Virus record (IMG/VR): IMGVR_UViG_3300042256_000013 | Span: 64,001-128,000 of that record | Direction: 5' to 3' (one strand) | Origin: a virus | Lineage: Duplodnaviria > Heunggongvirae > Uroviricota > Caudoviricetes | DNA length: 64,000 bases | In this document: positions 1-64,000 of the stretch, piece by piece | Layout of the letters: each line of letters begins with the position of its first letter | Numbering within the stretch: position 1 is the stretch's first letter | The notes under the pieces: model-generated | Seen by the model: only the letters and a program-made list of their open reading frames with translations | What the model was told of the DNA's origin: nothing | The model's database searches: none | Position numbers and translations under genes: made by a program

Positions 1-368
1 GGTGCTAATTGTGGTGTATCAGATTCATCTTCCACAACAGGTTCTGGTTCTTCAGGTTTAACAGCAGGAGTGTTTTCAGTACTAACAGAATTGTTAGTCT
101 CATGAACTTCCTTTTGTTCAACAACTGGAGATTGCGGTACTGACGCAGGTGATTCAGTACTTTTCGTTGGAGAAGCATCTGATTGTTTCTCAGTACCGGA
201 TGTGGTAGGAGTATTAACTGCTGGAGCTTTTGGTTGCTCTTGAGTTTTCGCCGGCTTATCTGCTGATGCCGATGCTACTTCAGTATCTGATGGGAATGGT
301 TCACACCCAGCTAATAATGCGGAAGTCATCACTACTACCATTGACATAACAATTACTAAACGTTTCAT
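1..368 (-). CDS. Putative lipoprotein, low-complexity Pro/Ser/Thr/Glu-rich (3' end outside window)
   Basis: ATG at 368; MKRLVIVMSMVVVMTSALLAG|C signal with lipobox; frame open to window edge. Confidence 0.75.
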   Translation of the reverse strand, partial: MKRLVIVMSMVVVMTSALLAGCEPFPSDTEVASASADKPAKTQEQPKAPAVNTPTTSGTEKQSDASPTKSTESPASVPQSPVVEQKEVHETNNSVSTENTPAVKPEEPEPVVEDESDTPQLA

Positions 369-370
369 TT

Positions 371-577
371 CTATTCCTTGTTGGAAGATTCAAGACGTTG
401 TATGCGAGCGTACAGAAATGTAATTATTTCCATAGCACAAAACCCACCACGTTGGTGAAGTTGTTCAAATGATTGACTTGTACCATATTTGGCAGCATAT
501 TCTTCATATGCCATACGAGCAATATCTTCATCAACTGTACTTGCAGAAGGTTTCATCATAGGTACTTTATTGTTCAT
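371..577 (-). CDS. Hypothetical protein
   Basis: 68 aa ORF in co-oriented run; TAG stop. Confidence 0.7.
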   Translation of the reverse strand: MNNKVPMMKPSASTVDEDIARMAYEEYAAKYGTSQSFEQLHQRGGFCAMEIITFLYARIQRLESSNKE

Positions 578-588
578 GATATACCCTA

Positions 589-789
589 TTAATGTTTGTA
601 ATCACCTGGTACTTCTACCATTTCTCCAAGGTACTTAGCCATGATATAGTAATCAGGAGTTTCTTCAGGTAAGTCTTTGTTGCATTCATGGATGGCAGCG
701 TTCGCTTCTTCTAGAGTTTCAAATCCTCTATGCCAGATTTCCCCACCCCATCCACGTTCGGATTCTACATATTGTACTACGTGCTTCAT
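589..789 (-). CDS. Hypothetical protein
   Basis: 66 aa ORF in co-oriented run. Confidence 0.7.
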   Translation of the reverse strand: MKHVVQYVESERGWGGEIWHRGFETLEEANAAIHECNKDLPEETPDYYIMAKYLGEMVEVPGDYKH

Positions 790-1043
790 AATATCCTTAG
801 ATGTGTAACATCTACAATGCTATCATCTTCTTCAAAAGTTAAACCCCATTTATGGGTATTTGGATTACGAGAAACACCTTTTGCGGTATTCACCTTTGAA
901 GTACTTTTGAAAGGTTTTCCAGAACGTTTAACAACGTCGAAACCAACCATCGAATGTGCGATTATATAATTCTCATAATCGTTTTCGATATGGTGTTTAC
1001 GCATTTTAGCCATTTCTTCAGTACTTGGAGGGATATACAACAT
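786..1043 (-). CDS. Hypothetical protein
   Basis: 85 aa ORF, ATGA overlap. Confidence 0.7.
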   Translation of the reverse strand: MLYIPPSTEEMAKMRKHHIENDYENYIIAHSMVGFDVVKRSGKPFKSTSKVNTAKGVSRNPNTHKWGLTFEEDDSIVDVTHLRIL

Positions 1044-1054
1044 GATATTCTCTC

Positions 1055-1339
1055 TTAATTTTTAAAAGTTTGAACAATATTGGCCATTTGATAATCTGAA
1101 ACTTCTTCACCAGCATCAATAACAATACAATCTGTTTCATTGCCAGTTAAAGTATTCAGAGATGTCCATCCACAATATAATGTGGAACGTGGATTAAATG
1201 GATGTTCTACAGTATCAGGAGTTATAATACCACCTGCACCATATCCTTTTGTAATACTTTTTGATACTTCATTTAAAATGTCTTGCAAATTTACTTCACT
1301 GAACATTTTATTATACATATAGATATATACTGTTTTCAT
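1055..1339 (-). CDS. Hypothetical protein
   Basis: 94 aa ORF. Confidence 0.7.
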   Translation of the reverse strand: MKTVYIYMYNKMFSEVNLQDILNEVSKSITKGYGAGGIITPDTVEHPFNPRSTLYCGWTSLNTLTGNETDCIVIDAGEEVSDYQMANIVQTFKN

Positions 1340-1364
1340 TTTGAAGTACCGTTTTATTTAAAAA

Positions 1365-1427
1365 TTAACTCTACACAGAAGATGGGTCTGATTGCCTCGG
1401 ATGCTTTCGCAGTTGCCGTAGTGTTAA
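1365..1427 (-). ncRNA. Possible divergent CAGCA-module hairpin RNA
   Basis: TTAACACTAC-GGCAA...GTAGAGTTAA closing stem directly 3' of tRNA-Tyr. Confidence 0.35.
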
Positions 1428-1428
1428 T

Positions 1429-1516
1429 TGGTGGTACGGGTAGGATTCGAACCTACGTAGCCCTTTCGGACGCCTGATTTACAGTCAGGTGGTTTTAGCC
1501 ACTCACCCACCATACC
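1429..1516 (-). tRNA. tRNA-Tyr(GTA)
   Basis: Cloverleaf, CCTGA-CTGTAAA-TCAGG, long variable arm, encoded CCA. Confidence 0.95.
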
Positions 1517-1525
1517 AGTTTTATG

Positions 1526-1554
1526 ATAGTACCGCATCGTTGCGGCACTGTCAA
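1526..1554 (-). promoter_or_regulatory. sigma70-type promoter
   Basis: TTGACA-N17-TACTAT upstream of tRNA-Tyr. Confidence 0.8.
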
Positions 1555-1559
1555 TGCTT

Positions 1560-1766
1560 TTATTTGATGAATTCAGTATGTGTTACTACATAGCAGTATT
1601 CATCATCGTAGTATGTACTTCCGAATGCACCCTTCAGTATTTGAATGCGATTCTTAGTACAAAAATCTTCAAATACAGAGATACTTTCGAATGCTTTGAA
1701 TACTACTTTAGAAGTACAATCATCTGTACGATGGTAGTACTCAACTACCACTATTCCCGTCGCCAT
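1560..1766 (-). CDS. Hypothetical protein
   Basis: ORF track 1560..1808; likely start MATGIVV. Confidence 0.65.
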   Translation of the reverse strand: MATGIVVVEYYHRTDDCTSKVVFKAFESISVFEDFCTKNRIQILKGAFGSTYYDDEYCYVVTHTEFIK

Positions 1767-1929
1767 CTTTTCTCTCCGCTTCAGATTTACGAATGTGATC
1801 AATAGCATCTTTCAAGCGATTATACGTGGCTGGATTGCTTGTGTCAAGGCTGTTATTAGCTGCATTTTCACCCATGCAAGCGTGAATTCCAACACAACCA
1901 CAAAGTGGACACTTGCCGAACTTTACCAT
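1741..1929 (-). CDS. Hypothetical protein with CxxC/CxxxxxC motif
   Basis: 62 aa, CPLCGCVGIHAC. Confidence 0.6.
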   Translation of the reverse strand: MVKFGKCPLCGCVGIHACMGENAANNSLDTSNPATYNRLKDAIDHIRKSEAERKDGDGNSGS

Positions 1930-2171
1930 ATACGTTTACCACAAATGAATACGGCACTTATGATAGTCATAGCAATAGCAGTTACCCACGAAGCAAATTT
2001 CAGTACTCCAACTACAAAGATACCAAAAGTCATCAATGTTGGGCCGAGTGTACATGCTTGCCAAACTGCAACTACTACTGCACCAATGCATAGAACACCA
2101 AAGAATATTTGCAGTGCTGTTACAATAAATGCAACAATTGTCATGAATACAATACCAAATGTATTTTTCAT
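1923..2171 (-). CDS. Membrane protein
   Basis: 82 aa, almost wholly hydrophobic. Confidence 0.7.
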   Translation of the reverse strand: MKNTFGIVFMTIVAFIVTALQIFFGVLCIGAVVVAVWQACTLGPTLMTFGIFVVGVLKFASWVTAIAMTIISAVFICGKRIW

Positions 2172-2174
2172 TTA

Positions 2175-2483
2175 TTACCTTATTTTAGTCTTTTGGTATC
2201 CTTCAATACTTTCAAGCTTGTTAATTTCATTAACAGCATGTTTGAAATTCAAGAAGACCCTTGATTTATTTTCACTGTACATCACTTCACCATTTTTAGT
2301 GATGCAATATCCCCAACCCCCGCCGCCATATTCGCGAGATACACCATATGGGCTTTTAGGTAAATCAGTTTCTACCATATCGCGATATAAACGTGCAGCA
2401 GTTATTTTATTCATCACATAAACTACGCCAATGGTAATAAATGCAATGAGAGAACATAAAAGTAGTACTGAAGTATCAGTCAT
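2175..2483 (-). CDS. Membrane-anchored protein, paralog 1
   Basis: N-terminal TM helix and LPKSPY motif shared with next two ORFs. Confidence 0.75.
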   Translation of the reverse strand: MTDTSVLLLCSLIAFITIGVVYVMNKITAARLYRDMVETDLPKSPYGVSREYGGGGWGYCITKNGEVMYSENKSRVFLNFKHAVNEINKLESIEGYQKTKIR

Positions 2484-2487
2484 TATA

Positions 2488-2817
2488 TTACTCCAATGTA
2501 GTTACACGAACACGATAAAGTTTTTCGTACCTGTTCATTTTTGTTAGAGCATCTTCAAATTCAAGATAAACTGTAAATTGATTATTTGAACCAGCCAAAT
2601 ACATATACTTACCATTACACAATATTGTATATCCAGGTTTTCCAGATTGTGTTTTAGCTGGATAAATTGTATATGGGCTTTCAGGCAAATCCGAATCAAT
2701 ACCCTCATGTACTCTTACTGTACGTATATAAATGTTTGCAGCGATGTTCTTTACATTCAGATACATAATACACGCCGCCCCAAATACAACTAAAGCAATT
2801 ATTACTAATGTATTCAT
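2488..2817 (-). CDS. Membrane-anchored protein, paralog 2
   Basis: N-terminal TM, LPESPY. Confidence 0.75.
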   Translation of the reverse strand: MNTLVIIALVVFGAACIMYLNVKNIAANIYIRTVRVHEGIDSDLPESPYTIYPAKTQSGKPGYTILCNGKYMYLAGSNNQFTVYLEFEDALTKMNRYEKLYRVRVTTLE

Positions 2818-2818
2818 A

Positions 2819-3142
2819 TCACACCAACTTTGTTTGTATGAAACCTGCAAGTAGTTCTAATTCATTCATTGAATCTTGAGCCTCTTTAGCGGTTTCGAAC
2901 CTGCGATTAACATGTTGAGTACTACCACGATAAATGTAATAAAAGTCTTTACAATTTGTTTGATTGTAAAGACGTACAATACGATAAGGTGAAGGTTTTA
3001 ATTCACCCGGTTTTAATGGTGGTGGAGTTTCAACAACCCTTATATACAACGAGTTAGCTATCTTAAGATAGCCGAAGTACACAAATACAGCAGCAATTAA
3101 TAACATTCCTGCTACAATAAGCAAAACTATATTAGTAGTCAT
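2819..3142 (-). CDS. Membrane-anchored protein, paralog 3
   Basis: N-terminal TM, LKPSPY. Confidence 0.75.
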   Translation of the reverse strand: MTTNIVLLIVAGMLLIAAVFVYFGYLKIANSLYIRVVETPPPLKPGELKPSPYRIVRLYNQTNCKDFYYIYRGSTQHVNRRFETAKEAQDSMNELELLAGFIQTKLV

Positions 3143-3270
3143 TTATGCTTTCCCATTCAGTACTGAACAGTACCATTGAAGTAAATCAAGGTACGCTTGT
3201 TGTTCATCGGTTCTTTCTTTGATAGAACGCATCGTTCGCATATCATCAATAATCCATTGTTCAGGTTTCA

Positions 3271-3432
3271 TTATTCACCTCGAATAGCTTTACGAATCCA
3301 AGCATACTCACAATTAGTTAATTTTTGAGCAAGCTCTCTTGTTTCATGTAAATCGAGCTTAATTTCTTCGCCATTAATAATAAGGATTGAACATCCTTCG
3401 TCATCTTCTTTTACTTCAACTTTCATCATCAT
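3271..3432 (-). CDS. Hypothetical protein
   Basis: Likely start MMMKVEVKE within ORF 3271..3537. Confidence 0.55.
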   Translation of the reverse strand: MMMKVEVKEDDEGCSILIINGEEIKLDLHETRELAQKLTNCEYAWIRKAIRGE

Positions 3433-3895
3433 CCTCGATAGGATTATCCAGATTAACTTCAACACCATCAGTAAGTTCTTTAATGTGATTCCACATTTCA
3501 TTACTGACTGGTACGAGGTTTTCAGGATGTTCATCAATGTCTTTGGATATTATATTCAAAATCTTTTCTTCATAATCACCTAAACACTCTTTAGGAAGTC
3601 TAGGATCAACAACAATTACACGTTTGTAAACATCGTATTTCCGTTCATAATCCCAAATTATAGATGGTGGTTCAACTACAGTACTTAGTACTTGAAGTGA
3701 TTCGTCAATAAGGTTTAATTCTATTGCATCAAGAAGATCTTCATAAGATAAATTCTCAGCATAATAGCGAATACTTTCATCCTCATTAAACAAAAACAAA
3801 CCTCTTCCATATCCTCTAGGGAAACTTCCCGAAGTACCTGTCATTGTTGGAGTATGTGATATTTTTGTTGATATAAATTCTAAATGATATTCCAC
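3416..3895 (-). CDS. Hypothetical protein
   Basis: 159 aa ORF. Confidence 0.75.
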   Translation of the reverse strand: MEYHLEFISTKISHTPTMTGTSGSFPRGYGRGLFLFNEDESIRYYAENLSYEDLLDAIELNLIDESLQVLSTVVEPPSIIWDYERKYDVYKRVIVVDPRLPKECLGDYEEKILNIISKDIDEHPENLVPVSNEMWNHIKELTDGVEVNLDNPIEDDDES

Positions 3896-3917
3896 AATAT
3901 GTACCTTAAAAAATTAG

Positions 3918-3990
3918 TACCCCGTGCTGGATTCGAACCAGCGACACTCCCATTAAAAGTGGGATGCTCTACCAACTGAGCTAACGAGGC
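3918..3990 (-). tRNA. tRNA-Lys(TTT)
   Basis: TCCCA-CTTTTAA-TGGGA; CTA instead of CCA. Confidence 0.95.
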
Positions 3991-3998
3991 ATAGTACT

Positions 3999-4076
3999 TA
4001 ATAGTAGGTGGGATTTGAACCGCACATTCTCCTAATCTTAATATGGAGTCGTTACCAATTAACTCACTACTATTAA
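3999..4076 (-). pseudogene. Degenerate tRNA-like element
   Basis: Acceptor stem AATAGTAG/CTACTATT, D-like AATTGGT, imperfect T arm GGTTCAAATCC, enlarged anticodon loop. Confidence 0.55.
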
Positions 4077-4254
4077 GTCCTGTTTTTTACACTTTAGTGA
4101 TTGCTTTTATAGTACTTTTACCTAACTTCTTTCCACAATCCTTACAGATACGTTGATATTCAAGTTCTGTAATATTAGGTTTATAATGAATTTTACAAAC
4201 TTCCATACTGACATAATGCCCGCAAAATAGCTGCTTGAAAAAGTTCATCATAGA

Positions 4255-4458
4255 TTAAGGCTCAAGTATATCCAACAATTCATCAGGGTAGTCTAAACTA
4301 CATGCTATAAGACCTTCAATGAATTCACCATTTTCAGGATCAACAGCAGTACCTTTGAATAGTTGGAATTCTTCTTCCAGTGAACCACCGGAAATATCTT
4401 GTACTTCATAACCTGCCATTCTAGCAAGTTTTTCAATTTGTTTACGATTTAAAATCAT
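4255..4458 (-). CDS. Hypothetical protein
   Basis: 67 aa ORF with AAGGA RBS. Confidence 0.7.
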   Translation of the reverse strand: MILNRKQIEKLARMAGYEVQDISGGSLEEEFQLFKGTAVDPENGEFIEGLIACSLDYPDELLDILEP

Positions 4459-4500
4459 AACTTTCCTTATTAGGGGAACCTGAGTTCCCCATGTAGACGA

Positions 4501-4968
4501 TTATTTAGCGTCTTTGGATTCCGTAACTGGATCATTCAAATGTTTATGAATAGAATCCGATACGGACATACCTTGATAACAACGCTTGCCTACATACACA
4601 TCATGTGTAACAAAACTGGCTGGCTCACCAGTACTGGTTTCCCATTGCAGCGGAGAAGGAACCAGACGAACACCATTATTAATGATGAAGTCCAGGATCT
4701 GTTCTGCTGTCAGACGCTGAGAAGCAGTTGACATGTCAAAGATTTTCGCTTCGTAGATTTCAGTTTTATCTACGCTTTTACAATAACACTGGAAAGTTAC
4801 TTCACCTTCCGTGTTACGTTCCGTGGTAGTACGTGCTTCCAGGATTGAAGAAACTTGTGCAGTTGCTTCTTTCTTAGAGGCCGAGAGAATCGTAACGGGC
4901 GTGTCTTCCACACGATTCTCAAGAGGCCACAGACTTACTAAGTTGATAGTACTTTTAATCTTGCTCAT
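4501..4968 (-). CDS. Hypothetical protein
   Basis: 155 aa ORF downstream of promoter at 5000. Confidence 0.75.
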   Translation of the reverse strand: MSKIKSTINLVSLWPLENRVEDTPVTILSASKKEATAQVSSILEARTTTERNTEGEVTFQCYCKSVDKTEIYEAKIFDMSTASQRLTAEQILDFIINNGVRLVPSPLQWETSTGEPASFVTHDVYVGKRCYQGMSVSDSIHKHLNDPVTESKDAK

Positions 4969-4999
4969 TTCATGTTTCCTGCATTGTTTAGATTACAAT

Positions 5000-5028
5000 A
5001 ATATAACATAAAGCCGATGCCCTGTCAA
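5000..5028 (-). promoter_or_regulatory. sigma70-type promoter
   Basis: TTGACA-N17-TATATT. Confidence 0.7.
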
Positions 5029-5046
5029 GGACATTTTAAAAGTAAT

Positions 5047-5123
5047 TGGTGTACCCAGCGAGATTCGAACTCGCGACCTTCGGACTTTCAAACCGACGCT
5101 CTAACCAACTGAGCTACAGGTAC
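5047..5123 (-). tRNA. tRNA-Phe(GAA)
   Basis: Cloverleaf, loop TTGAAAG, CCA. Confidence 0.93.
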
Positions 5124-5160
5124 AGAATAGCACATTTTTAAACGTTGTGCAACCGTTTTG

Positions 5161-5235
5161 TGTGGCTGGCGAGACTCGAACTCGCGTCATCTGCGTCACA
5201 GGCAGGAACGTTAACCAACTACGCTCACAGCCACC
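5161..5235 (-). tRNA. tRNA-His(GTG)
   Basis: CTGC-CTGTGAC-GCAG; G at -1; no encoded CCA. Confidence 0.9.
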
Positions 5236-5241
5236 ACTGAC

Positions 5242-5634
5242 TTATTCGATTATTTCAGCATATGGTAAGAATGGATATTCAGTACCGTCATCTAAATGAT
5301 GTGCTTCTTTTTCAGTACTTCCCCAATCGTAAAGGAACATACCATCAACCCACATTGCCCGTTCAACAGAACCGAATACTTTATACCAACGAGCTTGTTT
5401 CATCTCATGCTTAGGTATTACTCTGAAAGTAATATCTTCAGAAAGTGGTTCAAATACATCATGTACACTATCATCTTCTGGATGCATAATAGTCATGTTG
5501 TAAACATCACCGTACCACTCAGTTTTTTCGAAATGGAATTTGTATCCATCCCATACAGCTTCTGTAGTACTTCTAGATTTTCCGATGTACTTTACACCAG
5601 GAACTAACTGACTTTTAGGAATCATATTATTCAC
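5242..5634 (-). CDS. Hypothetical protein
   Basis: 130 aa, two related internal halves (A.WDG..F / AMWVDGMF). Confidence 0.75.
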   Translation of the reverse strand: MNNMIPKSQLVPGVKYIGKSRSTTEAVWDGYKFHFEKTEWYGDVYNMTIMHPEDDSVHDVFEPLSEDITFRVIPKHEMKQARWYKVFGSVERAMWVDGMFLYDWGSTEKEAHHLDDGTEYPFLPYAEIIE

Positions 5635-6034
5635 CCTTGTAGAACAGTCGCCATGTATCTTTATGCTGTTCTAACTTATCAAGTACTATCATTACTGAAT
5701 TATAAGTTTCTTCTGATATTTCATCTTTGCCTAAAACAGTACAACCAGACTTTGAATACATTTTATTTCTATATAAAATTTTTTTATTGTGCCAGCCAGC
5801 AACATCATTTAGACGTATACCTAATCTAGAAGAATAATATGGTGTATTTTCTATTTTCATTATATCTAGTTGAACTATACTACCAGAATACCATACCGTA
5901 TATGTTAGATCATCAATGTTTTTACTAAATGTACACCCAGCACCATATTCACTATAGTTCCATGTGGATAAATCAAGTTCATCATCGATCATTCTTTTCA
6001 GATAGTCTAATTCAATATTAGTTAATACATTCAT
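5627..6034 (-). CDS. Hypothetical protein
   Basis: 135 aa ORF. Confidence 0.7.
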   Translation of the reverse strand: MNVLTNIELDYLKRMIDDELDLSTWNYSEYGAGCTFSKNIDDLTYTVWYSGSIVQLDIMKIENTPYYSSRLGIRLNDVAGWHNKKILYRNKMYSKSGCTVLGKDEISEETYNSVMIVLDKLEQHKDTWRLFYKGE

Positions 6035-6227
6035 TTTTCTTTACTTTTTCAATTTCAGTTAAAATAGCTTTATCCGTATCTAAATTTTTATGAAAGTCCG
6101 GTGGATAGTTAGATTCTTCCAAACGAGTAAGAATGTTTTCACCAATACGAACTCGACCTGACCAAATCTTTTCTAGCCATTCTAATTGTTCAATTGTTAA
6201 TTCCAAGGACACTTTTTCAGTTTTCAT
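6018..6227 (-). CDS. Hypothetical protein
   Basis: 69 aa ORF. Confidence 0.7.
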   Translation of the reverse strand: MKTEKVSLELTIEQLEWLEKIWSGRVRIGENILTRLEESNYPPDFHKNLDTDKAILTEIEKVKKNECIN

Positions 6228-6251
6228 GATAATTCCTTAATTATTTGTCTG

Positions 6252-6518
6252 TTACTTTACAGTCTCTACGGTTGTGCATACTGTATCGTAACCTTCGCAA
6301 CAACGAACATAACCACGAAACATTTCTTCTGATATGCAATGTTTAACTATTACAATTGTATAAAAGCCATCTAGACCATTATCAATTTCATCTTCATTAA
6401 GAGGTTCTTCACTTTCTTCAACATAATCATAATCTTTATAGTTAGATATTCTTGAATTTTCTACAAATGCTGCACATGCCTCACCTGCTGGATGACCACT
6501 GAGATTTTCAATTCTCAT
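6252..6518 (-). CDS. Hypothetical protein
   Basis: Start MRIENL; upstream part of track ORF overlaps a tRNA. Confidence 0.7.
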   Translation of the reverse strand: MRIENLSGHPAGEACAAFVENSRISNYKDYDYVEESEEPLNEDEIDNGLDGFYTIVIVKHCISEEMFRGYVRCCEGYDTVCTTVETVK

Positions 6519-6546
6519 TATTAATTTTCTCTTAATATGAATTTTG

Positions 6547-6621
6547 TCTGCGTGAGAGGATTCGAACCTCTGACCCGATGCATCCAAAGCACCCACTCTG
6601 ACCAGGCTGAGCTACACACAG
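6547..6621 (-). tRNA. tRNA-Pro(TGG) copy 1
   Basis: GGTGC-TTTGGAT-GCATC. Confidence 0.93.
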
Positions 6622-6632
6622 AATTGTTTTTG

Positions 6633-6706
6633 TCCTTGTTACAAGATTCGAACTTGTGACTTCCACCGTGTAAAGATGGCACTCTAACCAACTGAGTTAA
6701 ACAAGG
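6633..6706 (-). tRNA. tRNA-Val(TAC)
   Basis: CCATC-TTTACAC-GGTGG. Confidence 0.93.
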
Positions 6707-6710
6707 TTTG

Positions 6711-6784
6711 TCCGTGTGGAAGGACTTGAACCTTCGACCCCTCCGCCCCAAACGGAGTACTCTACCAAACTGAGCCACACACGG
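6711..6784 (-). tRNA. tRNA-Pro(TGG) copy 2
   Basis: CTCCG-TTTGGGG-CGGAG. Confidence 0.93.
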
Positions 6785-6801
6785 AATGTGTTACTAAGAA
6801 C

Positions 6802-6830
6802 ATTATACCACATTTTTTAATGCCGTTTCA
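6802..6830 (-). promoter_or_regulatory. Class-II promoter TGRAACG-N16-TATAAT
   Basis: TGAAACG-N16-TATAAT upstream of Pro/Val/Pro cluster. Confidence 0.7.
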
Positions 6831-6835
6831 TGTTC

Positions 6836-7027
6836 TTAGCAGATATTTTTAAAACCGGTAAATTTAGAACCTGCAAACACTTTTGAATTTTTAGGTTTTC
6901 TAACTTTAATTTTCTTTGTTTGTTCTTTACTGAATAATACTTCTCCAGTACTGGAAGTCTTACTAGAGACTTCCCCTAATTTTACTTGACGACCTTTGTT
7001 TTTCCATTGGTCATAACTATGATACAT
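6836..7027 (-). CDS. Basic hypothetical protein
   Basis: Lys-rich, start MYHSYDQW. Confidence 0.6.
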   Translation of the reverse strand: MYHSYDQWKNKGRQVKLGEVSSKTSSTGEVLFSKEQTKKIKVRKPKNSKVFAGSKFTGFKNIC

Positions 7028-7445
7028 TTTCTTCTTCCTCAGTACTGTACATATCATGAAGTTTACGTAAGTACTTGATATATCGATGTTCTAAGAATCC
7101 CAAATCGTATTGGGTACTTAGTTGAAACATCCATTCTGGAGTAACATCATATTTCAATTCAAAGTTATGTTCTGAACCCCAACTAGTTTCTCCTGAACGT
7201 GTCTCTCTAAAATGACGACCAACCCAAACATTCATATGTTCTGGAAGACAAGTAATAATAGTTTTGGAATCATCTTTATCTACAATAATAGTTAATTGGT
7301 CAACCTCATCAACTTCAATAGATAATGTATCACCTTGTAAAAAGATTCCTTTTTGAACGTACAAAAAATTATATATAACATCTCTATCCTGATCACTAAC
7401 TTCGGTATAGCATTTAAATTTTTGTACTAACGTTCTTGCTGCCAT
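7017..7445 (-). CDS. EEW(H/F)FQLST-family protein
   Basis: PEWMFQLST motif shared with 4 other ORFs. Confidence 0.75.
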   Translation of the reverse strand: MAARTLVQKFKCYTEVSDQDRDVIYNFLYVQKGIFLQGDTLSIEVDEVDQLTIIVDKDDSKTIITCLPEHMNVWVGRHFRETRSGETSWGSEHNFELKYDVTPEWMFQLSTQYDLGFLEHRYIKYLRKLHDMYSTEEEENVS

Positions 7446-7477
7446 TTATTGCTCCAAATAAAAAAGGAGAGAACCCT

Positions 7478-7819
7478 TTATGGGAACTCTCCTATAATAA
7501 CTTCATAGATTTGTTTAAGTAGCATGATTTCATCGAATGTTAGATCGTAATAATCATGTACAGTACTTTGCTGAAAGAATGATTCTTCTGAATGTACTTT
7601 ATCTATGTATCGGGGAGTTCCGTTGAAATACACATATTGTGCGTTAAAACAAAACCTTGAACCCGGTAGATAACAGTACTTTCTAAAGTACTCATACGTG
7701 AAATTGAAGGATATTTCTTCAACTGTTCCAGAGGACAGTATTTCATGTAATTTCTTCCATTGTTCATCAGATAGTGCAGGTTCCTTTACAGGATACACTT
7801 TCCAACTTTCATCATGCAT
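7478..7819 (-). CDS. Hypothetical protein
   Basis: 113 aa; EESFFQQST may be a degenerate family motif. Confidence 0.7.
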   Translation of the reverse strand: MHDESWKVYPVKEPALSDEQWKKLHEILSSGTVEEISFNFTYEYFRKYCYLPGSRFCFNAQYVYFNGTPRYIDKVHSEESFFQQSTVHDYYDLTFDEIMLLKQIYEVIIGEFP

Positions 7820-8030
7820 TTTCTTGTTCTTTGGAAATCATCTCAAGATGTTTACGAATCCAACGCATGAAGAACGTGGCTTTGTCTTCATTTTTAAATT
7901 CTGCGTTACCAGTATCAGCTACGGGAACGGGGAACATAAAGCCACATTCAGTAGTATACCATAACTCATTTTCTTTATAATGGCTAAAATAGACTTTTTT
8001 ATCTTTCACCATAGATACTAATGTTTTCAT
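7812..8030 (-). CDS. Hypothetical protein
   Basis: 72 aa ORF. Confidence 0.75.
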   Translation of the reverse strand: MKTLVSMVKDKKVYFSHYKENELWYTTECGFMFPVPVADTGNAEFKNEDKATFFMRWIRKHLEMISKEQENA

Positions 8031-8051
8031 TTCTTAAATCCTTAGATTTTG

Positions 8052-8127
8052 TGTTCATGGCAGGACTCGAACCTGCGACCCTTTGTTTCGTAGACAAATG
8101 CTCTAATTCCAACTGAGCTACACAAAC
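8052..8127 (-). tRNA. tRNA-Arg(ACG)
   Basis: TTTGT-CTACGAA-ACAAA. Confidence 0.93.
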
Positions 8128-8135
8128 AATTATTA

Positions 8136-8245
8136 GTGTTCGATCCCTCACTGTTCTGAGGGATCTCAGCCATCTTTCGATGGGGCTTGACGTTTTACAG
8201 TACTGGACTAACCTTTTTACAGGAAACGGAGTGCGATATTTCTAT
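8136..8245 (-). ncRNA. Candidate structured RNA
   Basis: Non-coding; hairpins CCATC-GAAA-GATGG and GATCCCTCA/TGAGGGATC. Confidence 0.4.
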
Positions 8246-8267
8246 CCAAGTAACCACTCTATTTTAT

Positions 8268-8486
8268 TTATTTAGTCTCAAAGGTATCAGTACTTTTCAG
8301 TACACAACTATGAGTCATCAAACCGAAATCGCCATATTGAGTTGTTACCTTATTACGGCATTCGTTCTCAATTAGATGATTCAGTGCTGTTTGATTATTT
8401 GCTGTCAGTACTACAGTGTCTTCACGAGAAGATTCACCATCGTATGAATACCAAGTATGTTTAAAAATTAATACTGCTTTATGCAT
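8268..8486 (-). CDS. Hypothetical protein
   Basis: Start MHKAVL. Confidence 0.65.
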   Translation of the reverse strand: MHKAVLIFKHTWYSYDGESSREDTVVLTANNQTALNHLIENECRNKVTTQYGDFGLMTHSCVLKSTDTFETK

Positions 8487-8763
8487 TTTTATTTCCACAC
8501 ATTAGACCAACACTTCGTTCTAAGTGTATGTCGTCTTCAATTTGTTCTGGTGTTCTTTGCCACCGTTTTGCTTCTTCAGAATCATATGACAGTGATTTAA
8601 TCATTTCTTCTTCAGTCCAAGTACGACCATGACGACGATGTTTAAAACTGGTAATCATTAAAATCAGTTTTTTAACCATCTGCTCATGCTTTGGATTTTG
8701 ACAGTGTTCTGGCTTAGTAGCCATTACTGCATCAAATATACGTTTCTTAGCTTTCTTGTTCAT
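8479..8763 (-). CDS. Hypothetical protein
   Basis: 94 aa ORF. Confidence 0.75.
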   Translation of the reverse strand: MNKKAKKRIFDAVMATKPEHCQNPKHEQMVKKLILMITSFKHRRHGRTWTEEEMIKSLSYDSEEAKRWQRTPEQIEDDIHLERSVGLMCGNKNA

Positions 8764-8780
8764 AAGTTTCCTTATAAATT

Positions 8781-8855
8781 TAGCGGAACCAGCGGGAATC
8801 GAACCCGCCTCTCATCAGTGACAGTGATGTATACTAACCGATATACGATGGCTCC
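8781..8855 (-). tRNA. tRNA-Asp(GTC)
   Basis: CATCA-CTGTCAC-TGATG; ends G-CTA. Confidence 0.93.
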
Positions 8856-8863
8856 AACAGATA

Positions 8864-9076
8864 TTACAACCTGTTCAGGGCTATAATATCAAAATGTGTA
8901 TCTGGCATTTTATGTAGTTCTTTTAAGATATTCTGAACCTCATAAATGTCATCTAATTCTGTTTCAGTACTGATAATATGTGAATCAAATTCTTCAGTAC
9001 GTCCTGAACCTTCTGACTCCCACCTTATACCACGATAATAAGTGTACTGATAGCGTACAAAGTACGTGAACATCAT
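8864..9076 (-). CDS. Hypothetical protein
   Basis: 70 aa ORF. Confidence 0.7.
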   Translation of the reverse strand: MMFTYFVRYQYTYYRGIRWESEGSGRTEEFDSHIISTETELDDIYEVQNILKELHKMPDTHFDIIALNRL

Positions 9077-9582
9077 TTACCCTTAAACACGTCACGTGTT
9101 GCATCGCGTTCTTCATTTACATTCAGTAGACCACGATACGCCATACACCCTTGAATAAATCCAAGCCAACGTTGTTTTTTGGTTTCAGACATATCATCGT
9201 CTGATAACTTCTTTAACATCCAGGCAATATGAGTATCACGTAACGGTTCATCTGAATTTTCAATTGGTTCGCAATTTAAAAGATCAAAATAACGTTGACG
9301 AATATCAGGATAAAAATCACCATGAATTGGTTTGCTCTGTTCTTTAACTTTCAAGAACAAACGGTAATAGTAATTAATATCAAATGAATATAATTCAAAA
9401 TCAACATCATCCAATGTATCATTAAATAGATTTTCAAGAATAAACTGTACTTGTTTTGAAATATTTAACGTACCAGATTGATACATGTATGTAAGATGCG
9501 ACCGATCTTTAAAATACATGTTAAATACACTTTCTGCTTTTTCATATGCTGCGTTAGTCATATTACCCACCGAATCGTTCAT
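9073..9582 (-). CDS. Hypothetical protein (KKQRWLGFIQG motif)
   Basis: 169 aa ORF. Confidence 0.75.
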   Translation of the reverse strand: MNDSVGNMTNAAYEKAESVFNMYFKDRSHLTYMYQSGTLNISKQVQFILENLFNDTLDDVDFELYSFDINYYYRLFLKVKEQSKPIHGDFYPDIRQRYFDLLNCEPIENSDEPLRDTHIAWMLKKLSDDDMSETKKQRWLGFIQGCMAYRGLLNVNEERDATRDVFKGK

Positions 9583-9814
9583 TCAACCGACGCATAACTT
9601 CGTCAATGAATTCCACTGCTTTCTCTGGTGGCAAGTTATCAGGTAGAGTCATACGAAACATACCTTCATCTTCGCCAGAATCAATCATTCTCTGAACCAT
9701 TTCTTCGATTTGGTTAGTGAAATCATCGATTGATACAGGTTTAATACCAGCTTGTGCTTGTTCCATTTTCTGTACTTCTTTGAAATAAGCGAAATGCATA
9801 AACTCACGTGCCAT
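9563..9814 (-). CDS. Hypothetical protein
   Basis: GAGGA RBS before MAREF. Confidence 0.7.
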   Translation of the reverse strand: MAREFMHFAYFKEVQKMEQAQAGIKPVSIDDFTNQIEEMVQRMIDSGEDEGMFRMTLPDNLPPEKAVEFIDEVMRRLNERFGG

Positions 9815-9844
9815 ATCAGTGTTCCTCATTTTGAGAATAAAGAC

Positions 9845-9899
9845 TAGAATCTATTGTTTTTCATATAATCGAATGAGTAAGAGTTGCTGTTAGATTCTA
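9845..9899 (-). ncRNA. CAGCA-module RNA, stand-alone
   Basis: TAGAATCTA-ACAGCAA...AAACAA-TAGATTCTA. Confidence 0.7.
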
Positions 9900-9905
9900 A
9901 AATTG

Positions 9906-10232
9906 TTATTTGGTCTTAAGTTCTGCGACGATAGCAGTAACTAAGTCCGGTGTAAAATCAATGCCGAAAACTTCGGAATAATGTTTTACTGTACCTTCAT
10001 AACCATATCGCTTTTCGTTCAAGCGATAACGCAATTCCATAATTGCATTGTCATAGTTGAACCAAGGATTGTTCTGACTCGCATGTAAGCGACCCCAATC
10101 AGTCAATGGTACGAAACCTTCATCAGCAGACTTTCCCCGAAGAATATTATAGATAATATGTTCGTGTACAGTGTGCTCTTTCTCAAGTTTCCAGGTTGTT
10201 GTTACAGTAATGAATTGTTCTTTGTTTAACAT
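9906..10232 (-). CDS. Hypothetical protein
   Basis: 108 aa, HIIYNILRG. Confidence 0.75.
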   Translation of the reverse strand: MLNKEQFITVTTTWKLEKEHTVHEHIIYNILRGKSADEGFVPLTDWGRLHASQNNPWFNYDNAIMELRYRLNEKRYGYEGTVKHYSEVFGIDFTPDLVTAIVAELKTK

Positions 10233-10347
10233 AGTATGTTCCTTTTGGATAGTAATTAATTTAGTGTTTTGTTCTGAATTAATTGTATCCGGTGGACCAG
10301 TACTGAATTTCTATAGCATCATAAGATTTACCTTTTGTTTATTAAAT

Positions 10348-10424
10348 TAGAGCGAGTACTCGGATTCGAACCGAGGTGTGCGACTTGGAAGGACGCCATA
10401 TTGGGCCAACTATATGATACCCGC
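10348..10424 (-). tRNA. tRNA-Gly(TCC)
   Basis: GCGTC-CTTCCAA-GTCGC; ends T-CTA. Confidence 0.92.
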
Positions 10425-10459
10425 AGTTTGTACTGCCGCTCTCAGTACTGTATATACTT

Positions 10460-10565
10460 GATTATTACAATCCGACCTATACAGGTGCATCGCGGTTCCC
10501 GTCATATAATTTTGCAAGCTGGGGGAATCATACAAGCTTGTTTCACACAGGAAGTGAATGAAATC
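10460..10565 (-). ncRNA. Candidate structured RNA
   Basis: Non-coding; TTCAC/GTGAA and CAAGCT/AGCTTG hairpins, possible TTCCC/GGGAA pseudoknot. Confidence 0.35.
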
Positions 10566-10569
10566 TTTA

Positions 10570-10833
10570 TTAAATTATTGTTTCGCTAACATCTACGTTA
10601 TATACAGTGTAATATACTTCGTAGTCACGATTCTTGTTTTGATAATGTTCAGTAAACTTACGTTCAGCATCTTCCATATCAATTGCGTATACAATATTTG
10701 TTCTTTCAACCCGTTTTGAACTTTCACCATATGGTGTTATTTCTATTGTACCCGATACCGAAAATGCAATTTTAGAACGAACACTACGGTCATCATCAAA
10801 TTGTATTGGATTAAAATCTTCGTAATTACTCAT
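10570..10833 (-). CDS. Hypothetical protein
   Basis: Start MSNYEDF after AAAGGT. Confidence 0.7.
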   Translation of the reverse strand: MSNYEDFNPIQFDDDRSVRSKIAFSVSGTIEITPYGESSKRVERTNIVYAIDMEDAERKFTEHYQNKNRDYEVYYTVYNVDVSETII

Positions 10834-10854
10834 TGTATTACCTTTACTATTAAT

Positions 10855-10929
10855 TAGCAGGCCGGAGAGGATTCGAACCTCTGATCCGAGAATCAAAATC
10901 TCGTGTGTTACCAATTACACCACCAGCCT
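10855..10929 (-). tRNA. tRNA-Gln(TTG)
   Basis: CGAGA-TTTTGAT-TCTCG. Confidence 0.93.
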
Positions 10930-10933
10930 AATC

Positions 10934-10979
10934 AAGAATCTATATATTATTCAACCGTTTTAATTGCTGGAAGATTCTT
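10934..10979 (-). ncRNA. CAGCA-module RNA, stand-alone (minimal)
   Basis: AAGAATCT-TCCAGCAA...ATAT-AGATTCTT. Confidence 0.65.
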
Positions 10980-11024
10980 TGTTTTGTTTGGATTTATATT
11001 TTAAACCGCCCAAACATTACTTTG

Positions 11025-11098
11025 CGGTCGTGCTTGGACTCGAACCAAGATAAAAGAGTTAACAGCTCTCCGTAATTAAACCTTTATACGACACAACC
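11025..11098 (-). tRNA. tRNA-Asn(GTT)
   Basis: GAGAG-CTGTTAA-CTCTT. Confidence 0.92.
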
Positions 11099-11117
11099 TT
11101 TTGTTTTTCTTAATTAT

Positions 11118-11146
11118 ATTATACCACATTTTTTTGTGGCGTTTCA
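11118..11146 (-). promoter_or_regulatory. Class-II promoter
   Basis: TGAAACG-N16-TATAAT upstream of tRNA-Asn. Confidence 0.7.
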
Positions 11147-11153
11147 TTTATTT

Positions 11154-11489
11154 TTAATCGTCGTTGCAAGAAAAAATAACTGAATCTCTTTCGGTATTAT
11201 ATTTAAAAGAATTAGAATAATTTACTATTTCACTATTCTTAATAAGAACATACAAACGTTTATTCATTACACTTAACAATTCACGTATTTCTTTAATTCT
11301 TAATGGAGTACCATTTATTTCAGAAATGAATTCAACATATCTGATATTATCAATTTTATTGATAATTATTTTTGTTATTGGTGTGTAATCTATATCATAT
11401 ATAAAACACATATAATCATCAGAATATTTTGATATATGATATTTTAAAATACCATCAACTGTTAATGCGTTTTTAGGTTTAGTAATCAT
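11154..11489 (-). CDS. Hypothetical protein
   Basis: 111 aa, very AT-rich. Confidence 0.65.
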   Translation of the reverse strand: MITKPKNALTVDGILKYHISKYSDDYMCFIYDIDYTPITKIIINKIDNIRYVEFISEINGTPLRIKEIRELLSVMNKRLYVLIKNSEIVNYSNSFKYNTERDSVIFSCNDD

Positions 11490-11980
11490 TTTTCTAATTC
11501 TTCTTTCAAAGAATTCACACTACTAAACAATGAATATAAGTTTGGATAATTTTTCTTCGCATATTCATCTAATGTTGAATATACAGTAATACATCTAATC
11601 TCTTTTAATAGCATAGGCACCAGGTTTGGCACTTCATCTTTGAAGATTTTAGCTGCGTCAATGACGCCATCCTGCATATAACAAGTATAAAAATTATCAA
11701 AAGTTTTATACAACAGTTTGTTAAAATATTGAGTTATGTTCTCATCAATATAAATGTTATATGGTTTATATTCACCATCTTCCAATTTATAGAATTCAAA
11801 ATTAACCGAATTAAAACTTTCTGTACCATTACCATGAACTAAAAATATGTTAGTCCATTGAGAACCCATTTCCAAGTACCATATTTTATAATATACAGTA
11901 CTGTCTAATTTTTTAACTTGTTCTTTATTATGATCATACCCATTGTTAGGATGGACCATTTTAGCATAAAAATGACTCAT
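11486..11980 (-). CDS. Hypothetical protein
   Basis: 164 aa ORF. Confidence 0.7.
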   Translation of the reverse strand: MSHFYAKMVHPNNGYDHNKEQVKKLDSTVYYKIWYLEMGSQWTNIFLVHGNGTESFNSVNFEFYKLEDGEYKPYNIYIDENITQYFNKLLYKTFDNFYTCYMQDGVIDAAKIFKDEVPNLVPMLLKEIRCITVYSTLDEYAKKNYPNLYSLFSSVNSLKEELEK

Positions 11981-12001
11981 TTTATCTCACATAATAAGGC
12001 T

Positions 12002-12059
12002 GGAATCCATTTTGATTTTCAATTAACAGTTGATTCGCTTATGGTTGCTGCTAGATTCC
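12002..12059 (-). ncRNA. CAGCA-module RNA, stand-alone
   Basis: GGAATCT-AGCAGCAA...AAAAT-GGATTCC. Confidence 0.65.
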
Positions 12060-12067
12060 AAATTTTG

Positions 12068-12301
12068 TTATTCTACGTCACGTTCCCATACGAGAACCGC
12101 AGTGTCAAGAATATTTACATCACCATAATATGTTTCTAATGTATATGGGAATGTCAAATTTTCTTTTATAAATCGGTCAGGATTAGTCCAAATATGTTTT
12201 AGTAAATCAGAAACTACCATAACGTTAGTACCATTAAGTACCCCTACGTAATCATCATCTCGATTTTCACGCTGTAACAAATACATTTTTATATTTTTCA
12301 T
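12068..12301 (-). CDS. Hypothetical protein
   Basis: 77 aa ORF with AAGG RBS. Confidence 0.7.
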   Translation of the reverse strand: MKNIKMYLLQRENRDDDYVGVLNGTNVMVVSDLLKHIWTNPDRFIKENLTFPYTLETYYGDVNILDTAVLVWERDVE

Positions 12302-12327
12302 ATCAAACCTTTTAGTTTAATTAAAGC

Positions 12328-12383
12328 TAGAATCTATTGTTTTTTTCTATATCCGAGAAGTTTTTAATTGCTGTTAGATTCTA
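12328..12383 (-). ncRNA. CAGCA-module RNA, stand-alone
   Basis: TAGAATCTA-ACAGCAA...AAACAA-TAGATTCTA. Confidence 0.7.
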
Positions 12384-12500
12384 AATGAGTACAAATTGAG
12401 TTTAAAGAAGTCTTTTCAAGAGACTAATACGTATTCTATTCTGACCTAATAGGATAACATGCTATCCGTGTCACACCATAGTACGCCTGGTGAATTTGAT
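12384..12500 (-). ncRNA. Candidate multi-hairpin RNA
   Basis: CACCA/TGGTG, GGATAGC/GTTATCC and AGTCT/AGACT hairpins in series. Confidence 0.35.
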
Positions 12501-12507
12501 TAATACT

Positions 12508-12620
12508 GGAATTTATTTCTTTTTGAGGCGGCTGCTCTCCCACTGAGCTACAGTACAAGTACTGGCAGGACTCGAACCTGCGACATGCTGCGTGATAGAA
12601 GTTAGTTGCTGTTAAATTCC
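12508..12620 (-). ncRNA. Circularly permuted tRNA mimic (YrlA/Y-RNA-like)
   Basis: GGAATTT-AACAGCAA...T arm GCAGG-TTCGAGT-CCTGC, loop-closed acceptor CAGTAC-TT-GTACTG, D arm GCTC-AGTGGGA-GAGC, ...AAATTCC. Confidence 0.85.
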
Positions 12621-12638
12621 AAATTTGTTACTACCGCA

Positions 12639-12779
12639 TTAACGTTTAGGTTGGTGCGGGTTATTACGATTCAGGGTTTCGTAACTATGATCGTTGCGAC
12701 GAGACTGATGCGGATTATTGCGATTCAGCGTTTCATAACTATGATCGTTACGTTTAGAGCTATGTGCGTTACCGGACAT
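12639..12779 (-). CDS. 46-aa peptide with tandem 16-aa repeat
   Basis: MSGNAHSSK-RNDHSYETLNRNNPHQ-SR-RNDHSYETLNRNNPHQ-PKR; AAGG RBS; absent from ORF track. Confidence 0.8.
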   Translation of the reverse strand: MSGNAHSSKRNDHSYETLNRNNPHQSRRNDHSYETLNRNNPHQPKR

Positions 12780-12808
12780 ATTATTACCTTTTGTAATTAA
12801 ATTAATAC

Positions 12809-12944
12809 AAGAATTCATCGTTTATTGGATAGCCGTGTCTACCTATTTCACCATCACTATTCGTACTGACATAGATCGTAGGACTCGAACCTACACGCCA
12901 TAAGGCCGCTATTTGGGTTAACATTTAGTTGCTGTTGAATTCTT
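12809..12944 (-). ncRNA. Circularly permuted class-II tRNA mimic (YrlA-like)
   Basis: AAGAATTCA-ACAGCAA...ATAGC, variable arm GCC-TTAT-GGC, T arm GTAGG-TTCGAGT-CCTAC, D arm GTGAAATAGGTAGACAC, GCTAT...TGAATTCTT. Confidence 0.8.
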
Positions 12945-12953
12945 TAAATTGTT

Positions 12954-13068
12954 GTCTGGAAGGACGCCACCCTTTACAACTCTCCGTAATCTAACACGAA
13001 TGAGACATGTTGTAAAGCGTTCCCTTCATATTTTTTGTCACGGTCTTCGGCGATTTTCCGTGGTCAGA
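12954..13068 (-). ncRNA. Candidate long irregular hairpin RNA
   Basis: GAAGG-ACGC-TTTACAAC / GTTGTAAA-GCGT-CCTTC plus CACGG/CCGTG. Confidence 0.4.
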
Positions 13069-13070
13069 CT

Positions 13071-13147
13071 TGGTGGGAGTAGCAGGACTCTAACCTGCGA
13101 CCTCACAATTATCAGTTGTGCGTTCTAAACGACTGAACTATACTCCC
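13071..13147 (-). tRNA. tRNA-Ile(GAT)
   Basis: CACAA-CTGATAA-TTGTG; variant T loop TTAGAGT; CCA. Confidence 0.92.
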
Positions 13148-13161
13148 ATTTTTAATGCCCG

Positions 13162-13407
13162 TTACCAGGCATAATCACCAGTACCGATACGACATTCTTT
13201 ATGACAATGACCACTCATTGCATCAAGAATATCTTCCAGTTTACTGATACGATCATCATCTTCATTCATATCAAAATACGCATAAGTTAATGCTTGATAT
13301 AAATCAACATTGTTATCGTGTGAGTTCGCATCAACGAACTTACGTGTGCTTTGCATCATATTAGCACTATTTAGGATTTCATCTACGATGGTTTCCATAG
13401 TATTCAC
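13162..13407 (-). CDS. Hypothetical protein
   Basis: 81 aa ORF. Confidence 0.7.
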   Translation of the reverse strand: MNTMETIVDEILNSANMMQSTRKFVDANSHDNNVDLYQALTYAYFDMNEDDDRISKLEDILDAMSGHCHKECRIGTGDYAW

Positions 13408-13874
13408 CTACAAGGATATGGGATAATGTTATGATGTTCTCTAAGTAACTCTATACTATGATGTATTTGCATCATATCTTCGAAGTACTTAACGAACTCT
13501 TTTATCCGTGTTATGAATTCATAACTGAACGGAACTTCTTTTAACGTACTTAATTGAAAGTGCCATTCCTCACTTATATCGTAAGGAAACCCTGAGACTG
13601 AGAATATCATATCATTATTATATTCTTGGTCTTCATCCCAATACATAGCATTGAATCTATTTTTAAGTAGATTAACCAGTACTGAGAACGTATTATTATT
13701 TTTGTCCGTCAAATAAAAATGGATTATCCCTTCTCGTGAAGAATAATGATCATTTTCATTAAAAATCACGGTATTAGATAATCCATCGATATTTGATCTA
13801 CATTGTTCCGGTACATGTAATAACGAAAGTAAATATTCTTCACCAATTTCGTATAACATATCGTATTTGCTCAT
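13404..13874 (-). CDS. EEW(H/F)FQLST-family protein
   Basis: SEEWHFQLST. Confidence 0.75.
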   Translation of the reverse strand: MSKYDMLYEIGEEYLLSLLHVPEQCRSNIDGLSNTVIFNENDHYSSREGIIHFYLTDKNNNTFSVLVNLLKNRFNAMYWDEDQEYNNDMIFSVSGFPYDISEEWHFQLSTLKEVPFSYEFITRIKEFVKYFEDMMQIHHSIELLREHHNIIPYPCR

Positions 13875-14105
13875 TTAGAATGAATCCGGTTTTGCTACGC
13901 TCCGTACTGCCGACATAAAACCTTTCTGTAGGTCAGTCTTAGCTATAGCCAGCCAACGTTTATCAATATCAGGATGATCTTCAAGTGCTTCGATCATATT
14001 GCCCACTTTAGCAGCTAAGTCCTTAATTGCGTTCATCGCATTAATTTCTTGCTGATTCAAGTCTCGATACCCTTTAATTTGTTTGTGTTGATTATCCATA
14101 ATCAT
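13875..14105 (-). CDS. acb2: Anti-CBASS protein Acb2 (cyclic oligonucleotide sponge)
   Basis: MDNQHKQIKGYRDL...RWLAIAKTDLQKGFM...AKPDSF closely matches, from recall, Acb2 MDNQHKKIKGYRDL...RWLAIGKTDIQTGMM...AQPDSF. Confidence 0.92.
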   Translation of the reverse strand: MIMDNQHKQIKGYRDLNQQEINAMNAIKDLAAKVGNMIEALEDHPDIDKRWLAIAKTDLQKGFMSAVRSVAKPDSF

Positions 14106-14123
14106 TATCTCTCAATTAATACT

Positions 14124-14179
14124 GGAATCCACAAGGTCAAAGTAAAAGTTTGATTTTTGTGTGGTTGCTGGAGGATTCC
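14124..14179 (-). ncRNA. CAGCA-module RNA, stand-alone, 5' of acb2
   Basis: GGAATCC-TCCAGCAA...TTGT-GGATTCC. Confidence 0.65.
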
Positions 14180-14186
14180 AAATTCT

Positions 14187-14402
14187 TTATTCTACGTAGC
14201 CAATAAAGCCAACGTGTTCTTTAACAGTACTTTTCTTTTTGGTTTCTTCATCATGAACTTCACGTTCAAACATTACTGGTTCCAAAAGAACAACTGCTTT
14301 TTGTGCTCCAAAGATATTGCTAACTTGTTCGTCATTCAATTCTTCAGCACTAGTATGACGACGCAATGCACCATCTACTTTGTAATAGTAATCGTAAAAC
14401 AT
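14187..14402 (-). CDS. Hypothetical protein
   Basis: 71 aa ORF, AAGGA RBS. Confidence 0.7.
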   Translation of the reverse strand: MFYDYYYKVDGALRRHTSAEELNDEQVSNIFGAQKAVVLLEPVMFEREVHDEETKKKSTVKEHVGFIGYVE

Positions 14403-14421
14403 TTTTCTTCCTTGTGTAAAT

Positions 14422-14518
14422 TGGCGGTAAAGACAGGATTTGAACCTGCGAGGCTAGGGATTACCTAACCTGGCCGCTTTCCAGGCGACTGCATTAAGCC
14501 AAGCTCTGCCACTTTACC
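14422..14518 (-). tRNA. tRNA-Ser(GGA)
   Basis: GTCGC-CTGGAAA-GCGGC, long variable arm, CCA. Confidence 0.93.
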
Positions 14519-14718
14519 TGTACTATATAAACTTATTTAGTATTTTTCTTCGCAGTAATTTCAGGCTCATTTATAATGAACATTACCTTTCTACGTTTTT
14601 CAGTACTAAGATTTGGGTATAACTGTACACCTTTTTCTTTCAAAAGTTTAAGCATTTCTTCTGGACTACGTTTCATAGTATATCCGTTGTAGTTAATAAC
14701 TAAAAAGAATAATTGATA

Positions 14719-15009
14719 TTATACATTGTTATTAATAATTTGTTTTAAACAACTATAATAGTCATTTTTTGAAATTATGGAAACATCCCAATCTTCTGCT
14801 TTTTTAGCAAAAAAGTCAGCATTATTAGAAAAACCTATCATATTGGAATATGTATAACAATCTCCACTGTTACATTTTACTGGAATTTCACGATAAGCAC
14901 ATATTCTTCCACATTTATCTTGAGCATAATATTTAGCATCTGGATGCCAACCATCACGTTTTGTCAATTCTAACATTAAAACTTTAATTAATTTCATACT
15001 CAACACCAT
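14719..15009 (-). CDS. Hypothetical protein
   Basis: 96 aa, AKYYAQDKCG. Confidence 0.65.
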   Translation of the reverse strand: MVLSMKLIKVLMLELTKRDGWHPDAKYYAQDKCGRICAYREIPVKCNSGDCYTYSNMIGFSNNADFFAKKAEDWDVSIISKNDYYSCLKQIINNNV

Positions 15010-15026
15010 GTTATTAACTTAAAAAC

Positions 15027-15085
15027 TAGAATCTATATCTTTGTTTTCACCAATTGAATAAGAGTATAGTTGCTGTTAGATTCTA
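15027..15085 (-). ncRNA. CAGCA-module RNA, stand-alone
   Basis: TAGAATCTA-ACAGCAA...TAGATTCTA. Confidence 0.7.
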
Positions 15086-15087
15086 TG

Positions 15088-15207
15088 CGACGAGTGGTGG
15101 ATTCGAACCACCGACCTGGCCATTAAAAGTGGATGAAGTATAGTTGCTGCAAAATTACATACTGTAATTTGGGGGTTCTACCTGCTCTACCACTGAGCTA
15201 ACTCGTC
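15088..15207 (-). ncRNA. tRNA-Lys(TTT)-like RNA with ~48-nt CAGCA-module insert in anticodon stem
   Basis: GACGAGT/ACTCGTC acceptor, D and T arms; GG-[insert with AAATTAC/GTAATTT-TGCAGCAA]-CCA-CTTTTAA-TGGCC. Confidence 0.85.
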
Positions 15208-15214
15208 ATTTGTT

Positions 15215-15307
15215 TGGAGGAAGATGTGGGATTCGAACCCACGGGGGGCTGTTAACCCCCGCCTGATTTCAAGTCAGGTACAATAAGCCAAGCTCTGCCA
15301 ACCTTCC
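15215..15307 (-). tRNA. tRNA-Ser(TGA)
   Basis: CCTGA-CTTGAAA-TCAGG, long variable arm, T-CCA. Confidence 0.93.
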
Positions 15308-15337
15308 AAAAAAGTACTTCTCAGTACTTTGTATACT

Positions 15338-15491
15338 GGATTCTCATTAATTGAGCAACTATCTAGCACGGCTCAATATAACTAATTACTATCTCCCTAG
15401 TCACCAGGTGGATACGAAGGGAGTTTTACTTCCGAGTATCCAATCTCATTTATGATTGATTTTAAGATTTTATTGTTTGCTGTCAGAATCC
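15338..15491 (-). ncRNA. CAGCA-module RNA with large non-tRNA cargo
   Basis: GGATTCT-GACAGCAA...AGAATCC enclosing GGATAC/GTATCC and TTGAGC/GCTCAA helices. Confidence 0.65.
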
Positions 15492-15529
15492 GGTGCTAAT
15501 TCGGTATTAATTCGGTATTAATTAAAAAC

Positions 15530-15633
15530 AAGAATCGTTGTTTTCTATCCCTACAGCCAGTAGTTAATCGGAATCGAACCGAAGGTGTTTTTCGCCAATG
15601 AAATATAAGATTTATGTTTGCTGGACGATTCTT
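15530..15633 (-). ncRNA. Permuted, reduced tRNA mimic (YrlA-like)
   Basis: AAGAATCGT-CCAGCAA...TCGG-TTCGATT-CCGA...AAAACA-ACGATTCTT. Confidence 0.75.
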
Positions 15634-15634
15634 T

Positions 15635-15711
15635 TAGCGTTCCGTAGGGGACTTGAACCCCTAGACCCCACCTTGAAAGGGTGGTGACTTTACCAATTTG
15701 TCCAACGGAAC
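15635..15711 (-). tRNA. tRNA-Glu(TTC)
   Basis: CCACC-CTTTCAA-GGTGG. Confidence 0.93.
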
Positions 15712-15717
15712 TAATTG

Positions 15718-15870
15718 TTATTCAGGTTCTTTCAATGACCATTCGGCACTTTTATCGGTACTTTTGGTAACTTCAAAACCTAATTCGGACATTACTTCAT
15801 GAAGGTTATTGTTATCAATACCACCAAGGATACGACGAACAATTACCATGTTTTCTTCTGCTGTTGCCAT
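15718..15870 (-). CDS. Hypothetical protein
   Basis: Start MATAEEN. Confidence 0.6.
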   Translation of the reverse strand: MATAEENMVIVRRILGGIDNNNLHEVMSELGFEVTKSTDKSAEWSLKEPE

Positions 15871-15895
15871 TTTAATATCCTTTATTGAAGGAACT

Positions 15896-16011
15896 GAAAT
15901 CTTTGTTTTTCTAGCCCCATGCACAGCCTACATAGCAACTTGGCTGTTGCGGATTCGAACCGCATCGTTTTTTCGCATAAAAAATAATTGTTTTGTTTGC
16001 TGTAAGATTTC
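15896..16011 (-). ncRNA. Permuted tRNA mimic (YrlA-like)
   Basis: GAAATCTT-ACAGCAA...GCGG-TTCGAAT-CCGC, ACAGCC/GGCTGT, ...AAGATTTC. Confidence 0.75.
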
Positions 16012-16078
16012 GTGTTGCTAATACTTTTATTATACCACAAATATTTGAAACAAATCAAATATTTCTTAATTAAATTCA

Positions 16079-16200
16079 GGAATCTGTTTTTATCCAGCAC
16101 CAAGCTCCCACTATTTTAATAAGGCAGATGTTCGTGGGTGGGGATTCGAACCCCGTCGTCTTGTTTTCATCAAAAGGTTTAATTTTTGCTGTAAGATTCC
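16079..16200 (-). ncRNA. Permuted tRNA mimic (YrlA-like)
   Basis: GGAATCT-TACAGCAA...GGGG-TTCGAAT-CCCC, CCCAC/GTGGG, AGCTTGGTGCT, ...AGATTCC. Confidence 0.78.
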
Positions 16201-16217
16201 GCTGCCTTATGTTCTTT

Positions 16218-16246
16218 ATTATACCAGATTTTTTTCTTTCGTTTCA
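16218..16246 (-). promoter_or_regulatory. Class-II promoter
   Basis: TGAAACG-N16-TATAAT directly upstream of the ncRNA at 16200. Confidence 0.7.
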
Positions 16247-16666
16247 AATATTTTTCAAAACATCCGAAAGAAATTGTCCAGGCTCAAGTTCTATATAATC
16301 TGATTCATCATACTGTAATTCAAAGATGAAATCATCCCAATTTTCTTCAAGGTAAGTAATGAAGCTTTCGGGAGAACCACGTTCTCTATATCTCTCGATA
16401 TATTCTTCACCTAAATCAACTTCAGGATACACATTGGTATACTTCATACCAAGTGTTTGTAACAATTTTCTAACTGATTCATGAGTACTGATAAGTATAT
16501 ACTCATAACCATTATTCTCGGCATCAATAATAGCCTGAATATAATTCAATGGAAATGTTTTAATCTTACTGTAACCAGAACTATCTAAATCAATAACGTT
16601 ATCATTGTTCTGAACTACAGTACTTTTACCAATACCAGGGAAACCGCAAATAATCTTAGCTGCCAT
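16244..16666 (-). CDS. P-loop NTPase/kinase-like protein
   Basis: IICGFPGIGKS Walker A. Confidence 0.75.
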   Translation of the reverse strand: MAAKIICGFPGIGKSTVVQNNDNVIDLDSSGYSKIKTFPLNYIQAIIDAENNGYEYILISTHESVRKLLQTLGMKYTNVYPEVDLGEEYIERYRERGSPESFITYLEENWDDFIFELQYDESDYIELEPGQFLSDVLKNI

Positions 16667-17339
16667 ACTTCTCTAATTTGTTCCTGAACTGTACACCATC
16701 TTCAGTGTACGTTTGTGCCAATTTTGGATTTTGTGTGTTGTTAACATCGTTGATCATAATTGGTACGAAGGATACACGAATGAATGTGCGAACCTTACCA
16801 GTACTTACAATAGGACGACGATGAAGAATGTAAGGATCTAAACAATAAACCACATTCTCTTTACAACTTTTCACTTCAGACGTGATGTTCTTCTCAAGGA
16901 AGTAATTCACGTTGTGTTTCAGTGGATCGAAATCTTCAGGAAACTTAACAGAAACATTGGTGTATTCTGTCGGAATACGATTAGTCCAAATGTAGTTCTG
17001 TTCAGGAACATGAGCGACCTTAGTACTGAAACCATCAACATGCCATTCGTCATCAGTTACTGATTTAACAACACCATGACGTACAGTAATGTAGCAGTAC
17101 TGTTTATCAGAATCAATCGCATTTTTCTGATGCGTAAGAGCTTCTACCAGTACTGGTGTTAACCAACGGAGATTATCAGGAAGAACCAGATTTTCACCAT
17201 CAGCACATACACACATACGTAAAATATATTGTTCATCGAAAGGACATACTACATGAACTTCCGATAATTCAATTGGTTCAACATTGTTTTCAAATTCACT
17301 TACAGAAACATTACGCTTTGCTCGTTCAATGATACTCAT
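16656..17339 (-). CDS. Putative 2OG-Fe(II) dioxygenase-fold protein
   Basis: WHVDG...LHRRP...RTFIRVSF (HxD...H...R pattern). Confidence 0.6.
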   Translation of the reverse strand: MSIIERAKRNVSVSEFENNVEPIELSEVHVVCPFDEQYILRMCVCADGENLVLPDNLRWLTPVLVEALTHQKNAIDSDKQYCYITVRHGVVKSVTDDEWHVDGFSTKVAHVPEQNYIWTNRIPTEYTNVSVKFPEDFDPLKHNVNYFLEKNITSEVKSCKENVVYCLDPYILHRRPIVSTGKVRTFIRVSFVPIMINDVNNTQNPKLAQTYTEDGVQFRNKLEKYGS

Positions 17340-17354
17340 GATGTACCTCTTATT

Positions 17355-17376
17355 TAAAATAGGGCATTGCTGCCCC
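17355..17376 (-). terminator. Rho-independent terminator
   Basis: GGGGCAGCAATGCCC followed by TATTTT. Confidence 0.55.
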
Positions 17377-17377
17377 G

Positions 17378-17860
17378 TTAGTCCAGTACTACTTCTTCGT
17401 CTGAGCTACGTTTAGTAGCTTTCTTTGGTGCATCAGGTGATTCCTGATTACCAGAAGTATTATCCAGAGATTTTTCAAGTTTCATAATACGCTTGAAAGT
17501 TTTAATGTCAGGTTTGTTACAAGCCCATTCTTTACTATCAGTTGCACCGTAACGATACAAATTCCCGTATGAATAGTACTTATTACCTACCCAAATGGAA
17601 CCTGCCTTTAAACCATTTTCTTTATCGATAAAGATAAGTTCTTTGGTTTCACGGCGAACAGTTAACAAGCCAGCTTCATACTTATCCATAAGAAGGTTCA
17701 GCTTAACTGTCGCTTCTTCATTATAAGTTAAAGATGACATTAAGAACTGAGCAGTTTTCAATCGTTCAGTACCCATAGATGTAGTTACAGCCAACATCCA
17801 AATAATGAACAACACCAAAACCGTCAGAATACCATATATTGCTATAGCAGTAATAGACAT
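17378..17860 (-). CDS. Membrane-anchored hypothetical protein
   Basis: 160 aa, N-terminal TM. Confidence 0.75.
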   Translation of the reverse strand: MSITAIAIYGILTVLVLFIIWMLAVTTSMGTERLKTAQFLMSSLTYNEEATVKLNLLMDKYEAGLLTVRRETKELIFIDKENGLKAGSIWVGNKYYSYGNLYRYGATDSKEWACNKPDIKTFKRIMKLEKSLDNTSGNQESPDAPKKATKRSSDEEVVLD

Positions 17861-17872
17861 TTTTCTCTCCAG

Positions 17873-18115
17873 TTACGAGTTAATTATTTCAGAAATAACC
17901 ACTTCTTTCAGATCACGGAAGTCCATTTTACGACCACGAATATCATAGATGAGGCTAGATTGCAATTGACGCAACTTAGCAAGATGCTTTGTTTCGTCTT
18001 TTGTTTTGTTCTCTATAGAATCAACTTCATCGATTTCAATCATAACCAATTTGAGTTGACTTGTCAAGAGTTCAATACGCTTATGTAGGTTTTTGAGTTC
18101 AGTAGCACTTTTCAT
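17873..18115 (-). CDS. Coiled-coil hypothetical protein
   Basis: 80 aa ORF. Confidence 0.7.
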   Translation of the reverse strand: MKSATELKNLHKRIELLTSQLKLVMIEIDEVDSIENKTKDETKHLAKLRQLQSSLIYDIRGRKMDFRDLKEVVISEIINS

Positions 18116-18179
18116 GATACGTATTTCCTTTTCACTTACTTAAAGATGCCGCTAACGATGTTAACGGCATTGGCTGGCA

Positions 18180-18395
18180 TTACTTGTGGTAACGTGCCTT
18201 GCTCTGAGCTTTGCGGATTTCGTGCAGTTCAGTCTGCAACGATTTCTTCCAGTCCAGAAGATGTGCATAGCAGATCTTAGACTTATCGCTGTTAGCGAAC
18301 GGAGCCAGCAGTGCATCTGCCTGAGCAATCTGGAACTGAATGTAGTTCACGTTGCGTTCTACTTCGCCAATATCAGTAATAGTATTTTTAGCCAT
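18180..18395 (-). CDS. Hypothetical protein
   Basis: 71 aa ORF. Confidence 0.7.
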   Translation of the reverse strand: MAKNTITDIGEVERNVNYIQFQIAQADALLAPFANSDKSKICYAHLLDWKKSLQTELHEIRKAQSKARYHK

Positions 18396-18484
18396 GTTTT
18401 TTAATGCCCTTTTCGTTATTCATTAGATAAGTACCTTCGAAGTGAAGTATACCTGATACGTTTTTTCATCCGTCGATGTAGTAC

Positions 18485-18513
18485 ATAGTACTGGAATCTG
18501 GCAGCCCTGTCAA
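18485..18513 (-). promoter_or_regulatory. sigma70-type promoter
   Basis: TTGACA-N17-TACTAT. Confidence 0.8.
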
Positions 18514-18521
18514 GGACTTTT

Positions 18522-19022
18522 TTACAGTTGAAGACCGTAGTCAAGGATTACTATTTCACCGTTAACATCTTCACCCATATTGTCAAACCCTACGTCATAC
18601 AGTATATCACAAATTTCATCCTGCGTCAAGCCGCTTTCTTTAAATTTGTTCGCGAAATTCGTGAATTTTACGTTTTTATTCGATTTAAGAAAGTATTCAA
18701 CTTTATCTGGATTGAACTGAATGTCAAATACAAGTTGATCAATCTTTTGCATAAAGTTTAAAGGAATATCATACATACAATTGTATGGAGTAACACGTTC
18801 CATTATTATACGCGTTTCGTTGCTACTGTCAACCAAAATTTTACACAACGGCAACTTAGAACCGTACTTAATATAAGTTTCCAATTCTCTTCGACATTGT
18901 TCTATACCCCAAGAAGACGTACCATCTTGATATTTGGCAACCTTTATTACCAAGTTATCGTTGATTTCATAAACTGTACGTGATACACCTTCATTTATGT
19001 ATTTAAAGGGTTCAGTTAACAT
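18522..19022 (-). CDS. Protein-kinase-like fold protein
   Basis: GVSRTVY...VIKVAK...E...NMG...ILDYGL. Confidence 0.6.
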   Translation of the reverse strand: MLTEPFKYINEGVSRTVYEINDNLVIKVAKYQDGTSSWGIEQCRRELETYIKYGSKLPLCKILVDSSNETRIIMERVTPYNCMYDIPLNFMQKIDQLVFDIQFNPDKVEYFLKSNKNVKFTNFANKFKESGLTQDEICDILYDVGFDNMGEDVNGEIVILDYGLQL

Positions 19023-19047
19023 GGAGTATTCTCTTATTATCTCAATT

Positions 19048-19071
19048 AAAAAGGAGAACCGAAGTTCTCCT
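19048..19071 (-). terminator. Rho-independent terminator
   Basis: AGGAGAAC-TTCG-GTTCTCCT-TTTT after the autotransporter gene. Confidence 0.85.
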
Positions 19072-19082
19072 GTTACGTAGTA

Positions 19083-20678
19083 TTACCACTCTACGCCTAC
19101 ACCAGCACCCCAAAGTACTTCAGACTGCGTGTTAGTACTGACGGATACTTTAGTGGTTACACTGTTAGTTACGCGAGCACTGAAGCCCACTGCAACTGCT
19201 TGTTCGCCATCATACCCACCGATACCAGCACCCACTGAGAAGTTACCATCACGAGTAACTTGTGGAATGTTAGCCATTGCACCTGCACCTGCGATACCAG
19301 CACTTGCTACTTTACGGTTATCACCGATACGTTTATCAATATCGTTGAAACGTTTGTTAGTACTTTGTTCCAGATTGGATACACGACCTTCGACAGTACC
19401 AATACGTTGAGTATTGCTGGTAATGCGTTCATCATGTTGTACCAACGTAGCATCGTTAGTATCGATACGGCTTGAAAGAACGCTATCTGCTTTTTGACGG
19501 GCAGTACTTTCATTTGCCAATTCGACTTTACTTGCTTTAGTTGCGATAACTTTATCCTGATTAGAATCAGTTACAGCCTGGGCAGCCTTGTTCTGGTCGA
19601 TGTTAGCTTTCAATGCAGTATCAGCAGAGATACGATTATAAGTTTCAGTACTGAGAGCCTTATCTTGTTTAGCGTCAGTTTTAGCCTGTTCCGCTTTATT
19701 CTGATCGATATTGTTCTTCAACGCAGTATCGGCATTAGCACGAGTTTTAGCTTCAGAATCAATATTGGATTGAAGTACTTTATCAGCGTCTTTACGTGCT
19801 GCGACTTCTTTATTCAGATCAGCTTTGTCAGCTTTAGTTACAGCAAGACCGACAATAGCGGCATCTTGTGCGGCATCATGAACAGCTTGCTTCACTTTAT
19901 CAACGGCATAGGTAGATTTATCTACTTTACCATCAATTGCAGCGTTTTGATTTGCATCAGTTACTGCCTGGTCTGCTTTGTTCTTGTCAATATTGGCCTG
20001 AAGTTCTTTGTCACCATTTTGGCGGTCAGATACTTCTTTATCCAATGCTGCTTGGTCTGCTTTACCAGAGATCGCTTTATCTTGCTCATCATTTTTGGCT
20101 TCTACACCATCCAAACGAGTTGCATTATCAATGCTGCGAGCATCAGTTACTGCTAACTGATCGTTGGTTTCACGAATTGCACCTTCAGTTGCATCGGCAC
20201 GATGCTCCAGATCGGTTGCACGGTCATTAGCTGTTTGTGCAGCATCTTGAACGGCATTGATATGGTCATCTTGATCTTTGTCAACCGCAGCTTGTTTGTC
20301 GTCTTGCTTTTGTTGACTTTCGTCAAGTTGTTGTTGAGTAATACCCGAACCACCATTTGAACCACCACCTGGATTAGTAGGTGTTGTTGGAACAATTGGT
20401 TTCCATGAATTGCTTCCGTCACTTTCACAATAACCGTCAAATTGGTTATTTTCAATAGCAGTTTTCCAGCTATTGGCGACTTGCCATGCTTTAGTAGCAG
20501 TTTCATTGCTTGCTACAGCAGCATTGACGTTATTCACAAAGCCATTCCAATTACCTTGGGAATCGTTTTGTTTATACGAATTGTAATTTGAACACGCAGA
20601 GGTTAATTCCCCCTTTGCGTCAGCAAACACATTGCTGGACAATGCCAACAACGCTACCGCTATCAAAATCTTTTTCAT
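19083..20678 (-). CDS. YadA-family trimeric autotransporter adhesin
   Basis: Signal MKKILIAVALLALSSNVFA, coiled-coil stalk, C-terminal anchor AGIAGAGAMANIPQ...VGAGIGGYDGEQAVAVG...GAGVGVEW. Confidence 0.92.
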   Translation of the reverse strand: MKKILIAVALLALSSNVFADAKGELTSACSNYNSYKQNDSQGNWNGFVNNVNAAVASNETATKAWQVANSWKTAIENNQFDGYCESDGSNSWKPIVPTTPTNPGGGSNGGSGITQQQLDESQQKQDDKQAAVDKDQDDHINAVQDAAQTANDRATDLEHRADATEGAIRETNDQLAVTDARSIDNATRLDGVEAKNDEQDKAISGKADQAALDKEVSDRQNGDKELQANIDKNKADQAVTDANQNAAIDGKVDKSTYAVDKVKQAVHDAAQDAAIVGLAVTKADKADLNKEVAARKDADKVLQSNIDSEAKTRANADTALKNNIDQNKAEQAKTDAKQDKALSTETYNRISADTALKANIDQNKAAQAVTDSNQDKVIATKASKVELANESTARQKADSVLSSRIDTNDATLVQHDERITSNTQRIGTVEGRVSNLEQSTNKRFNDIDKRIGDNRKVASAGIAGAGAMANIPQVTRDGNFSVGAGIGGYDGEQAVAVGFSARVTNSVTTKVSVSTNTQSEVLWGAGVGVEW

Positions 20679-20856
20679 TTTTTCACCCTTGAGGTAAATT
20701 GAAGTTTGAACTACATTTAAACCAGTCTCACTGGCCTTGAACAACATAGTACAGGAACGCTACGAGACAGTCAAGTACTTTTTAGCTGTTTTTTTACGAT
20801 TTTCTCGAACCTACCATAAATATAGTAATATTTACAAACTCTTACCGGAGGTTCGA

Positions 20857-21552
20857 ATGAACAAAAATATTTCAAAAGAAGAGTTAGAATCACTTATTAA
20901 AGAATCTAATTCTATTGTTGAGGTTTTCACTAAATTAAAATTATCAAATCTCGATTCAAGTAATCATTATAGAATTTTTAGAGAACTTGTTCAAAAATTT
21001 AATATTGATTGTTCACACTTTACTCGTGGTTCCAAAGTGAATAGAACATATGTTGCTAAAAGAGAAATATCTGAATATCTTGAAAATAAATTTCCAATAC
21101 AATCTAATAAGCTCAAAAAGAGACTATTAGCTGAAAATATATTGGAACATAAATGTTCAGTCTGTAATAATGATACTTGGATGAATTCACCTATCCCTAT
21201 CGAATTAGATCATATAGATGGAAATTCAAGTAACAATAACTTAAGTAATCTTAGATTACTATGTCCAAATTGTCATGCTCAAACTGATAACTATTGTGGT
21301 AAAAATATCAAAAAGGGTAAAAAGAATCAAAAACAATTCATTAAACCACCTAAAGAAATCAAAGAAAAGGAACCATATATTAGATCTAAAAAGTGTTCTT
21401 TGTCAGATGAAGAAATATACAGTACTTTTATTTCTAATAACAAAAACTATACACATACCGGAAAAGCTTTAGGAATTTCTGATAATGCTGTACGTAAAAG
21501 AATTAAAAACATAGTTGGTGGGAATAGTCGGACTCGAACCGACACGGATTAA
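20857..21552 (+). mobile_element. Free-standing HNH homing endonuclease gene
   Basis: GGAGG RBS then ATG at 20857; CSVC...IELDHIDGNSSNNNLSNLRLLCPNCH; only plus-strand gene. Confidence 0.9.
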
Positions 21553-21601
21553 ACCGCCACATTTTGAGTGTGGTGCGTACTACCAATTTCGCCATATTCC
21601 C
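21516..21601 (-). tRNA. tRNA-Leu(CAA)
   Basis: CCACA-CTCAAAA-TGTGG, long variable arm, CCA. Confidence 0.95.
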
Positions 21602-21606
21602 AAATT

Positions 21607-21636
21607 AAAAAGCCCTTTATCAAAGGGCTTTTTTTT
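21607..21636. terminator. Bidirectional terminator
   Basis: AAAAAGCCCTTT-ATC-AAAGGGCTTTTTTTT. Confidence 0.85.
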
Positions 21637-21638
21637 AT

Positions 21639-22013
21639 TTACAGTACCTGAATTTTCGTAATATGAAGACGATCAGCCGAAATCTCAATATTAGTATGTT
21701 CAGATACATATTCAGCCAGTTTAGGCAGAATTGATTCTTCAGTCAGTTGACCATTTGAGTAATGATACAGGTTCGCCGTAAAGTGCTCATTTGGTTCTGA
21801 GACAAAGTTGTACTCCACGTATACCGCGTTAGTACCTTCTGGTACTTTACCATCTGCTTCTGCAATGATCTGCTGAACGGACTTACCAACAGTAGTTGGT
21901 GAATACCAGATGATAGCAGTGATCATACCAGCAAAGATTGCCAACGGAATTTGACCGAAAGAGAACAGAATAATAGCAATGGCCAGGAAAAGTACTTCGA
22001 AGAATGGTTTCAT
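21639..22013 (-). CDS. Membrane protein
   Basis: 124 aa, two N-terminal TM segments. Confidence 0.75.
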   Translation of the reverse strand: MKPFFEVLFLAIAIILFSFGQIPLAIFAGMITAIIWYSPTTVGKSVQQIIAEADGKVPEGTNAVYVEYNFVSEPNEHFTANLYHYSNGQLTEESILPKLAEYVSEHTNIEISADRLHITKIQVL

Positions 22014-22162
22014 GTTTGTTTCCTATTAATTAGGTATTCAATAAAGCATCCAGCGATAAACACTATGATGCCGACAAATGCAATTATAACACTCTTTGTA
22101 ACTATCGTCAACAACGCAATGATAATAATAATTGCAATTAAAATTTCGTAGAAGTATTTCAT
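22010..22162 (-). CDS. Small membrane protein
   Basis: Start MKYFYEIL, 50 aa. Confidence 0.65.
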   Translation of the reverse strand: MKYFYEILIAIIIIIALLTIVTKSVIIAFVGIIVFIAGCFIEYLINRKQT

Positions 22163-22175
22163 ACCCCACCCCCAT

Positions 22176-22204
22176 ATGATAGCGGGGTGTTGGCATTCTG
22201 TCAA
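22176..22204 (-). promoter_or_regulatory. sigma70-type promoter
   Basis: TTGACA-N17-TATCAT. Confidence 0.75.
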
Positions 22205-22225
22205 GCGTTTCCCGCTGATTTTTTC

Positions 22226-22855
22226 TTAGTAATAACCTGATACGTTGAACATTGTGCCGTTCGCATCAAAGTACGTTACTTCGTCAATGCTACCAGACGC
22301 AGCAAACTGATTGTCTGCTGTATGGTCGCCCTGACCTTCGAAACGTACATCAATACCTTCAATACTGAATGAACCGCAATAACCATCAACAATAATAGGA
22401 ATTGCTGCTGATGGTGCATAGAGATCTTCGTTATTAGGTATTTCGTATTTAGTACCGTCATTTCCAATAATAATTAGCACTTCTTCAGTACCGTCAATTA
22501 CAGTACCGGATTTCATTTGACGGTCAACGGAGTACGTCCGTTGTACTTCATTAATGAAATGGATATTAGTACCAACAAGTGGAATTCCAGTTTCTTCATC
22601 CATGTTAGTACTGTTCCAGTCGTCATCATTCATTAAGAATGGTGCACGGTGCCAATCATCTTCATCCATCCATGCCAACCCAATACTGATACCCTCAATA
22701 ATACGGGAGATCAGTTCTTCGTTTTGAGGAACATTTTGGATGCTAAAAGTTTCATTACTGTAACCATCAGCATCGCCATGCATGAATTCAACTTTAACAC
22801 GTAATGTGTTTTTTGGATTTGTTGATGGTACTGCTGGTGTAAGCTTAATTGCCAT
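22226..22855 (-). CDS. Hypothetical protein (FMHGD family)
   Basis: VEFMHGDADG...VTYFDANG shared with 34623..35030. Confidence 0.8.
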   Translation of the reverse strand: MAIKLTPAVPSTNPKNTLRVKVEFMHGDADGYSNETFSIQNVPQNEELISRIIEGISIGLAWMDEDDWHRAPFLMNDDDWNSTNMDEETGIPLVGTNIHFINEVQRTYSVDRQMKSGTVIDGTEEVLIIIGNDGTKYEIPNNEDLYAPSAAIPIIVDGYCGSFSIEGIDVRFEGQGDHTADNQFAASGSIDEVTYFDANGTMFNVSGYY

Positions 22856-23105
22856 TAGGTAATACCTTCTTAGCGGAGTTAATTACATTTTCGACAACAT
22901 CACCGATTACTTTGTCCAATTTAGACATTTCACCTGGTTGATAATGATATTTTTTGTAACGATCATATGTAGTCGGATTTTCCGATTTAGATGATTGTTC
23001 ACGTGCAACAGCAGGGTCAACCATAGTTACATCAGTACTGACGTAATCTTTAAAATCTTGAACCGTAGCTTTGATAATACGTTTAAGTTCATCTGCGATA
23101 TACAT
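22845..23105 (-). CDS. Hypothetical protein
   Basis: 86 aa, GAGGA RBS. Confidence 0.75.
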   Translation of the reverse strand: MYIADELKRIIKATVQDFKDYVSTDVTMVDPAVAREQSSKSENPTTYDRYKKYHYQPGEMSKLDKVIGDVVENVINSAKKVLPNGN

Positions 23106-23125
23106 AATACATCCTCATTTTTTTG

Positions 23126-23242
23126 CGGTGAGTGCAGGAATCGAACCTACGACGACGGCGTGACAGGCAATAAGTGTATGCTGTTAGATTCAGTACTGGA
23201 ATCCATTTTATAAACGCTATTTTACCACTAAACTAACTCACC
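23126..23242 (-). ncRNA. tRNA-Asp(GTC)-like RNA with ~46-nt CAGCA-module insert
   Basis: GGTGAGT/ACTCACC acceptor; GCG-[..GGATTC-CAGTACT-GAATCT-AACAGCA..]-GC-CTGTCAC-GCCGT; T arm GTAGG-TTCGATT-CCTGC. Confidence 0.85.
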
Positions 23243-23248
23243 AGATTT

Positions 23249-23605
23249 TTAAGTGCGATTAGGACGTGAGTTTTTGATTAACTCAACACCCGCAGAAGTA
23301 CAACGTTCAATTTGAGCGTTATACAGTTTCTCTACAACATCTTTATCAGAACTATGTAGATAGATTTGTTTCAGTTTCGGAAAAGCATTACGCTTCAGAC
23401 GGAGAGTTACCATCAAAAGCAAATCAGCCCCCGTATGGGTACGATCCCCCAGGAAGTTATCAAAGTGCAGTACTTCAACTTCTTCACTATTATCGAAAAT
23501 GAAGTTCCTTGCTTCCCACCACTCTTTCAGCCAAATAATACCTTCTGCTTGTTCAGCCGTCAAATGGTTTTCAGGATTACGAATATCATCTACGTAAATT
23601 TTCAT
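23249..23605 (-). CDS. Cyclic-phosphate-processing Receiver-like domain protein, paralog 1
   Basis: MKIYVDDIRNP...LHFDNFLG...TGADL...IYLHSSD pattern. Confidence 0.7.
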   Translation of the reverse strand: MKIYVDDIRNPENHLTAEQAEGIIWLKEWWEARNFIFDNSEEVEVLHFDNFLGDRTHTGADLLLMVTLRLKRNAFPKLKQIYLHSSDKDVVEKLYNAQIERCTSAGVELIKNSRPNRT

Positions 23606-23970
23606 TAGTAGTTGTTCCTCTGACTGTTATTGATTAATTCAACGCCAGCTTGTGCAAGTTCTTCAGAGAAGTTTTGAATCAATCCTTCAACTGTATCAGT
23701 ATCAGATGAATGCAAATAGATCTTTTTCAGATTTACCCATTCTTCTTTACCGCCCCACATACAATCACCAGATACCATATGGAACAAATCAGTACCAGTT
23801 AGTGTTGGTTCATCCATGTAGTGGTCGAAATGGATTACTTCAATAGAAGCAGCATTTTCAATTAAGAAGCGTTTGGCCTCCCACCATTCTTTAATCCATA
23901 CAATCCCTTCTGATTCTTCAGCAGAAAGATAACGGGCTGGATCACGAATATCATCAATATAAACTTTCAT
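23605..23970 (-). CDS. Cyclic-phosphate-processing Receiver-like domain protein, paralog 2
   Basis: MKVYIDDIRDP...IHFDHYM...TGTDL...IYLHSSD. Confidence 0.7.
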   Translation of the reverse strand: MKVYIDDIRDPARYLSAEESEGIVWIKEWWEAKRFLIENAASIEVIHFDHYMDEPTLTGTDLFHMVSGDCMWGGKEEWVNLKKIYLHSSDTDTVEGLIQNFSEELAQAGVELINNSQRNNY

Positions 23971-23971
23971 A

Positions 23972-24286
23972 TTAATGTCCACCATCAACAGTTAAATGTT
24001 TACCACCTGAAGTGGCAATAAAACGGTCAACACCGCAACCACGTGGATCAATTTCAGAAACTTTGAAATCAGCTTCACCGAGATCTACGTAAGTCGTAGT
24101 ACCGAAAGTACGGTCTACCCGTAATTCATACACATGGTTTTCCTGAAGTTCCTGAACACCATTCGCCGAAAAACATTTTGGTACTATATGACCAATAATG
24201 ATACCACCAGGCATAACCTGGATACGTGCAGTAATAGCCATTTCTGTACCCTCATTCGCGACAATTGAAAACGGTATCATCTTCAT
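23972..24286 (-). CDS. Hypothetical protein
   Basis: Likely start MKMIPF. Confidence 0.6.
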   Translation of the reverse strand: MKMIPFSIVANEGTEMAITARIQVMPGGIIIGHIVPKCFSANGVQELQENHVYELRVDRTFGTTTYVDLGEADFKVSEIDPRGCGVDRFIATSGGKHLTVDGGH

Positions 24287-24599
24287 CGGTATATTCAACC
24301 TCGAATCCACCACCTACTGTAATACAAAGCATCCAGTACTGAACATGTTCTTTATCTTCATCAGATAACGATTTATATTTTTCGTTCATCTGAACAAGTT
24401 CATGTAATAGATTTTTAGTACCTTCGCCTTTCCAGTGAGATTGGCGACAAATAATACGAGTAAACATACCAAGATGATCTTCGTATACAGTGTTATTTGC
24501 AAAAGCTAATTCACCATAATCCCTTCGAATTAACGCACGAATAAGTTTATCAGCAAATTCTTCATGATCAATTTCTGAACACATTATTTGAATCTCCAA
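24252..24599 (-). CDS. Hypothetical protein
   Basis: 115 aa below promoter at 24615. Confidence 0.65.
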   Translation of the reverse strand: MEIQIMCSEIDHEEFADKLIRALIRRDYGELAFANNTVYEDHLGMFTRIICRQSHWKGEGTKNLLHELVQMNEKYKSLSDEDKEHVQYWMLCITVGGGFEVEYTDEDDTVFNCRE

Positions 24600-24614
24600 T
24601 TAAAATGTACAGAT

Positions 24615-24643
24615 ATAATATCATGATTATTTTTTTCTGTCAA
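24615..24643 (-). promoter_or_regulatory. sigma70-type promoter
   Basis: TTGACA-N17-TATTAT. Confidence 0.8.
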
Positions 24644-24653
24644 GGAAAATTTG

Positions 24654-24775
24654 TGCAGGGGGATGGAATCGAACCACCGACACGGAGTTTTACTTAGAAG
24701 AAGATAAATGCTGTTAGAATCTTAGTACTAGATTCAATGATTTCTCTCCTGCTCTACCAACTGAGCTACCCCTGC
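24654..24775 (-). ncRNA. tRNA-like RNA (Phe-like body) with CAGCA-module insert
   Basis: GCAGGGG/CCCCTGC, GCTC-AGTTGGTA-GAGC, GGAG..GAATCT-AGTACTA-AGATTC-TAACAGCA..CTCC, GGTGG-TTCGATT-CCATC; anticodon not callable. Confidence 0.82.
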
Positions 24776-24781
24776 TATAAG

Positions 24782-25084
24782 TTATGAGTAATTCACATAA
24801 CCTTCATACTTTATATCAATTGCTGGTCGGCGTTCACCATCAGGAATAGTAAGATAACGATACAATTCAGGAACAAATTGTTCAATTGTACGCATTACAC
24901 GTTCTTTTTCTTTGATAGTACTAACGTCATGAAGTTCAATACCTACATGAAAATATTCATGCAATTCGGACTTCAATTTCTGAACAGCATCTTCATCTGA
25001 AATACTTGATTGGTTACTGAATCGAACAATAGTTCTCCATCCTTCACCAGTTGCAGCGTATTCAAAAAATATTACACTTTTCAT
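24782..25084 (-). CDS. Hypothetical protein
   Basis: 100 aa ORF. Confidence 0.75.
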   Translation of the reverse strand: MKSVIFFEYAATGEGWRTIVRFSNQSSISDEDAVQKLKSELHEYFHVGIELHDVSTIKEKERVMRTIEQFVPELYRYLTIPDGERRPAIDIKYEGYVNYS

Positions 25085-25101
25085 GTGTTATCCTTAGTTT
25101 G

Positions 25102-25213
25102 TGGAGAGGGCTGGATTCGAACCAGCGTTACGTTCTATGAATGAAATTTATGGATGCCGTAAGATTCCATCTGGAATCGCTTTTCGTGTCCTGGGCCGCT
25201 AGACGACCTCTCC
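25102..25213 (-). ncRNA. tRNA-like RNA (Glu-type D arm) with CGGCA-module insert
   Basis: GGAGAGG/CCTCTCC, GTC-TAGCGGCCCAG-GAC, GATTCC-AGAT-GGAATC-TTACGGCA, GCTGG-TTCGAAT-CCAGC. Confidence 0.82.
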
Positions 25214-25221
25214 AGTTTTAA

Positions 25222-25458
25222 TTAGTCACTAATAGTGACTGTTGGTGGTTCAAATTCAGTATAACCATTACGGTTAAGAATACGAGTCATTTGTTCCTCC
25301 AGTTTAGTATCCTGGTCTGAGAAAACATTAATTGGATAATTAACTGCTTCCAATTCAGCCAGAATTGCTTCAGGTGATGGTGAATCCTCTGAACCTTTGA
25401 ACAATATCAAATACGGCATTGAGAAATCACCAATTCGTTCAATTGCTACAATTTTCAC
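25222..25458 (-). CDS. Hypothetical protein
   Basis: 78 aa ORF. Confidence 0.7.
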   Translation of the reverse strand: MKIVAIERIGDFSMPYLILFKGSEDSPSPEAILAELEAVNYPINVFSDQDTKLEEQMTRILNRNGYTEFEPPTVTISD

Positions 25459-25871
25459 ACATAGTCCTTAGTCATGTCATAGACCGCAGAGTTAATATCG
25501 GAGAACTTCACTTTCCACGGTGCATAGTACTGCTGAAGAAGTTGATCTTTCTTGAACAGTGCTTCTAACGCTTGGATAGCAAATTTCGCATCCTCAAGAA
25601 ACTTATCTTTAACTTTCTTGATGTATTCCGGTTTCATATCTTCAAAACCTAAAATATAGGCAACTTGCAGTTCACGATATGACTGACCTAAATCACCTAA
25701 TGGATTCTTTTGACCATCAGGAAATACGAAGCGATAAACTTCTTCACACGTATCTTTAAGTCGTTCTTCAGCTTTCGCTTCTTTGCCGTACTTCTGGAAG
25801 AAGATTTCAGCAGGTGGATAAGTCTTTACGTTCTTCATCCACGTATCGATTAATTCATTCATATTATTCAC
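25455..25871 (-). CDS. Hypothetical protein
   Basis: 138 aa ORF. Confidence 0.75.
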   Translation of the reverse strand: MNNMNELIDTWMKNVKTYPPAEIFFQKYGKEAKAEERLKDTCEEVYRFVFPDGQKNPLGDLGQSYRELQVAYILGFEDMKPEYIKKVKDKFLEDAKFAIQALEALFKKDQLLQQYYAPWKVKFSDINSAVYDMTKDYV

Positions 25872-26142
25872 CTTTTATCTTTTTAACGATACTATTGATC
25901 ATTTCAGATAGAGCTTCATCTGAAATCAATTTATTCGGAGAACCTTTACCAGTACTTAAATTTAACCCAATAACACCAGGTACAATAAATTGAGTACGCT
26001 CTAATGTACCGTTTTTTAATGCAGTACGAATATGTTCTTCAAGTTCATCTTCAATAAGGATTGGGTCTTCAAGATGAATAATAATTGGTTCGTTGTTCTT
26101 CTTATTGGGTTTACCGTATGAAGAGAAATGAAAAAATGGCAT
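25864..26142 (-). CDS. Hypothetical protein
   Basis: Likely start MPFFHF. Confidence 0.6.
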   Translation of the reverse strand: MPFFHFSSYGKPNKKNNEPIIIHLEDPILIEDELEEHIRTALKNGTLERTQFIVPGVIGLNLSTGKGSPNKLISDEALSEMINSIVKKIKGE

Positions 26143-26143
26143 A

Positions 26144-26959
26144 TTAATCTCCAGTATGAACTTTTTCAGTGAATCCAGGAATAGATGCCATTTGTTCAAC
26201 ATCATTCGTCATATCCAGAATTTCCGCACCATGAATTGGGGAACCCGGTTTAATATTTGCTTTTTCGTACAGTACTTTCATCATTTCACGCCAATTATCT
26301 ACATTAGCAATGTAATAAGAATGGTCTTGACGATAACGTTCAATGTACTCATTGCACAAAGCAGTAAATTCACCTTTCCAGAACACAAGAATAGTTCCAG
26401 AACCATACTTATGATCACTGGTTATGTCTTCAAAAACAATACGCAGTTCCAGTTCAGATGGTTTATTTTCTTCTTCATAGAACAAATTGTCAGAATCATC
26501 ACCGCGATCATCAAAATCACTGATGCTATGAAATTCATTAAAAGTTTCTTTAAGAATATTAAAATTAGCATCACCAACTTTTTGTGCATTCAATAAATCA
26601 TCCCAAGTTGGATTTACCAACTCAATAGGAGTGAACAAAGAAGTTTCAATATAACGAGTTTCAGGAAGAAATTCAATCATTTCATCTTCACTGAAACCAG
26701 TACTAAAGAAATAATGATGACCATCACTATTCCTGACAAATTCAAATACTTCATGCTGAAGATCTTCACCCATTGGATAAACTACTTTATTTTCATTTGT
26801 GAAGTTAATCAGCACATCAATTTTTGAATTTGGTAAAAGGATTGGATGAACCATTAAGAATTTTTTCTCAGAAATGATACGATTATAGAACTGAGAATTA
26901 CGGCGATAATTGCTATAATATTCTTTTAAGCTATCAATAAATTTCTGTTCAATAGTCAT
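26144..26959 (-). CDS. Hypothetical protein
   Basis: 271 aa ORF. Confidence 0.8.
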   Translation of the reverse strand: MTIEQKFIDSLKEYYSNYRRNSQFYNRIISEKKFLMVHPILLPNSKIDVLINFTNENKVVYPMGEDLQHEVFEFVRNSDGHHYFFSTGFSEDEMIEFLPETRYIETSLFTPIELVNPTWDDLLNAQKVGDANFNILKETFNEFHSISDFDDRGDDSDNLFYEEENKPSELELRIVFEDITSDHKYGSGTILVFWKGEFTALCNEYIERYRQDHSYYIANVDNWREMMKVLYEKANIKPGSPIHGAEILDMTNDVEQMASIPGFTEKVHTGD

Positions 26960-27198
26960 TATTTTTTATTCCCATTAAAACTGTAATCCATTGCTTTATG
27001 GATACATACACAAATAAGAACTAATTCCAAAATCCAAAGGAATGTAATTCCACCATTCATCAGGCACGTTACCAAACGGTCTTCAGTGCTCATATCACGC
27101 CAGAAACCAGTTGGCACAAATGGAATAGTAAAACACGTGATTAAAATAGACACGGCAAAGGATGCTATAACTATTATCCAAAAATAACTAGCTTTCAT
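26959..27198 (-). CDS. Membrane protein
   Basis: 79 aa, two TM segments; GGAGA RBS. Confidence 0.75.
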   Translation of the reverse strand: MKASYFWIIVIASFAVSILITCFTIPFVPTGFWRDMSTEDRLVTCLMNGGITFLWILELVLICVCIHKAMDYSFNGNKK

Positions 27199-27264
27199 GG
27201 TGTTCTCCGGTTCAATTAATATGACAGTACTTTATCATACGGATTCGGCACTGTCAAGTACTTT

Positions 27265-27708
27265 TTACTGATCCAGTAATTCTAAATCATAGAGAATTTG
27301 TGCCAGGTCATCAAACTCAATATGTTCATTAATTACATGGGTGAATACAAACTGACCTTTTGGTGTTACTCGCCAGCATTGACCTGGGTGAGAAGTAAGA
27401 TAACGGTTTTCTTCACCTGGAGGCCATGACAGATGCATAGTACGTACAGAAAAGTCATCGTAAACAAAATCCACAATAGTAATATCAGTACGGTTCTGCC
27501 AGTTGAATGAAAATGCTTGTGTTTCTTCTACCAGCAACTCAGCATTGTTGGCGAAACAAAGACACATCATTTCATTATTAGCTTCTTCGTAAGGAAAACG
27601 AATTTCCTGATTCTTTGTATAATCAATCCAAGTTAGATACTTAGCATCGAATGTAAAGATTTCGCAGTTCTCAGTTACGAGAGATACAGTTTTCAATACT
27701 TTTGACAT
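27265..27708 (-). CDS. Hypothetical protein
   Basis: 147 aa, GAGGA RBS. Confidence 0.8.
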   Translation of the reverse strand: MSKVLKTVSLVTENCEIFTFDAKYLTWIDYTKNQEIRFPYEEANNEMMCLCFANNAELLVEETQAFSFNWQNRTDITIVDFVYDDFSVRTMHLSWPPGEENRYLTSHPGQCWRVTPKGQFVFTHVINEHIEFDDLAQILYDLELLDQ

Positions 27709-27732
27709 GATTAATCCTCTTGAATAACAATT

Positions 27733-27754
27733 AAGGGCATCACGTGATGCCCTT
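27733..27754 (-). terminator. Hairpin terminator
   Basis: AAGGGCATCACGTGATGCCCTT perfect palindrome. Confidence 0.6.
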
Positions 27755-27766
27755 CTTCAATAGAGG

Positions 27767-28027
27767 TTAGAAATCGTCGATGATACGAATAGTTTTCGCA
27801 TTAGGATTATCTTCGAAAATCTTTTCAAAGATTGCCGTAATCATGTCGTTTTCAAACCTCTCACCACGACTTACATTGTAAGAACCAGAACCGTCTTGAC
27901 CATAGATACCTTCTTCTTGACAAGCATCGCAGACTGAGTTCCAATCGAACCCAAGAAGTTCACCAACAACGTTAATATCGCTGTTGTCTATACTGTAAGA
28001 TGGTTCGATAATGAATGGTTCAGGCAT
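27767..28027 (-). CDS. Hypothetical protein
   Basis: 86 aa ORF. Confidence 0.75.
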   Translation of the reverse strand: MPEPFIIEPSYSIDNSDINVVGELLGFDWNSVCDACQEEGIYGQDGSGSYNVSRGERFENDMITAIFEKIFEDNPNAKTIRIIDDF

Positions 28028-28287
28028 TATTTCACCTTAACAGCGGAACGAGCCGCATCGTAGTACTTGTTGACTTTGTTGCGATACGAAATCACCGCTT
28101 TGAATTCATCGGTATCATGATTTACCGGAACGCGAGGTTGATTCTTCCAACAATCAGCACAATCGCAACCTACTGGAACTTCAGTACTATAGAAATGCTT
28201 ACTGATATGAGCCAGTACTGACAGGCGGTGTTGTTTCAAACGCTGAAGATTCATTTTCTTCAGTACTTCATCTTCTACTATCTTCAT
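28027..28287 (-). CDS. Hypothetical protein
   Basis: 86 aa, CDCADC. Confidence 0.7.
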   Translation of the reverse strand: MKIVEDEVLKKMNLQRLKQHRLSVLAHISKHFYSTEVPVGCDCADCWKNQPRVPVNHDTDEFKAVISYRNKVNKYYDAARSAVKVK

Positions 28288-28583
28288 GGTTTCACCATAT
28301 TAATTTTACAATCGGTATTAATGATTTGAACCCATTCGCCATCATCATTAATCATCGTAAGTTCTTTTTTGTCCTTAGACATAGTATACTCTTTCGTGTA
28401 AACATAGTCGAAGCGACCGCAGTTCAGACGAAAGTACTTATATCCAGGTTTGATGGTGTAGGTAGTACCTACGTCTGAAGGAACAACTTCAGCAGTACTT
28501 GTTTTATCATCTGCCAGTACTGAAACAGAGAACACTGTTAACAGTGCTCCGAGAATGAATTTATTCAACTTCTTCATCGTCAT
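28284..28583 (-). CDS. Secreted hypothetical protein
   Basis: Signal MKKLNKFILGALLTVFSVSVLA. Confidence 0.7.
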   Translation of the reverse strand: MTMKKLNKFILGALLTVFSVSVLADDKTSTAEVVPSDVGTTYTIKPGYKYFRLNCGRFDYVYTKEYTMSKDKKELTMINDDGEWVQIINTDCKINMVKP

Positions 28584-28869
28584 CTTCCGCTTCTTCATAT
28601 CCAGACTTTTCATGATTCCGCTGAACTGCGAGTTTGAATTCATCGGTTTCAGATACTTCATCAGTACAATATACCAGTTCCCACTGACCAGCACCATACG
28701 TTTCATTGTACGTATCGTGCTTCCAGTTAGACCCAATACCCATATCATGCTTACCCCAATCAGTATTGCTACTGAGATGGCTTGTAATACAATCACCATC
28801 TTCGGTAAGTGCTAACATCTGAACACCGAAAACGTGTGTAGCGTAAGGAATTACAAAGATCTTTTTCAT
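28561..28869 (-). CDS. Hypothetical protein
   Basis: 102 aa, SHLSSNTDWGKHDM. Confidence 0.7.
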   Translation of the reverse strand: MKKIFVIPYATHVFGVQMLALTEDGDCITSHLSSNTDWGKHDMGIGSNWKHDTYNETYGAGQWELVYCTDEVSETDEFKLAVQRNHEKSGYEEAEDDDEEVE

Positions 28870-29051
28870 TTTGTCTCCTTCAAGACTACTTCGAAGTTTT
28901 GAGTAATTGTGCTAAGTTGTTCCAATTGAGAAATAGCAGCAGCTAAACCTTGTTGGGCGATATGATATGCAGATTCCCATGAATGAGTATCTTTAGCACG
29001 TTGATGAATCTTTTTAAGGTTATTTAAACCTTCTTGTGAAACAATTGCCAT
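28866..29051 (-). CDS. Hypothetical protein
   Basis: 61 aa, GAGGA RBS. Confidence 0.7.
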   Translation of the reverse strand: MAIVSQEGLNNLKKIHQRAKDTHSWESAYHIAQQGLAAAISQLEQLSTITQNFEVVLKETK

Positions 29052-29067
29052 GAGTATATCCTCAATT

Positions 29068-29158
29068 TAGTACGGGTGACGAGATTCGAACTCGTAGAAC
29101 CATCAAAGGTTCGAGAGATTTTAAGTCTCTTGTGTACTGCCAATACCACCACACCCGC
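29068..29158 (-). tRNA. tRNA-Leu(TAA)
   Basis: AGAGA-CTTAAAA-TCTCT, long variable arm. Confidence 0.94.
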
Positions 29159-29167
29159 AATTTTTAA

Positions 29168-29620
29168 TCAGTAATTAGAAGTATCTAATTCAAAGTACTG
29201 ATCTGCATTTTCAGTATGTAAATCATTCATCTTTCCCCAAAAATTTAATGAACCAATTACACCACTTCCAGCTTCAAAGGAACCTTCGAAACCTTTTTCA
29301 ATAAGACGCTTATTCAATTCTTTATAAAGCATCTTACCATAACCTTTAAGGCGATGTTCTTCTTTAATGAACGCCTGAATATTGGTTCCCCAATAACGAT
29401 GACTATATTCGTTATTATGATACATAGCACCAATATACTTACCCAAATCACTCTTTAATAAAATGAGTTCAGAAGTTTTAGCTACATCTGAATCCTGAAT
29501 AATATCACGATAACAATGAATAATTGTCCATGTTGGTGAGTGATACAATTCAGAATCTAATGCAATTTGTGCTAATTCTGAAATTGGAATATTATCAGAC
29601 GTGATGATTTTCATTACCAA
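29168..29620 (-). CDS. GNAT-like acetyltransferase (putative)
   Basis: FIKEEHRLKGYGKMLY motif A. Confidence 0.6.
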   Translation of the reverse strand: MVMKIITSDNIPISELAQIALDSELYHSPTWTIIHCYRDIIQDSDVAKTSELILLKSDLGKYIGAMYHNNEYSHRYWGTNIQAFIKEEHRLKGYGKMLYKELNKRLIEKGFEGSFEAGSGVIGSLNFWGKMNDLHTENADQYFELDTSNY

Positions 29621-29814
29621 AGCCCTGTATGATTTACCGAGAAGATACGCAGAAACGTATCACACCAAACAATAGCGAATGGAATAAACATACCACACGC
29701 TGACCAAAACTTTTTCACATCCCAAGCAATTATTGCTTTAATTGAATTACCTGAGTAGTAAATTGAAAATAAAAATGACCAAATACATATAAACGCAAGT
29801 ACTGGACTCATCAT
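29614..29814 (-). CDS. Small membrane protein
   Basis: 66 aa hydrophobic. Confidence 0.65.
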   Translation of the reverse strand: MMSPVLAFICIWSFLFSIYYSGNSIKAIIAWDVKKFWSACGMFIPFAIVWCDTFLRIFSVNHTGLW

Positions 29815-30026
29815 TTTATGTCCTTTTTATCCGTATTTGGAGGATTCGTATTATCAAGACGATGATAGAATTCACCAAATAGCTTACCAACAAGAAAAAC
29901 ACTAATCATAATGATGGTCAGACCAATACTGCCAATTGAACCACTGACTAATGCACCATACATCAAGCTGGATACAAAACCAATGATAACTGAAATTATA
30001 AGTTGAAAGACGAAAGAAAGTTTCAT
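29811..30026 (-). CDS. Small membrane protein
   Basis: Start MKLSFV. Confidence 0.65.
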   Translation of the reverse strand: MKLSFVFQLIISVIIGFVSSLMYGALVSGSIGSIGLTIIMISVFLVGKLFGEFYHRLDNTNPPNTDKKDIK

Positions 30027-30226
30027 GTTACAATTTCCCAATCTGAAATATTCAATTCAAGTTGCATAAGTTCAACTTCATAAACGTGACCATCTATCAA
30101 TTGCCAGGTCTTACCATTTTTATTAATGTACAGAACAATATCTAATTGTTCAAAGTGTGGACGCCGAATATACAATCCGTTTTTAAATGAAGAATTAAGT
30201 ACTTTTAAAATTTCTGCGATGGTCAT
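30023..30226 (-). CDS. Hypothetical protein
   Basis: 67 aa ORF. Confidence 0.6.
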   Translation of the reverse strand: MTIAEILKVLNSSFKNGLYIRRPHFEQLDIVLYINKNGKTWQLIDGHVYEVELMQLELNISDWEIVT

Positions 30227-30409
30227 AAAATATATCTCATTTGTTGATTTTGTAAGTATCGTTAATCATTTTTTGTGTAATTATACGATCAATACCATCA
30301 GCAACTGCGTTAATCACAACTGCACTGATTATTACTACAAGTACACCGAACAAGATAAAACAAGCATTTTCTTTCAAGTACTTAATCATATCAAGTTCCT
30401 ATAAATTAA

Positions 30410-30577
30410 TGGAGCCGCATTAGGGGTTCGAACCCTACTCAAGTGAACACGCCAACCAGACGTTCAAGAATATCTTCTTGACACTCTATCACAATACCAT
30501 TATTGATACTTGTACCTTATTGTGCACGTTCCAGTACTTTCTCTCAGTGATGAATGGGAATCGAACCCATCCACGGC
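30410..30577 (-). ncRNA. 168-nt tRNA-like RNA with two T-arm hairpins and 3' CCA
   Basis: GCCGT..ATGGG-TTCGATT-CCCAT ... TAGGG-TTCGAAC-CCCTA-ATGCGGC-T-CCA. Confidence 0.7.
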
Positions 30578-30624
30578 ATAATTCTCAATTAAAACCTACA
30601 TAATTTATTATGTAGGGGAATAAC

Positions 30625-30945
30625 TTAGTTCACCAGAAGGACGTAATAACCGCCGACATATTCAATATCATCCCATTTGGGAGTATCTTCATCGTCTTCG
30701 TCCATGTGCTGGTCGTATTCGTTTTCTTCAATAACGCGAATACGTGGAGCACCGTCAACTTCAACGTCGATGGTATGATCCCAATTACCATTGAAAACGT
30801 AATTTTCAATATCTGCCGCTATTGTATCAATATGCGGCTGGAAGTCAAATTTTTCTTTGAAGTGATCAACGAAAGTTTGAGCTAACTCCATTGATTCTTC
30901 TGCAATGGTTTTGCTTTGAAACGGCATCATGTAGTTCTGGTTCAT
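30625..30945 (-). CDS. Hypothetical protein
   Basis: 106 aa ORF. Confidence 0.75.
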   Translation of the reverse strand: MNQNYMMPFQSKTIAEESMELAQTFVDHFKEKFDFQPHIDTIAADIENYVFNGNWDHTIDVEVDGAPRIRVIEENEYDQHMDEDDEDTPKWDDIEYVGGYYVLLVN

Positions 30946-30970
30946 GAGTCAGTACTCCGCATTTTGTTTG

Positions 30971-31060
30971 TGGTGATCCCGGCTGGATTCGAACCAGCGA
31001 TGTGTCATTAACTGTGACGGCTTATGAGGCCGCTGCCTTCGGCCTCTAGGCAACAGGACC
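30971..31060 (-). tRNA. tRNA(CAT), Met or Ile2, with long variable arm
   Basis: GCGGC-CTCATAA-GCCGT, 18-nt variable region, A-CCA. Confidence 0.88.
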
Positions 31061-31067
31061 GGATTCA

Positions 31068-31340
31068 TTAACGATAACGAAAATTACGTTCACTTTTCAG
31101 CAAATCAATCAACTCTTGTGATGGATTTGCTGGTTCATCAAGAATTTTCAGAAGTTTATCAAATTGTTCAGGAGATAAAATCTTTCTGGTTTCATCGATA
31201 TTAATACCGCAGTACTCACATTGTACTACTACGGTTGGTTCAGAACCTTCTTCACCAGTGATGAACTCTGAAGGAATAGATTCTGTTACGAACTTATGAC
31301 CAGCACCACTTGCTGGACATTCATCATATGGATTAGACAT
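31068..31340 (-). CDS. Hypothetical protein (Zn-ribbon plus C-terminal LDEPANPSQELIDLL)
   Basis: 90 aa, CPASGAGH...CEYCG. Confidence 0.7.
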   Translation of the reverse strand: MSNPYDECPASGAGHKFVTESIPSEFITGEEGSEPTVVVQCEYCGINIDETRKILSPEQFDKLLKILDEPANPSQELIDLLKSERNFRYR

Positions 31341-31355
31341 TGTATATACCTTTCG

Positions 31356-31742
31356 CTAAACTAATATTAAAGTAATTACCCAATAATATTTGTTGTTTTC
31401 ATGAAGTACTTTAACATTCGATAATACAGAGAATGTTGGTGTACCATCTGTATTATACACATCAACAGTACTTTGCCCTTTAGTGAAAGGACAAAACTTG
31501 TCAATATGTTGTGGACGAACACAACTACGTTCATATGTTCCGACTTTTTTAACATCAATGACATTATCATTGTCGTCAATTTCAGGAACATCATAAAGAC
31601 TTGGACCGTGGACACGATACATATCTTTATAAAATCCTTCAGTTACGAGTTCAAAAACATCATAACCTTGAACTTCTACTTTCAGTGTTAAACGACGAGA
31701 ATCAACCAACTCTTGCATTTCAACAGCATTCAGTACTATCAT
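31356..31742 (-). CDS. Hypothetical protein
   Basis: 128 aa, GGAGA RBS, TAG stop. Confidence 0.75.
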   Translation of the reverse strand: MIVLNAVEMQELVDSRRLTLKVEVQGYDVFELVTEGFYKDMYRVHGPSLYDVPEIDDNDNVIDVKKVGTYERSCVRPQHIDKFCPFTKGQSTVDVYNTDGTPTFSVLSNVKVLHENNKYYWVITLILV

Positions 31743-31763
31743 GATATTTCTCCAATTAAAAGA

Positions 31764-31873
31764 TGCTAAGAACAGGACTCGAACCTGTAAGGAAACCTCA
31801 CGGTACTTCCCATGTCCTATTGTCGCGATTCGCTATCGTCAGACACTACGTTTACCAATTCCGTCATCTTAAC
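31764..31873 (-). ncRNA. Leu-type tRNA-like RNA with 25-nt expanded anticodon loop
   Basis: GTTAAGA/TCTTAGC, ACG-GAATTGGTAAA-CGT, GTGTC/GACAT stem, long variable arm, ACAGG-TTCGAGT-CCTGT. Confidence 0.75.
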
Positions 31874-31874
31874 T

Positions 31875-32030
31875 TGGCGGGGATATTCCGCACCCTACCT
31901 TGCGTTGGAAGCCAAAGGGTGTTTATCGGCTATATGCCCCATTATATGTTTGCCAATATAAGGTAGTTTCATCTACGCACGACCCTACAGGTACTTGACC
32001 TGTACCGCCGCTTCGAATAAGCCTTTCTAT
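31875..32030 (-). ncRNA. Candidate structured RNA
   Basis: GTACAGGT/ACCTGTA, GTAG-ATGAAA-CTAC, ACCCT/AGGGT helices; ends CCGCCA. Confidence 0.45.
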
Positions 32031-32036
32031 TAGCAT

Positions 32037-32112
32037 TAGTGGCTCATACCAGATTCGAACTGGTGTGGACAGAGATTTAGAGTCTCCCGCTACGCCTCTC
32101 AGCTAATGAGCC
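32037..32112 (-). tRNA. Amber suppressor tRNA(CTA)
   Basis: GGCTCAT/ATGAGCC-A, GGAGA-CTCTAAA-TCTCT, ACCAG-TTCGAAT-CTGGT. Confidence 0.9.
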
Positions 32113-32133
32113 ATTGCTGCATTTGATACGTTT

Positions 32134-32162
32134 ATTATACCAGAGTTTTTAAAGTCGTTCCA
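32134..32162 (-). promoter_or_regulatory. Class-II promoter
   Basis: TGGAACG-N16-TATAAT directly upstream of the suppressor tRNA. Confidence 0.7.
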
Positions 32163-32177
32163 GATTTTTTTTGTAAA

Positions 32178-32399
32178 TCAAGTATTTGAAGATTCTCGCA
32201 ATTTTTGAAATTCACGTTCAATATGTTGAACACATTGTTCATATGTCGTAATACTATTAACAGTAACATCAACACCATTGAATTTAAAAATTACCGTAGT
32301 GTTCAGTTTTTTAGCAATGTCGGATGCTTCTGCATGGAGAGCAAAAATGTTCGTACCAGCAAATGCTTTTAATTGCAACGGGCTTTGAAAGTTTTTCAT
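32178..32399 (-). CDS. Hypothetical protein
   Basis: 73 aa ORF. Confidence 0.7.
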   Translation of the reverse strand: MKNFQSPLQLKAFAGTNIFALHAEASDIAKKLNTTVIFKFNGVDVTVNSITTYEQCVQHIEREFQKLRESSNT

Positions 32400-32408
32400 A
32401 AATTGTCC

Positions 32409-32675
32409 TTACTCACAATCATTATAAGTTAAGAAACGATTTTGAAGTACAGAGAATAAATGTGTCCAAACATCATTTTCTTCAAGGTCAGCGGAACAGA
32501 TGAATACACCTTCTTCGGTATCGCTTTTCCAAATACCTTCAGTCATATAAGGTTTCTGGAACCATGCCTGAACTGAACCATACATGTTTACAGATACAAT
32601 AGGCATTCCAGTAGGAATTGCCAATTCACATCCGTTTACATGACAATGTACTTTATTACTCTGACGTATTTTCAT
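32409..32675 (-). CDS. Hypothetical protein
   Basis: 88 aa ORF. Confidence 0.7.
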   Translation of the reverse strand: MKIRQSNKVHCHVNGCELAIPTGMPIVSVNMYGSVQAWFQKPYMTEGIWKSDTEEGVFICSADLEENDVWTHLFSVLQNRFLTYNDCE

Positions 32676-32953
32676 TTCGATTCACCATGAACGAATTTCA
32701 TAGCCGTTTCATAACCAGTACGAAGATTATCATACGCAGCCTGAAGTTCAGGAATATCGTTACCTTGACCATTAGAACCACGATTCATTATGATGTTATG
32801 GTCTACCAAATGGCGAAGAATGCGTAATTCACTAATCCAGTACTTTTTATCTTTTGCACAACCAGACTTAGCACGTAAATTGCGATAATCATATACTGAA
32901 TTGTAAATTTCACTGTTCGTCATACAAATTCCTCTTATCGCTTCTTCATACAA
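32672..32953 (-). CDS. Hypothetical protein
   Basis: 93 aa ORF; start may be MTNSEIY. Confidence 0.65.
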   Translation of the reverse strand: MYEEAIRGICMTNSEIYNSVYDYRNLRAKSGCAKDKKYWISELRILRHLVDHNIIMNRGSNGQGNDIPELQAAYDNLRTGYETAMKFVHGESK

Positions 32954-33216
32954 GCAATAATAAAGTTGAATGGTTTAAATGTCATAGCTAGCATTAACAG
33001 TGTATGAATAATATTCAGTACTGGAATAAAAGCTAAACCTGCCATAACAAAAATAAACCAACGTTCATCCACAAAGTGATATTTATATGATGTACCGGAC
33101 GTTTTGTTTTTATATAGGCGGTACAAATCATTTACCGCGAAATACAAAACAAACAATCCACCATATACCAAAGTAACAATACCATACCATTTAAGAATGG
33201 ACAAGATAATATCCAT
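32935..33216 (-). CDS. Membrane protein
   Basis: 93 aa, two TM segments. Confidence 0.75.
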   Translation of the reverse strand: MDIILSILKWYGIVTLVYGGLFVLYFAVNDLYRLYKNKTSGTSYKYHFVDERWFIFVMAGLAFIPVLNIIHTLLMLAMTFKPFNFIIACMKKR

Positions 33217-33364
33217 TATTACTTCCTCGCGAAGTCCACGAATACGACATTGCTATCTTTGTTTATCATAGCTTTCAGTCGTGCCTTTTGTTCATCACTC
33301 ATTGAAGTGACATAACCACGTGTAGGTAAATCTTTCATTCTGCACCTCTCGTCGGTAGGAGTAC

Positions 33365-33393
33365 ATAATACTGGATAACACACTGTCTGTCAA
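33365..33393 (-). promoter_or_regulatory. sigma70-type promoter
   Basis: TTGACA-N17-TATTAT. Confidence 0.8.
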
Positions 33394-33507
33394 GGACTTT
33401 TTTTGTCTTTTTTCGCTGGTAACTCATGAACAGGCATCTTCGGTGTTTTAAGAATATCTTTCATCCGTTCCAGCGGGTTTTCTTTTTGTGGCTCAGGTTT
33501 CATTTTA

Positions 33508-33891
33508 TCACTCATGGACGACTGGTGCAAGGATTTTATCAAAATACTCACGAATTACTGGGAAATCAGCATGTTCAAATTGACCTGCTACAAAATTAGA
33601 AGTACTAACCTGGAAATGCCATTCTTCTGTAATAGTTGGGTAATTTTCAAAATCAACACGACCACCACCATTATAAAAGAATGTGAAATAATCTTCATGG
33701 ATATAAAGAGTACCATCATCCACATAAAGACAGATATGTCCAGCATTAGGATTCAATTCAAATCCACCATCGGTGATGATTTGTTCTTCTTCAGGCATTA
33801 ACATTTCTGCAATGAATTTGACAGGTTTACCATGTACAGAAGTATACAAGTTGTAAATGTTTTCTAAGGCTAACAGTACTTCTTCACGCAT
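33508..33891 (-). CDS. EEW(H/F)FQLST-family protein
   Basis: TEEWHFQVST. Confidence 0.78.
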   Translation of the reverse strand: MREEVLLALENIYNLYTSVHGKPVKFIAEMLMPEEEQIITDGGFELNPNAGHICLYVDDGTLYIHEDYFTFFYNGGGRVDFENYPTITEEWHFQVSTSNFVAGQFEHADFPVIREYFDKILAPVVHE

Positions 33892-33911
33892 ATATAATTC
33901 CTTACAAAAAG

Positions 33912-33935
33912 AAAAACCAGCATAAGCTGGTTTTT
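33912..33935. terminator. Rho-independent terminator
   Basis: AAAAACCAGC-ATAA-GCTGGTTTTT. Confidence 0.8.
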
Positions 33936-33940
33936 AAATA

Positions 33941-34017
33941 TGGCCTTCCCTGAAGGATTCGAACCTTCGACCCACGGCTTAGAAGGCCGTTGCTCTACTC
34001 CACTGAGCTAAGGGAAG
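33941..34017 (-). tRNA. tRNA-Arg(TCT)
   Basis: ACGGC-CTTCTAA-GCCGT, G-CCA. Confidence 0.95.
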
Positions 34018-34046
34018 ATAAGTACTACAATGTAGTACTATTTTAT

Positions 34047-34406
34047 TTATTCCGCAAGCAAAGCTTCATCAAATGGGGTATAAGTGATTTCTGCTTTTTG
34101 GGATTTGCCATTATAGTAATAATGGCATGATGTATCACCAGGTTCTTCACCATGTACAACTACAGTGAACAAAACACCAGCATACATAGCTGAAAGCTGT
34201 TTCATATGTTCATCGTGTTTGTACCAGTATGCTTCAGAATCGAACCCACACAAGATAGCATCAGAACCAGATATTACGAAACGTTCATCAGTTTCCAGTA
34301 CTTCAAGTGAATCGAAGATAGCAGAAATATCAAGCTTAGCAGCTTTGATACCTGCTGGTAATTTATTGATCTTAGCACGAATGTCAAACGTTGAGCGATA
34401 ACTCAT
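34047..34406 (-). CDS. Hypothetical protein
   Basis: 119 aa, WYKHDEHMKQLS...GEE. Confidence 0.78.
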   Translation of the reverse strand: MSYRSTFDIRAKINKLPAGIKAAKLDISAIFDSLEVLETDERFVISGSDAILCGFDSEAYWYKHDEHMKQLSAMYAGVLFTVVVHGEEPGDTSCHYYYNGKSQKAEITYTPFDEALLAE

Positions 34407-34407
34407 T

Positions 34408-34602
34408 TTAAACCTCTGTAGTTTCAGTTTCTTCTTGTTCGTCGATAACGTAATCTAAATCTGAATCTTCGCAATCCTGTATCCAGGCATCACGTTCTTC
34501 TTTAGTATCGAATACAAACACAAACCCACGATAAGTGAATCCATATTGTGAACCATAAGAAGGATTTAGATTGTCATTAATAATAACTTTACTTGTAACC
34601 AT
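34408..34602 (-). CDS. Hypothetical protein
   Basis: Start MVTSKV after AAGGA. Confidence 0.65.
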   Translation of the reverse strand: MVTSKVIINDNLNPSYGSQYGFTYRGFVFVFDTKEERDAWIQDCEDSDLDYVIDEQEETETTEV

Positions 34603-34622
34603 ATTGCTTTCCTTAGCGTACA

Positions 34623-35030
34623 CTACTTCGTGTACTTAACTTTTACTTCGTGTTCGATACCATTAGCATCGAAATAGGTTACGGTAACATCAGATAATGA
34701 TGCCCAGCAACCTTCATTTCCTGGCCAACTCAGACAATCGAGTTCTTCGTAATCTTCAGGAGCCAGTTCATCATCATACATGTTAAAGAATAACCAGAAG
34801 TCCTGAACTTCATCATAATTATCATAACCACCTTTACCACTTGGGTACAGTTTTTGACAATTCTTCAGTACTTCAAGAAGCTTTTTAACGATTTCTGAAT
34901 CTTCATATACTGCGGTTTCAGATTCATTGAAATCCCCATCACCGTGCATAAAATTCATCTGAACCACATATTTGTTTTTATATGGTGCAGGAGGAACTAC
35001 AGGTTTCATTACTTCTAATTCAACATTCAT
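34623..35030 (-). CDS. Hypothetical protein (FMHGD family)
   Basis: MNFMHGDGD...VTYFDANG. Confidence 0.78.
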   Translation of the reverse strand: MNVELEVMKPVVPPAPYKNKYVVQMNFMHGDGDFNESETAVYEDSEIVKKLLEVLKNCQKLYPSGKGGYDNYDEVQDFWLFFNMYDDELAPEDYEELDCLSWPGNEGCWASLSDVTVTYFDANGIEHEVKVKYTK

Positions 35031-35033
35031 ATA

Positions 35034-35477
35034 TTACTCGCTTAGTTCGTTAAACTTCTTCATTAGCAATTCATAATCATCAATTATAACAGGTGCTGTA
35101 TATTTTGGTTTAATATAAGCTGATAAATCCAGAATAAAAGTACCACCAGTACAATCGCCGTAACCACTAAAGGTAACAACCAAATGATCGTTTGAATCAT
35201 AATTTCCATTTTCGGCAATTACTTTTGCCATAGAGAATATATAACCCATATCACCCTTTTCAGTACTGAAAAGAACTTTATGAGCAGATTCACGACAATT
35301 CATTTCACCAATCTTATGATACCAATGTGTATTATAACGTTTAACGTATTCAAGCTCAAACAAATCGTATGTTTGTTCAGGAGTGAAGTACTGTAACTGT
35401 AAAGTACAGAGATCGTGAAGACCAGAGTTTTTACCTTCATAGATAAACGCTTGAAATTTCAAAGTTGGTTCTTTCAT
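35034..35477 (-). CDS. Hypothetical protein
   Basis: 147 aa ORF. Confidence 0.78.
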   Translation of the reverse strand: MKEPTLKFQAFIYEGKNSGLHDLCTLQLQYFTPEQTYDLFELEYVKRYNTHWYHKIGEMNCRESAHKVLFSTEKGDMGYIFSMAKVIAENGNYDSNDHLVVTFSGYGDCTGGTFILDLSAYIKPKYTAPVIIDDYELLMKKFNELSE

Positions 35478-35488
35478 GAGGATTACCT

Positions 35489-35522
35489 TAAAAGAGCACT
35501 TTCGAAAAAGTGCTATTTTTTG
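35489..35522 (-). terminator. Terminator after the amber-containing operon
   Basis: AGCACTTT-TTCG-AAAGTGCT-CTTTT. Confidence 0.7.
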
Positions 35523-36089
35523 TTATTTAGGTAAAGAGTTTAAGTATCTCTTACCCGCCTGGATAAGTTTCTTCTTCTTGATTTTAAAAGAAGTACTATC
35601 CTGTCCACCAAACATTGTACAGTTCGCAAGGATTTCAGCCCAAGCGGTTATATAAAGAGTAGGTGCTAATGGATCAGACCAAATGGTATCAAAGTCTTCG
35701 GACTTAGCCATATGGAATGTCATATCCTTACGCATCAATTCTGAAATAACTGATTCTTCTGGAAATAGGTTCGACCACACATCAGCACTAACATTAGCGT
35801 GATCCGGGAAGTGAACTTTTCCTTCATCATCAACAGTACGACACAATGGTTTACCACAATCATGATATTCTTGATAACGCAGTACAATATCATCTGACAG
35901 AATCTTATCTTTGATTTTGCCATATACTTCAAGAAGTACAGGATCGCCCTATCCAGTGTCAAGTTCAGAGATCAGTACTTTATACTGTTCTTGAACCATC
36001 AGACCATGTGCGTGAACACTAAGCCCTTTCATCTGTTCAGTACTCTGCATTGCATGAAGTAATTCTTCGAAAGTGTTAGGATAAATCAT
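35523..36089 (-). CDS. HD-domain-like protein with in-frame TAG at codon 47
   Basis: ATG at 36089 overlaps upstream TGA; SVHAHG..ELDTG*GDP..YHDCGK..HFPDHA..DMTFH; TAG at 35949-35951. Confidence 0.75.
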
Positions 36090-36424
36090 TTAGCACCTCC
36101 GTGAAATAGTTGATATTTCTTGAAGATACTACGCTGTTCAGCAGTTACTGGAGCACTTGCAAATGCAGTAAAGCCATAATCCCAATCAGGTTCATGGAAC
36201 TGGACAAATCCAATACCAGAATCATTGAGTTCATCAAATGCTTTTTGTAACTTATGTTTATTCTTACATGAAATAACGATAAGAGAACTAGTCTCAGTAC
36301 TGTTATTTTCGAAGGCCAAGCCGCTTTCATAAGCTGCGTGGTTTGATTGTACTACAATCTGTTCTAACGGTAAGTCCGTGCGAACAAATACGTAGATCCA
36401 AGTTTTTTCATTCTAGTGAGCCAT
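36086..36424 (-). CDS. Pth2-like peptidyl-tRNA hydrolase with in-frame TAG at codon 4
   Basis: GAGGA RBS, ATG GCT CAC TAG AAT..., then WIYVFVRTDL..QIVVQSNHAA..LIVI..F.EPDWDYGFTA; TAG at 36413-36415. Confidence 0.78.
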
Positions 36425-36448
36425 TTTTATTTCCTCTATTTTGGTTAC

Positions 36449-36655
36449 TTAACTTTGGTTTTTTACTTCTTCCCAACGCCACAAATTACCATTTACTGGC
36501 ATAGTGTCATTAGTATCCTGAACAACTTCACCTTCGTAGATAATTGGAAGGGAAAGTTCAAAACGAGTGTTATTATTTAACAGATAACTAGCCTCAATTA
36601 TTGTACCTAATGGCACTTTTTGACCAGCAGAAAATACACATACAAATTTAGCCAT
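36449..36655 (-). CDS. Hypothetical protein
   Basis: 68 aa, GAGGA RBS. Confidence 0.7.
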   Translation of the reverse strand: MAKFVCVFSAGQKVPLGTIIEASYLLNNNTRFELSLPIIYEGEVVQDTNDTMPVNGNLWRWEEVKNQS

Positions 36656-36678
36656 TATGATTCCTCTATTAATTAAAA

Positions 36679-36924
36679 GGCCGTTGATGGTGTGCTATTA
36701 CGCCAAAGTCTCTAAGGGCATATATTAACATTGGACTTGATCCCAGGCTATCATACCCTTCGCATCCTTAGATCCATGCTGCTCATGAACCATATTAATA
36801 TATTCATTTCAGATTCTTCCCCTGAGCTTATACGGTTCCTAATTATGATAGATTTCGGAATACGGATCGCTCTTGACACTCATTATATGGTGGCTGCTTT
36901 CAAGCCTACATCCCAACAACGGTC
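36679..36924 (-). ncRNA. 23S rRNA GTPase-associated-centre (H43/H44) mimic RNA with internal insertion
   Basis: GGGATGTAGGCTTGAAAGCAGCCACCATATAATGAGTG ... GGCGTAATAGCACAC, closed by CCGTTG/CAACGG. Confidence 0.75.
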
Positions 36925-36932
36925 AGTGTTTG

Positions 36933-37130
36933 TTACATTTTAACTAGTTTGATTTCAACTAGTTCTACTTTGAAGTCAGGATGTTCATCTTCCCAATCTT
37001 CGCCGTATAGACGCACCATTTCATCAATGGCATCGCCTTTATATTTGAACATAGTAGTGAGGAACAGATCCGTAGTACGTGAATCATGTCCAGCCCAATA
37101 CTTAGTACTGTATTCTTGATCAATTTGCAT
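36933..37130 (-). CDS. Hypothetical protein
   Basis: 65 aa ORF. Confidence 0.7.
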   Translation of the reverse strand: MQIDQEYSTKYWAGHDSRTTDLFLTTMFKYKGDAIDEMVRLYGEDWEDEHPDFKVELVEIKLVKM

Positions 37131-37443
37131 TAACTATCTCCATCCACTCATCATGAGTTTTAAACTGTTTGTACTTTTCATATGCTTTTTCGGTTAATAC
37201 ACGAAATGCAACTTCAGACGTTTCCGATTCATTCCTGAATTCAAAGTACTGGAATATATTTTGTAGTACTGAGTGAATGAGACTTGATTTAATATGATAA
37301 TAAATCAAATCGTCAATGTGGTCATTTGGATATTCACCTAATGATTTCAATTCCTGTATTTTTTTATCCCGAAGAATAAATTGACGACCATTCATTTCAA
37401 GTGCATGAGACAATTCATTTACTAGCTGATAATTAATTTCCAT
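37120..37443 (-). CDS. Hypothetical protein
   Basis: 107 aa ORF. Confidence 0.75.
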   Translation of the reverse strand: MEINYQLVNELSHALEMNGRQFILRDKKIQELKSLGEYPNDHIDDLIYYHIKSSLIHSVLQNIFQYFEFRNESETSEVAFRVLTEKAYEKYKQFKTHDEWMEIVNAN

Positions 37444-37452
37444 ATCAGTACC

Positions 37453-38151
37453 TTAGTATCCATCATAGTTGTCAGGATGCAAGACAACAATCTCAATTAC
37501 ATCGTTGACATGAGTTTCGTTCTGATAGAACACAATAACCTTACCATGATTTACAGAATCAATCAAGTACCGCAAGATACCTTTACTGGTATAAACACGT
37601 TCAATTACACCAGTGTCTTCAATTACAGTACCATCAATTGTAGTACTGAATTTGACTTCATCCAGGTAATTAGGTTTATCTTTCAGGAAGTTCTGCAATT
37701 CTTCCTGTTTACGCCAAGCAGATTCACGTTTTAAACGTGACGCATTACGTACCATATATTCTGGAGTACTGTAATCAAAATCTGCAACAGTGGTTAAAGT
37801 ACCTTGACCATAAACACTGGTAATACGAATTCCAAAGTTAGGAAGTTCAATGTAATACGTTGGAAACGTAGCCGTCAAATCTTCGTAATCTGAACGTGCA
37901 TTATTTTGTGCATAATTCCAGAAAAGATTAGAAATTTCTGGATGTGGTGCATCTTCTGGATGGAACGTATAACTACCATCAACAAAGAATGTACGAAGAT
38001 AATCAAGTTCAGTTTTGAACGATTCTTCAGTATATGCCCTTTCTTCATCAATAGTATATCCATAGATTGATTTATATAAATCAGCCTTTGACATATTATC
38101 AAGTGCTTTTTGTGCCAATTCTAAAGATTTGCTTAATTGTGGCTCAGACAT
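37453..38151 (-). CDS. Hypothetical protein
   Basis: 232 aa, SVYGQGT. Confidence 0.8.
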   Translation of the reverse strand: MSEPQLSKSLELAQKALDNMSKADLYKSIYGYTIDEERAYTEESFKTELDYLRTFFVDGSYTFHPEDAPHPEISNLFWNYAQNNARSDYEDLTATFPTYYIELPNFGIRITSVYGQGTLTTVADFDYSTPEYMVRNASRLKRESAWRKQEELQNFLKDKPNYLDEVKFSTTIDGTVIEDTGVIERVYTSKGILRYLIDSVNHGKVIVFYQNETHVNDVIEIVVLHPDNYDGY

Positions 38152-38191
38152 ATATTATACCCCTCAATTCAATATTAAGTTCAATTATACA

Positions 38192-38728
38192 CTACTTCCA
38201 GAGTTTAGTCAAGCACTTTAATTCTTCTGGAACTTCATTATTTTTGGCATATTTTAATAAATTTTTACCAACAATTCCAGGTTCGAAGAAACGTGGCTTT
38301 TTGTGCAGTAGTACATAATCATTTGGATTATTCATCACACTGCTGGTAGTAGCTTTATACATCGTAATTGCTGAAATACGGATGGTATTACCATCGCGAA
38401 TAAGTTTCAGTACTACAATGTTCTGGCGATACAAACTTGTGTGACGCATGTTGACCAGTTTATATTCAACTTCTGAAGTTATTGCTTTAGAAATTAAATG
38501 TGCATAATTACTGATGAACAAATCCAAATAAGTGCTTAACAATGAACTTGCCACTTCATATGTAGGATAACGTTGCATGAAACGATCCTTGAAATGAACA
38601 CCAATTTGAAATTCAATATTGTAGTCGAATAAACGAAATACTTTTTTAATTTCGTCAGCATAGTGAAATGCCATTTTATTCAAATTATCGATAACGACCA
38701 AACGTGGCAAGTCCATAATTAACCTCAC
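38192..38728 (-). CDS. Hypothetical protein
   Basis: 178 aa, HFKDRFMQR. Confidence 0.75.
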   Translation of the reverse strand: MRLIMDLPRLVVIDNLNKMAFHYADEIKKVFRLFDYNIEFQIGVHFKDRFMQRYPTYEVASSLLSTYLDLFISNYAHLISKAITSEVEYKLVNMRHTSLYRQNIVVLKLIRDGNTIRISAITMYKATTSSVMNNPNDYVLLHKKPRFFEPGIVGKNLLKYAKNNEVPEELKCLTKLWK

Positions 38729-38876
38729 TCATAATCATCATAATTTTCTTTCAGACGTTCTTCCACCGTCATATTACGCATTCGTTGCGATAACGCATCT
38801 AATTGTTTACGTGTCATACGTGGAATTGTTGCTGGTTTCCTATTAGATGGTTTAGTTTCCACTTTCTTTTTCATGA

Positions 38877-39452
38877 TTACATACCAAATTCGTCTTCAGC
38901 ACGGGAAATGACTTCAATTGAGTCATGATACCAACATGGATTGTTGAGGAACACATAATGTTCCCAATTCATAAATCCTTCCTGTTTAATTTTGTACAGA
39001 ACCATACCAGTTTCCATGTTTTTAATTTCAACACGAGTAATAACACCAGTGGCAAGGAAATGAGTTCCAGTATCATCAGTTGTCTTGAAAGATACCGTAT
39101 CCCCAAGTCGTGGCTTATCTTCAAGGAAAGCCATTTCTTGTTGGAACTGAGTAAGTTCAGTACTACATACTGAAGTTTCGCACGGTGAACCAAGGAAAGG
39201 TTTAAAGTTTTCTTCAACGTGCTTGATAGCATCAATCACTGAATCAACAACCACTTCTGGAGCATGACCGGACATAGCGAAACGAACATCATTAATCAAT
39301 GAGTTCAGGAAGCTGATTTTCGCATTACACAATACAAAACAGTACTGAGCACCAGATTCCAACGATTCGTTAGAACGGTTACGAAGATCGGACACTTGTT
39401 TGAACAAATCATCTTCGGCTTTTTTAAGAAAATCTAGTTTTTCTGTATTCAT
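38877..39452 (-). CDS. Hypothetical protein
   Basis: 191 aa ORF. Confidence 0.8.
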   Translation of the reverse strand: MNTEKLDFLKKAEDDLFKQVSDLRNRSNESLESGAQYCFVLCNAKISFLNSLINDVRFAMSGHAPEVVVDSVIDAIKHVEENFKPFLGSPCETSVCSTELTQFQQEMAFLEDKPRLGDTVSFKTTDDTGTHFLATGVITRVEIKNMETGMVLYKIKQEGFMNWEHYVFLNNPCWYHDSIEVISRAEDEFGM

Positions 39453-39575
39453 TAATAGTATCTCACTGTTAAAACTTGATTTTGGTTGAGAGATTCAATA
39501 GTACCACCAGTACTTGAAATAAAGTGGTACAGTACCAAGTTATTACGTACTTCTTGCTGTACAACATTCAGTACT

Positions 39576-40460
39576 TCACGTGTCTGACTGTTTAGATAGG
39601 TCAACATCAAATATCTCTCTTAATAGATGTTCAATTACTGGAACCGTCCAGCCATTACCAAGCATTTTGTACGCTTGTGTGTTAGAGGACACTTTAAAGA
39701 AATCATCAGGAACTCCCTGAAGACGACAACATTCTACCACGCTGAGTTTTCTGTAGTCAACCCCATTTTTTCCATTTTCTAACAAAAAATGCTTTCTGAT
39801 GTTCGGATTAAAAAATACAACCTGCCTACGGGATTTATTGAAGTACTGATTACAATCTCCACCCTTAAAATAGTTCGCATCTATACAATAAGATTTTGAT
39901 CTATCAGTATACCCTGATTCTAGGATAGTACTTAAATCTGGAGACAACATTAATGCTGGTGGGATAATAAAGTTATCAGTACTAACCCAATAATAACGTT
40001 GTCTAAAATGAGCAGTATAATGCTGAGAGTTAATGAGATGTGGAGTTCTTCCAATAATACTAGTACAGTATTCTTCGAAGTCCTTCTTCATCTTAACATT
40101 CTCGAACAAGTACTTCACATCTGGATTAACACTCTTGATGTGATTAAAAATATCAATCATCGTATGGAATAACATTCCACGAGGATCATTTGTTCCACCT
40201 TGTTTACCAGCTACTGACCAAGCCTGGCAGGGGAATCCACCCATCAGTAAGTCTATTGAACTCCAGTCAATATCCCATTCTTCCCATTTAGTAACATCAC
40301 CCAATTGAACAATGTCAGGGAAGTTTTCTTGACTTTCCGCAATCGCGTACTTGTCAATCTCTGATGAGTAATAAGTGTGTACAGGCACTCCAGCATTCTG
40401 TAATGCCATGTACGCACAAGACATGCCGTTGAATAACGACAGTACTGTAATTGGTTCCAT
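39576..40460 (-). CDS. C5 cytosine DNA methyltransferase
   Basis: LSLFNG (I), EID, DLLMGGFPCQAWS (IV), FENV (VI), KMLGNGW (X). Confidence 0.93.
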   Translation of the reverse strand: MEPITVLSLFNGMSCAYMALQNAGVPVHTYYSSEIDKYAIAESQENFPDIVQLGDVTKWEEWDIDWSSIDLLMGGFPCQAWSVAGKQGGTNDPRGMLFHTMIDIFNHIKSVNPDVKYLFENVKMKKDFEEYCTSIIGRTPHLINSQHYTAHFRQRYYWVSTDNFIIPPALMLSPDLSTILESGYTDRSKSYCIDANYFKGGDCNQYFNKSRRQVVFFNPNIRKHFLLENGKNGVDYRKLSVVECCRLQGVPDDFFKVSSNTQAYKMLGNGWTVPVIEHLLREIFDVDLSKQSDT

Positions 40461-40479
40461 AGAAATCCTTTTCTATTGT

Positions 40480-40842
40480 TTATTCGTCGCCGTACTTTTC
40501 ATCCATGTAATCGTCATCTGGATCGATAACACTGTAGCGAGCTTTTAGTTCTTTAGATACGAGAGATTTAGCACCAGGATCATGAGTTACACTATTCTCA
40601 TAATCATAGAGGGAAGTTTTACCATCCATTACGTACTGTACTGATTCCAGCATAAGCTGAAGTTCATCCTTCAAAGCTTGAAGTGCTTCTGTAGGAGTTT
40701 CACCACAACCCATTGGGGAGATTTCATCAGTACTAGCTACACCTTCTTTGGTGTAGTATACTTCATGAATAGTCGCAGAGTACTCTTTAGTACCGTCAGC
40801 ACTTTCATGAATATTCATTTGTACTCGGTTATTCCAAGACAT
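40480..40842 (-). CDS. Hypothetical protein
   Basis: 120 aa, MSWNNRV..IHEVYY. Confidence 0.78.
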   Translation of the reverse strand: MSWNNRVQMNIHESADGTKEYSATIHEVYYTKEGVASTDEISPMGCGETPTEALQALKDELQLMLESVQYVMDGKTSLYDYENSVTHDPGAKSLVSKELKARYSVIDPDDDYMDEKYGDE

Positions 40843-40852
40843 AATTGTATCC

Positions 40853-41119
40853 TTATTTAATTACGGTAAATTCATGTTCAGATGGATCAAGTTCATCGAT
40901 TGTGATAACACGAAGCATACCACGTTTTATATACAAATTAAAGACAGCAAAGTAGTTACCAAAGATATTTTCTGGTTCTTCGTAATGTTCAGTTACTACC
41001 AACTGATGTTCACCACGACATAAACGGCGAAACAACTCACGGTGAATATCAAGGGTTTTAAATTCATCAGTATCCAGTACTCGACGTTTACGCACAACTT
41101 TAGCCATTTTGAATCTCAC
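40853..41119 (-). CDS. Hypothetical protein
   Basis: 88 aa ORF. Confidence 0.7.
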   Translation of the reverse strand: MRFKMAKVVRKRRVLDTDEFKTLDIHRELFRRLCRGEHQLVVTEHYEEPENIFGNYFAVFNLYIKRGMLRVITIDELDPSEHEFTVIK

Positions 41120-41279
41120 ATTTTACGAATTTGAATTGTGCTATAGTATAACAGAGTGTTACCGTTCGCGTCAACCTCTTTTATGGGGTCTTCGAACACA
41201 ACAAGCGTTTTAGGTTCATAACTAGTAATCATAAATGTTCGACCATTATGAGTACTTACAAGAAAGACAGGTTTATTCA

Positions 41280-41648
41280 TTAGTGCACATCGTCTGGATG
41301 CCCGTAAATCAGAATCAGTTTACCAGCAGGGTTATACTCGCGAGTTACTACACCTTTACGATCAGAACCACGAGTCCATTTAATCATACTAACTTTAGTA
41401 CCGTCAGCACAATTGTAGAAAGTGTTATTCTCTGGATCAGTACTTAAACTGCATTGTTCAGTTTTAATCTTTTCCAAAAGACTAATATACATTGGTTCGT
41501 TTTGACGAGAAGGCTCATTTAGTACTTTCTGTTCTTCTTTAAACCGTTGTTCAGGTTTAACCTGATAAATGTACAAATTCAAACACGTGAATAGAATCCA
41601 AAATACAAGAAAACAATTAAGATTCGTATTACTCATTTTCGTTCGCAT
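41280..41648 (-). CDS. Membrane-anchored hypothetical protein
   Basis: 122 aa, N-terminal TM. Confidence 0.7.
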   Translation of the reverse strand: MRTKMSNTNLNCFLVFWILFTCLNLYIYQVKPEQRFKEEQKVLNEPSRQNEPMYISLLEKIKTEQCSLSTDPENNTFYNCADGTKVSMIKWTRGSDRKGVVTREYNPAGKLILIYGHPDDVH

Positions 41649-41665
41649 TATGTTACTCCAGAAAT

Positions 41666-41689
41666 AAAAAAAGCTGCATTAAGCAGCTT
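41666..41689 (-). terminator. Terminator
   Basis: AAGCTGC-TTAAT-GCAGCTT-TTTTT. Confidence 0.75.
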
Positions 41690-41814
41690 GAAGACTTAAC
41701 ACCACCATTGTTACATAACATGGCTTGTGTGTCAAGGAAATTGTGAAAGGCGTGTATAAAAATTAGGGCGAACCCTAATGGACTCCAAAAAAAATAAGGA
41801 CACTATTAAAATAA

Positions 41815-41899
41815 TGGTGGGGATGGTCGGACTCGAACCGACACAACCGAAGTCGCCAGAACCTAAATCTGGTGCGTCTACCAATTTCGCCACATCCCC
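41815..41899 (-). tRNA. tRNA-Leu(TAG)
   Basis: CCAGA-TTTAGGT-TCTGG, long variable arm, CCA. Confidence 0.95.
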
Positions 41900-41919
41900 G
41901 TACTTCTTTATTTATCTAT

Positions 41920-41948
41920 ATTATAGCACAAAAAATTGTTACGTTCCA
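41920..41948 (-). promoter_or_regulatory. Class-II promoter
   Basis: TGGAACG-N16-TATAAT upstream of tRNA-Leu. Confidence 0.7.
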
Positions 41949-41952
41949 TTTT

Positions 41953-42315
41953 TTATTCTATAATATTTAAAATATTTTTCACCATCTGAATATGATCATA
42001 GCTGATCAATGTTTCGATGGTACTTAACTGGAAATGCCATTCTTCTGATATATCCAGTTTATGATTGACGATAATACCATTAATCATATATTCTAACTCG
42101 TTATTTAACACATTCACATCAAGTACTGGCTTATTATCTACAATAAAACGATGTAAATTTGAATCTCTATCTATAGAACGAATATACGTAAATTCAGTAC
42201 CTTGATGGAAATATCCATATAAAGGGGTATTTCTAACCCCTTCTTTTACTGATTCTGAACATTCAAGTATACGTTCTATAGTACTTTCAACACCAAGTAA
42301 ATCCACTACCAGCAC
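41953..42315 (-). CDS. EEW(H/F)FQLST-family protein
   Basis: SEEWHFQLST. Confidence 0.75.
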   Translation of the reverse strand: MLVVDLLGVESTIERILECSESVKEGVRNTPLYGYFHQGTEFTYIRSIDRDSNLHRFIVDNKPVLDVNVLNNELEYMINGIIVNHKLDISEEWHFQLSTIETLISYDHIQMVKNILNIIE

Positions 42316-42734
42316 CTTAAACGTTTGACCGCCCTTATTTCATCCTTATTAGGATAAATTGCTAATCCAGTTAGAGTTAAACCATCAAAAAAATTGAAAC
42401 CGTAATCAAAAATATCATGTACATAAAACCCTGGATGAGTTTCACGTTCAGAAATTTCAGATTGTATTTTGGCTTTGATTTTATTAAGATGATCTTCATC
42501 TTTAAGACGAAGAATTATTTTCCTTCGTCCTTCATTATGCCATCCTTCAAAGTTCAGTACTTGAGGACTTAATTCATCAGTACTAGACTCACTGGAGCTA
42601 TTTTTAAAAGAATTATATAAACTCCAAACCTGGTCAATACCATGACCAACTTGTGCACCAAATTTGCCTACAGGCATATTCAGGTCTTCACGTAAAAGAA
42701 TATAACACTTATATTCAAGTACTGGCTTTTCCAT
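42306..42734 (-). CDS. Peptidyl-tRNA hydrolase, Pth2 family
   Basis: YILLREDLNMPVGKFGAQVGH...EGRRKIILR...IFDYG..F..LTLTGLAIYP. Confidence 0.82.
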   Translation of the reverse strand: MEKPVLEYKCYILLREDLNMPVGKFGAQVGHGIDQVWSLYNSFKNSSSESSTDELSPQVLNFEGWHNEGRRKIILRLKDEDHLNKIKAKIQSEISERETHPGFYVHDIFDYGFNFFDGLTLTGLAIYPNKDEIRAVKRLRCW

Positions 42735-42740
42735 TTTAAT

Positions 42741-43004
42741 TTACCTATTATATGTCAAATATGTACCGGATGAAGAATGAACTGGAATATACATATTACG
42801 TTCTACTTGATAGACTGTGATATAAGGATTTATTAGTTCATATTCGCGTAGTGTATCCACACGTTTAACAGTTCCATGTGGTGAAGTTTTTGAAGGTTTC
42901 CACAAATAAACTTCACCATCGTCTGTATTGAAAACTGCAACACCTTTACCATCGTTAATACCTGAATAGCTTACAGTTGCAGTAATATATTCTCGATTAT
43001 CCAC
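42741..43004 (-). CDS. Hypothetical protein
   Basis: 87 aa ORF. Confidence 0.65.
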   Translation of the reverse strand: MDNREYITATVSYSGINDGKGVAVFNTDDGEVYLWKPSKTSPHGTVKRVDTLREYELINPYITVYQVERNMYIPVHSSSGTYLTYNR

Positions 43005-43058
43005 GCAAGTATGTTCTATTTTATAACATCTCCATGTTTAATGTGGAGATTAACCAAC

Positions 43059-43511
43059 TCACGTTCTGGCATGTCGAATTCTCCTGGTAGCTTCGATAAT
43101 CTTATCACAAAATTCAATGTGAGCAATTATAGCATCCATAGGCAGTACTGTCAAGTCCTGTCGGGTCATTTCCATGAAATATCCTTCCTCAGTGCATATC
43201 TTTCTACAGCGGGTGAAATTCACTATTCCATCAGGTGCAGAATGCCGATAATTACCACTATATCGATTAGTGTAATACATCGTTAAGGTATCATTACGAG
43301 AATCATAATTCATGTAAAACGTTCTACCCGTATAAGGCTTATATAGTACTTCTACAAGCCCTTCATCGTTACATTTAATCGTGTAGTTTTCAGAAACATG
43401 AGTAAATGTAAAATAACAATGGTCAGCACGGTTTATAGTTTTATAGACAGTACTAGCTCTCTTTGCGACTCTGCCTAATATGTCGCTGATTGGGTTGGCT
43501 ATCCAACTCAT
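43059..43511 (-). CDS. Hypothetical protein
   Basis: 150 aa ORF. Confidence 0.7.
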   Translation of the reverse strand: MSWIANPISDILGRVAKRASTVYKTINRADHCYFTFTHVSENYTIKCNDEGLVEVLYKPYTGRTFYMNYDSRNDTLTMYYTNRYSGNYRHSAPDGIVNFTRCRKICTEEGYFMEMTRQDLTVLPMDAIIAHIEFCDKIIEATRRIRHART

Positions 43512-43995
43512 TTAAAATCCCTTCCAGATAATCAGAACCTTCTGAGTAATCATTATGTTCCAACCATTCTTTAAGGAATTTTATGGCAAAACTTTGATCT
43601 TCTGTAGACATAACCCGATTCCGTACAGTACTTTCAAAAAAGCGTACATAGTCCAGATAATCAGATGAAACAGAACCTTTTTCTTCACAAAATTCGATAC
43701 ACGTTTGAACATAATGCCTCGTTAGATCCATAGTTCGTTCAACTTCGTTCGAACGTTCCCAGGCATTTGACCACACCTTGTAATGTTCGAACCCAGCTTT
43801 AAAGATATATTCCTCTGGTACATAACCAGACCATTTATCGTTTATATAAACACAATATTCGCTAACTGCCGGGTGCCAATGAACGTATGTAGCACTCCAC
43901 ATAACCTCTGGAAATTCATCAGCAAGATAATCAATGAAATCCTCATTGAGATTAGGGTCTTTGCATTCAAATTCACGGTTAGCGTTGTCTGTCAT
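43453..43995 (-). CDS. Hypothetical protein
   Basis: 180 aa ORF. Confidence 0.72.
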   Translation of the reverse strand: MTDNANREFECKDPNLNEDFIDYLADEFPEVMWSATYVHWHPAVSEYCVYINDKWSGYVPEEYIFKAGFEHYKVWSNAWERSNEVERTMDLTRHYVQTCIEFCEEKGSVSSDYLDYVRFFESTVRNRVMSTEDQSFAIKFLKEWLEHNDYSEGSDYLEGILNELDSQPNQRHIRQSRKES

Positions 43996-44264
43996 TTTAT
44001 CAGGTCATCCATAAAAGTGCAATCGTCATTTTTTGGAGTTTCAACGATTACAACTCCACCGTTGTAATCTGGATGTTCAATATTCCAGTACTCTTCAAGC
44101 ATATCTTCTTCTTCATAGCAAACATCAACATCAAATTTAATGTCAATACCACGTTCAGCAAGAATCTTGTTAACTTGACCAAGAACATATTCAGCACTAT
44201 CCCAAATAGAATGTGCATATTCCATATCTTCATCAGTTACTTTAAATGTTACATTAGTACTCAT
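43992..44264 (-). CDS. Hypothetical protein
   Basis: 90 aa acidic. Confidence 0.72.
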   Translation of the reverse strand: MSTNVTFKVTDEDMEYAHSIWDSAEYVLGQVNKILAERGIDIKFDVDVCYEEEDMLEEYWNIEHPDYNGGVVIVETPKNDDCTFMDDLIK

Positions 44265-44491
44265 TTTTCATCCGTTGGATAGTTATAGAACCCATATCCA
44301 CTAACTTCTTCATATAATTGTCGCATAATACGACGATTAGCTTCTTGTCGGTTATGATGTTCTTCAGTAGTTTCTAAATCAAATTTTCCATCACGCATAA
44401 TCACTCCACGCATTCCGTGCGAATGATCATAACGCATACACATACTTTCTATCAATCGAGCATCCGGCTCTTTTGGTAAATTGGGTTTCAT
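44261..44491 (-). CDS. Hypothetical protein
   Basis: 76 aa, MCMRYDHSHG..MRQLYEEVSGYGFY. Confidence 0.75.
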   Translation of the reverse strand: MKPNLPKEPDARLIESMCMRYDHSHGMRGVIMRDGKFDLETTEEHHNRQEANRRIMRQLYEEVSGYGFYNYPTDEK

Positions 44492-44826
44492 TACTTATCC
44501 TTTATTCCGTTTAATACATCCATGAACTTCTTCACGTCAGTACTTTCAAAGGACAAATGATCCCATTGGGTCATTTTCTGAAAGTGACATGCTTCATCAG
44601 CTAAACGAGAGAAGTTAGGATATTTATAACGGCGTTTAGTATCCATCCAATCTTCTACCAGAAGATAATCAGTATCAGGATAATAACGAAAATTCCAGCA
44701 CTTGTTGAACAGGAAGGTTAAATCAATTTCAACTAACGGAATACCTTCTTTTTTGGTATAACGTTTTGTTAATTCAAAAGCCAAATCATCCGTTCGGTTG
44801 AAATATTCTTTAATGAAATTCATCAT
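44491..44826 (-). CDS. Hypothetical protein
   Basis: 111 aa ORF. Confidence 0.72.
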   Translation of the reverse strand: MMNFIKEYFNRTDDLAFELTKRYTKKEGIPLVEIDLTFLFNKCWNFRYYPDTDYLLVEDWMDTKRRYKYPNFSRLADEACHFQKMTQWDHLSFESTDVKKFMDVLNGIKDK

Positions 44827-45617
44827 AAAGATAACATAGCCTCAACGATAGGTGGAATCTCACATTCGTAGAATCCAGCACAATTGATATTATTAATTTC
44901 CAGTACTTTGAAACCTTCAGATGTTTCAGCGAAGTCCATTACGAAAGCATCAGCAGGAACCCATTTAGAACAGAGTTCTTCAGCCTTGTCAATGATTTCT
45001 TGTGGAACAACTTTGTTGGTACAGAAATTACCACGAACCTTATACAAAGAGTGAGATACTACTTTACCTTTTACAATAAAAAGACGGTACTCAGAGATAA
45101 TATCTTTTGCTTCAGATAGCAGTACTTCAAAATCAGGTTCACCGTAGAATGAAAAATATGCATCAACTTCTTGTTTGAAGTTACAACGTTCAACTACACG
45201 TGCTGCCATAACTTTAGTGTCATGTACTGGACGAATGAAGAATTTGTTCCAACCTGGATCTTGAATAGTACCCATAGTAGTGAAAATACATTTACCGTTC
45301 AGGAAGTTCTCAGAACCCCATTCACGCATTTGAACTTCAATGCTTAGATTTTCATTAATGAATCCACCAGGAGTATACCCTTCCTCAATCAATTGTTGAG
45401 CTAAGGCATAACTACCAAATGACATAGTAGGAACACTTTTATCAAAATATTTCTCATATGTAGCATCACTGTAATCTTCAACATCTTCAGGAACGAAGAT
45501 ATTCAAATATGGAACAGGTTTAACAGAAGTATGTGAAATGTTGTTCTGTACCATGTATTCTTTCATGATACGGAATCCATCTTCGTTGAAGTACTTATCC
45601 ATAATCAAGAAGTGCAT
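44823..45617 (-). CDS. ATP-grasp domain protein (R2K-like)
   Basis: FFIRPVHDTK..EYRLFIVKGKVV..FVMDFA..KVLEINNINCAGFY; start MHFLIM. Confidence 0.8.
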   Translation of the reverse strand: MHFLIMDKYFNEDGFRIMKEYMVQNNISHTSVKPVPYLNIFVPEDVEDYSDATYEKYFDKSVPTMSFGSYALAQQLIEEGYTPGGFINENLSIEVQMREWGSENFLNGKCIFTTMGTIQDPGWNKFFIRPVHDTKVMAARVVERCNFKQEVDAYFSFYGEPDFEVLLSEAKDIISEYRLFIVKGKVVSHSLYKVRGNFCTNKVVPQEIIDKAEELCSKWVPADAFVMDFAETSEGFKVLEINNINCAGFYECEIPPIVEAMLSL

Positions 45618-45618
45618 A

Positions 45619-45759
45619 TTAGTTTCCACCTGGACAGAATACATTACCGCATAGCGGACCACCGTCATTATCCCTGCGACCACAAGTACTGCAAGTACCA
45701 TAACATGGGTTTTGTTTAATAGGAATTAGACGAATAATTTTAAATTTAGATGTTTGCAT
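45619..45759 (-). CDS. 46-aa Cys-rich peptide
   Basis: MQTSKF..CYGTCSTCGRRDNDGGPLCGNVFCPGGN fills the gap; absent from ORF track. Confidence 0.5.
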   Translation of the reverse strand: MQTSKFKIIRLIPIKQNPCYGTCSTCGRRDNDGGPLCGNVFCPGGN

Positions 45760-45994
45760 GAAAGTAATCCATATATTGATACGGAATAGTAAAGCTGTTC
45801 AAAAGTTTAACACCATTCTCAGTGTTATAATCTTCAATAACAAAAGTATCACCAACTTTAATATCATTAGGCAAAGCCCAACCATATTCAGTAATGAAAC
45901 GTTCATCAATTAGTTTTAAACGGTCATACCCATTACGAAGATCCGACATGGTATAACACCATGTATAATTAGTACTTTCGTTAAAATCGCCCAT
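45746..45994 (-). CDS. Hypothetical protein
   Basis: 82 aa, GGAG RBS. Confidence 0.7.
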   Translation of the reverse strand: MGDFNESTNYTWCYTMSDLRNGYDRLKLIDERFITEYGWALPNDIKVGDTFVIEDYNTENGVKLLNSFTIPYQYMDYFHANI

Positions 45995-46010
45995 ACGTAC
46001 TCCACAAATG

Positions 46011-46034
46011 AAAAAACCAGCAAGAAGCTGGTTT
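46011..46034 (-). terminator. Terminator
   Basis: AAACCAGC-TTCTT-GCTGGTTTTTT. Confidence 0.78.
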
Positions 46035-46041
46035 AATTAAT

Positions 46042-46164
46042 TAGTTGGGAATCAAGGAATCGAACCTTATCTCACGGCTCCCTATGCAATTGTATTGGTT
46101 GCTGTGAAATTCCTGTTGCAAGAATTTATGTTATAACGTTGTGCTGCCATTACACCAATTCCCG
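46042..46164 (-). ncRNA. tRNA-like RNA with CAGCA-module insert
   Basis: CGGGAAT/ATTCCCA (C-A at 1-72), GTG-TAATGGCAG-CAC, AAATTCTTG/CAGGAATTT-CACAGCAA, TAAGG-TTCGATT-CCTTG. Confidence 0.8.
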
Positions 46165-46169
46165 ATAAG

Positions 46170-46360
46170 TACCTTTCGGTACTGTTTAGTGTCATTCTGT
46201 TTCTTGGCTGACATGCCTCAGAAATAATTCGAGTACAGCTAGTGCTGTGTTTGAGCTAATAATAGCAACAGTTTAAGTCTGCTTGCTAAGACTTTATGAA
46301 TAATAGAAAAATAAGCATTACAGCTTTTCTACATAGTTACGAGGTAAGAACTTACCAAGT
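46170..46360 (-). ncRNA. Candidate multi-hairpin RNA
   Basis: GGTAAG/CTTACC, AAGTCT/AGACTT, AGTACC-GAAA-GGTACT; no credible ORF. Confidence 0.35.
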
Positions 46361-46363
46361 AAA

Positions 46364-46438
46364 TAGTGCTCCCACTCCGAATTGAACGGAGATGAGCGGG
46401 TTACAAATCCGCCATAATAGCCTTTATATGATGAGAGC
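46364..46438 (-). tRNA. tRNA-Thr(TGT)
   Basis: GCGG-ATTTGTAAC-CCGC, loop TTTGTAA. Confidence 0.9.
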
Positions 46439-46440
46439 AG

Positions 46441-46790
46441 TGGTACATTTTTATTTATCAATATAAAAATGACCAAAAAGATTGTGTTGAAGAAGCGAAG
46501 CAACCAGGCAACCAGGCAACCCAGCAACCGTACAATCAAGTTGAATGCCGTTTCCACAACCAAGCAAGTTATAATAACTGTTCAGTATAAACGGAGCAAA
46601 CTCTTCAATAGTAGATTACATAAATTGTAATTGACCATTCTTCATATGAGAAGATAAAAGCGTTGAAAATTCATTCAACGTGCTTCTTCAACAAGGGGAG
46701 TTAGAGAGAGTATGTTAAGCGACAATCAATAACTCCAAATAGGATAGTTAACTATCTCCACCACCAGCTTTTTACTTTAGCTGGAAAAGT
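46441..46790 (-). ncRNA. Long non-coding structured region with (GGTTGC)x4
   Basis: Hairpins CCAGCT/AGCTGG, GATAG-TTAA-CTATC, CGTTGA/TCAACG; four GCAACC at 8-nt period 46500-46529. Confidence 0.45.
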
Positions 46791-46792
46791 GA

Positions 46793-47371
46793 TTAAAGAA
46801 CCTGAAGTTCTTTAAACAGTACTGCAAACTTGTCGTCGATTTCGATCTCAAGCTTGTTGTTGATATAAGCGAGTTTATCGCTTACACCTTCTTGTTCTTG
46901 TTTCAACTGAACGTACAGCGTGTTCAAGTTGTTGTGCATCACTTCAGAGATTCCACCTACACGAGTGTAAGTACTGCGATACTCAGAAGAACTGTTGTGC
47001 ATATCTTGTACTTCACGTACAGCCTTAGCCAGCAATTCTTCATCAGTGGTTTTTATTTTCTCACGGAACGAAGCCAGTACTTTCATCTGGCCTTCAATCA
47101 GAACCTTACGGCTCAGAAGGGCATCAACGGAATTACCGTCGATTTCAGTTCCGTTCGCTTTCTGCAAAGCGGCACGAATGACGTTAATCGCTTCGTGGAC
47201 ATTCAATGCAGTTTCCACTGCTTTGAAATTGCTGCTATTTACAGCTACAATAGCTGCTTGTACTTCTTCAGCACTTGAAGTATGGTGTAAGTCTTTTTGT
47301 TCAAAACGCAAACCGGACTTTTGGCCTAAATCTTTAACCAGGCGATGTGCCTTACGCAATGTCAATTTCAT
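46793..47371 (-). CDS. Coiled-coil hypothetical protein
   Basis: 192 aa, MKLTLRKAHRL, GGAGA RBS. Confidence 0.8.
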   Translation of the reverse strand: MKLTLRKAHRLVKDLGQKSGLRFEQKDLHHTSSAEEVQAAIVAVNSSNFKAVETALNVHEAINVIRAALQKANGTEIDGNSVDALLSRKVLIEGQMKVLASFREKIKTTDEELLAKAVREVQDMHNSSSEYRSTYTRVGGISEVMHNNLNTLYVQLKQEQEGVSDKLAYINNKLEIEIDDKFAVLFKELQVL

Positions 47372-47412
47372 ATTTGATTCTCCACAATTTGTTCAATTTC
47401 TTTCATGTCTAC

Positions 47413-47441
47413 ATTATACCACAAAATTTTGAACCGTTTCA
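47413..47441 (-). promoter_or_regulatory. Class-II promoter
   Basis: TGAAACG-N16-TATAAT. Confidence 0.7.
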
Positions 47442-47488
47442 AAATTTTTAACTTAAAGGTGGATAATTTTTATTATCCACATATGACA

Positions 47489-48049
47489 TTATTCTACTGA
47501 ATTATGAGATGCTTCAACTTCATCAAATAATTCATTATTCATAGCAATCAAATCAGCGTACCAGAAAATTCCGGTATCACCAGTACTGATCGGCAAATCA
47601 TTTACAGCAGCGAACAGCAGTTCTGCTTTAGTAATATCACAACGTGTCCAAGTACCATTGGTAAATCCTGTTAGGATAGTAAATTCACCTCGGCTATCTT
47701 CAGAAAGTTTTTCAGTCAAATAGACAGTATTAATCATGTCATCCTGGTGGGATCGAAGCATTTGATTAGTACTATTAATATAAGACATAAGATTGAAGTT
47801 CGCTTCAGTTGTTACTAGGAAACGTTCAAAACCTTCAGATTTATCTAGTTTAAAATCTAGAGTAAATCCAAGTTTCTGAACTACTTTCTCCATAAGGAAC
47901 AATTCATAACCATGATAAATGGTTGGATCACCATCACGTGCAAATACACGGATTGCCAAGTAATCGTCTTCAATTACAGTTTCAAAATTATCATTATCAG
48001 CTAAAAACGCTTCAATGCGTTTAATAACGTCTTGTACTTCTTTTAACAT
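47489..48049 (-). CDS. Hypothetical protein
   Basis: 186 aa ORF. Confidence 0.75.
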   Translation of the reverse strand: MLKEVQDVIKRIEAFLADNDNFETVIEDDYLAIRVFARDGDPTIYHGYELFLMEKVVQKLGFTLDFKLDKSEGFERFLVTTEANFNLMSYINSTNQMLRSHQDDMINTVYLTEKLSEDSRGEFTILTGFTNGTWTRCDITKAELLFAAVNDLPISTGDTGIFWYADLIAMNNELFDEVEASHNSVE

Positions 48050-48627
48050 TAGATTCCCTCTATAAATTGTAATACTTCATTCCAGGTCGGAAATTCTTCT
48101 GAACCAAAATGAATGAATGTACCTTCAAATGATTCGCAGTTCGCTTTATGCGGTCTGTCATCAATAAGTACATCTCCACGCAGACAACCCTTGTCTGGTG
48201 TAATAATTGTTTTATCAAGTAATTCTGGAATATATTCGTTAATCCAGTGTTTTTTCTCAGAATCTGCTAAGAGATTATGAGTAGGAGTTTTAGTTGCGAT
48301 CCAAACATTGTGTCCAGCAGCAATTAATTTACGAACTGCTTCTATAGCACCTTCAATTGGGTCTAAACGAATATAAGTACCTGGTTTCAGTTTTACTGAT
48401 TTAGGATTACGACCTTTAAGATTAGCTTCAAAGTCTGCAATCACACCATCCATATCAACATATATACGTAATGGTCTAGTGCTTTTCAGTACTGATAATG
48501 GTACAGGTTCTGATTGTCTTTGTGCATGTGGATATTCATGTCCATTAGCACAAGTTGTCGGGCCAACCGGATTACGGGCAGCACTTACACCTTCAGCACC
48601 ACATTTGGGGCAATAGCCATATGGCAT
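48049..48627 (-). CDS. 5'(3')-deoxyribonucleotidase (HAD, NT5C type) with N-terminal Zn ribbon
   Basis: IYVDMDGVIADF, IATK, GDVLIDDRP; N-terminal CPKC...CANGH. Confidence 0.88.
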   Translation of the reverse strand: MPYGYCPKCGAEGVSAARNPVGPTTCANGHEYPHAQRQSEPVPLSVLKSTRPLRIYVDMDGVIADFEANLKGRNPKSVKLKPGTYIRLDPIEGAIEAVRKLIAAGHNVWIATKTPTHNLLADSEKKHWINEYIPELLDKTIITPDKGCLRGDVLIDDRPHKANCESFEGTFIHFGSEEFPTWNEVLQFIEGI

Positions 48628-48629
48628 AG

Positions 48630-48962
48630 TTAGTCCTTTTTTGATTCTTCTGGAGGGGTTGGATTAAACATTGGTGGAATAGTACCGCGAGGTTTCTTTC
48701 CATAATGTATATCATGACGAATCCAATCATGCTCACTTAGGCATTTTCTAAATTCGTTATATTGGTAACTATTTAGTTGGACTAAATTGGTAGTTGGACG
48801 TATGAACACCTTTCCTCTATCCCAATCAAACCCTTTTTGAGCACCACGTATTTGAGCACATGGAGATGAACCAACTGTATAATACGTGTAAGTAGCAGGA
48901 ATTACTACTTCAGCATCTAAATCACAATCTAATAATTGTTCGATTAATTCTTGTACTGTCAT
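48630..48962 (-). CDS. Hypothetical protein
   Basis: Start MTVQELIEQL. Confidence 0.7.
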   Translation of the reverse strand: MTVQELIEQLLDCDLDAEVVIPATYTYYTVGSSPCAQIRGAQKGFDWDRGKVFIRPTTNLVQLNSYQYNEFRKCLSEHDWIRHDIHYGKKPRGTIPPMFNPTPPEESKKD

Positions 48963-49009
48963 TATTGTACCAATAAAAAAAGACGCGTTAAGCATCTTTC
49001 TGTTTAAAT

Positions 49010-49038
49010 ATTCTATAATATTAGTTTCAATCCGTCAA
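49010..49038 (-). promoter_or_regulatory. sigma70-type promoter
   Basis: TTGACG-N17-TAGAAT. Confidence 0.65.
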
Positions 49039-49046
49039 GGATTTTT

Positions 49047-49121
49047 TAGCGGAAGCACAAGGAATCGAACCCTGATCTTGTGGTTTGGAGCCACACATAA
49101 TCGCCGTTATACTACACTCCC
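49047..49121 (-). tRNA. tRNA-Trp(CCA)
   Basis: TGTGG-CTCCAAA-CCACA. Confidence 0.93.
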
Positions 49122-49182
49122 AAATCGAGAGAGGGGGAAGTACTGAAAAAGTACTAACAATTCCTCTCTCTGGTATTATTTA

Positions 49183-50376
49183 TTACTTACCATCGAACAT
49201 GGTTTCAATCACATCCGGTGATTCAGCTTTACTGAATTTAACGTGCAGACGGTGTTCACCGAACTGACGATTAATAACAATACTGGTACTGTTAACAACG
49301 GTATCAGCTTTGTTGAATTCCAGATTCAGCAAGTACTGAATTTCTTTGACTGGTGTTTCAACTTCTTCACCATCAACATCTACTTCAGTTCCGTCATCTT
49401 CATCTTCCCAATCAATGTCGTACACACGAGCCTCGATTGCTTTCAACTCTTTCTCAAGAGTTCCTTCATCTGCGAAGAGATATGCACGAAGGGTATCGTA
49501 CTTCGCCATGAATGAGAAGCTTGTCATGCGGTTTGTATATTTCTCGTCAAACTTGACTTCTTTACCATCAATGGTGAATTCAGATATTACGAAGGAGTTA
49601 CCTTCACGAGCTTCTACTTCAACGTTCAGTTCACGGAAGGTTTCAGTGAAACTTTGAGTTGGGTAGCGGTTCAGTTCTTCAATAAGACACTGGATCATAT
49701 CGAAGCTGATAGTTTCAGCTACTTCCCAAAGGGTTTCGAACTGAGGAATATAGCTCTTATTTACCAGTTTGTCGTTCAGCAGTTCTACCATAACCTGCTT
49801 AGCCAGTTTCTTATACTCGAAGTGGTAGAAAATACGGCTTGGACGGTTACGAAGGAACTCGGAAACGTTACGGTTGTTTGAGGTAAGGATGTACAACTTG
49901 TTGTACGAACCAGTGCCATCAAGCAAAGTTAGAATCGCTTCCTGATGTTCACGTTCTGCGTAAACTTTCTCAAATTCATCAAACAGAATCAAAGCTTTGT
50001 CTTCGATAGCTTTGATGAAGTTAATGAAAGAACCATCAGTATAGCAGTTCTGGATGATAATGGTTGGAATACCCATTTCACCTAAAGCAATACTCACATC
50101 TTTTGCAAGCTGAGTTTTACCAGCACCTTTAGTACCGCTTAGCAATACACCAGTATTAGAACCTTTACGAGATAAGAAAGTGTTGATCACTTTGTTGTTA
50201 CGTGAAGCCATTTCACCGTAAACTTTCGCAGGGCGAGTAAACGGAGTGGACTTCAATAGGTAGTACTGCCCATTTTGTGGGTTGAATTCCACGGTATAAG
50301 TACCCGCTGGAATCGCCTCAATTTTGTTACCAAATTCACGAGCAATCGTGATAATATCACCGCTTTGATTGTACAT
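49183..50376 (-). CDS. AAA+ ATPase
   Basis: GVLLSGTKGAGKT, ILFDEFEK, LTSN, NRPSR. Confidence 0.9.
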   Translation of the reverse strand: MYNQSGDIITIAREFGNKIEAIPAGTYTVEFNPQNGQYYLLKSTPFTRPAKVYGEMASRNNKVINTFLSRKGSNTGVLLSGTKGAGKTQLAKDVSIALGEMGIPTIIIQNCYTDGSFINFIKAIEDKALILFDEFEKVYAEREHQEAILTLLDGTGSYNKLYILTSNNRNVSEFLRNRPSRIFYHFEYKKLAKQVMVELLNDKLVNKSYIPQFETLWEVAETISFDMIQCLIEELNRYPTQSFTETFRELNVEVEAREGNSFVISEFTIDGKEVKFDEKYTNRMTSFSFMAKYDTLRAYLFADEGTLEKELKAIEARVYDIDWEDEDDGTEVDVDGEEVETPVKEIQYLLNLEFNKADTVVNSTSIVINRQFGEHRLHVKFSKAESPDVIETMFDGK

Positions 50377-50428
50377 CTTAATTCCTGTATAGAGATTTAG
50401 GTATTTGCTTCTTTGTTACGTGTTACTT

Positions 50429-50458
50429 AAAAAGAAAGCCCAAGTTATTGAGCTTTCA
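50429..50458 (-). terminator. Terminator
   Basis: GAAAGCTC-AATAAC-TTGGGCTTTC-TTTT. Confidence 0.65.
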
Positions 50459-50464
50459 TAAATC

Positions 50465-51739
50465 TTATTTTGCTTTAAGATGAAGTTCTAAGTTCTTGTT
50501 CCAGATAAGGCTGCGAAGGAATTTATTTTCTTTTTTAGCTAAATCTTCTGAACTGAACACTACAACATCTTTATCGCCAATCAGATTATTAATGTACGAT
50601 AAATGTTCTTCAAGCTGTTCTTCACCTTCGTACCAGTATTGTAAACGTTCTACAATTTTCGGTACTGTCAATTCTTGCCATGATGCAGTGAATTTTTCAG
50701 TTAGAACATGTTCGTCTTCTTCCCACTCAGCATCAAGTACTGATATTGCATTTGCTACTTTATGTAAGAATGCACTATCAGCAGCACGATCATGGTCTTG
50801 ACCAGAAATCATAATTGGGCGATACATCAAATTACGAGCTTGCATACGTTCATTGAAATAAATTGCTTCATGTTCCAATGTACGAATAGCAGTTAAATCA
50901 AGTTCTACCGCTCGATCAGGATTCTTTGCATTGAAATCAGTTACAGCATCTACAATGTCAGCATAGATAGTAGTAGTATCGTAAGCATAATGCATTTTAT
51001 ATGACGCACGTTCATGAACACGACGAGATGCCATACGTAACGCACGGGTATGCATTTCGTCTTCTGTAATTTTTCCAGATTTCATATCATCTTGAAAGTA
51101 CTCATAGTATTCCTTGGATGCCAATGCAAGTTCAATATCAAGATTTCGAGAAAGTTCTTTCTGTAAAGAAATTTGGAAATTGCGATTTTCATAAGGATGA
51201 AAATCACTATCATATCCAACACCATCAGGATAACCAATATATACTTCGTGAATTTCATCCAACATCAATTGATATACACTTTCATGAATCGCCATGATGC
51301 CAAGGTACGGAGTATTAATATCTGCATACCCGCTCAACCAGAAGCACTCACGATGATGCATATCAAATACAAGTTTCCATGTAAGATCAGATGCTGGAAT
51401 ATCGAGAAAGTCTTCTGCCCATCCACCACGATAATCTTTACCTTCTTCACGAGTTTGCATTACGTAGTTCTGACGCAGTTTCATCATAATGAAACGTGCT
51501 TCAATACTTTCTTCATCAACTTCGTAATTGTCATAATCTGCATATTTCGCTTTCAGCGGGAATCCACCGATTACCTGAAAATCATCCCAAGGATAACACT
51601 GACAGCCATGAGCTAAGCCAGTTTTCTTTACGTCAGTTTTAACATAAAGCTTACTTGAGGCTAAAAGAAAAAGGCGAACTTCATCACCTTCAAGGATTGG
51701 CGTATTAGAAACCGCACAAGTGGTATTGAACGAACCCAT
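50465..51739 (-). CDS. Hypothetical protein
   Basis: 424 aa, MGSFNTTCAVSNTPI. Confidence 0.85.
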   Translation of the reverse strand: MGSFNTTCAVSNTPILEGDEVRLFLLASSKLYVKTDVKKTGLAHGCQCYPWDDFQVIGGFPLKAKYADYDNYEVDEESIEARFIMMKLRQNYVMQTREEGKDYRGGWAEDFLDIPASDLTWKLVFDMHHRECFWLSGYADINTPYLGIMAIHESVYQLMLDEIHEVYIGYPDGVGYDSDFHPYENRNFQISLQKELSRNLDIELALASKEYYEYFQDDMKSGKITEDEMHTRALRMASRRVHERASYKMHYAYDTTTIYADIVDAVTDFNAKNPDRAVELDLTAIRTLEHEAIYFNERMQARNLMYRPIMISGQDHDRAADSAFLHKVANAISVLDAEWEEDEHVLTEKFTASWQELTVPKIVERLQYWYEGEEQLEEHLSYINNLIGDKDVVVFSSEDLAKKENKFLRSLIWNKNLELHLKAK

Positions 51740-51744
51740 TAAAG

Positions 51745-52563
51745 TTAACCTTCATAGTAGGCTTGAATAGTACTGAACAACTTCATGGTATCCATGTGGT
51801 AAAGTCCAGAACAGTTCCAGCAATTATATTCAACAATCTTAATGCCATTTGGCGTTTCAGCCAAATCCATAGTATAGAACTGAGCAGGAATATACAGTTC
51901 AGCATATTCATGTGAAGCAGCTAATACGTTTTCGGGAATTTCAGAACTATAGACAGTACTGTTATTCCGGCGATACTGCGACCCGCTAATAGGTTCACCA
52001 TACTTACAGATGAAACGATATTCAGCGTCAATCTGAACAACATCATTTACCAGTACTGTTTCTTCCTGATAATTTTCACGATGATAGTTAGTTTCGATGA
52101 AGTTTTTCAGTACTTCACCAGCTTCCATAACTCCAGCCGTGAATGCTTTCAGGTCTGAGCTTGGTTTTACAAATTTGTCAACCCCAAAGGATGCAAATAA
52201 ATCACGTTCATCTTTGAGATTCAAAAACTCAGGCGTTCCGTTCAACAATGGTAATCCTAAAGTTGAATAAAACGCCTGGTCGAAATTACGAATGTCATAG
52301 GACAAGCCCTGACGCATTTTGGCAATCAGTTCAGGTGATAGATTATCAGAAGTACCTGACTCCAAAATTTCTACCATCTTAGTACCACCACGCATGATGA
52401 AGGTATCATTCACATCCAAATCATCTAAGCCAGTAATTGTCTTAGTGAAAGGAATAACACCGAATGGTACAATCTCATAACCTAACTTTTGGAGAGGAAT
52501 AAATTCATCTTCAAGAGCTTGATACATACGAGCAGTATCTTGTACTAACCATTTAATAGCCAT
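51745..52563 (-). CDS. ATP-grasp domain protein (R2K-like), second copy
   Basis: FVKPSSDLKAF..EYRFI..TMDLA..IVEYNCWNCSGLY. Confidence 0.8.
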   Translation of the reverse strand: MAIKWLVQDTARMYQALEDEFIPLQKLGYEIVPFGVIPFTKTITGLDDLDVNDTFIMRGGTKMVEILESGTSDNLSPELIAKMRQGLSYDIRNFDQAFYSTLGLPLLNGTPEFLNLKDERDLFASFGVDKFVKPSSDLKAFTAGVMEAGEVLKNFIETNYHRENYQEETVLVNDVVQIDAEYRFICKYGEPISGSQYRRNNSTVYSSEIPENVLAASHEYAELYIPAQFYTMDLAETPNGIKIVEYNCWNCSGLYHMDTMKLFSTIQAYYEG

Positions 52564-52574
52564 ACGTTCCTCAA

Positions 52575-52880
52575 TTAGCCGTTACAGAACCAAACACCAA
52601 TACAGTCTTCTTTGTAATCATCTGGCAGACAACTTTTGATTGCTGCGGTATAATCAACAATTTCTTCATCTGGATCACCTTCAGTTGGATCTTGAAGAAG
52701 GAGTGGTTCAGACAAATCAAAAACCGCCGCAAAATCACCGTCCATATAATCGTACATGTTTTCTGTTTCGATACAGTGATTGATTAAATCTTGTAATTCA
52801 TCTTCTGTAAGATCAAGATCGTCTGCATCAATTTTGAATGGTGCAGGTTGTACCCAAGGTTTAACTTTAGCAATTGTCAT
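52575..52880 (-). CDS. Acidic hypothetical protein
   Basis: 101 aa ORF. Confidence 0.75.
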   Translation of the reverse strand: MTIAKVKPWVQPAPFKIDADDLDLTEDELQDLINHCIETENMYDYMDGDFAAVFDLSEPLLLQDPTEGDPDEEIVDYTAAIKSCLPDDYKEDCIGVWFCNG

Positions 52881-52907
52881 TTATATGTTCTCACATATGG
52901 TTTATAT

Positions 52908-53002
52908 TGGAGGTAGATGTGGGATTTGAACCCACGGGCCGCTTTTAAGGGCGACCGCCTTCTTAGCAGGAAGGTGGTTTAAACCGACTCACCCAATCTA
53001 CC
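52908..53002 (-). tRNA. tRNA-Ser(GCT)
   Basis: CCTTC-CTGCTAA-GAAGG, long variable arm, T-CCA. Confidence 0.94.
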
Positions 53003-53014
53003 GTTCATGCTTCT

Positions 53015-53043
53015 ATTATAGCACAACTTTTTGAATCGTTTCA
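53015..53043 (-). promoter_or_regulatory. Class-II promoter
   Basis: TGAAACG-N16-TATAAT inside the 3' end of the upstream ORF. Confidence 0.65.
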
Positions 53044-53459
53044 TCTTTTTTCAAGATTTTTAACAGTTCATTGTGCAAGTTATACAGGACAATGAAGTTT
53101 TCACGTGTAAGACCTAAATGTTCCAAATCTGAATCTTGTACATCATCAATACTTGGATACATCAGAAGTGCATTTTCATCTGATGCAAACAATGCGGTGT
53201 TAAAGAACTGAACATTTTCTTCTGGATCATTATCAGTGAAAATGACATGTGAAGTTTGCATATCCCATACATCAAAAAATTGAACATGGTAATTAAACTT
53301 ACTCAGTGTAACCGATGCTACCAGGTTTCCACCTAGTTCCATAGTACTTTCAAAGCACATATGATTTCCATTGATTGCAGATGGAAATTCATAAAATGTA
53401 TCAAATGTACGTTTAGCATTTTCAGCATCTAATGATACCAAAGAATCGTATTTGCTCAT
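53016..53459 (-). CDS. Hypothetical protein
   Basis: 147 aa ORF. Confidence 0.75.
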   Translation of the reverse strand: MSKYDSLVSLDAENAKRTFDTFYEFPSAINGNHMCFESTMELGGNLVASVTLSKFNYHVQFFDVWDMQTSHVIFTDNDPEENVQFFNTALFASDENALLMYPSIDDVQDSDLEHLGLTRENFIVLYNLHNELLKILKKDETIQKVVL

Positions 53460-53761
53460 TGTAGACTCCTATAATGATTAAGAATTGCGTTAACATCATT
53501 TTTGGAAATCCCAAATACTTCGTCATTCTCACCATCAAGAAAAACGTTGTAATCGATAGATGCTATAGTTTCACGATTAAAAGGAATACCATGATGAGGA
53601 TTGACTAAATTCATGTTGTACTGAACCTTGTCAAGTTTCATATAGGTAGGAGTAACTTTTACTTCATAATCAATTGTACTAATAATCAGTACATTATTGA
53701 TTCCGTCATAACGTTCATAACGGTCAGTACCTAATAAGGCTTCAAAGATTGAATTTAACAT
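53456..53761 (-). CDS. Hypothetical protein
   Basis: Start MLNSIF after AGGAG. Confidence 0.7.
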   Translation of the reverse strand: MLNSIFEALLGTDRYERYDGINNVLIISTIDYEVKVTPTYMKLDKVQYNMNLVNPHHGIPFNRETIASIDYNVFLDGENDEVFGISKNDVNAILNHYRSLQ

Positions 53762-53763
53762 AA

Positions 53764-54138
53764 TTACTCTCCTGTACATAAGGTGTTGAAAACGTCTTTC
53801 AAGAATTCAATATCAGAGTACCGCAAAGAGCCAAAATCATGAAGTGTACATAGTTGGAAAAACCATTCTTCAGTGATATTTGCATCAAGTTTCATTCTTT
53901 CTACTGTATCATCTCTAAGCCAGAATTTCAAGCCATTTTTTGTAATTTTTATCGTATAATCATCGCCGCTCAGTGAGGCATAAGATAAACGAGGTATTAC
54001 TAATCCTGTATTAATTTTAACAATCTTATATTCACCATCAAGAGTTATCTCGGATGAAAATAGTCCAGTTTCAGGATAATCAGTAATAAAAGAGTGCGTC
54101 GTAACGCACTCGCAGTTTTCAAGGTATTCAAATAACAT
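53764..54138 (-). CDS. EEW(H/F)FQLST-family protein
   Basis: TEEWFFQLCT. Confidence 0.75.
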   Translation of the reverse strand: MLFEYLENCECVTTHSFITDYPETGLFSSEITLDGEYKIVKINTGLVIPRLSYASLSGDDYTIKITKNGLKFWLRDDTVERMKLDANITEEWFFQLCTLHDFGSLRYSDIEFLKDVFNTLCTGE

Positions 54139-54488
54139 TACAGTACTTCGTAGTGTGTCCAGGTTCGTTGTTCTTTGGAAGAAGCTTTTTGCTCGTCAGT
54201 ACGAGTATCTTCAAGACGACTTACTGCATCTTTCAGTACTTCTACATCTACCATAGTATCCATATAATGCATATGGTTAGTATACCCGAACATGTACTTA
54301 ATTCCAGTCCAAATACGCTTATACCACTTCTGACGAATTTCTAGGCACATGTTAATATTACAAATGCCTAAATGTTTATCATCATTTGTATCACCAGAAT
54401 TGTATTGAGCAATATGAATAGAATGTTCACGTACATCGCCACAATGACAACGGATGATAATTTCTTTGCTTTCGTTGTTAGAACTCAT
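54138..54488 (-). CDS. Hypothetical protein
   Basis: 116 aa, IRCHCG..WYKRIWTGIKYMFG. Confidence 0.78.
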   Translation of the reverse strand: MSSNNESKEIIIRCHCGDVREHSIHIAQYNSGDTNDDKHLGICNINMCLEIRQKWYKRIWTGIKYMFGYTNHMHYMDTMVDVEVLKDAVSRLEDTRTDEQKASSKEQRTWTHYEVL

Positions 54489-54595
54489 AAAGTTCTCCTT
54501 AGTTATTTTACCGACATTATCGGTTTGTACTGCTGTTAACTCAGCTTAGTGTACAAACCGTACATCGGGATAAAACTAATAGTCATAATTATCTC

Positions 54596-54898
54596 CTACA
54601 GCAAAGTAAAAAGTAAGTCCTCAGTAAAGTGAGGGTAATGATCACTTCCAGGATATGGCACTTTATATGTTTCAGTAAGAACTACCAAATCATAATCTGT
54701 ACCATTAAACATCCAGAACTGAACATTTTGAACTGGAATGCTACGAATTTTCATGCAGTACCGGAAACCATACAGCATAGATTCTGAACTTACAATAACA
54801 GAACCATTAGTGCTGTCAAGATGTAAATTACAAAATTCCAGGACTGCTGCATCTGGTAGTACAACTCCATCATGTGGATTATAAAAAATATCGATCAT
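54596..54898 (-). CDS. Hypothetical protein, tandem paralog 1
   Basis: YNPHDGVVLPDAA. Confidence 0.75.
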   Translation of the reverse strand: MIDIFYNPHDGVVLPDAAVLEFCNLHLDSTNGSVIVSSESMLYGFRYCMKIRSIPVQNVQFWMFNGTDYDLVVLTETYKVPYPGSDHYPHFTEDLLFTLL

Positions 54899-55236
54899 TA
54901 GAACAAATCCATCAACATTTGGGTCATGTAATCAGGATAATTAAAACTTCCATCAAGACCATAATCCAGGTTATAAGTAGGTTCAACCAGTACTGTAGTA
55001 CTGGCTTCTACACCATCAACAACAGCAGGAACAACAAAAACAATACGAGAAGCATCGATGTTGTTCTTTTTCATTGAATAGCGAAGTGCAGTCATCAAAA
55101 ATTCATTACCTACAGTAATGTCAAATTTTTCTGCATGAACCATACGATCTGCGTACATCATCGCAGCTTTATCTGGCATTACTAAACCGTTCATATCGTC
55201 ATAGCGAACGATAAAATCAAATTGTTCAAGATTCAT
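54898..55236 (-). CDS. Hypothetical protein, tandem paralog 2
   Basis: YDDMNGLVMPDKA. Confidence 0.75.
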   Translation of the reverse strand: MNLEQFDFIVRYDDMNGLVMPDKAAMMYADRMVHAEKFDITVGNEFLMTALRYSMKKNNIDASRIVFVVPAVVDGVEASTTVLVEPTYNLDYGLDGSFNYPDYMTQMLMDLF

Positions 55237-55245
55237 ATCATTTCC

Positions 55246-55704
55246 TTAGAAGAAAGGTGGTGGTTCAGGTAAAACACCTAAACGATCAGACCAATAATGA
55301 TATACAAAAATAAATGCACCTTCAGAATTTACTTTGTAAACACTATGGCAATTCGGATGACCAATACGAACATAACCGGACTTATGATCACGTTTAGCAA
55401 ACATCTCTGCCATATCGCGAGTTGGGTACAGGTTATAGAACCGACGATATGCATTTTCATCGTGTTTATATTCAAACAACTTATTGAACAGAATACCAGT
55501 TTTGTACTGTTCTTCCGTAAGTTGTTCTGCACTGGTACGACGACAATCCATAACGAATACCCAGCTATTGTTCTCTTCAAATAAAGAGATAGCTTCATCC
55601 AGTAGTTCTTCATCTGACAAAGAATATTCGTTTAAAGCGAAGTATCCCCAAAACTCAAACCCACCACCGGATGCATCAGTTTCGTTTACGCGAAAGTATT
55701 TCAT
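55246..55704 (-). CDS. Hypothetical protein
   Basis: 152 aa ORF. Confidence 0.75.
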   Translation of the reverse strand: MKYFRVNETDASGGGFEFWGYFALNEYSLSDEELLDEAISLFEENNSWVFVMDCRRTSAEQLTEEQYKTGILFNKLFEYKHDENAYRRFYNLYPTRDMAEMFAKRDHKSGYVRIGHPNCHSVYKVNSEGAFIFVYHYWSDRLGVLPEPPPFF

Positions 55705-55910
55705 TTTTTATAATCCTCAAAGAATCCAGCAATAGCACATGTTAGTTGAATAATAACAAGTCCTGTACCGATTATATTACCTACAGTACCTTCAATTAAT
55801 AATAGTACTGGAAGCTGTATTAAAGGAAGAAAGATTGCTAAAAGTGTAAAATCATTTCCTATACGTGTACGTAGTTGGTATAAAATAAATTTCCAATACA
55901 GCATGAACAT
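55701..55910 (-). CDS. Membrane protein
   Basis: 69 aa, AAGGAG RBS. Confidence 0.7.
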   Translation of the reverse strand: MFMLYWKFILYQLRTRIGNDFTLLAIFLPLIQLPVLLLIEGTVGNIIGTGLVIIQLTCAIAGFFEDYKK

Positions 55911-55961
55911 ATAGTACTCCTTCTCGATTAAAATGTCCAGTACTAAGTACTGGACTTTGTA

Positions 55962-56204
55962 TTACAACTGAACCAGAGTTTCAGTCCAATTGGTATCTTC
56001 AAGGTCGAATGTACCAATATCGTACATATCTGAGCGGTTCGGATTTTCCCACCAGTTGAATTCTTCATCTGGTTTAGGGCGTTCTTCGAAGCCCAAGGTT
56101 TTACCATTTTTATCAGTCGCGATGAAGTGAATATTATCAGGAACATGTACTTCAGTACCGTGATAATTCACTGCTTTCATTTTTAGTAGTTCAATTGCTT
56201 TCAT
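55962..56204 (-). CDS. Hypothetical protein
   Basis: VNYHG..FIATDKNG. Confidence 0.72.
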   Translation of the reverse strand: MKAIELLKMKAVNYHGTEVHVPDNIHFIATDKNGKTLGFEERPKPDEEFNWWENPNRSDMYDIGTFDLEDTNWTETLVQL

Positions 56205-56817
56205 TTTTCCTGCCCTCAAATATGATACTGTTTTCTAAATGATATTGTAACACAGATTTAAAATTTTCTAAAGCTATTTTTACATCGTTATCTGAAGTCT
56301 CAATGAATTCATCAATATATTTTATTTTCTCCGAAATCCATTGTAAATGAGAATCTAATATAGTATCAAAATATCCATGATATTTTTTACCACATATACA
56401 TCCGTATCTTCCTTCAGATTTCAAGTATACACCTATTGGAAATTCACCACGACTATTATGATTTTCATTAAGAAATCTATTCAAATCAGGTGATATGAAT
56501 AGGCACGTATCTGGAGAATAAACCATATTCCCAAGTACTTTTAGATCTTTGTCAAGTTGCTTTCCTTCCCAATCTTGGGTTTCCATCCAAGATTTGAAAT
56601 TAGAAAATGTTAACCATTCTTCACATATAGTACATCCTCTATATGTTGGTCGTTTTAATAATGCATTTTCATCATAACAACGCGAAATTAAATTATACCA
56701 CTTAACATAATAAGGGCATCTCCACACAACTTTACGTTTTCCGTTTATTACTTCTTCTTTAAAAGTAACATAGTCGGCATCATTGATGCCGACATTTAAT
56801 ACTAATTTATTTGCCAT
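56191..56817 (-). mobile_element. Putative free-standing homing endonuclease (HNH/AP2-associated type)
   Basis: WYNLISRCY..YRGCTICEEW..FSNF..WM..LDKDL...YSPDTCLFI. Confidence 0.7.
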
Positions 56818-57610
56818 GTTTCCATTGATACCATCCGTAGATGGAGTTGAGCCAAAATGTGATCCACATCGCTAAAATGGAGAAACCCTGGTTCTGATGA
56901 TGCATAACTGCTATGATCCACATAATAATGGCAACAGTGTTTACAAGAATCCAGATTAACCACTGTTCAGCGTAACGCATGACCATCAATGTAGTCGCTA
57001 CGATACTCAGAATAGCTGTAGCTGAATCTAATCCAGGAGTTGCCCCTTCGAGGTAACGAAGGAAACCAGCATATGCAGCAATCGCAACGGCAGTACCGAC
57101 GAATAACAGAATACGCTGTTTAGTACTCATCACTTTACGAATTACGTCAGTATTCTCTACCTTGCTGTTACGAATCCAGTAATAATATCCGCTGACCTGC
57201 ATTGGTAGGAATAACAGTGCATACGTAATTGTTTCACCGTACAGTTTATACTTATACGAGATAAGAATATACAAACCAGTACCGACGAATCCCCAAACGT
57301 AAGAACTAATCTTACCTTTAGCAACCAAAATCGCACCAACAATACTCGTGAATGAGCAGATGAATTCAATCCATCCACCACCCATGATAACTGATGTTGC
57401 CAGAATAATGGATGGAGCAATAAGCACCCACGCATATTCTTTTGCTGACCAGCCTTGGAAATCAGTTACACAAGTACTGAATACCTGCGAGAATTTCAAA
57501 TCTGTTTTAGCAATACGGAGTACATAGAAACCGCATACGAAAAACAGGAATGCTGCATAACTCCACAACAATTGTGGAGAGAGATTAAGACTCGTCACCA
57601 GTGTGTTCAT
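56807..57610 (-). CDS. pnuC: Nicotinamide riboside transporter PnuC
   Basis: Polytopic membrane protein; KGKISSYVWG, LDSATAILSIVA..EQWLIWILVN; adjacent to nadR. Confidence 0.9.
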   Translation of the reverse strand: MNTLVTSLNLSPQLLWSYAAFLFFVCGFYVLRIAKTDLKFSQVFSTCVTDFQGWSAKEYAWVLIAPSIILATSVIMGGGWIEFICSFTSIVGAILVAKGKISSYVWGFVGTGLYILISYKYKLYGETITYALLFLPMQVSGYYYWIRNSKVENTDVIRKVMSTKQRILLFVGTAVAIAAYAGFLRYLEGATPGLDSATAILSIVATTLMVMRYAEQWLIWILVNTVAIIMWIIAVMHHQNQGFSILAMWITFWLNSIYGWYQWKHGK

Positions 57611-58661
57611 TGGGTTTTCCTTGAAGTAAATTTTGAACCATTTTTACTGCTGTTTTGAAACGTTCGTCATAGTCCGGCCCGCTAATCAGGTGGTACTTGA
57701 CACCATGTGCTTTACAGAGGAACTTCAACAATTCATTCGTCTCTTGACGGCGTTCTGTTGAGAAGTTCAGCCTAAGTGGATCATACACCCACGGAACATC
57801 TATGTCAAGCATAATTACTAGATCATAGTCTTCTACGTGTGCCATCTGACTTAGTACTTTACTGGTTTTACCCATACATTCTGCGGCGAACAGAGTAATA
57901 AGATTGTTAGTATCGCTGAACATTACTTTGTTCGCAGTCTTAGCAACCTTATGTTCTTTTACTTTATGCTCCATTGCGACATATTCATAATCTTCGATAT
58001 TCATCATATCTTCAGACCAATGATATTCATCTTCGCAGATAGTGCGACCAACTTCTTCCACGTATTGAGTACTGAAATGGTTGGCGAGGTTAATTGTTAA
58101 AGTACTTTTACCAGTACTCTCAACCCCAATGATACAAACCTTCTTAACGAAGTGTTTGTGTGCTGCTGGTGCTAATAGATCCCAATGCTCATATGGATTA
58201 GCACGTACACGAGTAGCACTAATATCCACAAATTCACGTGGAGGATCAATTAGGATATGTTCAGCTTCAGGCCAGTACGTTTGAAAGTATTCAGTATATT
58301 CAGTTTCTGAACTGAAAACCCAATCCATATCTGGTGCTTCACGACTTCCAGTACTATGAAATATTTCATTACGTACAAGGTCAGTGAAATCTTTACTACC
58401 ATCTGGATAGGACTGAATAGGAGATTCATCTACGTACAACACATTAATTTTAGACATGTGCTTAAAACTATCTTTCAGCCACATCAAACGGTTGCGTTTA
58501 GTCATGATCTTTTGCAATTCAGGAGTTAATGTATCCTGAAATTTTTGATCCCAGCACATTACTACAAATAGTTCATCAACTAAAGTAGCTGCTTTCTGAA
58601 TTGCCGCGATATGTCCAGTCGTAAGTGGAGCAAATTTACCAAAGAATAATCCACGTGACAT
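57585..58661 (-). CDS. nadR: NadR-type NMN adenylyltransferase / ribosylnicotinamide kinase
   Basis: FGKFAPLTTGH, ISATRVR, IIGVESTGKSTL. Confidence 0.93.
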   Translation of the reverse strand: MSRGLFFGKFAPLTTGHIAAIQKAATLVDELFVVMCWDQKFQDTLTPELQKIMTKRNRLMWLKDSFKHMSKINVLYVDESPIQSYPDGSKDFTDLVRNEIFHSTGSREAPDMDWVFSSETEYTEYFQTYWPEAEHILIDPPREFVDISATRVRANPYEHWDLLAPAAHKHFVKKVCIIGVESTGKSTLTINLANHFSTQYVEEVGRTICEDEYHWSEDMMNIEDYEYVAMEHKVKEHKVAKTANKVMFSDTNNLITLFAAECMGKTSKVLSQMAHVEDYDLVIMLDIDVPWVYDPLRLNFSTERRQETNELLKFLCKAHGVKYHLISGPDYDERFKTAVKMVQNLLQGKPNEHTGDES

Positions 58662-58673
58662 TGTTATGTTCTC

Positions 58674-59033
58674 TTATAGTTTAGGGTTCACACCATACGC
58701 TAACAATCCACCACGAGTGTCATTATCAGCGTCTTTGAATTTAACATCAGTGTTATCAATACAATGTACTGTCAATTCAGGATCAACAAAATAAAATAAC
58801 CACAAAGGTATTAACAACATTTCATCAGTGGTGCTCCATTTACGGAACCCCAATTCTTTCATTTCATCAATATTTAAATCAGTTATATCAAGATATGAAA
58901 AATCTGGTTTTTCTTTAATTATATGTGATAATCCTTTTAATCTGTCATAATCATGGTTAGGATTCCACGATTCAGAAGTAGCAATATGATTGATAAGATC
59001 ATATATAACTTTACATTTTTCAAAAGTACTCAT
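58674..59033 (-). CDS. Hypothetical protein
   Basis: 119 aa, LGFRKW..DNDTRGG.LAYG. Confidence 0.78.
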   Translation of the reverse strand: MSTFEKCKVIYDLINHIATSESWNPNHDYDRLKGLSHIIKEKPDFSYLDITDLNIDEMKELGFRKWSTTDEMLLIPLWLFYFVDPELTVHCIDNTDVKFKDADNDTRGGLLAYGVNPKL

Positions 59034-59275
59034 TATTTCCCTAATACGGAAGTTTGAACGTAGACTTTATGTTGACTACGTTTTTGTAATGTTGCTTTAA
59101 ATTCTTCACAAGCTTTATCAGCTTTGTCTTTGTCAAAGTATACGCCAATTACACGATCTACATCATGGTGAGTACTGCTGATACGCATGACACAATATAC
59201 CGGAATATCAACATCTGATGATTCCGCATTCGATAATAACTTGTTCAGTTCTAACAGCAAATTAGGAACACTCAT
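59033..59275 (-). CDS. Hypothetical protein
   Basis: 80 aa ORF. Confidence 0.7.
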   Translation of the reverse strand: MSVPNLLLELNKLLSNAESSDVDIPVYCVMRISSTHHDVDRVIGVYFDKDKADKACEEFKATLQKRSQHKVYVQTSVLGK

Positions 59276-59285
59276 ATTTTTATCC

Positions 59286-59600
59286 TTACTGGCATTCGTA
59301 AACTTGCGATACGCGAGTTACGGTTTTTTTGGTTGGATTGAAAGATGAACCCTGATACCAGCGAGATTCAGAACTCAACACCTTACCAGGCTGAGCTTCA
59401 GCTTTAGGAATAACTGCATCAAAGCAGGTTTCGCCCATGCTATCTTTCATGTGTTTCCAGATGCTCAACGAAAAGCGTTCAAGTTTATTACAAACCTGAA
59501 CACGACAAAGAGGTTCAGGCTGAATTTCAGCATGAGCCTGAGTTGACAGTACTGCCAGAGCAATAAAACCAGCCATCATTACTTTTTTCATTTTGTTCAC
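59286..59600 (-). CDS. Secreted hypothetical protein
   Basis: Signal peptide; Cys-containing. Confidence 0.75.
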   Translation of the reverse strand: MNKMKKVMMAGFIALAVLSTQAHAEIQPEPLCRVQVCNKLERFSLSIWKHMKDSMGETCFDAVIPKAEAQPGKVLSSESRWYQGSSFNPTKKTVTRVSQVYECQ

Positions 59601-59624
59601 CCGTCTTCATTAAAGTAGGCAATC

Positions 59625-59653
59625 ATTATCACTGATTGCCTTTGGAATGTCAA
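59625..59653 (-). promoter_or_regulatory. sigma70-type promoter overlapped by inverted repeat
   Basis: TTGACA-N17-GATAAT; AGGCAATCA/TGATTGCCT spans the -10. Confidence 0.65.
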
Positions 59654-59661
59654 GGATTTTT

Positions 59662-59871
59662 TCAGTTAATTTCAAAATCTTGCACATCACCGTAAGTACG
59701 GTAAATTTCAGCCAACTCATTACGAGTCATATTTGGAAATTGAACTTGAATACGATTCAATGCTTCTTCTTCTGAACCAAAGAACCCGTTACGGTCTAAT
59801 CCCCGAATAGCACGTTGAACGCATTCGAGGGGTTCATCAAAATTGAAACTATCATTTTCTGGAGTTGACAT
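59662..59871 (-). CDS. Hypothetical protein
   Basis: 69 aa ORF. Confidence 0.7.
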   Translation of the reverse strand: MSTPENDSFNFDEPLECVQRAIRGLDRNGFFGSEEEALNRIQVQFPNMTRNELAEIYRTYGDVQDFEIN

Positions 59872-59874
59872 AAC

Positions 59875-60120
59875 TCACCTCGGAATGTATAGATATTCAT
59901 AGTACTGAACAGTGCAACCTTCATAGATAGGATTATTTTGTAAAATCTGATCTATGATTTGTGGATGTGCATTACACTGCCAGGCTTTTGACTGTTTATA
60001 ACGAAGAACAGATCCTTCGTGAATAATCCAGTAACGCTTGAGGTACACTATACTCCCATCAGTCGGCTCAGTCAAGGACTCTATGGGATATTTTTCAAAT
60101 AATTCTTCGTTGAAAGCCAT
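59875..60120 (-). CDS. Hypothetical protein
   Basis: 81 aa ORF. Confidence 0.72.
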   Translation of the reverse strand: MAFNEELFEKYPIESLTEPTDGSIVYLKRYWIIHEGSVLRYKQSKAWQCNAHPQIIDQILQNNPIYEGCTVQYYEYLYIPR

Positions 60121-60129
60121 AGCTATTCC

Positions 60130-61113
60130 TTAGATGTGACAATCCACAAGAATAAGAAGATCATTATCATCGAAAGATTTTACCTTTTCAATAAACAATT
60201 CATTCCAGTTAGATTTTTCATTATTTGAGATACCGAACCAGCCCATTTCACCCTTTTCGTACCATGCATCGTCCAGTACTGCATAAGTACCGATTGATCC
60301 AAATACACGATCTACGATAAACTGTTCACGTGAAACGTTCCAGAAATTATCAATTTCAGTTGCAATCCATGAAGTTTCTTCATCTTCAATTTGAGACATA
60401 ACATCATAAAATTCTCCACGGAATGGCTGATTCCAATAGAACTGACGAGCAGCACCAGTATCTGACGGATAAAGATTACGACAGTCTTCCCAAGTATGAT
60501 ATGTATTGGAAAATTGATGTGAAGTATAAAGATCATGATACTTCATATATTTCAGTACTGCATCAGTTGCTTCACGTTCAATATCCCAATCACCTTTAGT
60601 GATAATATCGTGACGATTTCCTTCTTTATCCAGGAAATGATTTGACCAGCGACCGCCAACTGTCCACCAATCCCACTGACGATTCGGGTTCGTGTAACGA
60701 TAAAAACGACCATCACGGAAATCTGAATATTCACCATCCATAGAATATCCGCACCAATCTGTTAAATATTCTTCGAAATTCATTACATCTTTAATTAATG
60801 TATTACGAATTTCCCATCCATCAGGTAGATGTAATTCATCATCACGATCTTTATATTTTGAAAGTTTATCAGAATATTGTGATGCAACAAATTCATTATA
60901 ATTATTGAATACTGCATAGAATGCTTCTTTTTCATAAGAAACAATATGGTCATCAGTTTCATCAGTTTCAATTACATATTGGTCTTTAACACCAGTACAT
61001 TCAAACTCGTGATAAGGTTGTAATTTATCAGCAAGAACGTTTTGAATACTTTCTGAATCAAGATTTTCTAATTCTGCTGCCGGGATACGAACAAGTACTG
61101 TAAAGTGTGACAT
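60130..61113 (-). CDS. Hypothetical protein (NPN..WDWW..GGRW type)
   Basis: 327 aa ORF. Confidence 0.85.
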   Translation of the reverse strand: MSHFTVLVRIPAAELENLDSESIQNVLADKLQPYHEFECTGVKDQYVIETDETDDHIVSYEKEAFYAVFNNYNEFVASQYSDKLSKYKDRDDELHLPDGWEIRNTLIKDVMNFEEYLTDWCGYSMDGEYSDFRDGRFYRYTNPNRQWDWWTVGGRWSNHFLDKEGNRHDIITKGDWDIEREATDAVLKYMKYHDLYTSHQFSNTYHTWEDCRNLYPSDTGAARQFYWNQPFRGEFYDVMSQIEDEETSWIATEIDNFWNVSREQFIVDRVFGSIGTYAVLDDAWYEKGEMGWFGISNNEKSNWNELFIEKVKSFDDNDLLILVDCHI

Positions 61114-61181
61114 TATTTCTACCTATTGTAAAATATTACGGTTTAATTAAAAAGTTCTCTGATAATTCAGAGAACATATAC

Positions 61182-61856
61182 TTATATACGCTTGTCAGCT
61201 TCGAATTCTTTACCACGTTTAAGGTATTCATTCGCTTTAGTTACAGCTTCGTACAAGGTACGACCGAAGAATGTATGATGCCAAATTCCATCTTCATCCA
61301 TTCCTTGATATGGTGCTTCACGATGACGAATACTCCAACGTTGACGATCATTATATGAATCAGTCATTCGTGGATCATTAGTATTGTACTGTACCAACCA
61401 TTCTTCATTGATAGCAATTACTTCAGAGATAGAGCAGCCAAAGTACTTGAATACTTCAGAAGATTCGTCTACGCTACTAGTTTCAGCTACCGCAGTTGCC
61501 ATTCCAAGAGCATTGGCAAGCAAACAATAATTCCATTCATTTAGATTATCGTTTTCATCATATTCATGACCAGTGATGTACCAAATACCATCATCGAAAG
61601 TATATGAATAACTTTCATCTTCTTCACGTTCAGTACTAATACGCATATCTGAACCATCATTGTAATATTCTACATGAGTAATGATTTCGGTTAACCCTGA
61701 AAAATCACCTTTAGAAACTAACAATTCTGCAATTTCTTGAGTATTGTAATAATGATAAAGAATATAACCTACGAATGATGGATAACCATCATAGTTTACA
61801 GTCGCTGTATGATATACATCACCAACTTTAACATTAATATTTGCTGAAGTTCCCAT
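61182..61856 (-). CDS. Hypothetical protein (DGYP type)
   Basis: 224 aa, MGTSANI..NYDGYP. Confidence 0.8.
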   Translation of the reverse strand: MGTSANINVKVGDVYHTATVNYDGYPSFVGYILYHYYNTQEIAELLVSKGDFSGLTEIITHVEYYNDGSDMRISTEREEDESYSYTFDDGIWYITGHEYDENDNLNEWNYCLLANALGMATAVAETSSVDESSEVFKYFGCSISEVIAINEEWLVQYNTNDPRMTDSYNDRQRWSIRHREAPYQGMDEDGIWHHTFFGRTLYEAVTKANEYLKRGKEFEADKRI

Positions 61857-62209
61857 TATTTTTTATCCTGTTCCATAATATCAGCTAAATCCAAATACTT
61901 ATTTGCCCGTTCACAAATAGCTGATTGTAATTGTTCTAATGCTAGTATTGCAGAATCTGCAAAACCACCAGATTCTGAATTATTATCGTCATATTTTATA
62001 CCAGAATGTATAGCAATATATTGGTTTTTATCAACATAATACGTCATTTCAATATAAAAATAATCTTCTTCTTTTGAATGAGTGAAAACATAAAAAATTG
62101 GCATATTCAAATCAGAGTGCTTGAGTGAATATTCAGTACTGTTATATAGTATAGTCCAATTATCATAAATTTCAAGAAGTTCTTGTAGTACTTCATTAAT
62201 AGTCTTCAT
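61856..62209 (-). CDS. Hypothetical protein
   Basis: 117 aa ORF. Confidence 0.72.
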   Translation of the reverse strand: MKTINEVLQELLEIYDNWTILYNSTEYSLKHSDLNMPIFYVFTHSKEEDYFYIEMTYYVDKNQYIAIHSGIKYDDNNSESGGFADSAILALEQLQSAICERANKYLDLADIMEQDKK

Positions 62210-62558
62210 CGTCTGAACCTAAGTCTCTACCAGTACCCCATTCGAATTTCATTTTATATGCATCGTGCCAACGTGCATCTGCACCATATTGTGCATAAGG
62301 ATTGAAGTACTTCAATCCCAATTTACCATCTTGATAACCTAGATCACCAGCATCTTTAATACTTGGTTTACCCTCTTCGAGTTCTACAAAGTTATAACAA
62401 TCGCAGTACTTACATCCTACTGGATACATATTATCATAAGAATCAAAATGACGATCATAAGTATGTCCACATTCACATATACGGTCATCACCATAATTGG
62501 GATTATAAGAACGATCTTCTATTGTTCTAATAGTAATTATATATGGCTGTTCACTCAT
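62196..62558 (-). CDS. Hypothetical Zn-binding protein
   Basis: CECGH..H..CKYCDC. Confidence 0.75.
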   Translation of the reverse strand: MSEQPYIITIRTIEDRSYNPNYGDDRICECGHTYDRHFDSYDNMYPVGCKYCDCYNFVELEEGKPSIKDAGDLGYQDGKLGLKYFNPYAQYGADARWHDAYKMKFEWGTGRDLGSDDEDY

Positions 62559-62755
62559 TAAGATTTTTCCTCATCTTTCTGAGCTTTTCCCCATTCGAAG
62601 CCACGCTTGTACTGTTGATGAAGTTTATCTTCTTTCATAGCTTCTGCACCACCAAGACCTGAAATAAATTCCAGATGTGGATTTGTATATTCTTTTTCTT
62701 CGTAACCACTCTTTTTACCTTCGTAAAAAGCATTCAATTCGTCATCACTAAACAT
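62558..62755 (-). CDS. Hypothetical protein
   Basis: 65 aa ORF. Confidence 0.7.
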   Translation of the reverse strand: MFSDDELNAFYEGKKSGYEEKEYTNPHLEFISGLGGAEAMKEDKLHQQYKRGFEWGKAQKDEEKS

Positions 62756-63114
62756 TAATCTTCTCTCCGAAAGGTATTATAATCATCATCAATACTTTCA
62801 TCAGTATATTGATTATTGAAATCATAATCAGCTTGTTTTCTACCTACGATTGCTTTATGCATCTCGTATTCTTCTCTACGGTTTTCTTCTGCTTCTTCTA
62901 AAGCAGAAATTTCATTTTCTTCGTTATAAAGATTTTCTTCAATTTCTTCTAAACGATCAATTAGTGTATGAGCTTGATCCCAAAGTGCCTCATAAAATTG
63001 TCGTTCAGATTTAGAAAGTTTATCAGGATGAAACCCATCTTCATACATCTTATCAATAATATCTTGCATGTCGTTAGATGTATTTTCAAACATACAATGT
63101 TCCATATTTGGCAT
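62755..63114 (-). CDS. Acidic hypothetical protein
   Basis: MPNMEHCMFENT. Confidence 0.75.
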   Translation of the reverse strand: MPNMEHCMFENTSNDMQDIIDKMYEDGFHPDKLSKSERQFYEALWDQAHTLIDRLEEIEENLYNEENEISALEEAEENRREEYEMHKAIVGRKQADYDFNNQYTDESIDDDYNTFRRED

Positions 63115-63115
63115 A

Positions 63116-64000
63116 TTAATTATTCCAGTCGTAAAGTCTTTCAGCTAAAGATACAATCCCTTCTGAATTGGTAATCTTCTGTACCCACTCTTTAGGAATA
63201 GCATCAAACCCATAGTATGCACCAGCTAATTGTCCAGTAATTGCAGCTACAGTATCTGCATCATCTCCTAAATTAGCAGCTAACAGTACTGCCTCTTGGA
63301 ATGATGCTGTTTTTGCGAAGCACCATAAAGCAGCTTCTAATGAGTCAATGACGTATCCAGTACTCTTAATTTCAGAACGTTCTTTACAGAAATAATTTTC
63401 AATATCAATAGTACTCTTTACTACGTCATTAGTGATACCAAACTTTTCTGGCTCAAGAATTTCAAGAATTTCAAATTTATCATAACCCTGAATAGCACGG
63501 TTCATCATTATTGCGAATGCAACACATGATTGAACAGCAGTTTCTGTTGCATGAGTTGTAGTTGAACTCAATGCAGCATAACGAATCAGATCAACAAAAG
63601 CATCTGAATACATTTCTTTTGTATTATAGAAAATTGGAATAGGAGCTAACCGCATAAGGCTACCATTTCCTGCATCGAGGAAATGTTCATTATGAACTAG
63701 AGTTTTATCTTTAAGAAAAGAACGAATAGCATTTCGGGTGGTAGTTCCAATATCAAAGCATACGCCAGTACTACTCATATATCCGTGAGTCATCCAGTTA
63801 GAATATCGAGTTAACTGATCTTCAGAATCAAAACCATAACGAGCTAACAGACTAGTACCTAAGCATAAAGCCATACTGGTATCATCGGTCCATTCTCCTG
63901 GTTTCAAATCAAATGGTCCACCACCAATCATATCAGTGATATGTTCATAAGTATCACGTTCATGAAATTCAAGAGGTGTTCCCAATGTATCACCTACTGC
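63116..64000 (-). CDS. ADP-ribosylglycohydrolase (DraG/ARH family), 5' end outside window
   Basis: WTDDTSMAL, DIG.TT, GNGSLMR.AP, ANLGDDADTVAAITGQLAGA. Confidence 0.93.
   Translation of the reverse strand, partial: AVGDTLGTPLEFHERDTYEHITDMIGGGPFDLKPGEWTDDTSMALCLGTSLLARYGFDSEDQLTRYSNWMTHGYMSSTGVCFDIGTTTRNAIRSFLKDKTLVHNEHFLDAGNGSLMRLAPIPIFYNTKEMYSDAFVDLIRYAALSSTTTHATETAVQSCVAFAIMMNRAIQGYDKFEILEILEPEKFGITNDVVKSTIDIENYFCKERSEIKSTGYVIDSLEAALWCFAKTASFQEAVLLAANLGDDADTVAAITGQLAGAYYGFDAIPKEWVQKITNSEGIVSLAERLYDWNN

What the first reader, a model, noticed from the sequence alone, without database searches (positions are those of the whole stretch)
12508..12944. Two complete circularly permuted tRNA mimics (T arm - loop-closed acceptor - D arm)
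Seen: in 12508-12620 the order is module 5' strand, T arm, acceptor stem closed by a loop (CAGTAC-TT-GTACTG), D arm, module 3' strand. 12809-12944 has the same order with a Leu/Ser-type variable arm (GCC-TTAT-GGC) and an ATAGC/GCTAT pseudo-anticodon stem. Established: this topology matches YrlA Y RNAs. Inference: a class-II YrlA carrying a variable arm is unusual. The terminal stem does not obviously match the GNCGAAN(0-1)G Rsr motif I recall.
Basis: partly seen in the sequence, partly recalled or inferred. Interest (0 to 1): 0.8.

Follow-up and report, generated by a model that had tools for sequence, protein, structure and literature searches.

The report
Phage tRNA-shaped Y-like RNAs, new handle
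These two small RNA genes of a giant phage fold like tRNAs with a sealed acceptor end and carry a conserved "handle" that, across hundreds of phages, travels with a Ro60-shaped protein, so they are most likely the tRNA-mimicking partner RNAs of an unpublished phage version of the Ro60/Y-RNA particle.

Summary
On the minus strand, 12507-12620 and 12810-12943 each read: 8-bp terminal helix, ACAGCAA, anticodon-stem 3' strand, variable region, T arm, loop-closed acceptor hairpin, D arm, anticodon-stem 5' strand, A-rich linker, terminal helix. Both are conserved in nine related jumbo phages with compensatory changes.

They are not Rfam YrlA. Only the tRNA-like core of element 1 matches (43 of 69 bits). 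The GNCGAAN0-1G motif is absent, and the phage has no TROVE gene.

The terminal helix plus ACAGCAA is a portable "handle". It occurs about 20 times in this tRNA island, and in many unrelated phages (58 model matches; 27 of 28 pairs covary).

The handle co-occurs with a DUF2828/DUF7788 (vWA) protein. This phage encodes one between an RNA ligase and a 2H phosphoesterase. Its predicted fold matches Ro60 over its full length. In nine other named phages the handle RNAs lie within about 500 nt of that gene, on the same strand.

Best reading: functional analogues of YrlA for a divergent Ro60 paralogue. Binding is inferred, not shown. This scan noted the DUF2828-ACAGCAA link before on other DNA, in at least 188 genomes. 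I found no publication of the RNA family.

The parts
12507..12620 (-). Element 1: handle-framed, circularly permuted tRNA mimic (class-I-like body), 114 nt including the first tail nucleotide
   Evidence: Rfam YrlA core match. Own model R1 scores 133 bits. Homologues in 9 phage sequences with covariation.
12613..12620 (-). Element 1 closing helix, 5' strand (GGAAUUUA)
   Evidence: Pairs with 12508-12515. Position 7 covaries as U-A / C-G / U-G among relatives.
12606..12612 (-). Element 1 ACAGCAA motif, unpaired, directly 3' of the helix strand
   Evidence: CAGCAA is invariant in all 9 homologues and the full ACAGCAA is kept in 8 (CBB reads CCAGCAA). It is the family signature in unrelated phages.
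12565..12581 (-). Element 1 T arm (GCAGG-UUCGAGU-CCUGC)
12551..12564 (-). Element 1 loop-closed acceptor hairpin (CAGUAC-UU-GUACUG)
   Evidence: Always closed in relatives, with loops UA, UUAAUU, UUCG, AUCG or a 40-nt insert. No discriminator or CCA.
12534..12548 (-). Element 1 D arm (GCUC-AGUGGGA-GAGC), preceded by U8 A9
   Evidence: G18 G19 and A14 are retained.
12508..12515 (-). Element 1 closing helix, 3' strand (UAAAUUCC), followed by AGUA
12810..12943 (-). Element 2: handle-framed permuted tRNA mimic with a class-II-like body (variable arm, 3-bp D stem), 134 nt
   Evidence: R1 scores 30.6 bits, E 3e-5. 7-sequence alignment is 97.1% paired with 6 compensatory pairs.
12929..12935 (-). Element 2 ACAGCAA motif, after helix strand AGAAUUCA (12936-12943)
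12895..12907 (-). Element 2 variable arm (G-GCC-UUAU-GGC-GU)
   Evidence: The first pair covaries G-C / A-U.
12878..12894 (-). Element 2 T arm (GUAGG-UUCGAGU-CCUAC)
12856..12875 (-). Element 2 closed acceptor hairpin (CUAU-GUCAGUACGA-AUAG here; UGUACU-UUCG-AGUACA in the pEa12/BF/Yen9-04 lineage)
12835..12851 (-). Element 2 D arm (GUG-AAAUAGGUAGA-CAC), preceded by U8 G9
   Evidence: Invariant across 7 homologues.
12810..12817 (-). Element 2 closing helix, 3' strand (UGAAUUCU), followed by UGUA
   Evidence: Three of eight helix pairs covary.
12328..12381 (-). Nearest 'empty' handle RNA (about 54 nt; helix + ACAGCAA + variable loop), a YrlB-like minimal member of the same family
   Evidence: Weak match to Rfam Dictyostelium Class I RNA.
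15895..16011 (-). Further permuted member with T arm and closed acceptor but a degenerate D arm
15088..15207 (-). Inverse permutation: tRNA-Lys(UUU) body with normal ends and the handle, closed by a loop, inserted in the anticodon stem
   Evidence: Rfam tRNA 47 bits with a large insert. Sequence read. Annotated tRNA-Lys in XbC2.

Best explanation
Elements 1 and 2 are genes for small non-coding RNAs. Each joins two modules.

Module (i) is a 'handle': an 8-bp helix that brings the RNA's 5' and 3' ends together, followed on the 5' strand by unpaired ACAGCAA and preceded on the 3' strand by an A-rich linker.

Module (ii) is a tRNA-shaped domain attached through its anticodon stem. Its acceptor stem is sealed by a loop, so it cannot be charged.

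The handle is most likely the binding site of the phage's Ro60-fold protein (Pfam DUF2828 + DUF7788/vWA; genome 285,882-287,396, minus strand). That gene lies between an RNA ligase and a 2H phosphoesterase. The tRNA-shaped domain would be displayed as a tether or decoy for a tRNA-recognising enzyme. The particle would then work like Ro60 with YrlA: an RNA-guided platform for RNA repair, RNA surveillance or counter-defence during infection.

Shown: the RNA architecture and its conservation; the spread of the handle family; its co-occurrence and synteny with the DUF2828 gene.

Predicted: the Ro60-like fold of that protein.

Inferred: that the protein binds the handle, what the tRNA domain recruits, and the biological role.
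For: Structure and conservation:
- Core T arm / closed acceptor / D arm matches the YrlA model (43.3 bits, E 3e-8).
- tRNA tertiary-contact nucleotides are retained: U8, A14, G18 G19, UUCGA T loop, C48.
- There are compensatory changes in the closing helix, anticodon stem, T stem, variable arm and acceptor hairpin.

The handle is a portable unit. The same helix+ACAGCAA frames about 55-nt 'empty' RNAs, non-tRNA cargo, other permuted mimics, and (closed by a loop) sits inside tRNA bodies.

The family is broad. Model R1 finds 58 matches in 100 unrelated viral loci: 93.9% paired against about 41% slid, and 27 of 28 pairs have changes on both sides.

Protein partner by association:
- A DUF2828/DUF7788 gene lies in 17 of 37 RNA-bearing loci, on the same strand and mostly within about 2.5 kb.
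- It lies elsewhere on the contig in 12 of the 18 other records that could be searched, including 4 of 4 that are at least 90% complete.
- Handle RNAs lie within about 500 nt of the gene in all 9 named phages tested: two Felixounavirus (finno, Bas63), Mycobacterium phage Rumpelstiltskin, Listeria List-36, Campylobacter PC14, Vibrio ValKK3, Staphylococcus S-CoN_Ph12, Enterococcus A2 and Lak-B5.
- In Rumpelstiltskin the array is empty / tRNA mimic / empty. The mimic lies 103 nt downstream of the annotated Ro-like gene (R1 39.7 bits), with no Rfam YrlA hit.

This phage has the gene, flanked by an RNA ligase and a 2H-SAK phosphoesterase. Its AF2 model (pLDDT 79, pTM 0.75) has Ro60/TROVE structures as its 13 best PDB matches over the full length (E 1e-9 to 2e-5, TM 0.37-0.57). 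The vWA MIDAS DxSxS motif is invariant.

Literature:
- Bas63 gp130, which is bas63_0130 and 39% identical to this protein, is Ro60-like and counters the Ppl defence (preprint 10.1101/2024.10.10.617714).
- Thermus phage Ro60 binds phage Y-like RNAs and host PNPase (PMC12135203).
Against: - No binding data exist. The protein-RNA link rests on co-occurrence and analogy.
- In this genome and its close relatives the RNAs lie in the tRNA island, about 209 kb from the protein gene, so the local synteny seen elsewhere is missing here.
- 'Empty' handles often sit 20-35 nt upstream of ORFs or tRNAs. That would also fit a cis-acting leader or processing role.
- Expression and the RNA ends are not established.
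- The alignment of distant members was fitted to the model, which inflates pairing statistics somewhat.
- The fold is a prediction from a 12-sequence alignment.
Confidence: 0.65

Rival explanations
1. They are genuine YrlA RNAs that work with a host-encoded Rsr (TROVE Ro60). The phage supplies only the RNA.
For: The tRNA-like core of element 1 matches Rfam YrlA at E 3e-8. Some enterobacteria carry rsr-yrlBA-rtcBA operons (PMC4201824, PMC7790460).
Against: - The score is below the gathering cut-off, and only model positions 24-84 align.
- No GNCGAAN0-1G lies in or around either element, whereas the YrlA consensus starts acGGCGAAUGC.
- Element 2 has no YrlA hit.
- The same handle accompanies DUF2828, not TROVE, in unrelated phages.
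- The host is unknown.
Confidence: 0.05
2. They are circularly permuted tRNA genes. The ends in the handle are joined (for example by the phage Rnl1/Rnl2-type ligases) and RNase P/Z then opens the acceptor. The product is the same RNA as the 'closed' genes, that is a tRNA body carrying the handle at the anticodon position.
For: - The window holds both permutations of one architecture.
- In other phages 6 of about 45 permuted members have a 7-bp acceptor followed by N73-CCA and a 1-20 nt linker, where 0.7 is expected by chance (P = 7e-5).
- The phage encodes Rnl1- and Rnl2-type ligases.
- M. smegmatis YrlA is cut by RNase P and receives CCA (PMC4201824).
Against: - Elements 1 and 2 have 5-6 bp and 4-5 bp acceptor hairpins, with no discriminator or CCA. 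In relatives the hairpins are capped by stable UUCG-type loops.
- No splicing endonuclease or RtcB gene was found.
- No anticodon loop would be formed.
- This is a statement about maturation and does not exclude the Ro-like partner.
Confidence: 0.1
3. The handle is a cis-acting transcript element (a processing site, a 5' stabiliser or a translation-control hairpin of the early polycistronic RNAs). The tRNA-like inserts are decaying by-products of tRNA gene rearrangement.
For: - Empty handles lie just upstream of ORFs and tRNAs.
- Few sigma70 promoters are predicted in this region of the relative CBB, so transcripts are long and need processing (PMC5259590).
- In Vibrio phage ValKK3 a handle overlaps the start codon of the Ro-like gene itself.
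Against: - The tRNA-like bodies are under clear purifying selection with compensatory changes across two phage genera and in unrelated phages. Decay products would not be.
- This reading does not explain the tight genomic coupling to one protein family.
- A cis role for empty handles is compatible with the protein binding them.
Confidence: 0.1
4. They are stand-alone decoys or sponges for a host tRNA-directed defence nuclease or a tRNA-modifying sensor, acting without the Ro-like protein.
For: Phage tRNA islands are linked to evasion of tRNA-targeting defences (general knowledge). The sealed acceptor gives resistance to exonucleases.
Against: The anticodon loop, the usual target of such nucleases, is exactly what is missing. 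This reading does not explain the conserved handle or its coupling to DUF2828.
Confidence: 0.08

Closest known systems
YrlA-type bacterial and phage Y RNAs with Ro60/Rsr (Rfam RF02553; Chen et al. 2014, PMC4201824)
   Same: - Terminal helix joining the 5' and 3' ends, with a conserved protein-binding motif at the helix/loop junction on the 5' strand.
- tRNA-like domain in the order T arm, loop-closed acceptor-like stem, D arm, with an optional V arm.
- Partner protein with a Ro60 ring + vWA fold.
- Smaller sister RNAs that have the handle only (compare YrlB).
- RNA-repair gene neighbours (a ligase).
   Different: - The handle motif is ACAGCAA, not GNCGAAN0-1G.
- The protein is DUF2828/DUF7788, which Pfam TROVE does not detect.
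- The Rfam score is below the cut-off.
- There are about 20 copies per genome, dispersed in a tRNA island far from the protein gene.
- Both circular permutations exist, including handles inside otherwise canonical tRNAs.
Thermus phage phiLo Ro60 with Yrl1/Yrl2 (PMC12135203; PDB 9KOP, 9L5Y)
   Same: A phage-encoded Ro60-fold protein with adjacent phage-encoded Y-like RNAs. It is the best structural match of the protein model.
   Different: The phiLo RNAs were identified by a CGAA motif and a stem-bulge-stem shape. They have no tRNA mimic and no ACAGCAA. The protein was retrieved there as a recognised Ro60 homologue.
Bas63 gp130 (Felixounavirus), a Ro60-like counter of the Ppl defence (preprint 10.1101/2024.10.10.617714)
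   Same: Same protein family (39% identity over 95% of the length). The gene sits directly upstream of the tRNA cluster. The authors guessed that some 'tRNAs' there might be Y RNAs.
   Different: The RNAs were not identified there. Here a handle RNA and a handle-framed permuted tRNA mimic are located in Bas63, and four handle RNAs including one mimic in its relative finno. None is annotated as an RNA gene.
Dictyostelium Class I RNAs (Rfam RF01414; PMC7919456)
   Same: A short covarying stem joins the ends. A conserved motif containing ACAGCAA lies directly after the 5' strand. The remainder is variable. The 3' end lies just past the stem (CUGU there, WGU here).
   Different: Rfam scores for the phage modules are 13-23 bits against a cut-off of 41.5. 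Class I RNAs are 42-65 nt and have no tRNA domain. Their known binder is an RRM protein. Any evolutionary link is untested here.
Circularly permuted tRNA genes of Cyanidioschyzon merolae (PMC3978253)
   Same: The 3' half lies upstream of the 5' half, and the acceptor strands are joined by a short linker.
   Different: Elements 1 and 2 have no BHB motif, no splicing endonuclease, no discriminator or CCA, and no reconstituted anticodon loop.

Membership tests
YrlA (Rfam RF02553 / Chen et al. 2014) | tRNA-like domain in the order T arm, loop-closed acceptor-like stem, D arm | tested here: met
   alignment (model positions 24-84). Covariation.
YrlA (Rfam RF02553 / Chen et al. 2014) | Reaches the Rfam gathering score (69 bits) over the full model | tested here: not met
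   Element 1 scores 43.3 bits on the core only. Element 2 has no hit at E<=10.
YrlA (Rfam RF02553 / Chen et al. 2014) | GNCGAAN0-1G motif near the 5' end (putative Rsr site) | tested here: not met
   No match in or around either element. The model consensus is shown.
YrlA (Rfam RF02553 / Chen et al. 2014) | Encoded within 4 kb of, and on the same strand as, a TROVE-domain Ro60 orthologue | tested here: not met
   No PF05731 match in the complete genome. The Ro60-fold DUF2828 gene lies about 209 kb away.
YrlA (Rfam RF02553 / Chen et al. 2014) | Bound by Rsr; carries tRNA modifications (T54, pseudouridine 55, D) | not testable with these tools
   Needs immunoprecipitation and modification mapping.
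ACAGCAA-handle RNAs that accompany DUF2828 (no published definition; as delimited here) | Covarying 6-9 bp helix joining the two ends of the RNA | tested here: met
   Family-wide, helix 1 has 8 of 8 pairs with changes on both sides.
ACAGCAA-handle RNAs that accompany DUF2828 (no published definition; as delimited here) | Unpaired ACAGCAA 0-3 nt after the 5' strand, and an A-rich linker before the 3' strand | tested here: met
ACAGCAA-handle RNAs that accompany DUF2828 (no published definition; as delimited here) | The genome encodes a DUF2828/DUF7788 protein with a Ro60-like fold | tested here: met
ACAGCAA-handle RNAs that accompany DUF2828 (no published definition; as delimited here) | RNA genes adjacent to the protein gene on the same strand | tested here: not met
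   Not adjacent in this genome, and no handle lies upstream of the gene. Adjacent in 17 viral loci and 9 named phages.
ACAGCAA-handle RNAs that accompany DUF2828 (no published definition; as delimited here) | Direct binding of the handle by the protein | not testable with these tools
   The complex tool takes proteins only.
Circularly permuted tRNA genes (C. merolae type) | 3' half upstream of the 5' half in one transcript | tested here: met
Circularly permuted tRNA genes (C. merolae type) | 7-bp acceptor with discriminator and a processable linker; BHB motif at the termini; splicing endonuclease present | tested here: not met
   The acceptor is 5-6 bp with a 2-4 nt loop (element 1) or 4-5 bp with a 10-nt loop (element 2). 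No PF01974 match. No BHB could be drawn (reading).
Dictyostelium Class I RNA (RF01414) | Reaches the Rfam gathering score (41.5 bits); 42-65 nt | tested here: not met
   The best module hits score 22.7, 20.4, 14.5 and 13.2 bits. Elements 1 and 2 are 114 and 134 nt.

The most novel reading that the evidence does not exclude
A Ro60-paralogue particle, unpublished as far as I could find, is widespread in phages: the DUF2828 protein occurs in at least 710 sequenced phage genomes. It uses a universal helix+ACAGCAA handle to load interchangeable RNA cargos.

In this jumbo phage the handle is grafted in both circular permutations. It sits on sealed tRNA mimics (the two elements here) and on otherwise functional tRNA-Lys and tRNA-Asp bodies. 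The Ro-like ring, with its neighbouring ligase and 2H phosphoesterase, would thus be brought directly to tRNAs to protect or repair them against host anticodon nucleases.

The shared handle with Dictyostelium Class I RNAs would then point to an ancient, cross-domain RNP.
Probability: 0.35. Interest if true: 0.9.

Novelty: new variant of a known kind. Interest (0 to 1): 0.75.

Why it matters
Ro60/Y-RNA particles are known from animals, about 5% of bacteria and a few phages. What the tRNA-like domain of YrlA does is still open.

These elements indicate a second Y-RNA-like system in phages, with a different protein family and a different RNA handle. The protein family is present in at least 710 sequenced phage genomes.

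The system is modular and multi-copy, and it sits inside tRNA islands. It is present in genetically tractable phages such as Bas63, other Felixounavirus and cluster-L mycobacteriophages. In Bas63 the protein already has a phenotype: it counters the Ppl defence.

That makes the role of tRNA mimicry in Ro-type particles directly testable. It would also explain many unannotated gaps and 'odd tRNAs' in phage tRNA clusters.

Tried and rejected
- **Intron / permuted-intron-exon idea.** The handle inside tRNA-Lys and tRNA-Asp can be removed at positions 28-30 to give perfect anticodon arms. I therefore tested whether elements 1 and 2 could be '3' intron half - exon - 5' intron half'. Applying the same distances gives loops of 5-8 nt with no consistent anticodon. 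In other phages the handle simply replaces the anticodon loop. I dropped this as the general explanation.
- **Promoter reading of empty handles.** The -35/-10 fit is poor, the published sigma70 promoters of the relative CBB are classical and lie elsewhere, and the helix covaries.
- **BHB motif / archaeal-type splicing.** No motif could be drawn and there is no endonuclease gene.
- **Known ribozymes or other Rfam families.** Nothing beyond weak YrlA and Class I hits.
- **Protein families absent from the phage.** TROVE, RtcB and tRNA_int_endo.
- **Sequence search of the protein against PDB chains.** No hit. Only the fold search found Ro60.
- **Expression.** No RNA holder is listed for this phage itself. 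Laying four runs gave contigs only, from a related phage. They carried unspliced module-bearing tRNA and no circle or splice joints. One contig ended in adapter sequence 2 nt past the closing helix of the handle RNA at 15336-15492. This is too weak to use as evidence either way.
- **Energy-based folding.** Not better than shuffles.
- **Literature searches.** Searches for the motif, permuted tRNA-like phage RNAs and DUF2828 found no description of the RNA family. The Burroughs and Aravind 2016 RNA-repair paper could not be opened.
Full report
**Context.** The window is bases 64,001-128,000 of a complete 371,104-bp phage genome with direct terminal repeats. The phage belongs to the RaK2/GAP32/CBB group. 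Its nearest relatives are Xanthomonas phage XbC2 and Erwinia phage Kaldavass, at about 88% identity. The window is a tRNA island: 25 ARAGORN tRNAs and 27 Rfam tRNA hits, all on the minus strand. Both elements must therefore be read on the minus strand.

**Observation.** Read 5' to 3' on the minus strand, element 1 (12620 down to 12507) consists of:
- helix strand GGAAUUUA, then ACAGCAA and a 14-nt linker
- GCAGC, the 3' strand of an anticodon-type stem
- AUGUC, the variable loop
- T arm GCAGG-UUCGAGU-CCUGC
- a hairpin CAGUAC-UU-GUACUG where the acceptor stem should be open
- UA, D arm GCUC-AGUGGGA-GAGC, then A
- GCCGC, the 5' strand of the anticodon-type stem
- a 12-nt A-rich linker, helix strand UAAAUUCC, then AGUA

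Element 2 (12943 down to 12810) has the same order, with:
- stem AUAGC/GCUAU
- a 13-nt variable arm (GCC-UUAU-GGC)
- T arm GUAGG-UUCGAGU-CCUAC
- a short closed acceptor hairpin
- U8 G9 and a class-II-type D arm (GUG, 11-nt loop with GG, CAC)
- helix AGAAUUCA/UGAAUUCU

Rfam's YrlA model aligns the T arm / closed stem / D arm core of element 1 at 43.3 bits (E 3e-8). Only model positions 24-84 align, and the score is below the 69-bit cut-off. Element 2 gives no YrlA hit. Thermodynamic folding alone is not better than shuffled controls.

**Conservation.** Both elements lie unannotated in XbC2, Kaldavass, GAP32 (two copies of element 1), CBB, Yersinia phages fHe-Yen9-03/04, Erwinia pEa_SNUABM_12 and Serratia BF.
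- Element 1: nine sequences, 95.9% of cells paired against 18-45% in slid controls. Five pairs have changes on both sides, in the closing helix, anticodon stem and T stem.
- Element 2: seven sequences, 97.1% against 33-39%. Six pairs are compensatory, including the variable arm and the acceptor hairpin.
- The acceptor is closed in every homologue, by UA, UUAAUU, UUCG, AUCG or a 40-nt insert. The sealed end is therefore a selected feature, not an accident of two abutting tRNA halves.

**The handle.** The helix plus ACAGCAA recurs on the minus strand of this tRNA island only (11 pattern hits against 0.8 expected; genome-wide check). It frames several kinds of RNA:
- about 55-nt 'empty' RNAs: 9845-9898, 10930-10977, about 12000-12058, 12328-12381, about 14116-14178, 15027-15084
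- a 150-nt non-tRNA cargo (about 15336-15492)
- further permuted mimics with degenerate arms (about 15530-15633, 15895-16011, 16079-16200)
- the inverse permutation, where the handle is closed by a loop and sits in the anticodon region of RNAs with ordinary tRNA ends (15088-15207, 23126-23242, 24654-24775, 25102-25213, about 46027-46165)

The helix covaries between copies (GAAUCUA/UAGAUUC, GGAAUUUA/UAAAUUCC, AGAAUUCA/UGAAUUCU, GGAAUCC/GGAUUCC). It is a real pairing and not a protein-binding palindrome.

**Spread beyond this phage group.** A pattern scan of viral contigs (ACAGCAA-type motif followed within 10-40 nt by a T arm) returned 118 loci. A covariance model built from the element 1 alignment (R1) found 58 matches at E<0.01 in 100 of these loci. 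About 45 are full-length permuted mimics with quite different helix sequences. On that alignment 93.9% of cells pair against about 41% in slid controls. 27 of 28 pairs show changes on both sides, and all eight pairs of the terminal helix covary. The alignment is fitted to the model, which favours pairing, but the margin is large.

In six of about 45 members the acceptor has 7 bp and is followed by N73-CCA and a short linker (P = 7e-5 by chance). Some members could therefore be opened by RNase P, as M. smegmatis YrlA is (PMC4201824). Elements 1 and 2 lack these features.

**The protein partner.** I clustered all ORFs of the RNA-bearing loci. One family stood out, proteins of 470-580 aa in 16 of 35 loci. 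They are Pfam DUF2828 + DUF7788 with a weak vWA signal, and none matched TROVE.
- A profile search found the family in 17 of 37 loci with an R1 hit. It lies on the same strand, usually with the RNAs directly downstream or upstream.
- Of the 18 remaining records that could be searched whole, 12 carry the gene elsewhere. That includes all four that are at least 90% complete. The six without it are fragments, 5-54% complete.
- This phage has the gene at 285,882-287,396, minus strand, 504 aa. It lies between an RNA ligase (PHA02142 OB fold + RNA_ligase) and a 2H-SAK phosphoesterase. That is a typical RNA-repair neighbourhood (PMC7824862).
- The AlphaFold2 model (12-sequence alignment, pLDDT 79, pTM 0.75) has Ro60/TROVE structures as its 13 best PDB matches, over the whole length. 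They include Thermus phage phiLo Ro60, Xenopus and human Ro60, and Deinococcus Rsr (E 1e-9 to 2e-5, TM 0.37-0.57). Only vWA domains follow.
- The MIDAS DxSxS motif is invariant. A plain sequence search of PDB finds nothing.

**Reverse test.** tblastn finds the protein in 710 phage records. I inspected nine phages from very different lineages. All have handle RNAs within about 500 nt of the gene on the same strand:
- Felixounavirus finno: three empty handles and one permuted tRNA mimic. Bas63 also has a handle RNA and the same mimic.
- Mycobacterium phage Rumpelstiltskin: empty / tRNA mimic / empty, starting 50 nt after the annotated 'Ro-like RNA-binding protein'. R1 scores 39.7 bits, E 4e-8, and there is no Rfam YrlA hit.
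- Listeria List-36: three handles, beside RtcB and RNA ligase genes.
- Campylobacter PC14: two.
- Vibrio ValKK3: one, overlapping the gene's start codon.
- Staphylococcus S-CoN_Ph12: three.
- Enterococcus A2: three, one of them a 66.9-bit tRNA mimic.
- Lak-B5: one.

The arrangement of one tRNA-like RNA plus handle-only RNAs next to a Ro-fold gene mirrors rsr-yrlB-yrlA.

**Interpretation.** Elements 1 and 2 work like YrlA but are not YrlA. The defining YrlA features other than the tRNA-like core were tested and not met: the gathering score, the GNCGAAN0-1G motif, and a TROVE neighbour.

ACAGCAA occupies the same place as the Rsr motif in YrlA, the junction of the terminal helix and the internal loop on the 5' strand. 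I therefore infer that the handle binds the DUF2828 ring and that the tRNA-shaped domain is presented to a second factor.

The function is inferred from three lines:
- the ligase and 2H phosphoesterase neighbours
- the Thermus phage Ro60/Yrl/PNPase complex (PMC12135203)
- Bas63 gp130, the same family at 39% identity (bas63_0130), which counters the Ppl defence; its authors guessed that unidentified Y RNAs hide among the tRNA genes (preprint 10.1101/2024.10.10.617714)

Binding, expression, RNA ends and the partner of the tRNA domain remain untested.

**Other comparisons.** The empty handles resemble Dictyostelium Class I RNAs: a short stem joining the ends, a conserved motif containing ACAGCAA right after the 5' strand, and a 3' end just past the stem (PMC7919456). 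Four of the six best genome-wide hits of that Rfam model are handle RNAs. All are far below the cut-off, at 13-23 bits against 41.5. This is a resemblance, not membership.

Lak megaphage 'enigmatic tRNA introns' (PMC6784885) may be related, since Lak-B5 carries both the protein and a handle. I did not test their introns.

**Relation to earlier notes of this scan.** Notes on this window had already listed the module family and the module-interrupted tRNAs. I reached the DUF2828/Ro60 link independently. A later word search showed the scan had recorded the same DUF2828-ACAGCAA pairing on other DNA, in at least 188 genomes, again with no publication found. That repetition is not independent evidence. 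The checks cited above are my own.

**Verdict.** The YrlA reading is right in topology and probably in function, but wrong in family. The elements are tRNA-mimic members of an unpublished handle-RNA family that partners a divergent Ro60-fold protein. I rate this a new variant of a known kind. It is of high interest because the system is widespread, modular and testable in model phages.

Noticed in passing
window 12639-12779 (-): A 46-codon ORF lies between the two elements. It encodes a peptide with an internal tandem repeat (two copies of an ...NDHSYETLNRNNPHQ... unit). A CDS is annotated at the same place in XbC2 and Kaldavass.
   Followed up: no
window 12382-12506 (-): Directly downstream of element 1 lies a conserved, unannotated stretch with two hairpins (CACCAGGCGUACUAUGGUG and GGAUAGCAUGUUAUCC). 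It is also present after the element in XbC2, Kaldavass and Yen9-04. It may be another small RNA or a 3' extension.
   Followed up: partly
window 15088-15207 and 23126-23242 (-): tRNA-Lys(UUU) and tRNA-Asp(GUC) bodies are interrupted at positions 28-30 of the anticodon stem by a 46-48 nt loop-closed handle. Removing it gives perfect anticodon arms. Intact copies of both tRNAs exist elsewhere in the window (3917-3990, 8783-8855).
   Followed up: partly
window about 46027-46165 (-): A handle-bearing tRNA body missed by ARAGORN and Rfam. It has a C1.A72 mismatch, as bacterial initiator tRNAs do. After removal of the insert its loop reads AUAGGGA.
   Followed up: partly
window 32039-32112 (-): A tRNA with anticodon CUA, which ARAGORN labels Pyl. 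It is an amber-suppressor-type tRNA in the island.
   Followed up: no
L146:4964-5006 (Vibrio phage ValKK3): A minimal handle (AGACAU...ACAGCAA...AUGUC) overlaps the ribosome-binding site and start codon of the DUF2828 gene itself. This suggests autoregulation by the protein.
   Followed up: no
Loci L049, L060, L069, L075, L090, L106 (viral contigs): Permuted handle-framed tRNA bodies whose 7-bp acceptor is followed by N73-CCA and a 1-20 nt linker. These are candidate true permuted tRNA genes that RNase P/Z could open.
   Followed up: partly
window 15336 (runs X24/X37): Contigs of a related phage, from what looks like an RNA library, end in Illumina adapter sequence. One junction lies 2 nt past the closing helix of the handle RNA at 15336-15492, which may mark a 3' end.
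   Followed up: no
L144 (Listeria phage List-36) 4662-4926 and 5001-11506: Three handle RNAs lie upstream of the DUF2828 gene. They are in one block with a phosphohydrolase, an RtcB-type 'tRNA splicing ligase' and a second RNA ligase, an RNA-repair cassette.
   Followed up: no
L150:4921-5045 (Escherichia phage Bas63): The handle-framed tRNA mimic overlaps a 'hypothetical protein' CDS annotated on the opposite strand (bas63_0137; bas63_0138 lies just downstream). That CDS is probably a mis-annotation.
   Followed up: no

What the first reader, a model, noticed from the sequence alone, without database searches (positions are those of the whole stretch)
15088..23242. tRNA-Lys(UUU) and tRNA-Asp(GUC) carry an intron-like module insert in the anticodon stem
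Seen: deleting ~48 nt from 15088-15207 restores GGCCA-CTTTTAA-TGGCC. Deleting ~46 nt from 23126-23242 restores GCGGC-CTGTCAC-GCCGT. The insert lies in the 5' strand of the anticodon stem and is the loop-closed permutation of the module. Normal Lys(UUU) and Asp(GUC) genes are also present (3918, 8781). Established: tRNA-Lys(UUU) is the target of PrrC-type anticodon nucleases. Inference: either chargeable decoys that display an anticodon next to a protein-binding tag, or a new type of removable insert. They look like intermediates between tRNA and Y RNA.
Basis: partly seen in the sequence, partly recalled or inferred. Interest (0 to 1): 0.85.

Follow-up and report, generated by a model that had tools for sequence, protein, structure and literature searches.

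The report
Module-interrupted tRNA genes in jumbo phage
A giant (Rak2-like) bacteriophage, and many other large phages, carry otherwise perfect tRNA genes that are interrupted in the anticodon stem by a conserved ~45-nt RNA module also found on the phage's Y-RNA-like mimics, which points to an undescribed way of processing or tagging tRNAs in bacterial viruses.

Summary
The window (a 371-kb Rak2/GAP32-like jumbo phage) holds five, not two, tRNA genes with a 39-50 nt insert in the 5' strand of the anticodon stem: 15088-15207 (Lys UUU), 23126-23242 (Asp GUC), 24654-24775, 25102-25213 and ~46045-46164. Removing the insert in silico gives 72- and 71-nt sequences whose minimum-energy folds restore the anticodon arm. 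Orthologues in Mimasvirus and Eneladusvirus phages keep the split stem by compensatory changes (always 5 bp in total), keep the insert hairpin by covariation, and keep a single-stranded R-CAGCAA motif. A pattern scan found the same design in unrelated large phages, in Lys, Glu, Pro, Gly and other tRNAs. In two of those contigs it is the only tRNA-Lys(UUU) gene. There is no bulge-helix-bulge motif, no splicing endonuclease, no ribozyme match, no Ro and no RtcB. The phage does encode Rnl1/Rnl2 ligases and two cREC genes next to gene 2. I narrowly favour a protein-dependent intervening sequence (0.42) over a retained "tag" that makes a Y-RNA-like tRNA mimic or decoy (0.38). Lak-phage "enigmatic tRNA introns" are the nearest precedent but differ.

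The parts
15088..15207 (-). Gene 1: tRNA-Lys(UUU) with insert. 5' part 15207-15181, insert 15180-15133 (48 nt), 3' part 15132-15088. Anticodon UUU at 15127-15125.
   Evidence: Rfam tRNA 47.2 bits; sequence; own model R1 131.9 bits; orthologues and covariation
15133..15180 (-). Insert of gene 1: linker UAGAACCCCC, hairpin AAAUUAC/GUAAUUU (15170-15152), motif CAGCAAC (15149-15143), AU-rich linker.
23126..23242 (-). Gene 2: tRNA-Asp(GUC) with insert. Insert 23214-23169 (46 nt), hairpin ~23203-23187, CAGCA 23183-23179, anticodon GUC 23164-23162.
   Evidence: Rfam tRNA 43.6 bits; sequence; R1 72.5 bits; orthologues read UUC in XbC2, Kaldavass and L009
24654..24775 (-). Gene 3: tRNA-like gene with the same module (~24746-24703; CAGCA 24713-24709) but no canonical anticodon stem-loop.
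   Evidence: Rfam tRNA 47.1 bits; R1 90.5 bits. Orthologues with the insert are in BF, Yen9-04 and L031; orthologues without it are in Kaldavass, XbC2 and L009.
25102..25213 (-). Gene 4: tRNA-Glu-derived gene with module (insert 25184-25146; CGGCA 25159-25155). Stem is CG|TTC/GAACG and the loop is AUUCAUA.
   Evidence: GAP32, CBB and BF orthologues have the canonical Glu loop AUUUCAC.
46045..46164 (-). Gene 5: tRNA with module (insert 46136-46088; CAGCA 46104-46100). Stem is ACG|GC/GCCGT, loop AUAGGGA (anticodon AGG). A terminator-type hairpin plus U run follows (seen by eye in the alignment).
   Evidence: (48.6 bits). It is 95-98% identical across two genera.
15029..15083 (-). Stand-alone 'open' module 4 nt after the 3' end of gene 1 (GAATCT-AACAGCAAC...TAGATTC).
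   Evidence: conserved in XbC2, Kaldavass and GAP32
12508..12625 (-). YrlA-like permuted tRNA mimic closed by the same module in open form (GGAATTT-AACAGCAAC...AAATTCC).
   Evidence: Rfam YrlA 43.3 bits, below the gathering score of 69; model positions 24-84 only
23249..23988 (-). Two tandem cREC_REC (PF20274) genes directly upstream of gene 2.
   Evidence: Pfam E 6.7e-11 and 4.8e-9; the same arrangement is found in GAP32, CBB, BF and pEa50
3917..3990 (-). Uninterrupted tRNA-Lys(UUU).
8783..8855 (-). Uninterrupted tRNA-Asp(GUC).

Best explanation
These are genuine, selectively maintained tRNA genes that carry a dedicated 39-55 nt RNA module in the 5' strand of the anticodon stem, after nt 28, 29 or 30. 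In the transcript the module must project as the third arm of a three-way junction. The two stem pieces (2-3 bp plus 3-2 bp, always 5 bp) pair with an uninterrupted 3' strand. The module consists of an A-rich linker that usually starts UA, a 5-9 bp hairpin of variable sequence, a single-stranded R-CAGCAA motif, and an AU-rich linker. I read it as a sequence-specific handle for a trans-acting factor; the same handle occurs in open form on the phage's YrlA-like RNAs and leaders. Favoured mechanism: it is a protein-dependent intervening sequence. The factor cuts at the two linker/stem junctions. The exon ends stay aligned as a nick inside a duplex, splinted by nt 39-43. The ends are healed (cREC, kinase/phosphatase) and sealed by a phage nick-sealing RNA ligase (Rnl2 type), yielding ordinary 72/71-nt tRNAs. 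Shown: gene anatomy, conservation, covariation, distribution, and absence of known splicing signals. Inferred: transcription, the factor, excision and ligation.
For: Full-length tRNA model matches with a single insert. In-silico excision restores the anticodon arm and gives a full cloverleaf MFE for gene 1. The split stem is kept by double changes: 27:43 CG6/GC6; 29:41 AU5/CG5/GC1; 30:40 CG9/GC2; 31:39 AU7/CG2/UA2. At least 17 different complementary stems, always 5 bp, occur across phages. Anticodon loops are 7 nt with U33 and R37, and from my recall of E. coli tRNAs they match the isoacceptor: CUUUUAA Lys, AUUUCAC Glu, CUGUCAC Asp, UUUGGGU Pro, AUUCCAA Gly. The insert sits at the same structural site in non-orthologous tRNAs of many identities, often in tandem arrays (L024 has four in a row, L019 three), as spreading introns do. 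In G002, whose array otherwise pairs both purine-ending anticodons (Gln, Glu, Arg, Leu), Lys has only CUU plus the interrupted UUU gene. G004 has no other Lys gene. There is a presence/absence polymorphism at gene 3. The genome encodes one Rnl1-like ligase, two Rnl2-family ligases and two cREC genes beside gene 2. The cREC family is predicted to be a 2',3'-cyclic phosphodiesterase linked to RNA ligases (PMC7824862).
Against: No endonuclease candidate was found: no EndA domain, no bulge-helix-bulge pairing (and by hand), and no Rfam ribozyme or intron match. The same module occurs where splicing makes little sense, on leaders and YrlA-like RNAs. Several copies keep the module and tRNA body but have degenerate anticodon arms: gene 3, CBB copy 1 with a 10-nt loop, and gene 4 in the window clade. 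The insert is as conserved as the exons: 0.91 against 0.82/0.92 in gene 5, and the CAGCAAC block is 0.77, equal to the T arm. This phage has uninterrupted Lys, Asp, Glu and Pro tRNAs too. cREC was found in only 1 of 5 unrelated phages that carry the insert. No shared protein was found in their tRNA arrays. No RNA data were available.
Confidence: 0.42

Rival explanations
1. The insert is never removed. The ~120-nt RNA is the functional species: a tRNA (or tRNA mimic) with a protein-binding tag. It would be the non-permuted sibling of the phage's YrlA-like RNAs. It would act as a decoy or sponge for anticodon nucleases or tRNA-binding enzymes, or as a tether that brings a factor to tRNA-recognising machinery.
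For: The module is shared with permuted YrlA-like RNAs, and cutting the hairpin loop while closing the acceptor converts one topology into the other. Both keep the 2-bp upper anticodon stem. The insert sequence is as conserved as the tRNA body. Copies with degenerate anticodon arms are still conserved: gene 4 is 95% identical between the window and Kaldavass, and the gene 3 family persists. Each interrupted tRNA in this phage has an uninterrupted twin. In Rak2-like phages the loops are mostly Lys(UUU) and Glu(UUC), which are classic anticodon-nuclease targets (my knowledge; PMC10264068 for phage tRNAs and nucleases).
Against: In other phages the insert sits in tRNAs of many identities (Pro, Gly, Met-like, Ile, Ser-like) and can be the only Lys(UUU) gene. 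That fits working tRNAs better than decoys. No Ro/TROVE gene is present, and the module is unlike the YrlA Ro-binding helix. The thermodynamic model disfavours the unspliced three-way junction for gene 2 (-16 against an MFE of -28 kcal/mol).
Confidence: 0.38
2. The insert is retained and the tRNA still decodes on the ribosome, as an 'armoured' tRNA that host anticodon nucleases cannot cleave.
For: Canonical anticodon loops and sole-copy status in some phages.
Against: From my recollection of 70S structures, the backbone of nt 28-30 contacts the 30S head in the P site, so a 45-nt arm there should clash. This was not tested here. Copies with degenerate loops argue against decoding as the common function.
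Confidence: 0.07
3. These are dead tRNA genes disrupted by a mobile repeat (MITE-like), or the inverted repeat acts at the DNA level as an operator or recombination site.
For: The repeat family is abundant in the region. One locus shows presence/absence of the insert.
Against: Compensatory evolution occurs in every helix, including the split stem and the insert hairpin, across two genera and in unrelated phages. Copies within one genome are diverged, not near-identical. Hairpin arms change sequence but stay complementary between phages, and open modules pair across 40-110 nt of structured cargo. Both point to RNA-level pairing.
Confidence: 0.06

Closest known systems
'Enigmatic' tRNA introns of Lak megaphages (Devoto et al. 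2019; PMC6784885, preprint 10.1101/356790)
   Same: Large phages with tRNA arrays. tRNA genes are too long because of short conserved inserts. There are no self-splicing signatures, presence/absence polymorphism occurs between relatives, and the mechanism is unknown.
   Different: Lak inserts were placed by eukaryote-mode tRNAscan at the canonical 37/38 site; the one entry shown in the stored part of their Table S6 spans 93 nt, and one type contains a tRNA-like sequence. That stored part contains no CAGCAA. Here the insert is 39-55 nt, lies in the 5' strand of the anticodon stem, and has a defined hairpin plus R-CAGCAA architecture shared with non-tRNA RNAs.
Archaeal non-canonical tRNA introns, spliced by EndA at bulge-helix-bulge motifs (review PMC4090602)
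   Same: Short protein-spliced introns that can lie in the anticodon stem and spread among tRNA genes at equivalent sites. The exons restore a normal stem.
   Different: No BHB or relaxed hBH can be drawn, no EndA domain is in the genome, and the host is bacterial.
YrlA / bacterial Y RNAs (Rfam RF02553; Chen et al. 2014, PMC4201824)
   Same: A tRNA-like domain is joined through the anticodon-stem position to a protein-binding stem module. Neighbouring phage RNAs match the YrlA tRNA-like core.
   Different: The genes studied here have normal, not permuted, tRNA order and keep an anticodon stem-loop. The module is unlike the Ro-binding helix, and no Ro/TROVE gene is present.
Group I introns in bacterial tRNA genes (my knowledge)
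   Same: Bacterial-world tRNA genes interrupted in the anticodon arm.
   Different: Group I introns are >200 nt, self-splicing, and lie in the anticodon loop. No Rfam intron model matches here.
T4 tRNA-Lys break-repair (PrrC cleavage, Pnkp healing, Rnl1 sealing; my knowledge)
   Same: Phage heal-and-seal enzymes acting on the anticodon arm of tRNA-Lys(UUU). This phage has Rnl1-like and Rnl2-like ligases.
   Different: That system repairs damage in the loop of host tRNA. Here the gene itself is interrupted in the stem, in many tRNA species.

Membership tests
tRNA (Rfam RF00005) | Acceptor, D, anticodon and T arms in order, with the conserved D- and T-loop sequences GG and TTCRA present | tested here: met
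   Hits span all 71 model positions at 47.2, 43.6 and 47.1 bits (gathering score 29) for genes 1-3, with one insert each. Genes 4 and 5 are found only by my model R1 (56.2 and 48.6 bits).
tRNA (Rfam RF00005) | Contiguous 5-bp anticodon stem and length of 70-95 nt | tested here: not met
   The stem is split 2+3 or 3+2 by 39-50 nt. The genes are 112-122 nt and ARAGORN misses them.
Archaeal/eukaryal protein-spliced tRNA introns | Bulge-helix-bulge (or hBH) motif at the exon-intron junctions | tested here: not met
   RNAalifold on 12 orthologues finds no pairing of the insert flanks with exons. Manual search found none.
Archaeal/eukaryal protein-spliced tRNA introns | Splicing endonuclease (tRNA_int_endo, PF01974) available | tested here: not met
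   No match in the 371-kb phage genome, while the search found it in archaeal control genomes. The host was not tested.
Archaeal/eukaryal protein-spliced tRNA introns | Removal of the insert restores a canonical tRNA | tested here: met
   In-silico excision gives a 72-nt full cloverleaf for gene 1 and a 71-nt fold with acceptor, anticodon and T arms for gene 2. Stems always total 5 bp.
Self-splicing introns / small ribozymes | Match to a group I/II intron or self-cleaving ribozyme model | tested here: not met
   No such Rfam hit at E<=1-5 in or around the inserts.
YrlA / Y RNA (RF02553) | Permuted order: T arm, then closed acceptor, then D arm | tested here: not met
   Genes 1-5 have normal tRNA order. 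Only the neighbouring RNA at 12531-12588 shows the permuted order (43.3 bits, below the gathering score of 69).
YrlA / Y RNA (RF02553) | Ro-binding terminal helix and a Ro60/TROVE partner gene | tested here: not met
   The module does not align to YrlA positions 1-23/85-114. There is no TROVE gene in the genome.
Lak-phage tRNA introns | Insert at the 37/38 loop site with the same sequence family | tested here: not met
   The site here is 28/29-30/31. CAGCAA is absent from the stored part of their Table S6.

The most novel reading that the evidence does not exclude
Large bacteriophages possess a protein-dependent tRNA splicing/processing system that is unrelated to archaeal EndA/BHB splicing. 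A hairpin plus R-CAGCAA cassette marks RNA for cutting at a three-way junction. The resulting nick in the anticodon-stem duplex would be the natural substrate of phage Rnl2-type nick-sealing ligases, with cREC healing the ends. The same cassette, opened and combined with duplication, gave rise to the phage's permuted Y-RNA-like tRNA mimics.
Probability: 0.33. Interest if true: 0.9.

Novelty: new variant of a known kind. Interest (0 to 1): 0.75.

Why it matters
tRNA genes of bacteria and their viruses are textbook-uninterrupted, apart from rare group I introns. Here a defined non-ribozyme insert class sits at one structural site of many tRNA species across diverse large phages. Annotation pipelines currently call these genes at random: tRNA-Phe, tRNA-Val, Pseudo, Undet, a 'membrane protein' CDS, or nothing.

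If the insert is excised, this would be the first protein-dependent tRNA splicing in the bacterial world. It would also offer a natural substrate for phage Rnl2, whose role in phage I recall as unknown.

If the insert is retained, it defines a new family of tagged tRNA mimics. It would also show, in one genome, a stepwise route from tRNA to Y-RNA-like molecules.

Either way it bears on how phages equip or protect their translation supply against tRNA-targeting defences. Cultivated relatives (GAP32, CBB, BF, fHe-Yen9-04) make the question directly testable.

Tried and rejected

2. BHB or other exon-insert pairing: none found (and manually).

3. Known RNA families for the insert: none found. A 27.8-bit YrlA hit across tRNA-Ser and gene 1 is an artefact of two adjacent tRNAs.

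4. cREC as an obligatory partner: it was found in 1 of 5 unrelated insert-bearing phages, and it is absent from the complete 363-kb G005. Rnl2 exceeded its cut-off in 1 of 5. Four of those records are incomplete, so this is weak either way.

5. Shared protein in the tRNA arrays of unrelated phages: tblastn of 330 window ORFs gave only one hit, a plus-strand ORF at 20737-21552, which I read as an antisense artefact of the adhesin gene.

6. Hfq (ARN)n reading of AACAGCAAC: dropped, because gene 4 has ACGGCAU and gene 1 has UGCAGCAAC.

7. Pairing of the A-rich linker with the anticodon: it works for Lys and Glu but not for Asp, Pro or Gly, so it was dropped.

8. Resemblance to Dictyostelium Class I RNA: 20 bits, E 0.44 in a 761-nt search, and not reported in the whole-window search. 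I treat it as chance or convergence.

9. Single-sequence MFE folding does not recover the split stem. The comparative data do.

Full report
**Context.** The window is bases 64001-128000 of a 371,104-bp IMG/VR phage genome with terminal repeats. Its closest public relatives are Xanthomonas phage XbC2 and Erwinia phage Kaldavass (about 84-87% identity). More distant relatives are GAP32 and CBB (Mimasvirus) and BF, pEa_SNUABM and fHe-Yen9 (Eneladusvirus). These are Rak2-like jumbo phages. All tRNA genes lie on the minus strand.

**Observation.**
- ARAGORN finds 25 tRNAs but none at the reported sites.
- Rfam's tRNA model finds three extra, unusually long matches: 15088-15207 (47.2 bits), 23126-23242 (43.6 bits) and 24654-24775 (47.1 bits). 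Each covers all 71 model positions, with a ~57-63 nt unaligned block in the anticodon arm.
- Read directly, gene 1 is GG|48 nt|CCA-CTTTTAA-TGGCC and gene 2 is GCG|46 nt|GC-CTGTCAC-GCCGT.
- Deleting the inserts in silico gives a 72-nt RNA whose minimum-energy fold is a full cloverleaf. It also gives a 71-nt RNA that folds with acceptor, anticodon and T arms; its weak D stem is not predicted.
- Uninterrupted Lys(UUU) and Asp(GUC) genes exist at 3917-3990 and 8783-8855.
- A crude scan, a closed-module scan of the whole genome and my covariance model add two more members: 25102-25213 (tRNA-Glu-like body, CG|39 nt|TTC) and ~46045-46164 (ACG|49 nt|GC). The window therefore holds five such genes.

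**The module.**
- Each insert has four parts: an A-rich linker, a hairpin, a single-stranded R-CAGCA(A/U) motif (CGGCA in gene 4), and an AU-rich linker.
- The core GAATCTAACAGCA occurs 16 times on the minus strand, against 2 expected.
- Elsewhere it is 'open': 5'-G(G)AATCT-AACAGCAAC-cargo-AGATTC(C)-3'. The cargo is either ~30 nt of A-rich RNA or a T arm / permuted tRNA-like domain.
- The RNA at about 12508-12625 matches the tRNA-like core of Rfam YrlA (43.3 bits, E 3e-8 in the local search). That is below the gathering score of 69 and covers model positions 24-84 only.
- In the interrupted tRNAs the two arms are joined by a loop. The genes are therefore topological permutations of those mimics, and both keep the 2-bp upper anticodon stem.

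**Conservation.**
- Orthologues of gene 1 and of the gene at the position of gene 2 exist in XbC2, Kaldavass, an IMG/VR relative (L009), GAP32, CBB, BF, pEa50 and Yen9-03/04.
- GenBank labels them tRNA-Lys, tRNA-Phe(AAA/GAA), tRNA-OTHER, Pseudo, Undet, or even a 'membrane protein' CDS.
- On a structure-blind MAFFT alignment of 12 Lys-type genes, 97.3% of cells pair and 16 of 28 pairs have changes on both sides. The covariation score is 0.538, against 0.19 in shuffles (0/500) and at most 0.126 when partners are slid.
- The split anticodon stem itself covaries: 27:43 CG6/GC6; 29:41 AU5/CG5/GC1; 30:40 CG9/GC2; 31:39 AU7/CG2/UA2. The insert hairpin does too, in 4 of 7 pairs.
- RNAalifold independently returns the acceptor, D, insert hairpin, lower anticodon stem and T arm. 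It finds no pairing between insert flanks and exons, so there is no bulge-helix-bulge motif.
- The single-stranded CAGCAAC block is as conserved as the T arm (0.77).
- In gene 5 the insert is 0.91 identical, against 0.82/0.92 for the exons and 0.57-0.68 for the flanks. Gene 5 is 95-98% identical between genera whose surrounding DNA is about 75% identical.

**Anticodons.**
- At the position of gene 2 the loop reads Lys UUU (GAP32, CBB, BF, pEa50), Ile GAU (Yen9), Glu UUC (XbC2, Kaldavass, L009) and Asp GUC (window).
- Gene 4 has the canonical Glu loop AUUUCAC in GAP32, CBB and BF, and AUUCAAC (UCA) in Yen9-04. In the window clade the loops are degenerate or 8 nt.
- The gene 3 family mostly lacks a canonical lower stem. 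Its orthologues in BF, Yen9-04 and L031 carry the insert, whereas Kaldavass, XbC2 and L009 lack about 45 nt at exactly that place. The most parsimonious reading is one loss of the insert.

**Wider distribution.**
- An exact-pattern scan of IMG/VR (D-arm...CAGCAA...CTTTTAA) returned 18 stretches. Three are false and the rest are tRNAs.
- Eight of the tRNA hits lie in contigs of unrelated size (217, 195, 109, 94, 363, 47, 27 and 23 kb).
- In those contigs the hairpin sequence is different, but the layout, the 'UA...' start, the R-CAGCAA motif and a complementary 5-bp split stem recur: ACG|GG, CG|TGC, TC|CGG, CG|GTA, CAG|GC, CG|AGC.
- My model R1 and Rfam then showed several interrupted tRNAs per phage, often in tandem (four in L024, three in L019). 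Their loops are typical of Pro (UUUGGGU), Gly (AUUCCAA), Met-like CAU and others.
- In G002 all Rfam tRNA matches on the 195-kb contig lie in one array, in which ARAGORN tRNAs plus a tmRNA. Gln, Glu, Arg and Leu each have both purine-ending anticodons, yet Lys has only CUU. The interrupted gene is the sole Lys(UUU).
- G004 has no other Lys gene. Both contigs are incomplete (estimated 53% and 23% complete).
- Other insert types also exist in these phages, such as loop inserts and a tRNA nested in a tRNA.

**Enzymes.**
- The phage has no TROVE/Ro, no RtcB and no tRNA-splicing endonuclease domain.
- It does have one Rnl1-like and two Rnl2-family RNA ligases.
- Two tandem cREC_REC genes lie directly upstream of gene 2, an arrangement kept in GAP32, CBB, BF and pEa50.
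- cRec was proposed to be a 2',3'-cyclic phosphodiesterase linked to RNA ligases (PMC7824862).
- Among five unrelated insert-bearing phages only one has cREC, next to its tRNA array. No other protein is shared within the arrays.
- Consensus scans show no terminator-like site on the minus strand next to genes 1-4, and they show sigma70-like promoters nearby. These genes are therefore probably co-transcribed with their neighbours.

**Interpretation.** I regard the following as secure:
- These are RNA-level, selectively maintained tRNA genes.
- The insert is a defined structured module.
- The anticodon stem is meant to form around it.

The fate of the module is open.
- For excision: exact restoration of a 5-bp stem, isoacceptor-specific loops, the same site in many tRNA identities, tandem arrays, sole-copy Lys(UUU) genes, the presence/absence polymorphism, and a heal-and-seal enzyme set. 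After excision the nick would lie inside a duplex, which (from my knowledge) is the substrate preference of Rnl2.
- For retention: the module is shared with YrlA-like RNAs and leaders, the insert is as conserved as the exons, copies with degenerate anticodon arms are still conserved, and this phage has uninterrupted twins for each.
- Decoding with the arm retained seems unlikely. As I recall, nt 28-30 contact the 30S head in the P site.

I give 0.42 to a protein-dependent intervening sequence, 0.38 to a retained tag (mimic or decoy), 0.07 to a retained but decoding tRNA, and 0.06 to pseudogenes or a DNA-level element.

**Literature.**
- The only description of phage tRNA 'introns' I found is for Lak megaphages (10.1101/356790 and PMC6784885). 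Those inserts are placed at 37/38, the one shown spans 93 nt, and the stored part of their table has no CAGCAA.
- The CBB genome paper counts 33 tRNAs, '31 functional', without comment on interrupted genes (PMC5259590).
- The YrlA paper (PMC4201824) does not cover this module.

I therefore class this as a new variant of a known but unexplained kind.

**Limits.**
- E-values from my model are rough.
- Four of the five unrelated phage records are incomplete.
- Statements on tRNA identity elements, ribosome contacts and Rnl2 specificity rest on my own knowledge.

Noticed in passing
window 31764-31873 (-): A 110-nt tRNA-like gene missed by ARAGORN and by Rfam at the gathering score. It has a long variable arm and an expanded anticodon region, and no CAGCAA module. 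Homologues are in CBB (annotated tRNA-Val GAC, 110 nt), BF and L009. Similar long RNAs occur in unrelated phages (L038, L050).
   Followed up: no
G001:C1:179142-179319 and 182398-182575; G004:C1:29452-29626 (loci L037, L040, L047): 175-178-nt 'tRNA inside a tRNA': an anticodon-loop insert that carries a second D arm and T arm. It recalls the Lak-phage tRNA-Thr intron said to encode a possible tRNA.
   Followed up: partly
window 12328-12381 (-): A short stand-alone module that matches Rfam Dictyostelium Class I RNA (RF01414) at 20 bits. Both have a terminal stem followed by ..UACAGCAA... This is probably chance or convergence.
   Followed up: partly
window 46045-46250 (-): Gene 5 is 95-98% identical to BF, GAP32, CBB and Yen9 although neighbouring DNA is about 75% identical. 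A second conserved element precedes it (~46170-46250), and an AAACCAGC...GCTGGTTTTTT terminator-type hairpin follows it.
   Followed up: partly
window 23249-23988 (-): Two tandem cREC_REC (PF20274) paralogues lie between interrupted tRNA genes. The arrangement is conserved in Mimasvirus and Eneladusvirus.
   Followed up: yes
L052 5119-5522 (G002) and L054 9202-9572 (G001): ARAGORN calls phage-encoded tmRNA genes inside the large tRNA arrays of two unrelated IMG/VR phages.
   Followed up: no
window 15152-15170, 23187-23203, 24722-24740: Hairpin loops of the modules in Rak2-like phages often contain AGTACT or a near copy. This is the palindrome an earlier finding reported as about 15-fold enriched genome-wide. 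Modules in other phages do not have it.
   Followed up: no
L013 15803-15875 (BF), L014 16267-16339, L010 17191-17263: In Eneladusvirus the slot of gene 1 holds a 73-nt tRNA with a Lys-like D arm, annotated tRNA-Ser(CGA), and no insert.
   Followed up: no
window 24615-24643 (-): A strong sigma70-like promoter (TTGACA-17-TATTAT with an extended TG) lies directly 3' of gene 3.
   Followed up: no

Follow-up and report, generated by a model that had tools for sequence, protein, structure and literature searches.

Two overlapping genes, each with an in-frame amber codon

The stretch of DNA analyzed here, which we call the window, comprises 64,000 nucleotides (positions 64,001 to 128,000 of IMG/VR record IMGVR_UViG_3300042256_000013) and is part of the genome of a 371-kb jumbo phage, the nearest relatives of which are Erwinia phage Kaldavass and the Mimasvirus phages XbC2, CBB and GAP32. 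On its minus strand lie two overlapping genes, here called A and B, and a phage tRNA gene with the anticodon CUA. Gene A (positions 36086–36424) would encode a 112-residue protein (P0001) with the Pth2 fold, as judged from a structural model and its matches, provided that an amber codon near its 5' end is read through. A Shine-Dalgarno-like AGAGGA (36432–36437, minus strand) lies 7 nt 5' of the ATG, and its AGGAA form is kept in eight of nine close relatives. The gene then opens with what we will call the amber leader, ATG-GCT-CAC-TAG (36413–36424, minus strand), in which the stop codon, TAG1, occupies positions 36415–36413 and is followed by an A. The sequence continues as AAT GAA AAA ACT TGG ATC TAC GTA TTT GTT CGC ACG GAC, and the frame stays open for 108 codons beyond TAG1. 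The first canonical in-frame start past this stop, a TTG, comes 31 codons later and falls within the conserved fold. An earlier note on this DNA had described a strong ribosome binding site followed by this leader, with no alternative start before the conserved N-terminal strand, and the sequence bears out that description. Beside TAG1 the window also carries an out-of-frame ATG followed by six A residues.

Gene B (positions 35523–36089, minus strand) overlaps the end of gene A in an ATGA, its ATG occupying positions 36089–36087 and the TGA that ends gene A positions 36088–36086. If its own amber codon is read through, gene B would encode a 188-residue HD-domain protein (P0002). This codon, TAG2, is codon 47 (35949–35951, minus strand); it is followed by a G and is placed by the model in a loop between the helices formed by residues 25–44 and 50–62. 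It separates the first conserved histidine (H28) from the HD dipeptide (H76-D77). The frame remains open past TAG2 and the next in-frame start is found only after the HD motif. The coupling through ATGA, the position of TAG2 between the HxH and HD motifs and the open frame beyond it are thus all as the earlier note had them. Just 3' of gene B is a palindromic GC hairpin (35495–35514, on neither strand in particular), which was matched by consensus and may be the end of the transcription unit. A promoter scan returned sites no more numerous than in shuffled sequence.

TAG is a rare terminator in this phage. In a heuristic set of 485 genes, 376 end in TAA, 90 in TGA and 19 in TAG, and a single one of the 177 long ORFs of the genome has a TAG at its end. 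This rarity and the presence of a tRNA(CUA) speak for a reassignment of the code throughout the phage, TAG being a sense codon in many genes as it is in crAss-like and Lak phages. Against such a reassignment stand the 19 genes that do terminate at TAG, as well as the outcome of a genome-wide scan for coding sequence that continues past a stop, which yielded gene A, gene B and one more candidate leader and nothing else. Because of these 19 genes and the few in-frame TAGs, we conclude that the genome is not recoded and keeps the standard code; a global reassignment is very improbable. The six TAG codons that had been named as ordinary stops (at 371, 7017, 31356, 34623, 38192 and 42306) all lie on the minus strand and each of them closes a predicted gene. 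The gene at 31356–31742 was considered as an additional case of read-through and rejected, since the 95 open codons that follow its TAG are those of the next gene, which is in the same frame and has its own ATG.

Conservation of the two stops

An alignment of homologues, which the earlier note had proposed as a way to learn whether the TAGs are kept or are sense codons elsewhere, was made with nine close relatives from two genera, Mimasvirus and Eneladusvirus, at 80–96% nucleotide identity. Both TAGs are kept in all nine genomes. Around TAG1, codons 2 (A/T/S), 3 (H/Q), 5 (N/I) and 6 (E/D) vary, as do many third positions, and TAG1 itself is invariant; TAG2 is likewise invariant. Wherever contigs from three independent DNA metagenomes cover either TAG, they are identical to the window, and in an RNA library a relative is represented by a contig with six substitutions around TAG2 and none within it. 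Moreover, relatives at only 35–57% identity retain conserved protein sequence before and after each TAG. Both stops are therefore real, selected and in frame, and neither has an alternative start.

These data bear on two other accounts of the locus. Decay of genes A and B to pseudogenes, or errors in the sequence, might be suspected because only pieces of these genes were annotated in the related genomes. The recurrence of the same TAGs in the nine relatives and in metagenomes obtained independently, the conservation of protein sequence flanking them, the confident full-length models obtained for both read-through proteins and the repetition of the TAG feature at about 150 loci (see below) are incompatible with this reading; with both the TAGs and the flanking protein conserved, we regard it as already refuted. 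Alternatively, translation of gene A might begin at the out-of-frame ATG in TAGAATGAAAAAAC and reach the frame through a −1 shift or through slippage of transcription on the run of A residues, which in the window does follow that ATG directly. The run is interrupted in BF, in pEa_SNUABM_44 and in both Yen9 phages (GATAAAAC), the out-of-frame ATG has become TTG in two Yen9 phages, and distant relatives have no such run at all. What is conserved is the in-frame TAG. As neither the A run nor the out-of-frame ATG is conserved, this account is removed as well and retains a negligible probability.

The amber leader in distant phages and metagenomes

The two stops had been viewed as a peculiarity of one operon. 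They have held up as stops, and their confinement to one operon has not, as they belong instead to a widespread cassette: the leader was found in jumbo phages of Salmonella, Acinetobacter, Ralstonia, Xanthomonas, Stenotrophomonas and Tenacibaculum and at about 150 metagenomic loci. Members of both families start with ATG, zero to three codons and TAG, regardless of gene order or fusion state. In the distant isolates, which share the two families at the 35–57% protein identity already mentioned, the leader and the codon that follows it read ATG CTG TAG AAC (Arash), ATG ACT TAG ATT (ME3), ATG TTG TAG ATT (RsoM2USA), ATG AAG TAG ACC (XacN1 and also CM1), ATG AAG AAG TAG AAC (Xoo-sp13) and ATG AAA TAG ATA (pT24, which has a Bacteroidota host). 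The leader precedes whichever domain comes first, and this is also true of fusions of either order. Such fusions of a Pth2-fold and an HD domain, in one order or the other, occur in XacN1, Xoo-sp13, CM1, pT24 and several metagenomic phages, and the HD domain is first and bears the leader in XacN1, Xoo-sp13 and CM1. RaK2 has a Pth2-like gene alone, with a normal start, and a pattern search found no tRNA(CUA) there.

The frequency of the leader was determined at 80 loci from IMG/VR, where it was defined as ATG, zero to nine codons and TAG. Sixty Pth2 genes and 43 HD genes have a leader of their own by this definition. A further three Pth2 and 10 HD domains are fused behind a TAG-led domain, one and 13 respectively have a normal start plus an internal TAG, three and four have a TAG upstream with no ATG within 10 codons, and seven and 10 have no TAG; at six loci the Pth2 gene was not detected, and the HD gene was detected at every locus. 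The internal TAGs of the 13 HD genes occupy three different positions. The TAG feature is wholly absent from only two of the 80 loci, L049 and L089. Where the Pth2 and HD genes stand apart, each has a leader of its own, and of the 60 Pth2 genes with a leader 56 contain no ATG, GTG or TTG from the TAG to the start of the domain. A replicate set added 71 metagenome loci, where 41 Pth2 genes and 40 HD genes come with a leader of their own; in both sets a few family members have ordinary starts. For comparison with other frames of the same loci, we asked how often ATG, up to four codons and TAG precede a frame with no nearby start. This was the case for 27 of 44 module clusters and for five of 527 other long frames (Fisher p = 9e-30), and three of those five hits proved to be Pth2-family genes themselves. 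The leader pattern is not due to chance.

Several properties of the leader are informative. Mostly one or two codons separate the ATG from the TAG, and the codon that precedes the TAG varies freely. The stop is almost always TAG and never TAA. The base that follows it is A in 66 cases, G in 10, C in six and T in none (IMG/VR), and A in 56, G in 12, C in four and T in none (replicate set). Among the 19 terminator TAGs of the window genome, by contrast, 13 are followed by T, and the difference from the leaders has p = 2e-15. A purine after UAG reportedly favours suppression in E. coli, as is said to have been found by Bossi and by Miller and Albertini, and as judged from its neighbouring bases the leader TAG is well placed for suppression. 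Immediately after the TAG, ATT is the codon seen most often, in 36 of 82 distinct leaders.

TGA is confined to L089 and to a side subfamily. The latter has the form M-x-H-stop, with the leader stop overlapping an ATT (CATTGAC) and the enzyme ORF in the +1 frame, so that something other than read-through must operate there. In the case of L089, which reads ATG TTG TGA GTG, two tRNA(UCA) and no match for CUA were found on the contig; it was not counted as an opal leader with a covarying anticodon, because the TGA also terminates the upstream ORF and a GTG start comes after it.

In some loci other genes lie between the Pth2 and HD genes. They belong to unrelated families, homing-endonuclease-like inserts among them. 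A search for other neighbouring genes conserved with the module found none. Together with the tRNA linkage presented next, this defines the conserved unit as tRNA(CUA), the Pth2-fold gene and the HD gene.

Linkage of a suppressor tRNA to the module

The tRNA(CUA) of the window (32040–32112, minus strand) was predicted by ARAGORN, with the anticodon loop CUCUAAA, a G1-C72 pair, A73 and no encoded CCA. When this stretch was searched alone it scored 53.7 bits against the Rfam tRNA model. A scan of positions 28000–42000 at the Rfam gathering threshold did not list it. It is the sole CUA among the 30 tRNAs of the window genome, and no close paralogue of it was found among them.

About half of the loci have a tRNA(CUA) no more than 3 kb away from the module, and in each case it shares the module's strand. 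In the IMG/VR set, 51 of the 192 tRNAs within 3 kb have this anticodon, all of them co-oriented with the module and at a median distance of 529 nt; in the replicate set the corresponding number is 22 of 94 nearby tRNAs, again all on the strand of the module. It is by far the commonest tRNA beside the module, and in many loci the only one. Among phage genomes, tRNA(CUA) is present in that of the window and in GAP32, BF, Yen9-04, Arash, ME3, Xoo-sp13, CM1 and pT24, and according to their respective papers also in XacN1 (PMC5852040) and RsoM2USA. Counting these last two, every isolate checked that has the leader also encodes tRNA(CUA). The 41 distinct cassette-linked tRNA(CUA) sequences differ widely, including in the acceptor stem and the discriminator base, and close relatives of the window have a different tRNA(CUA) at the syntenic place. 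For loci without a nearby tRNA(CUA), a search of the whole contig turned up clear cases in several contigs, and relaxed searches added more. The pattern used also matches tRNA-Arg(UCU), ARAGORN misses some divergent tRNAs and many contigs are fragmentary, so that absence of tRNA(CUA) can be claimed for no locus.

The co-occurrence, the linkage, the shared strand, the almost exclusive use of TAG as the stop and the favourable context together make a strong comparative case for decoding of the leader TAGs by the phage tRNA(CUA). The earlier note had held that the full-length proteins need either the phage suppressor tRNA or low RF1 activity; the involvement of the tRNA has gained comparative support, and it is from this that we infer read-through itself.

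Two further models would produce protein from these genes without the phage tRNA. The leader may be a true mini-ORF at which ribosomes terminate and then reinitiate at the adjacent non-AUG codon, often AUU. ATT can act as a rare start codon, which makes reinitiation conceivable for the 36 leaders in which ATT follows the TAG, and the side subfamily, with its stop overlapping ATT and its enzyme ORF in another frame, fits such a mechanism. In the window and at many other loci, however, the TAG is followed by AAT, AAC, ACC, GTT or CTT, which are not start codons. Reinitiation also leaves the constancy of TAG and the linkage to a same-strand tRNA(CUA) unexplained, and it cannot account for the internal TAGs of HD genes, the next start in the window lying beyond the HD motif. 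We therefore find this model unlikely. About equally unlikely is genuine read-through that owes nothing to the phage tRNA, in which leaky termination or near-cognate host tRNAs would be responsible, the leader would sense host RF1 and tRNA(CUA) would serve some other purpose. The resemblance to prfB favours it. In that gene, which encodes RF2, a stop lies early and in frame, its fate is decided by kinetic competition in the A site, and the product belongs to the translation apparatus. The loci at which no tRNA(CUA) was detected within 3 kb may be cited in the same sense. Yet all isolates that have the leader encode tRNA(CUA), this tRNA is far more common beside the module than any other and always has the module's orientation, and a search of the window genome for other conserved targets of tRNA(CUA) found none. 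Decoding by the phage tRNA is therefore the reading that we carry forward.

Predicted structures of the two proteins

The AlphaFold2 model of the gene A read-through product is a single confident domain (pLDDT 93.3). Foldseek matched it to 3erj, 2zv3, 1wn2 and 1q7s, which are archaeal and human Pth2 structures, with TM scores of 0.72–0.76 and a probability of 1.0. By sequence the resemblance is weaker for P0001 itself, which scores 15 bits against Pfam PTH2 (PF01981; cut-off 23). The Pfam model is matched by 25 of 37 members of the gene A family (best value 1.3e-18), and a profile of the family matches 2zv3 at 1.2e-8. The motifs R-x-D-L...Q..HA and acidic...T are common to the family and to canonical Pth2. 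The GK loop, which holds the proposed catalytic lysine, was sought in the profile alignment, where a two-residue gap stands opposite the GK of 2zv3, 24bt and 1rlk, and the family alignment contains no invariant lysine. Thus the gene A protein shares the alpha/beta fold and motifs of canonical Pth2 (2zv3, 3erj and human Bit1, 1q7s) and differs in having no GK loop. The earlier description of gene A as Pth2-like holds for the fold. Because this loop is missing, peptidyl-tRNA hydrolase activity is not assured, and we refer to the predicted product as a Pth2-fold protein and not as a proven hydrolase.

The read-through product of gene B is likewise modelled as a single confident domain (pLDDT 97.0). 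Residues H28, H76, D77, H97, D122 and H126, which form the metal-binding pattern of HD domains (PF01966), are invariant in 32 sequences of the family, so that the HD-like character claimed for this gene is upheld both by fold and by residues. VIA-align gave a Z score of 14.8 to 3wfo (rmsd 2.9 over 159 residues) and Z scores of 8–11 to many other HD enzymes. This match, the best by a wide margin, covers residues 250–448 of the 512-residue CC-adding enzyme of A. aeolicus (O67911), which is also the best match of the sequence profile (2e-4); the next-best structure match is the HD domain of bacterial GlyRS. The HD region is thus shared with the CC-adding enzyme. In contrast to that enzyme, the gene B protein has no nucleotidyltransferase head domain of the Pol-beta type, the alignment being limited to 250–448, and it exists either as a stand-alone protein of 188 residues or fused to the Pth2 domain. 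In the model and in the alignment, metal-binding residues are found on either side of TAG2, and neither fragment alone could, on this basis, be a functional HD enzyme. At the position of TAG2, which lies in a variable loop, homologues have V, V or S, and this is uninformative.

With a Pth2-like esterase fold in one protein and, in the other, a predicted HD phosphohydrolase that most resembles the HD region of CC- and CCA-adding enzymes, the modelled products of genes A and B probably both act on tRNA 3' ends. The HD domain of E. coli Cca has 2',3'-cyclic phosphodiesterase and phosphatase activity.

A likely role for the suppressor tRNA as licence for the two enzymes

We think it likely that tRNA(CUA) and the two genes form a three-part cassette, in which the phage suppressor tRNA licenses the translation of two tRNA-3'-end enzymes; here too we infer the read-through from the pattern of conservation. 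Ribosomes would initiate at the AUG of gene A, directed by its Shine-Dalgarno sequence, and meet UAG at the fourth codon. Either host RF1 would then end translation after a tripeptide, or a charged suppressor tRNA would insert a residue and the Pth2-fold protein would be completed. Gene B would rely on the translation of gene A through the ATGA overlap and, in addition, on suppression of its own UAG at codon 47, ahead of the HD motif. The yields of both proteins would then follow the activity of the suppressor tRNA relative to that of RF1, and since gene B depends on it twice over, through the coupling and through its own TAG, its dependence would be the steeper. In this sense the leader would work as an AND gate for translation: if no suppressor tRNA were charged, a di- to tetrapeptide would be released and nothing downstream would be made. 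The identity of the inserted residue would matter little, as it would fall in an N-terminal extension in gene A and in a surface loop in gene B. TAGs at positions that tolerate any residue fit well with the high diversity of the neighbouring tRNA(CUA) sequences.

What this arrangement is for may be considered in several, so far speculative, ways. The suppressor tRNA might provide a licence or a timer, set by the maturation of phage tRNAs. Alternatively, there may be feedback, with read-through as a report on how much of a tRNA is charged, relative to RF1. A third option would be a feed-forward response to by-products of suppression. Because UAG is decoded in kinetic competition with RF1, read-through would be a ratiometric readout of the tRNA that is processed, CCA-intact and charged, and in the case of feedback this readout would act on the very enzymes of the tRNA 3' end. 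As a tentative proposal, to which we assign a lesser likelihood than to the licensing cassette as such, tRNA(CUA) might be a dedicated trans-acting translational activator of a portable cassette, and not a general decoder, with feedback as the purpose.

The earlier note had also connected the short leader with the drop-off of peptidyl-tRNA from minigenes. In the bar minigenes of lambda, short ORFs that end in a stop are tied to the biology of peptidyl-tRNA hydrolase and to drop-off, and the amber leaders resemble them as ORFs of two to four codons with a stop and a link to that same biology. The bar minigenes, however, stand alone and their specific last codon matters, whereas the mini-ORF of the cassette shares its frame with a long conserved ORF and its last codon is free. 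Since the codon before the TAG varies freely, no particular tRNA would be sequestered, and the leaders lend no support to a connection with drop-off.

The likeness to prfB, as set out above, lies in the early stop, the competition in the A site and a product related to translation. prfB, on the other hand, depends on a +1 frameshift and responds to the protein that it encodes; in the cassette the frame is kept and the competitor of the release factor would be a dedicated suppressor tRNA. A variant resembling prfB, with the enzyme in the +1 frame, is found here in the side subfamily only.

Regulation by amber codons in phages has precedents. In crAss-like and Lak phages a phage tRNA(CUA) reads in-frame TAG codons, and it has been proposed that a subset of genes is regulated in this way (for example PMC9523058). 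A phage tRNA(CUA) and in-frame TAGs in phage genes are common to those systems and to the present one. Here, by contrast, the code is standard, two or perhaps three genes contain a TAG, this TAG is usually codon 2–5, the targets are enzymes of the tRNA end instead of late structural or lysis genes, and the tRNA and its putative targets travel together as a cassette. The same logic has been built in the laboratory. Amber-suppressor AND gates and feed-forward loops have been described (PMC7969014) in which early amber codons keep a gene tightly off until the suppressor tRNA is expressed. Those gates were engineered, whereas the cassette would be natural and widespread; if our reading is true, it is the natural counterpart of the amber-gated logic of synthetic biology. 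We found no description of the amber leader or of the cassette in the literature searched.

The suppressor tRNAs of standard-code jumbo phages have stood without explanation. The authors who described XacN1 could not identify targets for its two suppressor tRNAs (PMC5852040), the RsoM2USA paper names no target either, and a jumbo-phage survey from 2026 discusses suppressor tRNAs solely alongside full recoding. The cassette would give these tRNAs a likely, specific and conserved target. If the reading is correct, it would also represent a stable, minimally recoded state, which may be an intermediate in, or a seed for, full reassignment of TAG in phages. The two genes also point to an uncharacterised pair of putative tRNA-end enzymes, in phage-host conflict or in the control of translation.

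There is also a practical consequence for annotation. In every isolate genome examined, the members of the gene A and gene B families had been split or truncated by the annotators, and gene callers should look for leaders of the form ATG-N(0-3)-TAG wherever a tRNA(CUA) is present. In metagenomes the HD family alone runs to more than 3,000 protein clusters, and almost all of these are called hypothetical.

Diversity of the presumed decoder tRNA and its possible pairing with in-frame stops

In the close relatives of the window genome (L020-L026), both in-frame TAGs of the module formed by the Pth2-fold and HD-domain genes are kept, yet the amber-suppressor-type tRNA at the syntenic place, tRNA(CUA), is quite different in sequence. 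These tRNA genes lie downstream of the module, at a distance of about 2.5-3.3 kb, and their acceptor stems begin, for example, with GGCTCAT, GCCCTTG, GCCTTTG or GCCTACT. Turnover of the presumed decoder appears to be more rapid than that of its TAG targets. In Salmonella phage Arash the module is followed, some 460 nt downstream, by a tRNA (L009, 2200-2274) that is annotated as tRNA-Phe in the record and to which ARAGORN assigns the anticodon CUA. In Stenotrophomonas phage CM1 (L105, record position about 176.6 kb), ARAGORN calls, besides tRNA(CUA), a tRNA of the ochre-suppressor type, with the anticodon UUA.

Only two module loci are devoid of any TAG feature, one of them being L089. A pattern search of its contig (loci L113-L122) found no tRNA(CUA), and the contig carries two tRNA(UCA) genes of normal size. 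The HD gene of this locus is preceded by ATG TTG TGA GTG, which could be read as an opal leader or as an ordinary stop-start junction.

The tRNA(CUA) of the window (32040-32112, minus strand) scored 53.7 bits in an Rfam search of a 351-nt stretch and was missed when the 14 kb from 28000 to 42000 were scanned at the Rfam gathering threshold. A negative result of this wide scan is therefore not to be relied on for tRNAs.

Terminator and internal TAG codons

TAG is rare as a terminator in the whole jumbo-phage genome (G000), of which the window covers positions 64001-128000; there it ends 19 of 485 heuristic genes and a single one of the 177 ORFs of at least 200 residues. A T directly follows 13 of these 19 terminator TAGs, the opposite of what is seen at the putative read-through TAGs.

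Internal in-frame TAGs occur at HD position 54 (L029, L031, L032, L033 and L037), HD position 30 (L069) and Pth2 position 34 (L078). Since these positions differ from codon 47, the site of the internal TAG in the HD gene of the window, we conclude that internal TAGs arose independently several times, in genes with normal starts.

Further candidates for recoding

A third amber-led gene is possible in the window at 9906-10322 on the minus strand, just downstream of a tRNA-Gly gene. Its start region reads AAGGT-N8-ATG ATG CTA TAG AAA, and the same frame continues past the TAG into a protein of unknown function (PHROG 22448), whose annotated ATG lies 26 codons beyond the leader. The related phages CBB, BF and Yen9-04 all keep ATG CTA TAG and the STGPP codons that follow, with synonymous changes. 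In BF a 2-nt indel disrupts the frame between the leader and the downstream ORF.

A Pth2 subfamily with a canonical GK motif, present in metagenome loci L158, L173, L174, L194 and L197, exhibits a different arrangement. Here a leader of the form M-x(1-3)-H-stop, with the stop in the context CAC TAG C or CAT TGA C, lies about 25-50 codons 5' of the Pth2 domain, and the enzyme ORF is in the +1 frame without a start codon of its own. The leader is followed by a conserved GACCGCAC motif and a hairpin, and the reading frame of the motif varies between loci. This subfamily may rely on a +1 shift like that of prfB, or on recoding of another type.

Outside the window, on the minus strand at about 252-257 kb of G000, there are eight same-frame segments in a row with high coding scores, no nearby start codon, and TGA or TAA between them. 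These could be an artefact of composition, or else a further gene that is interrupted.
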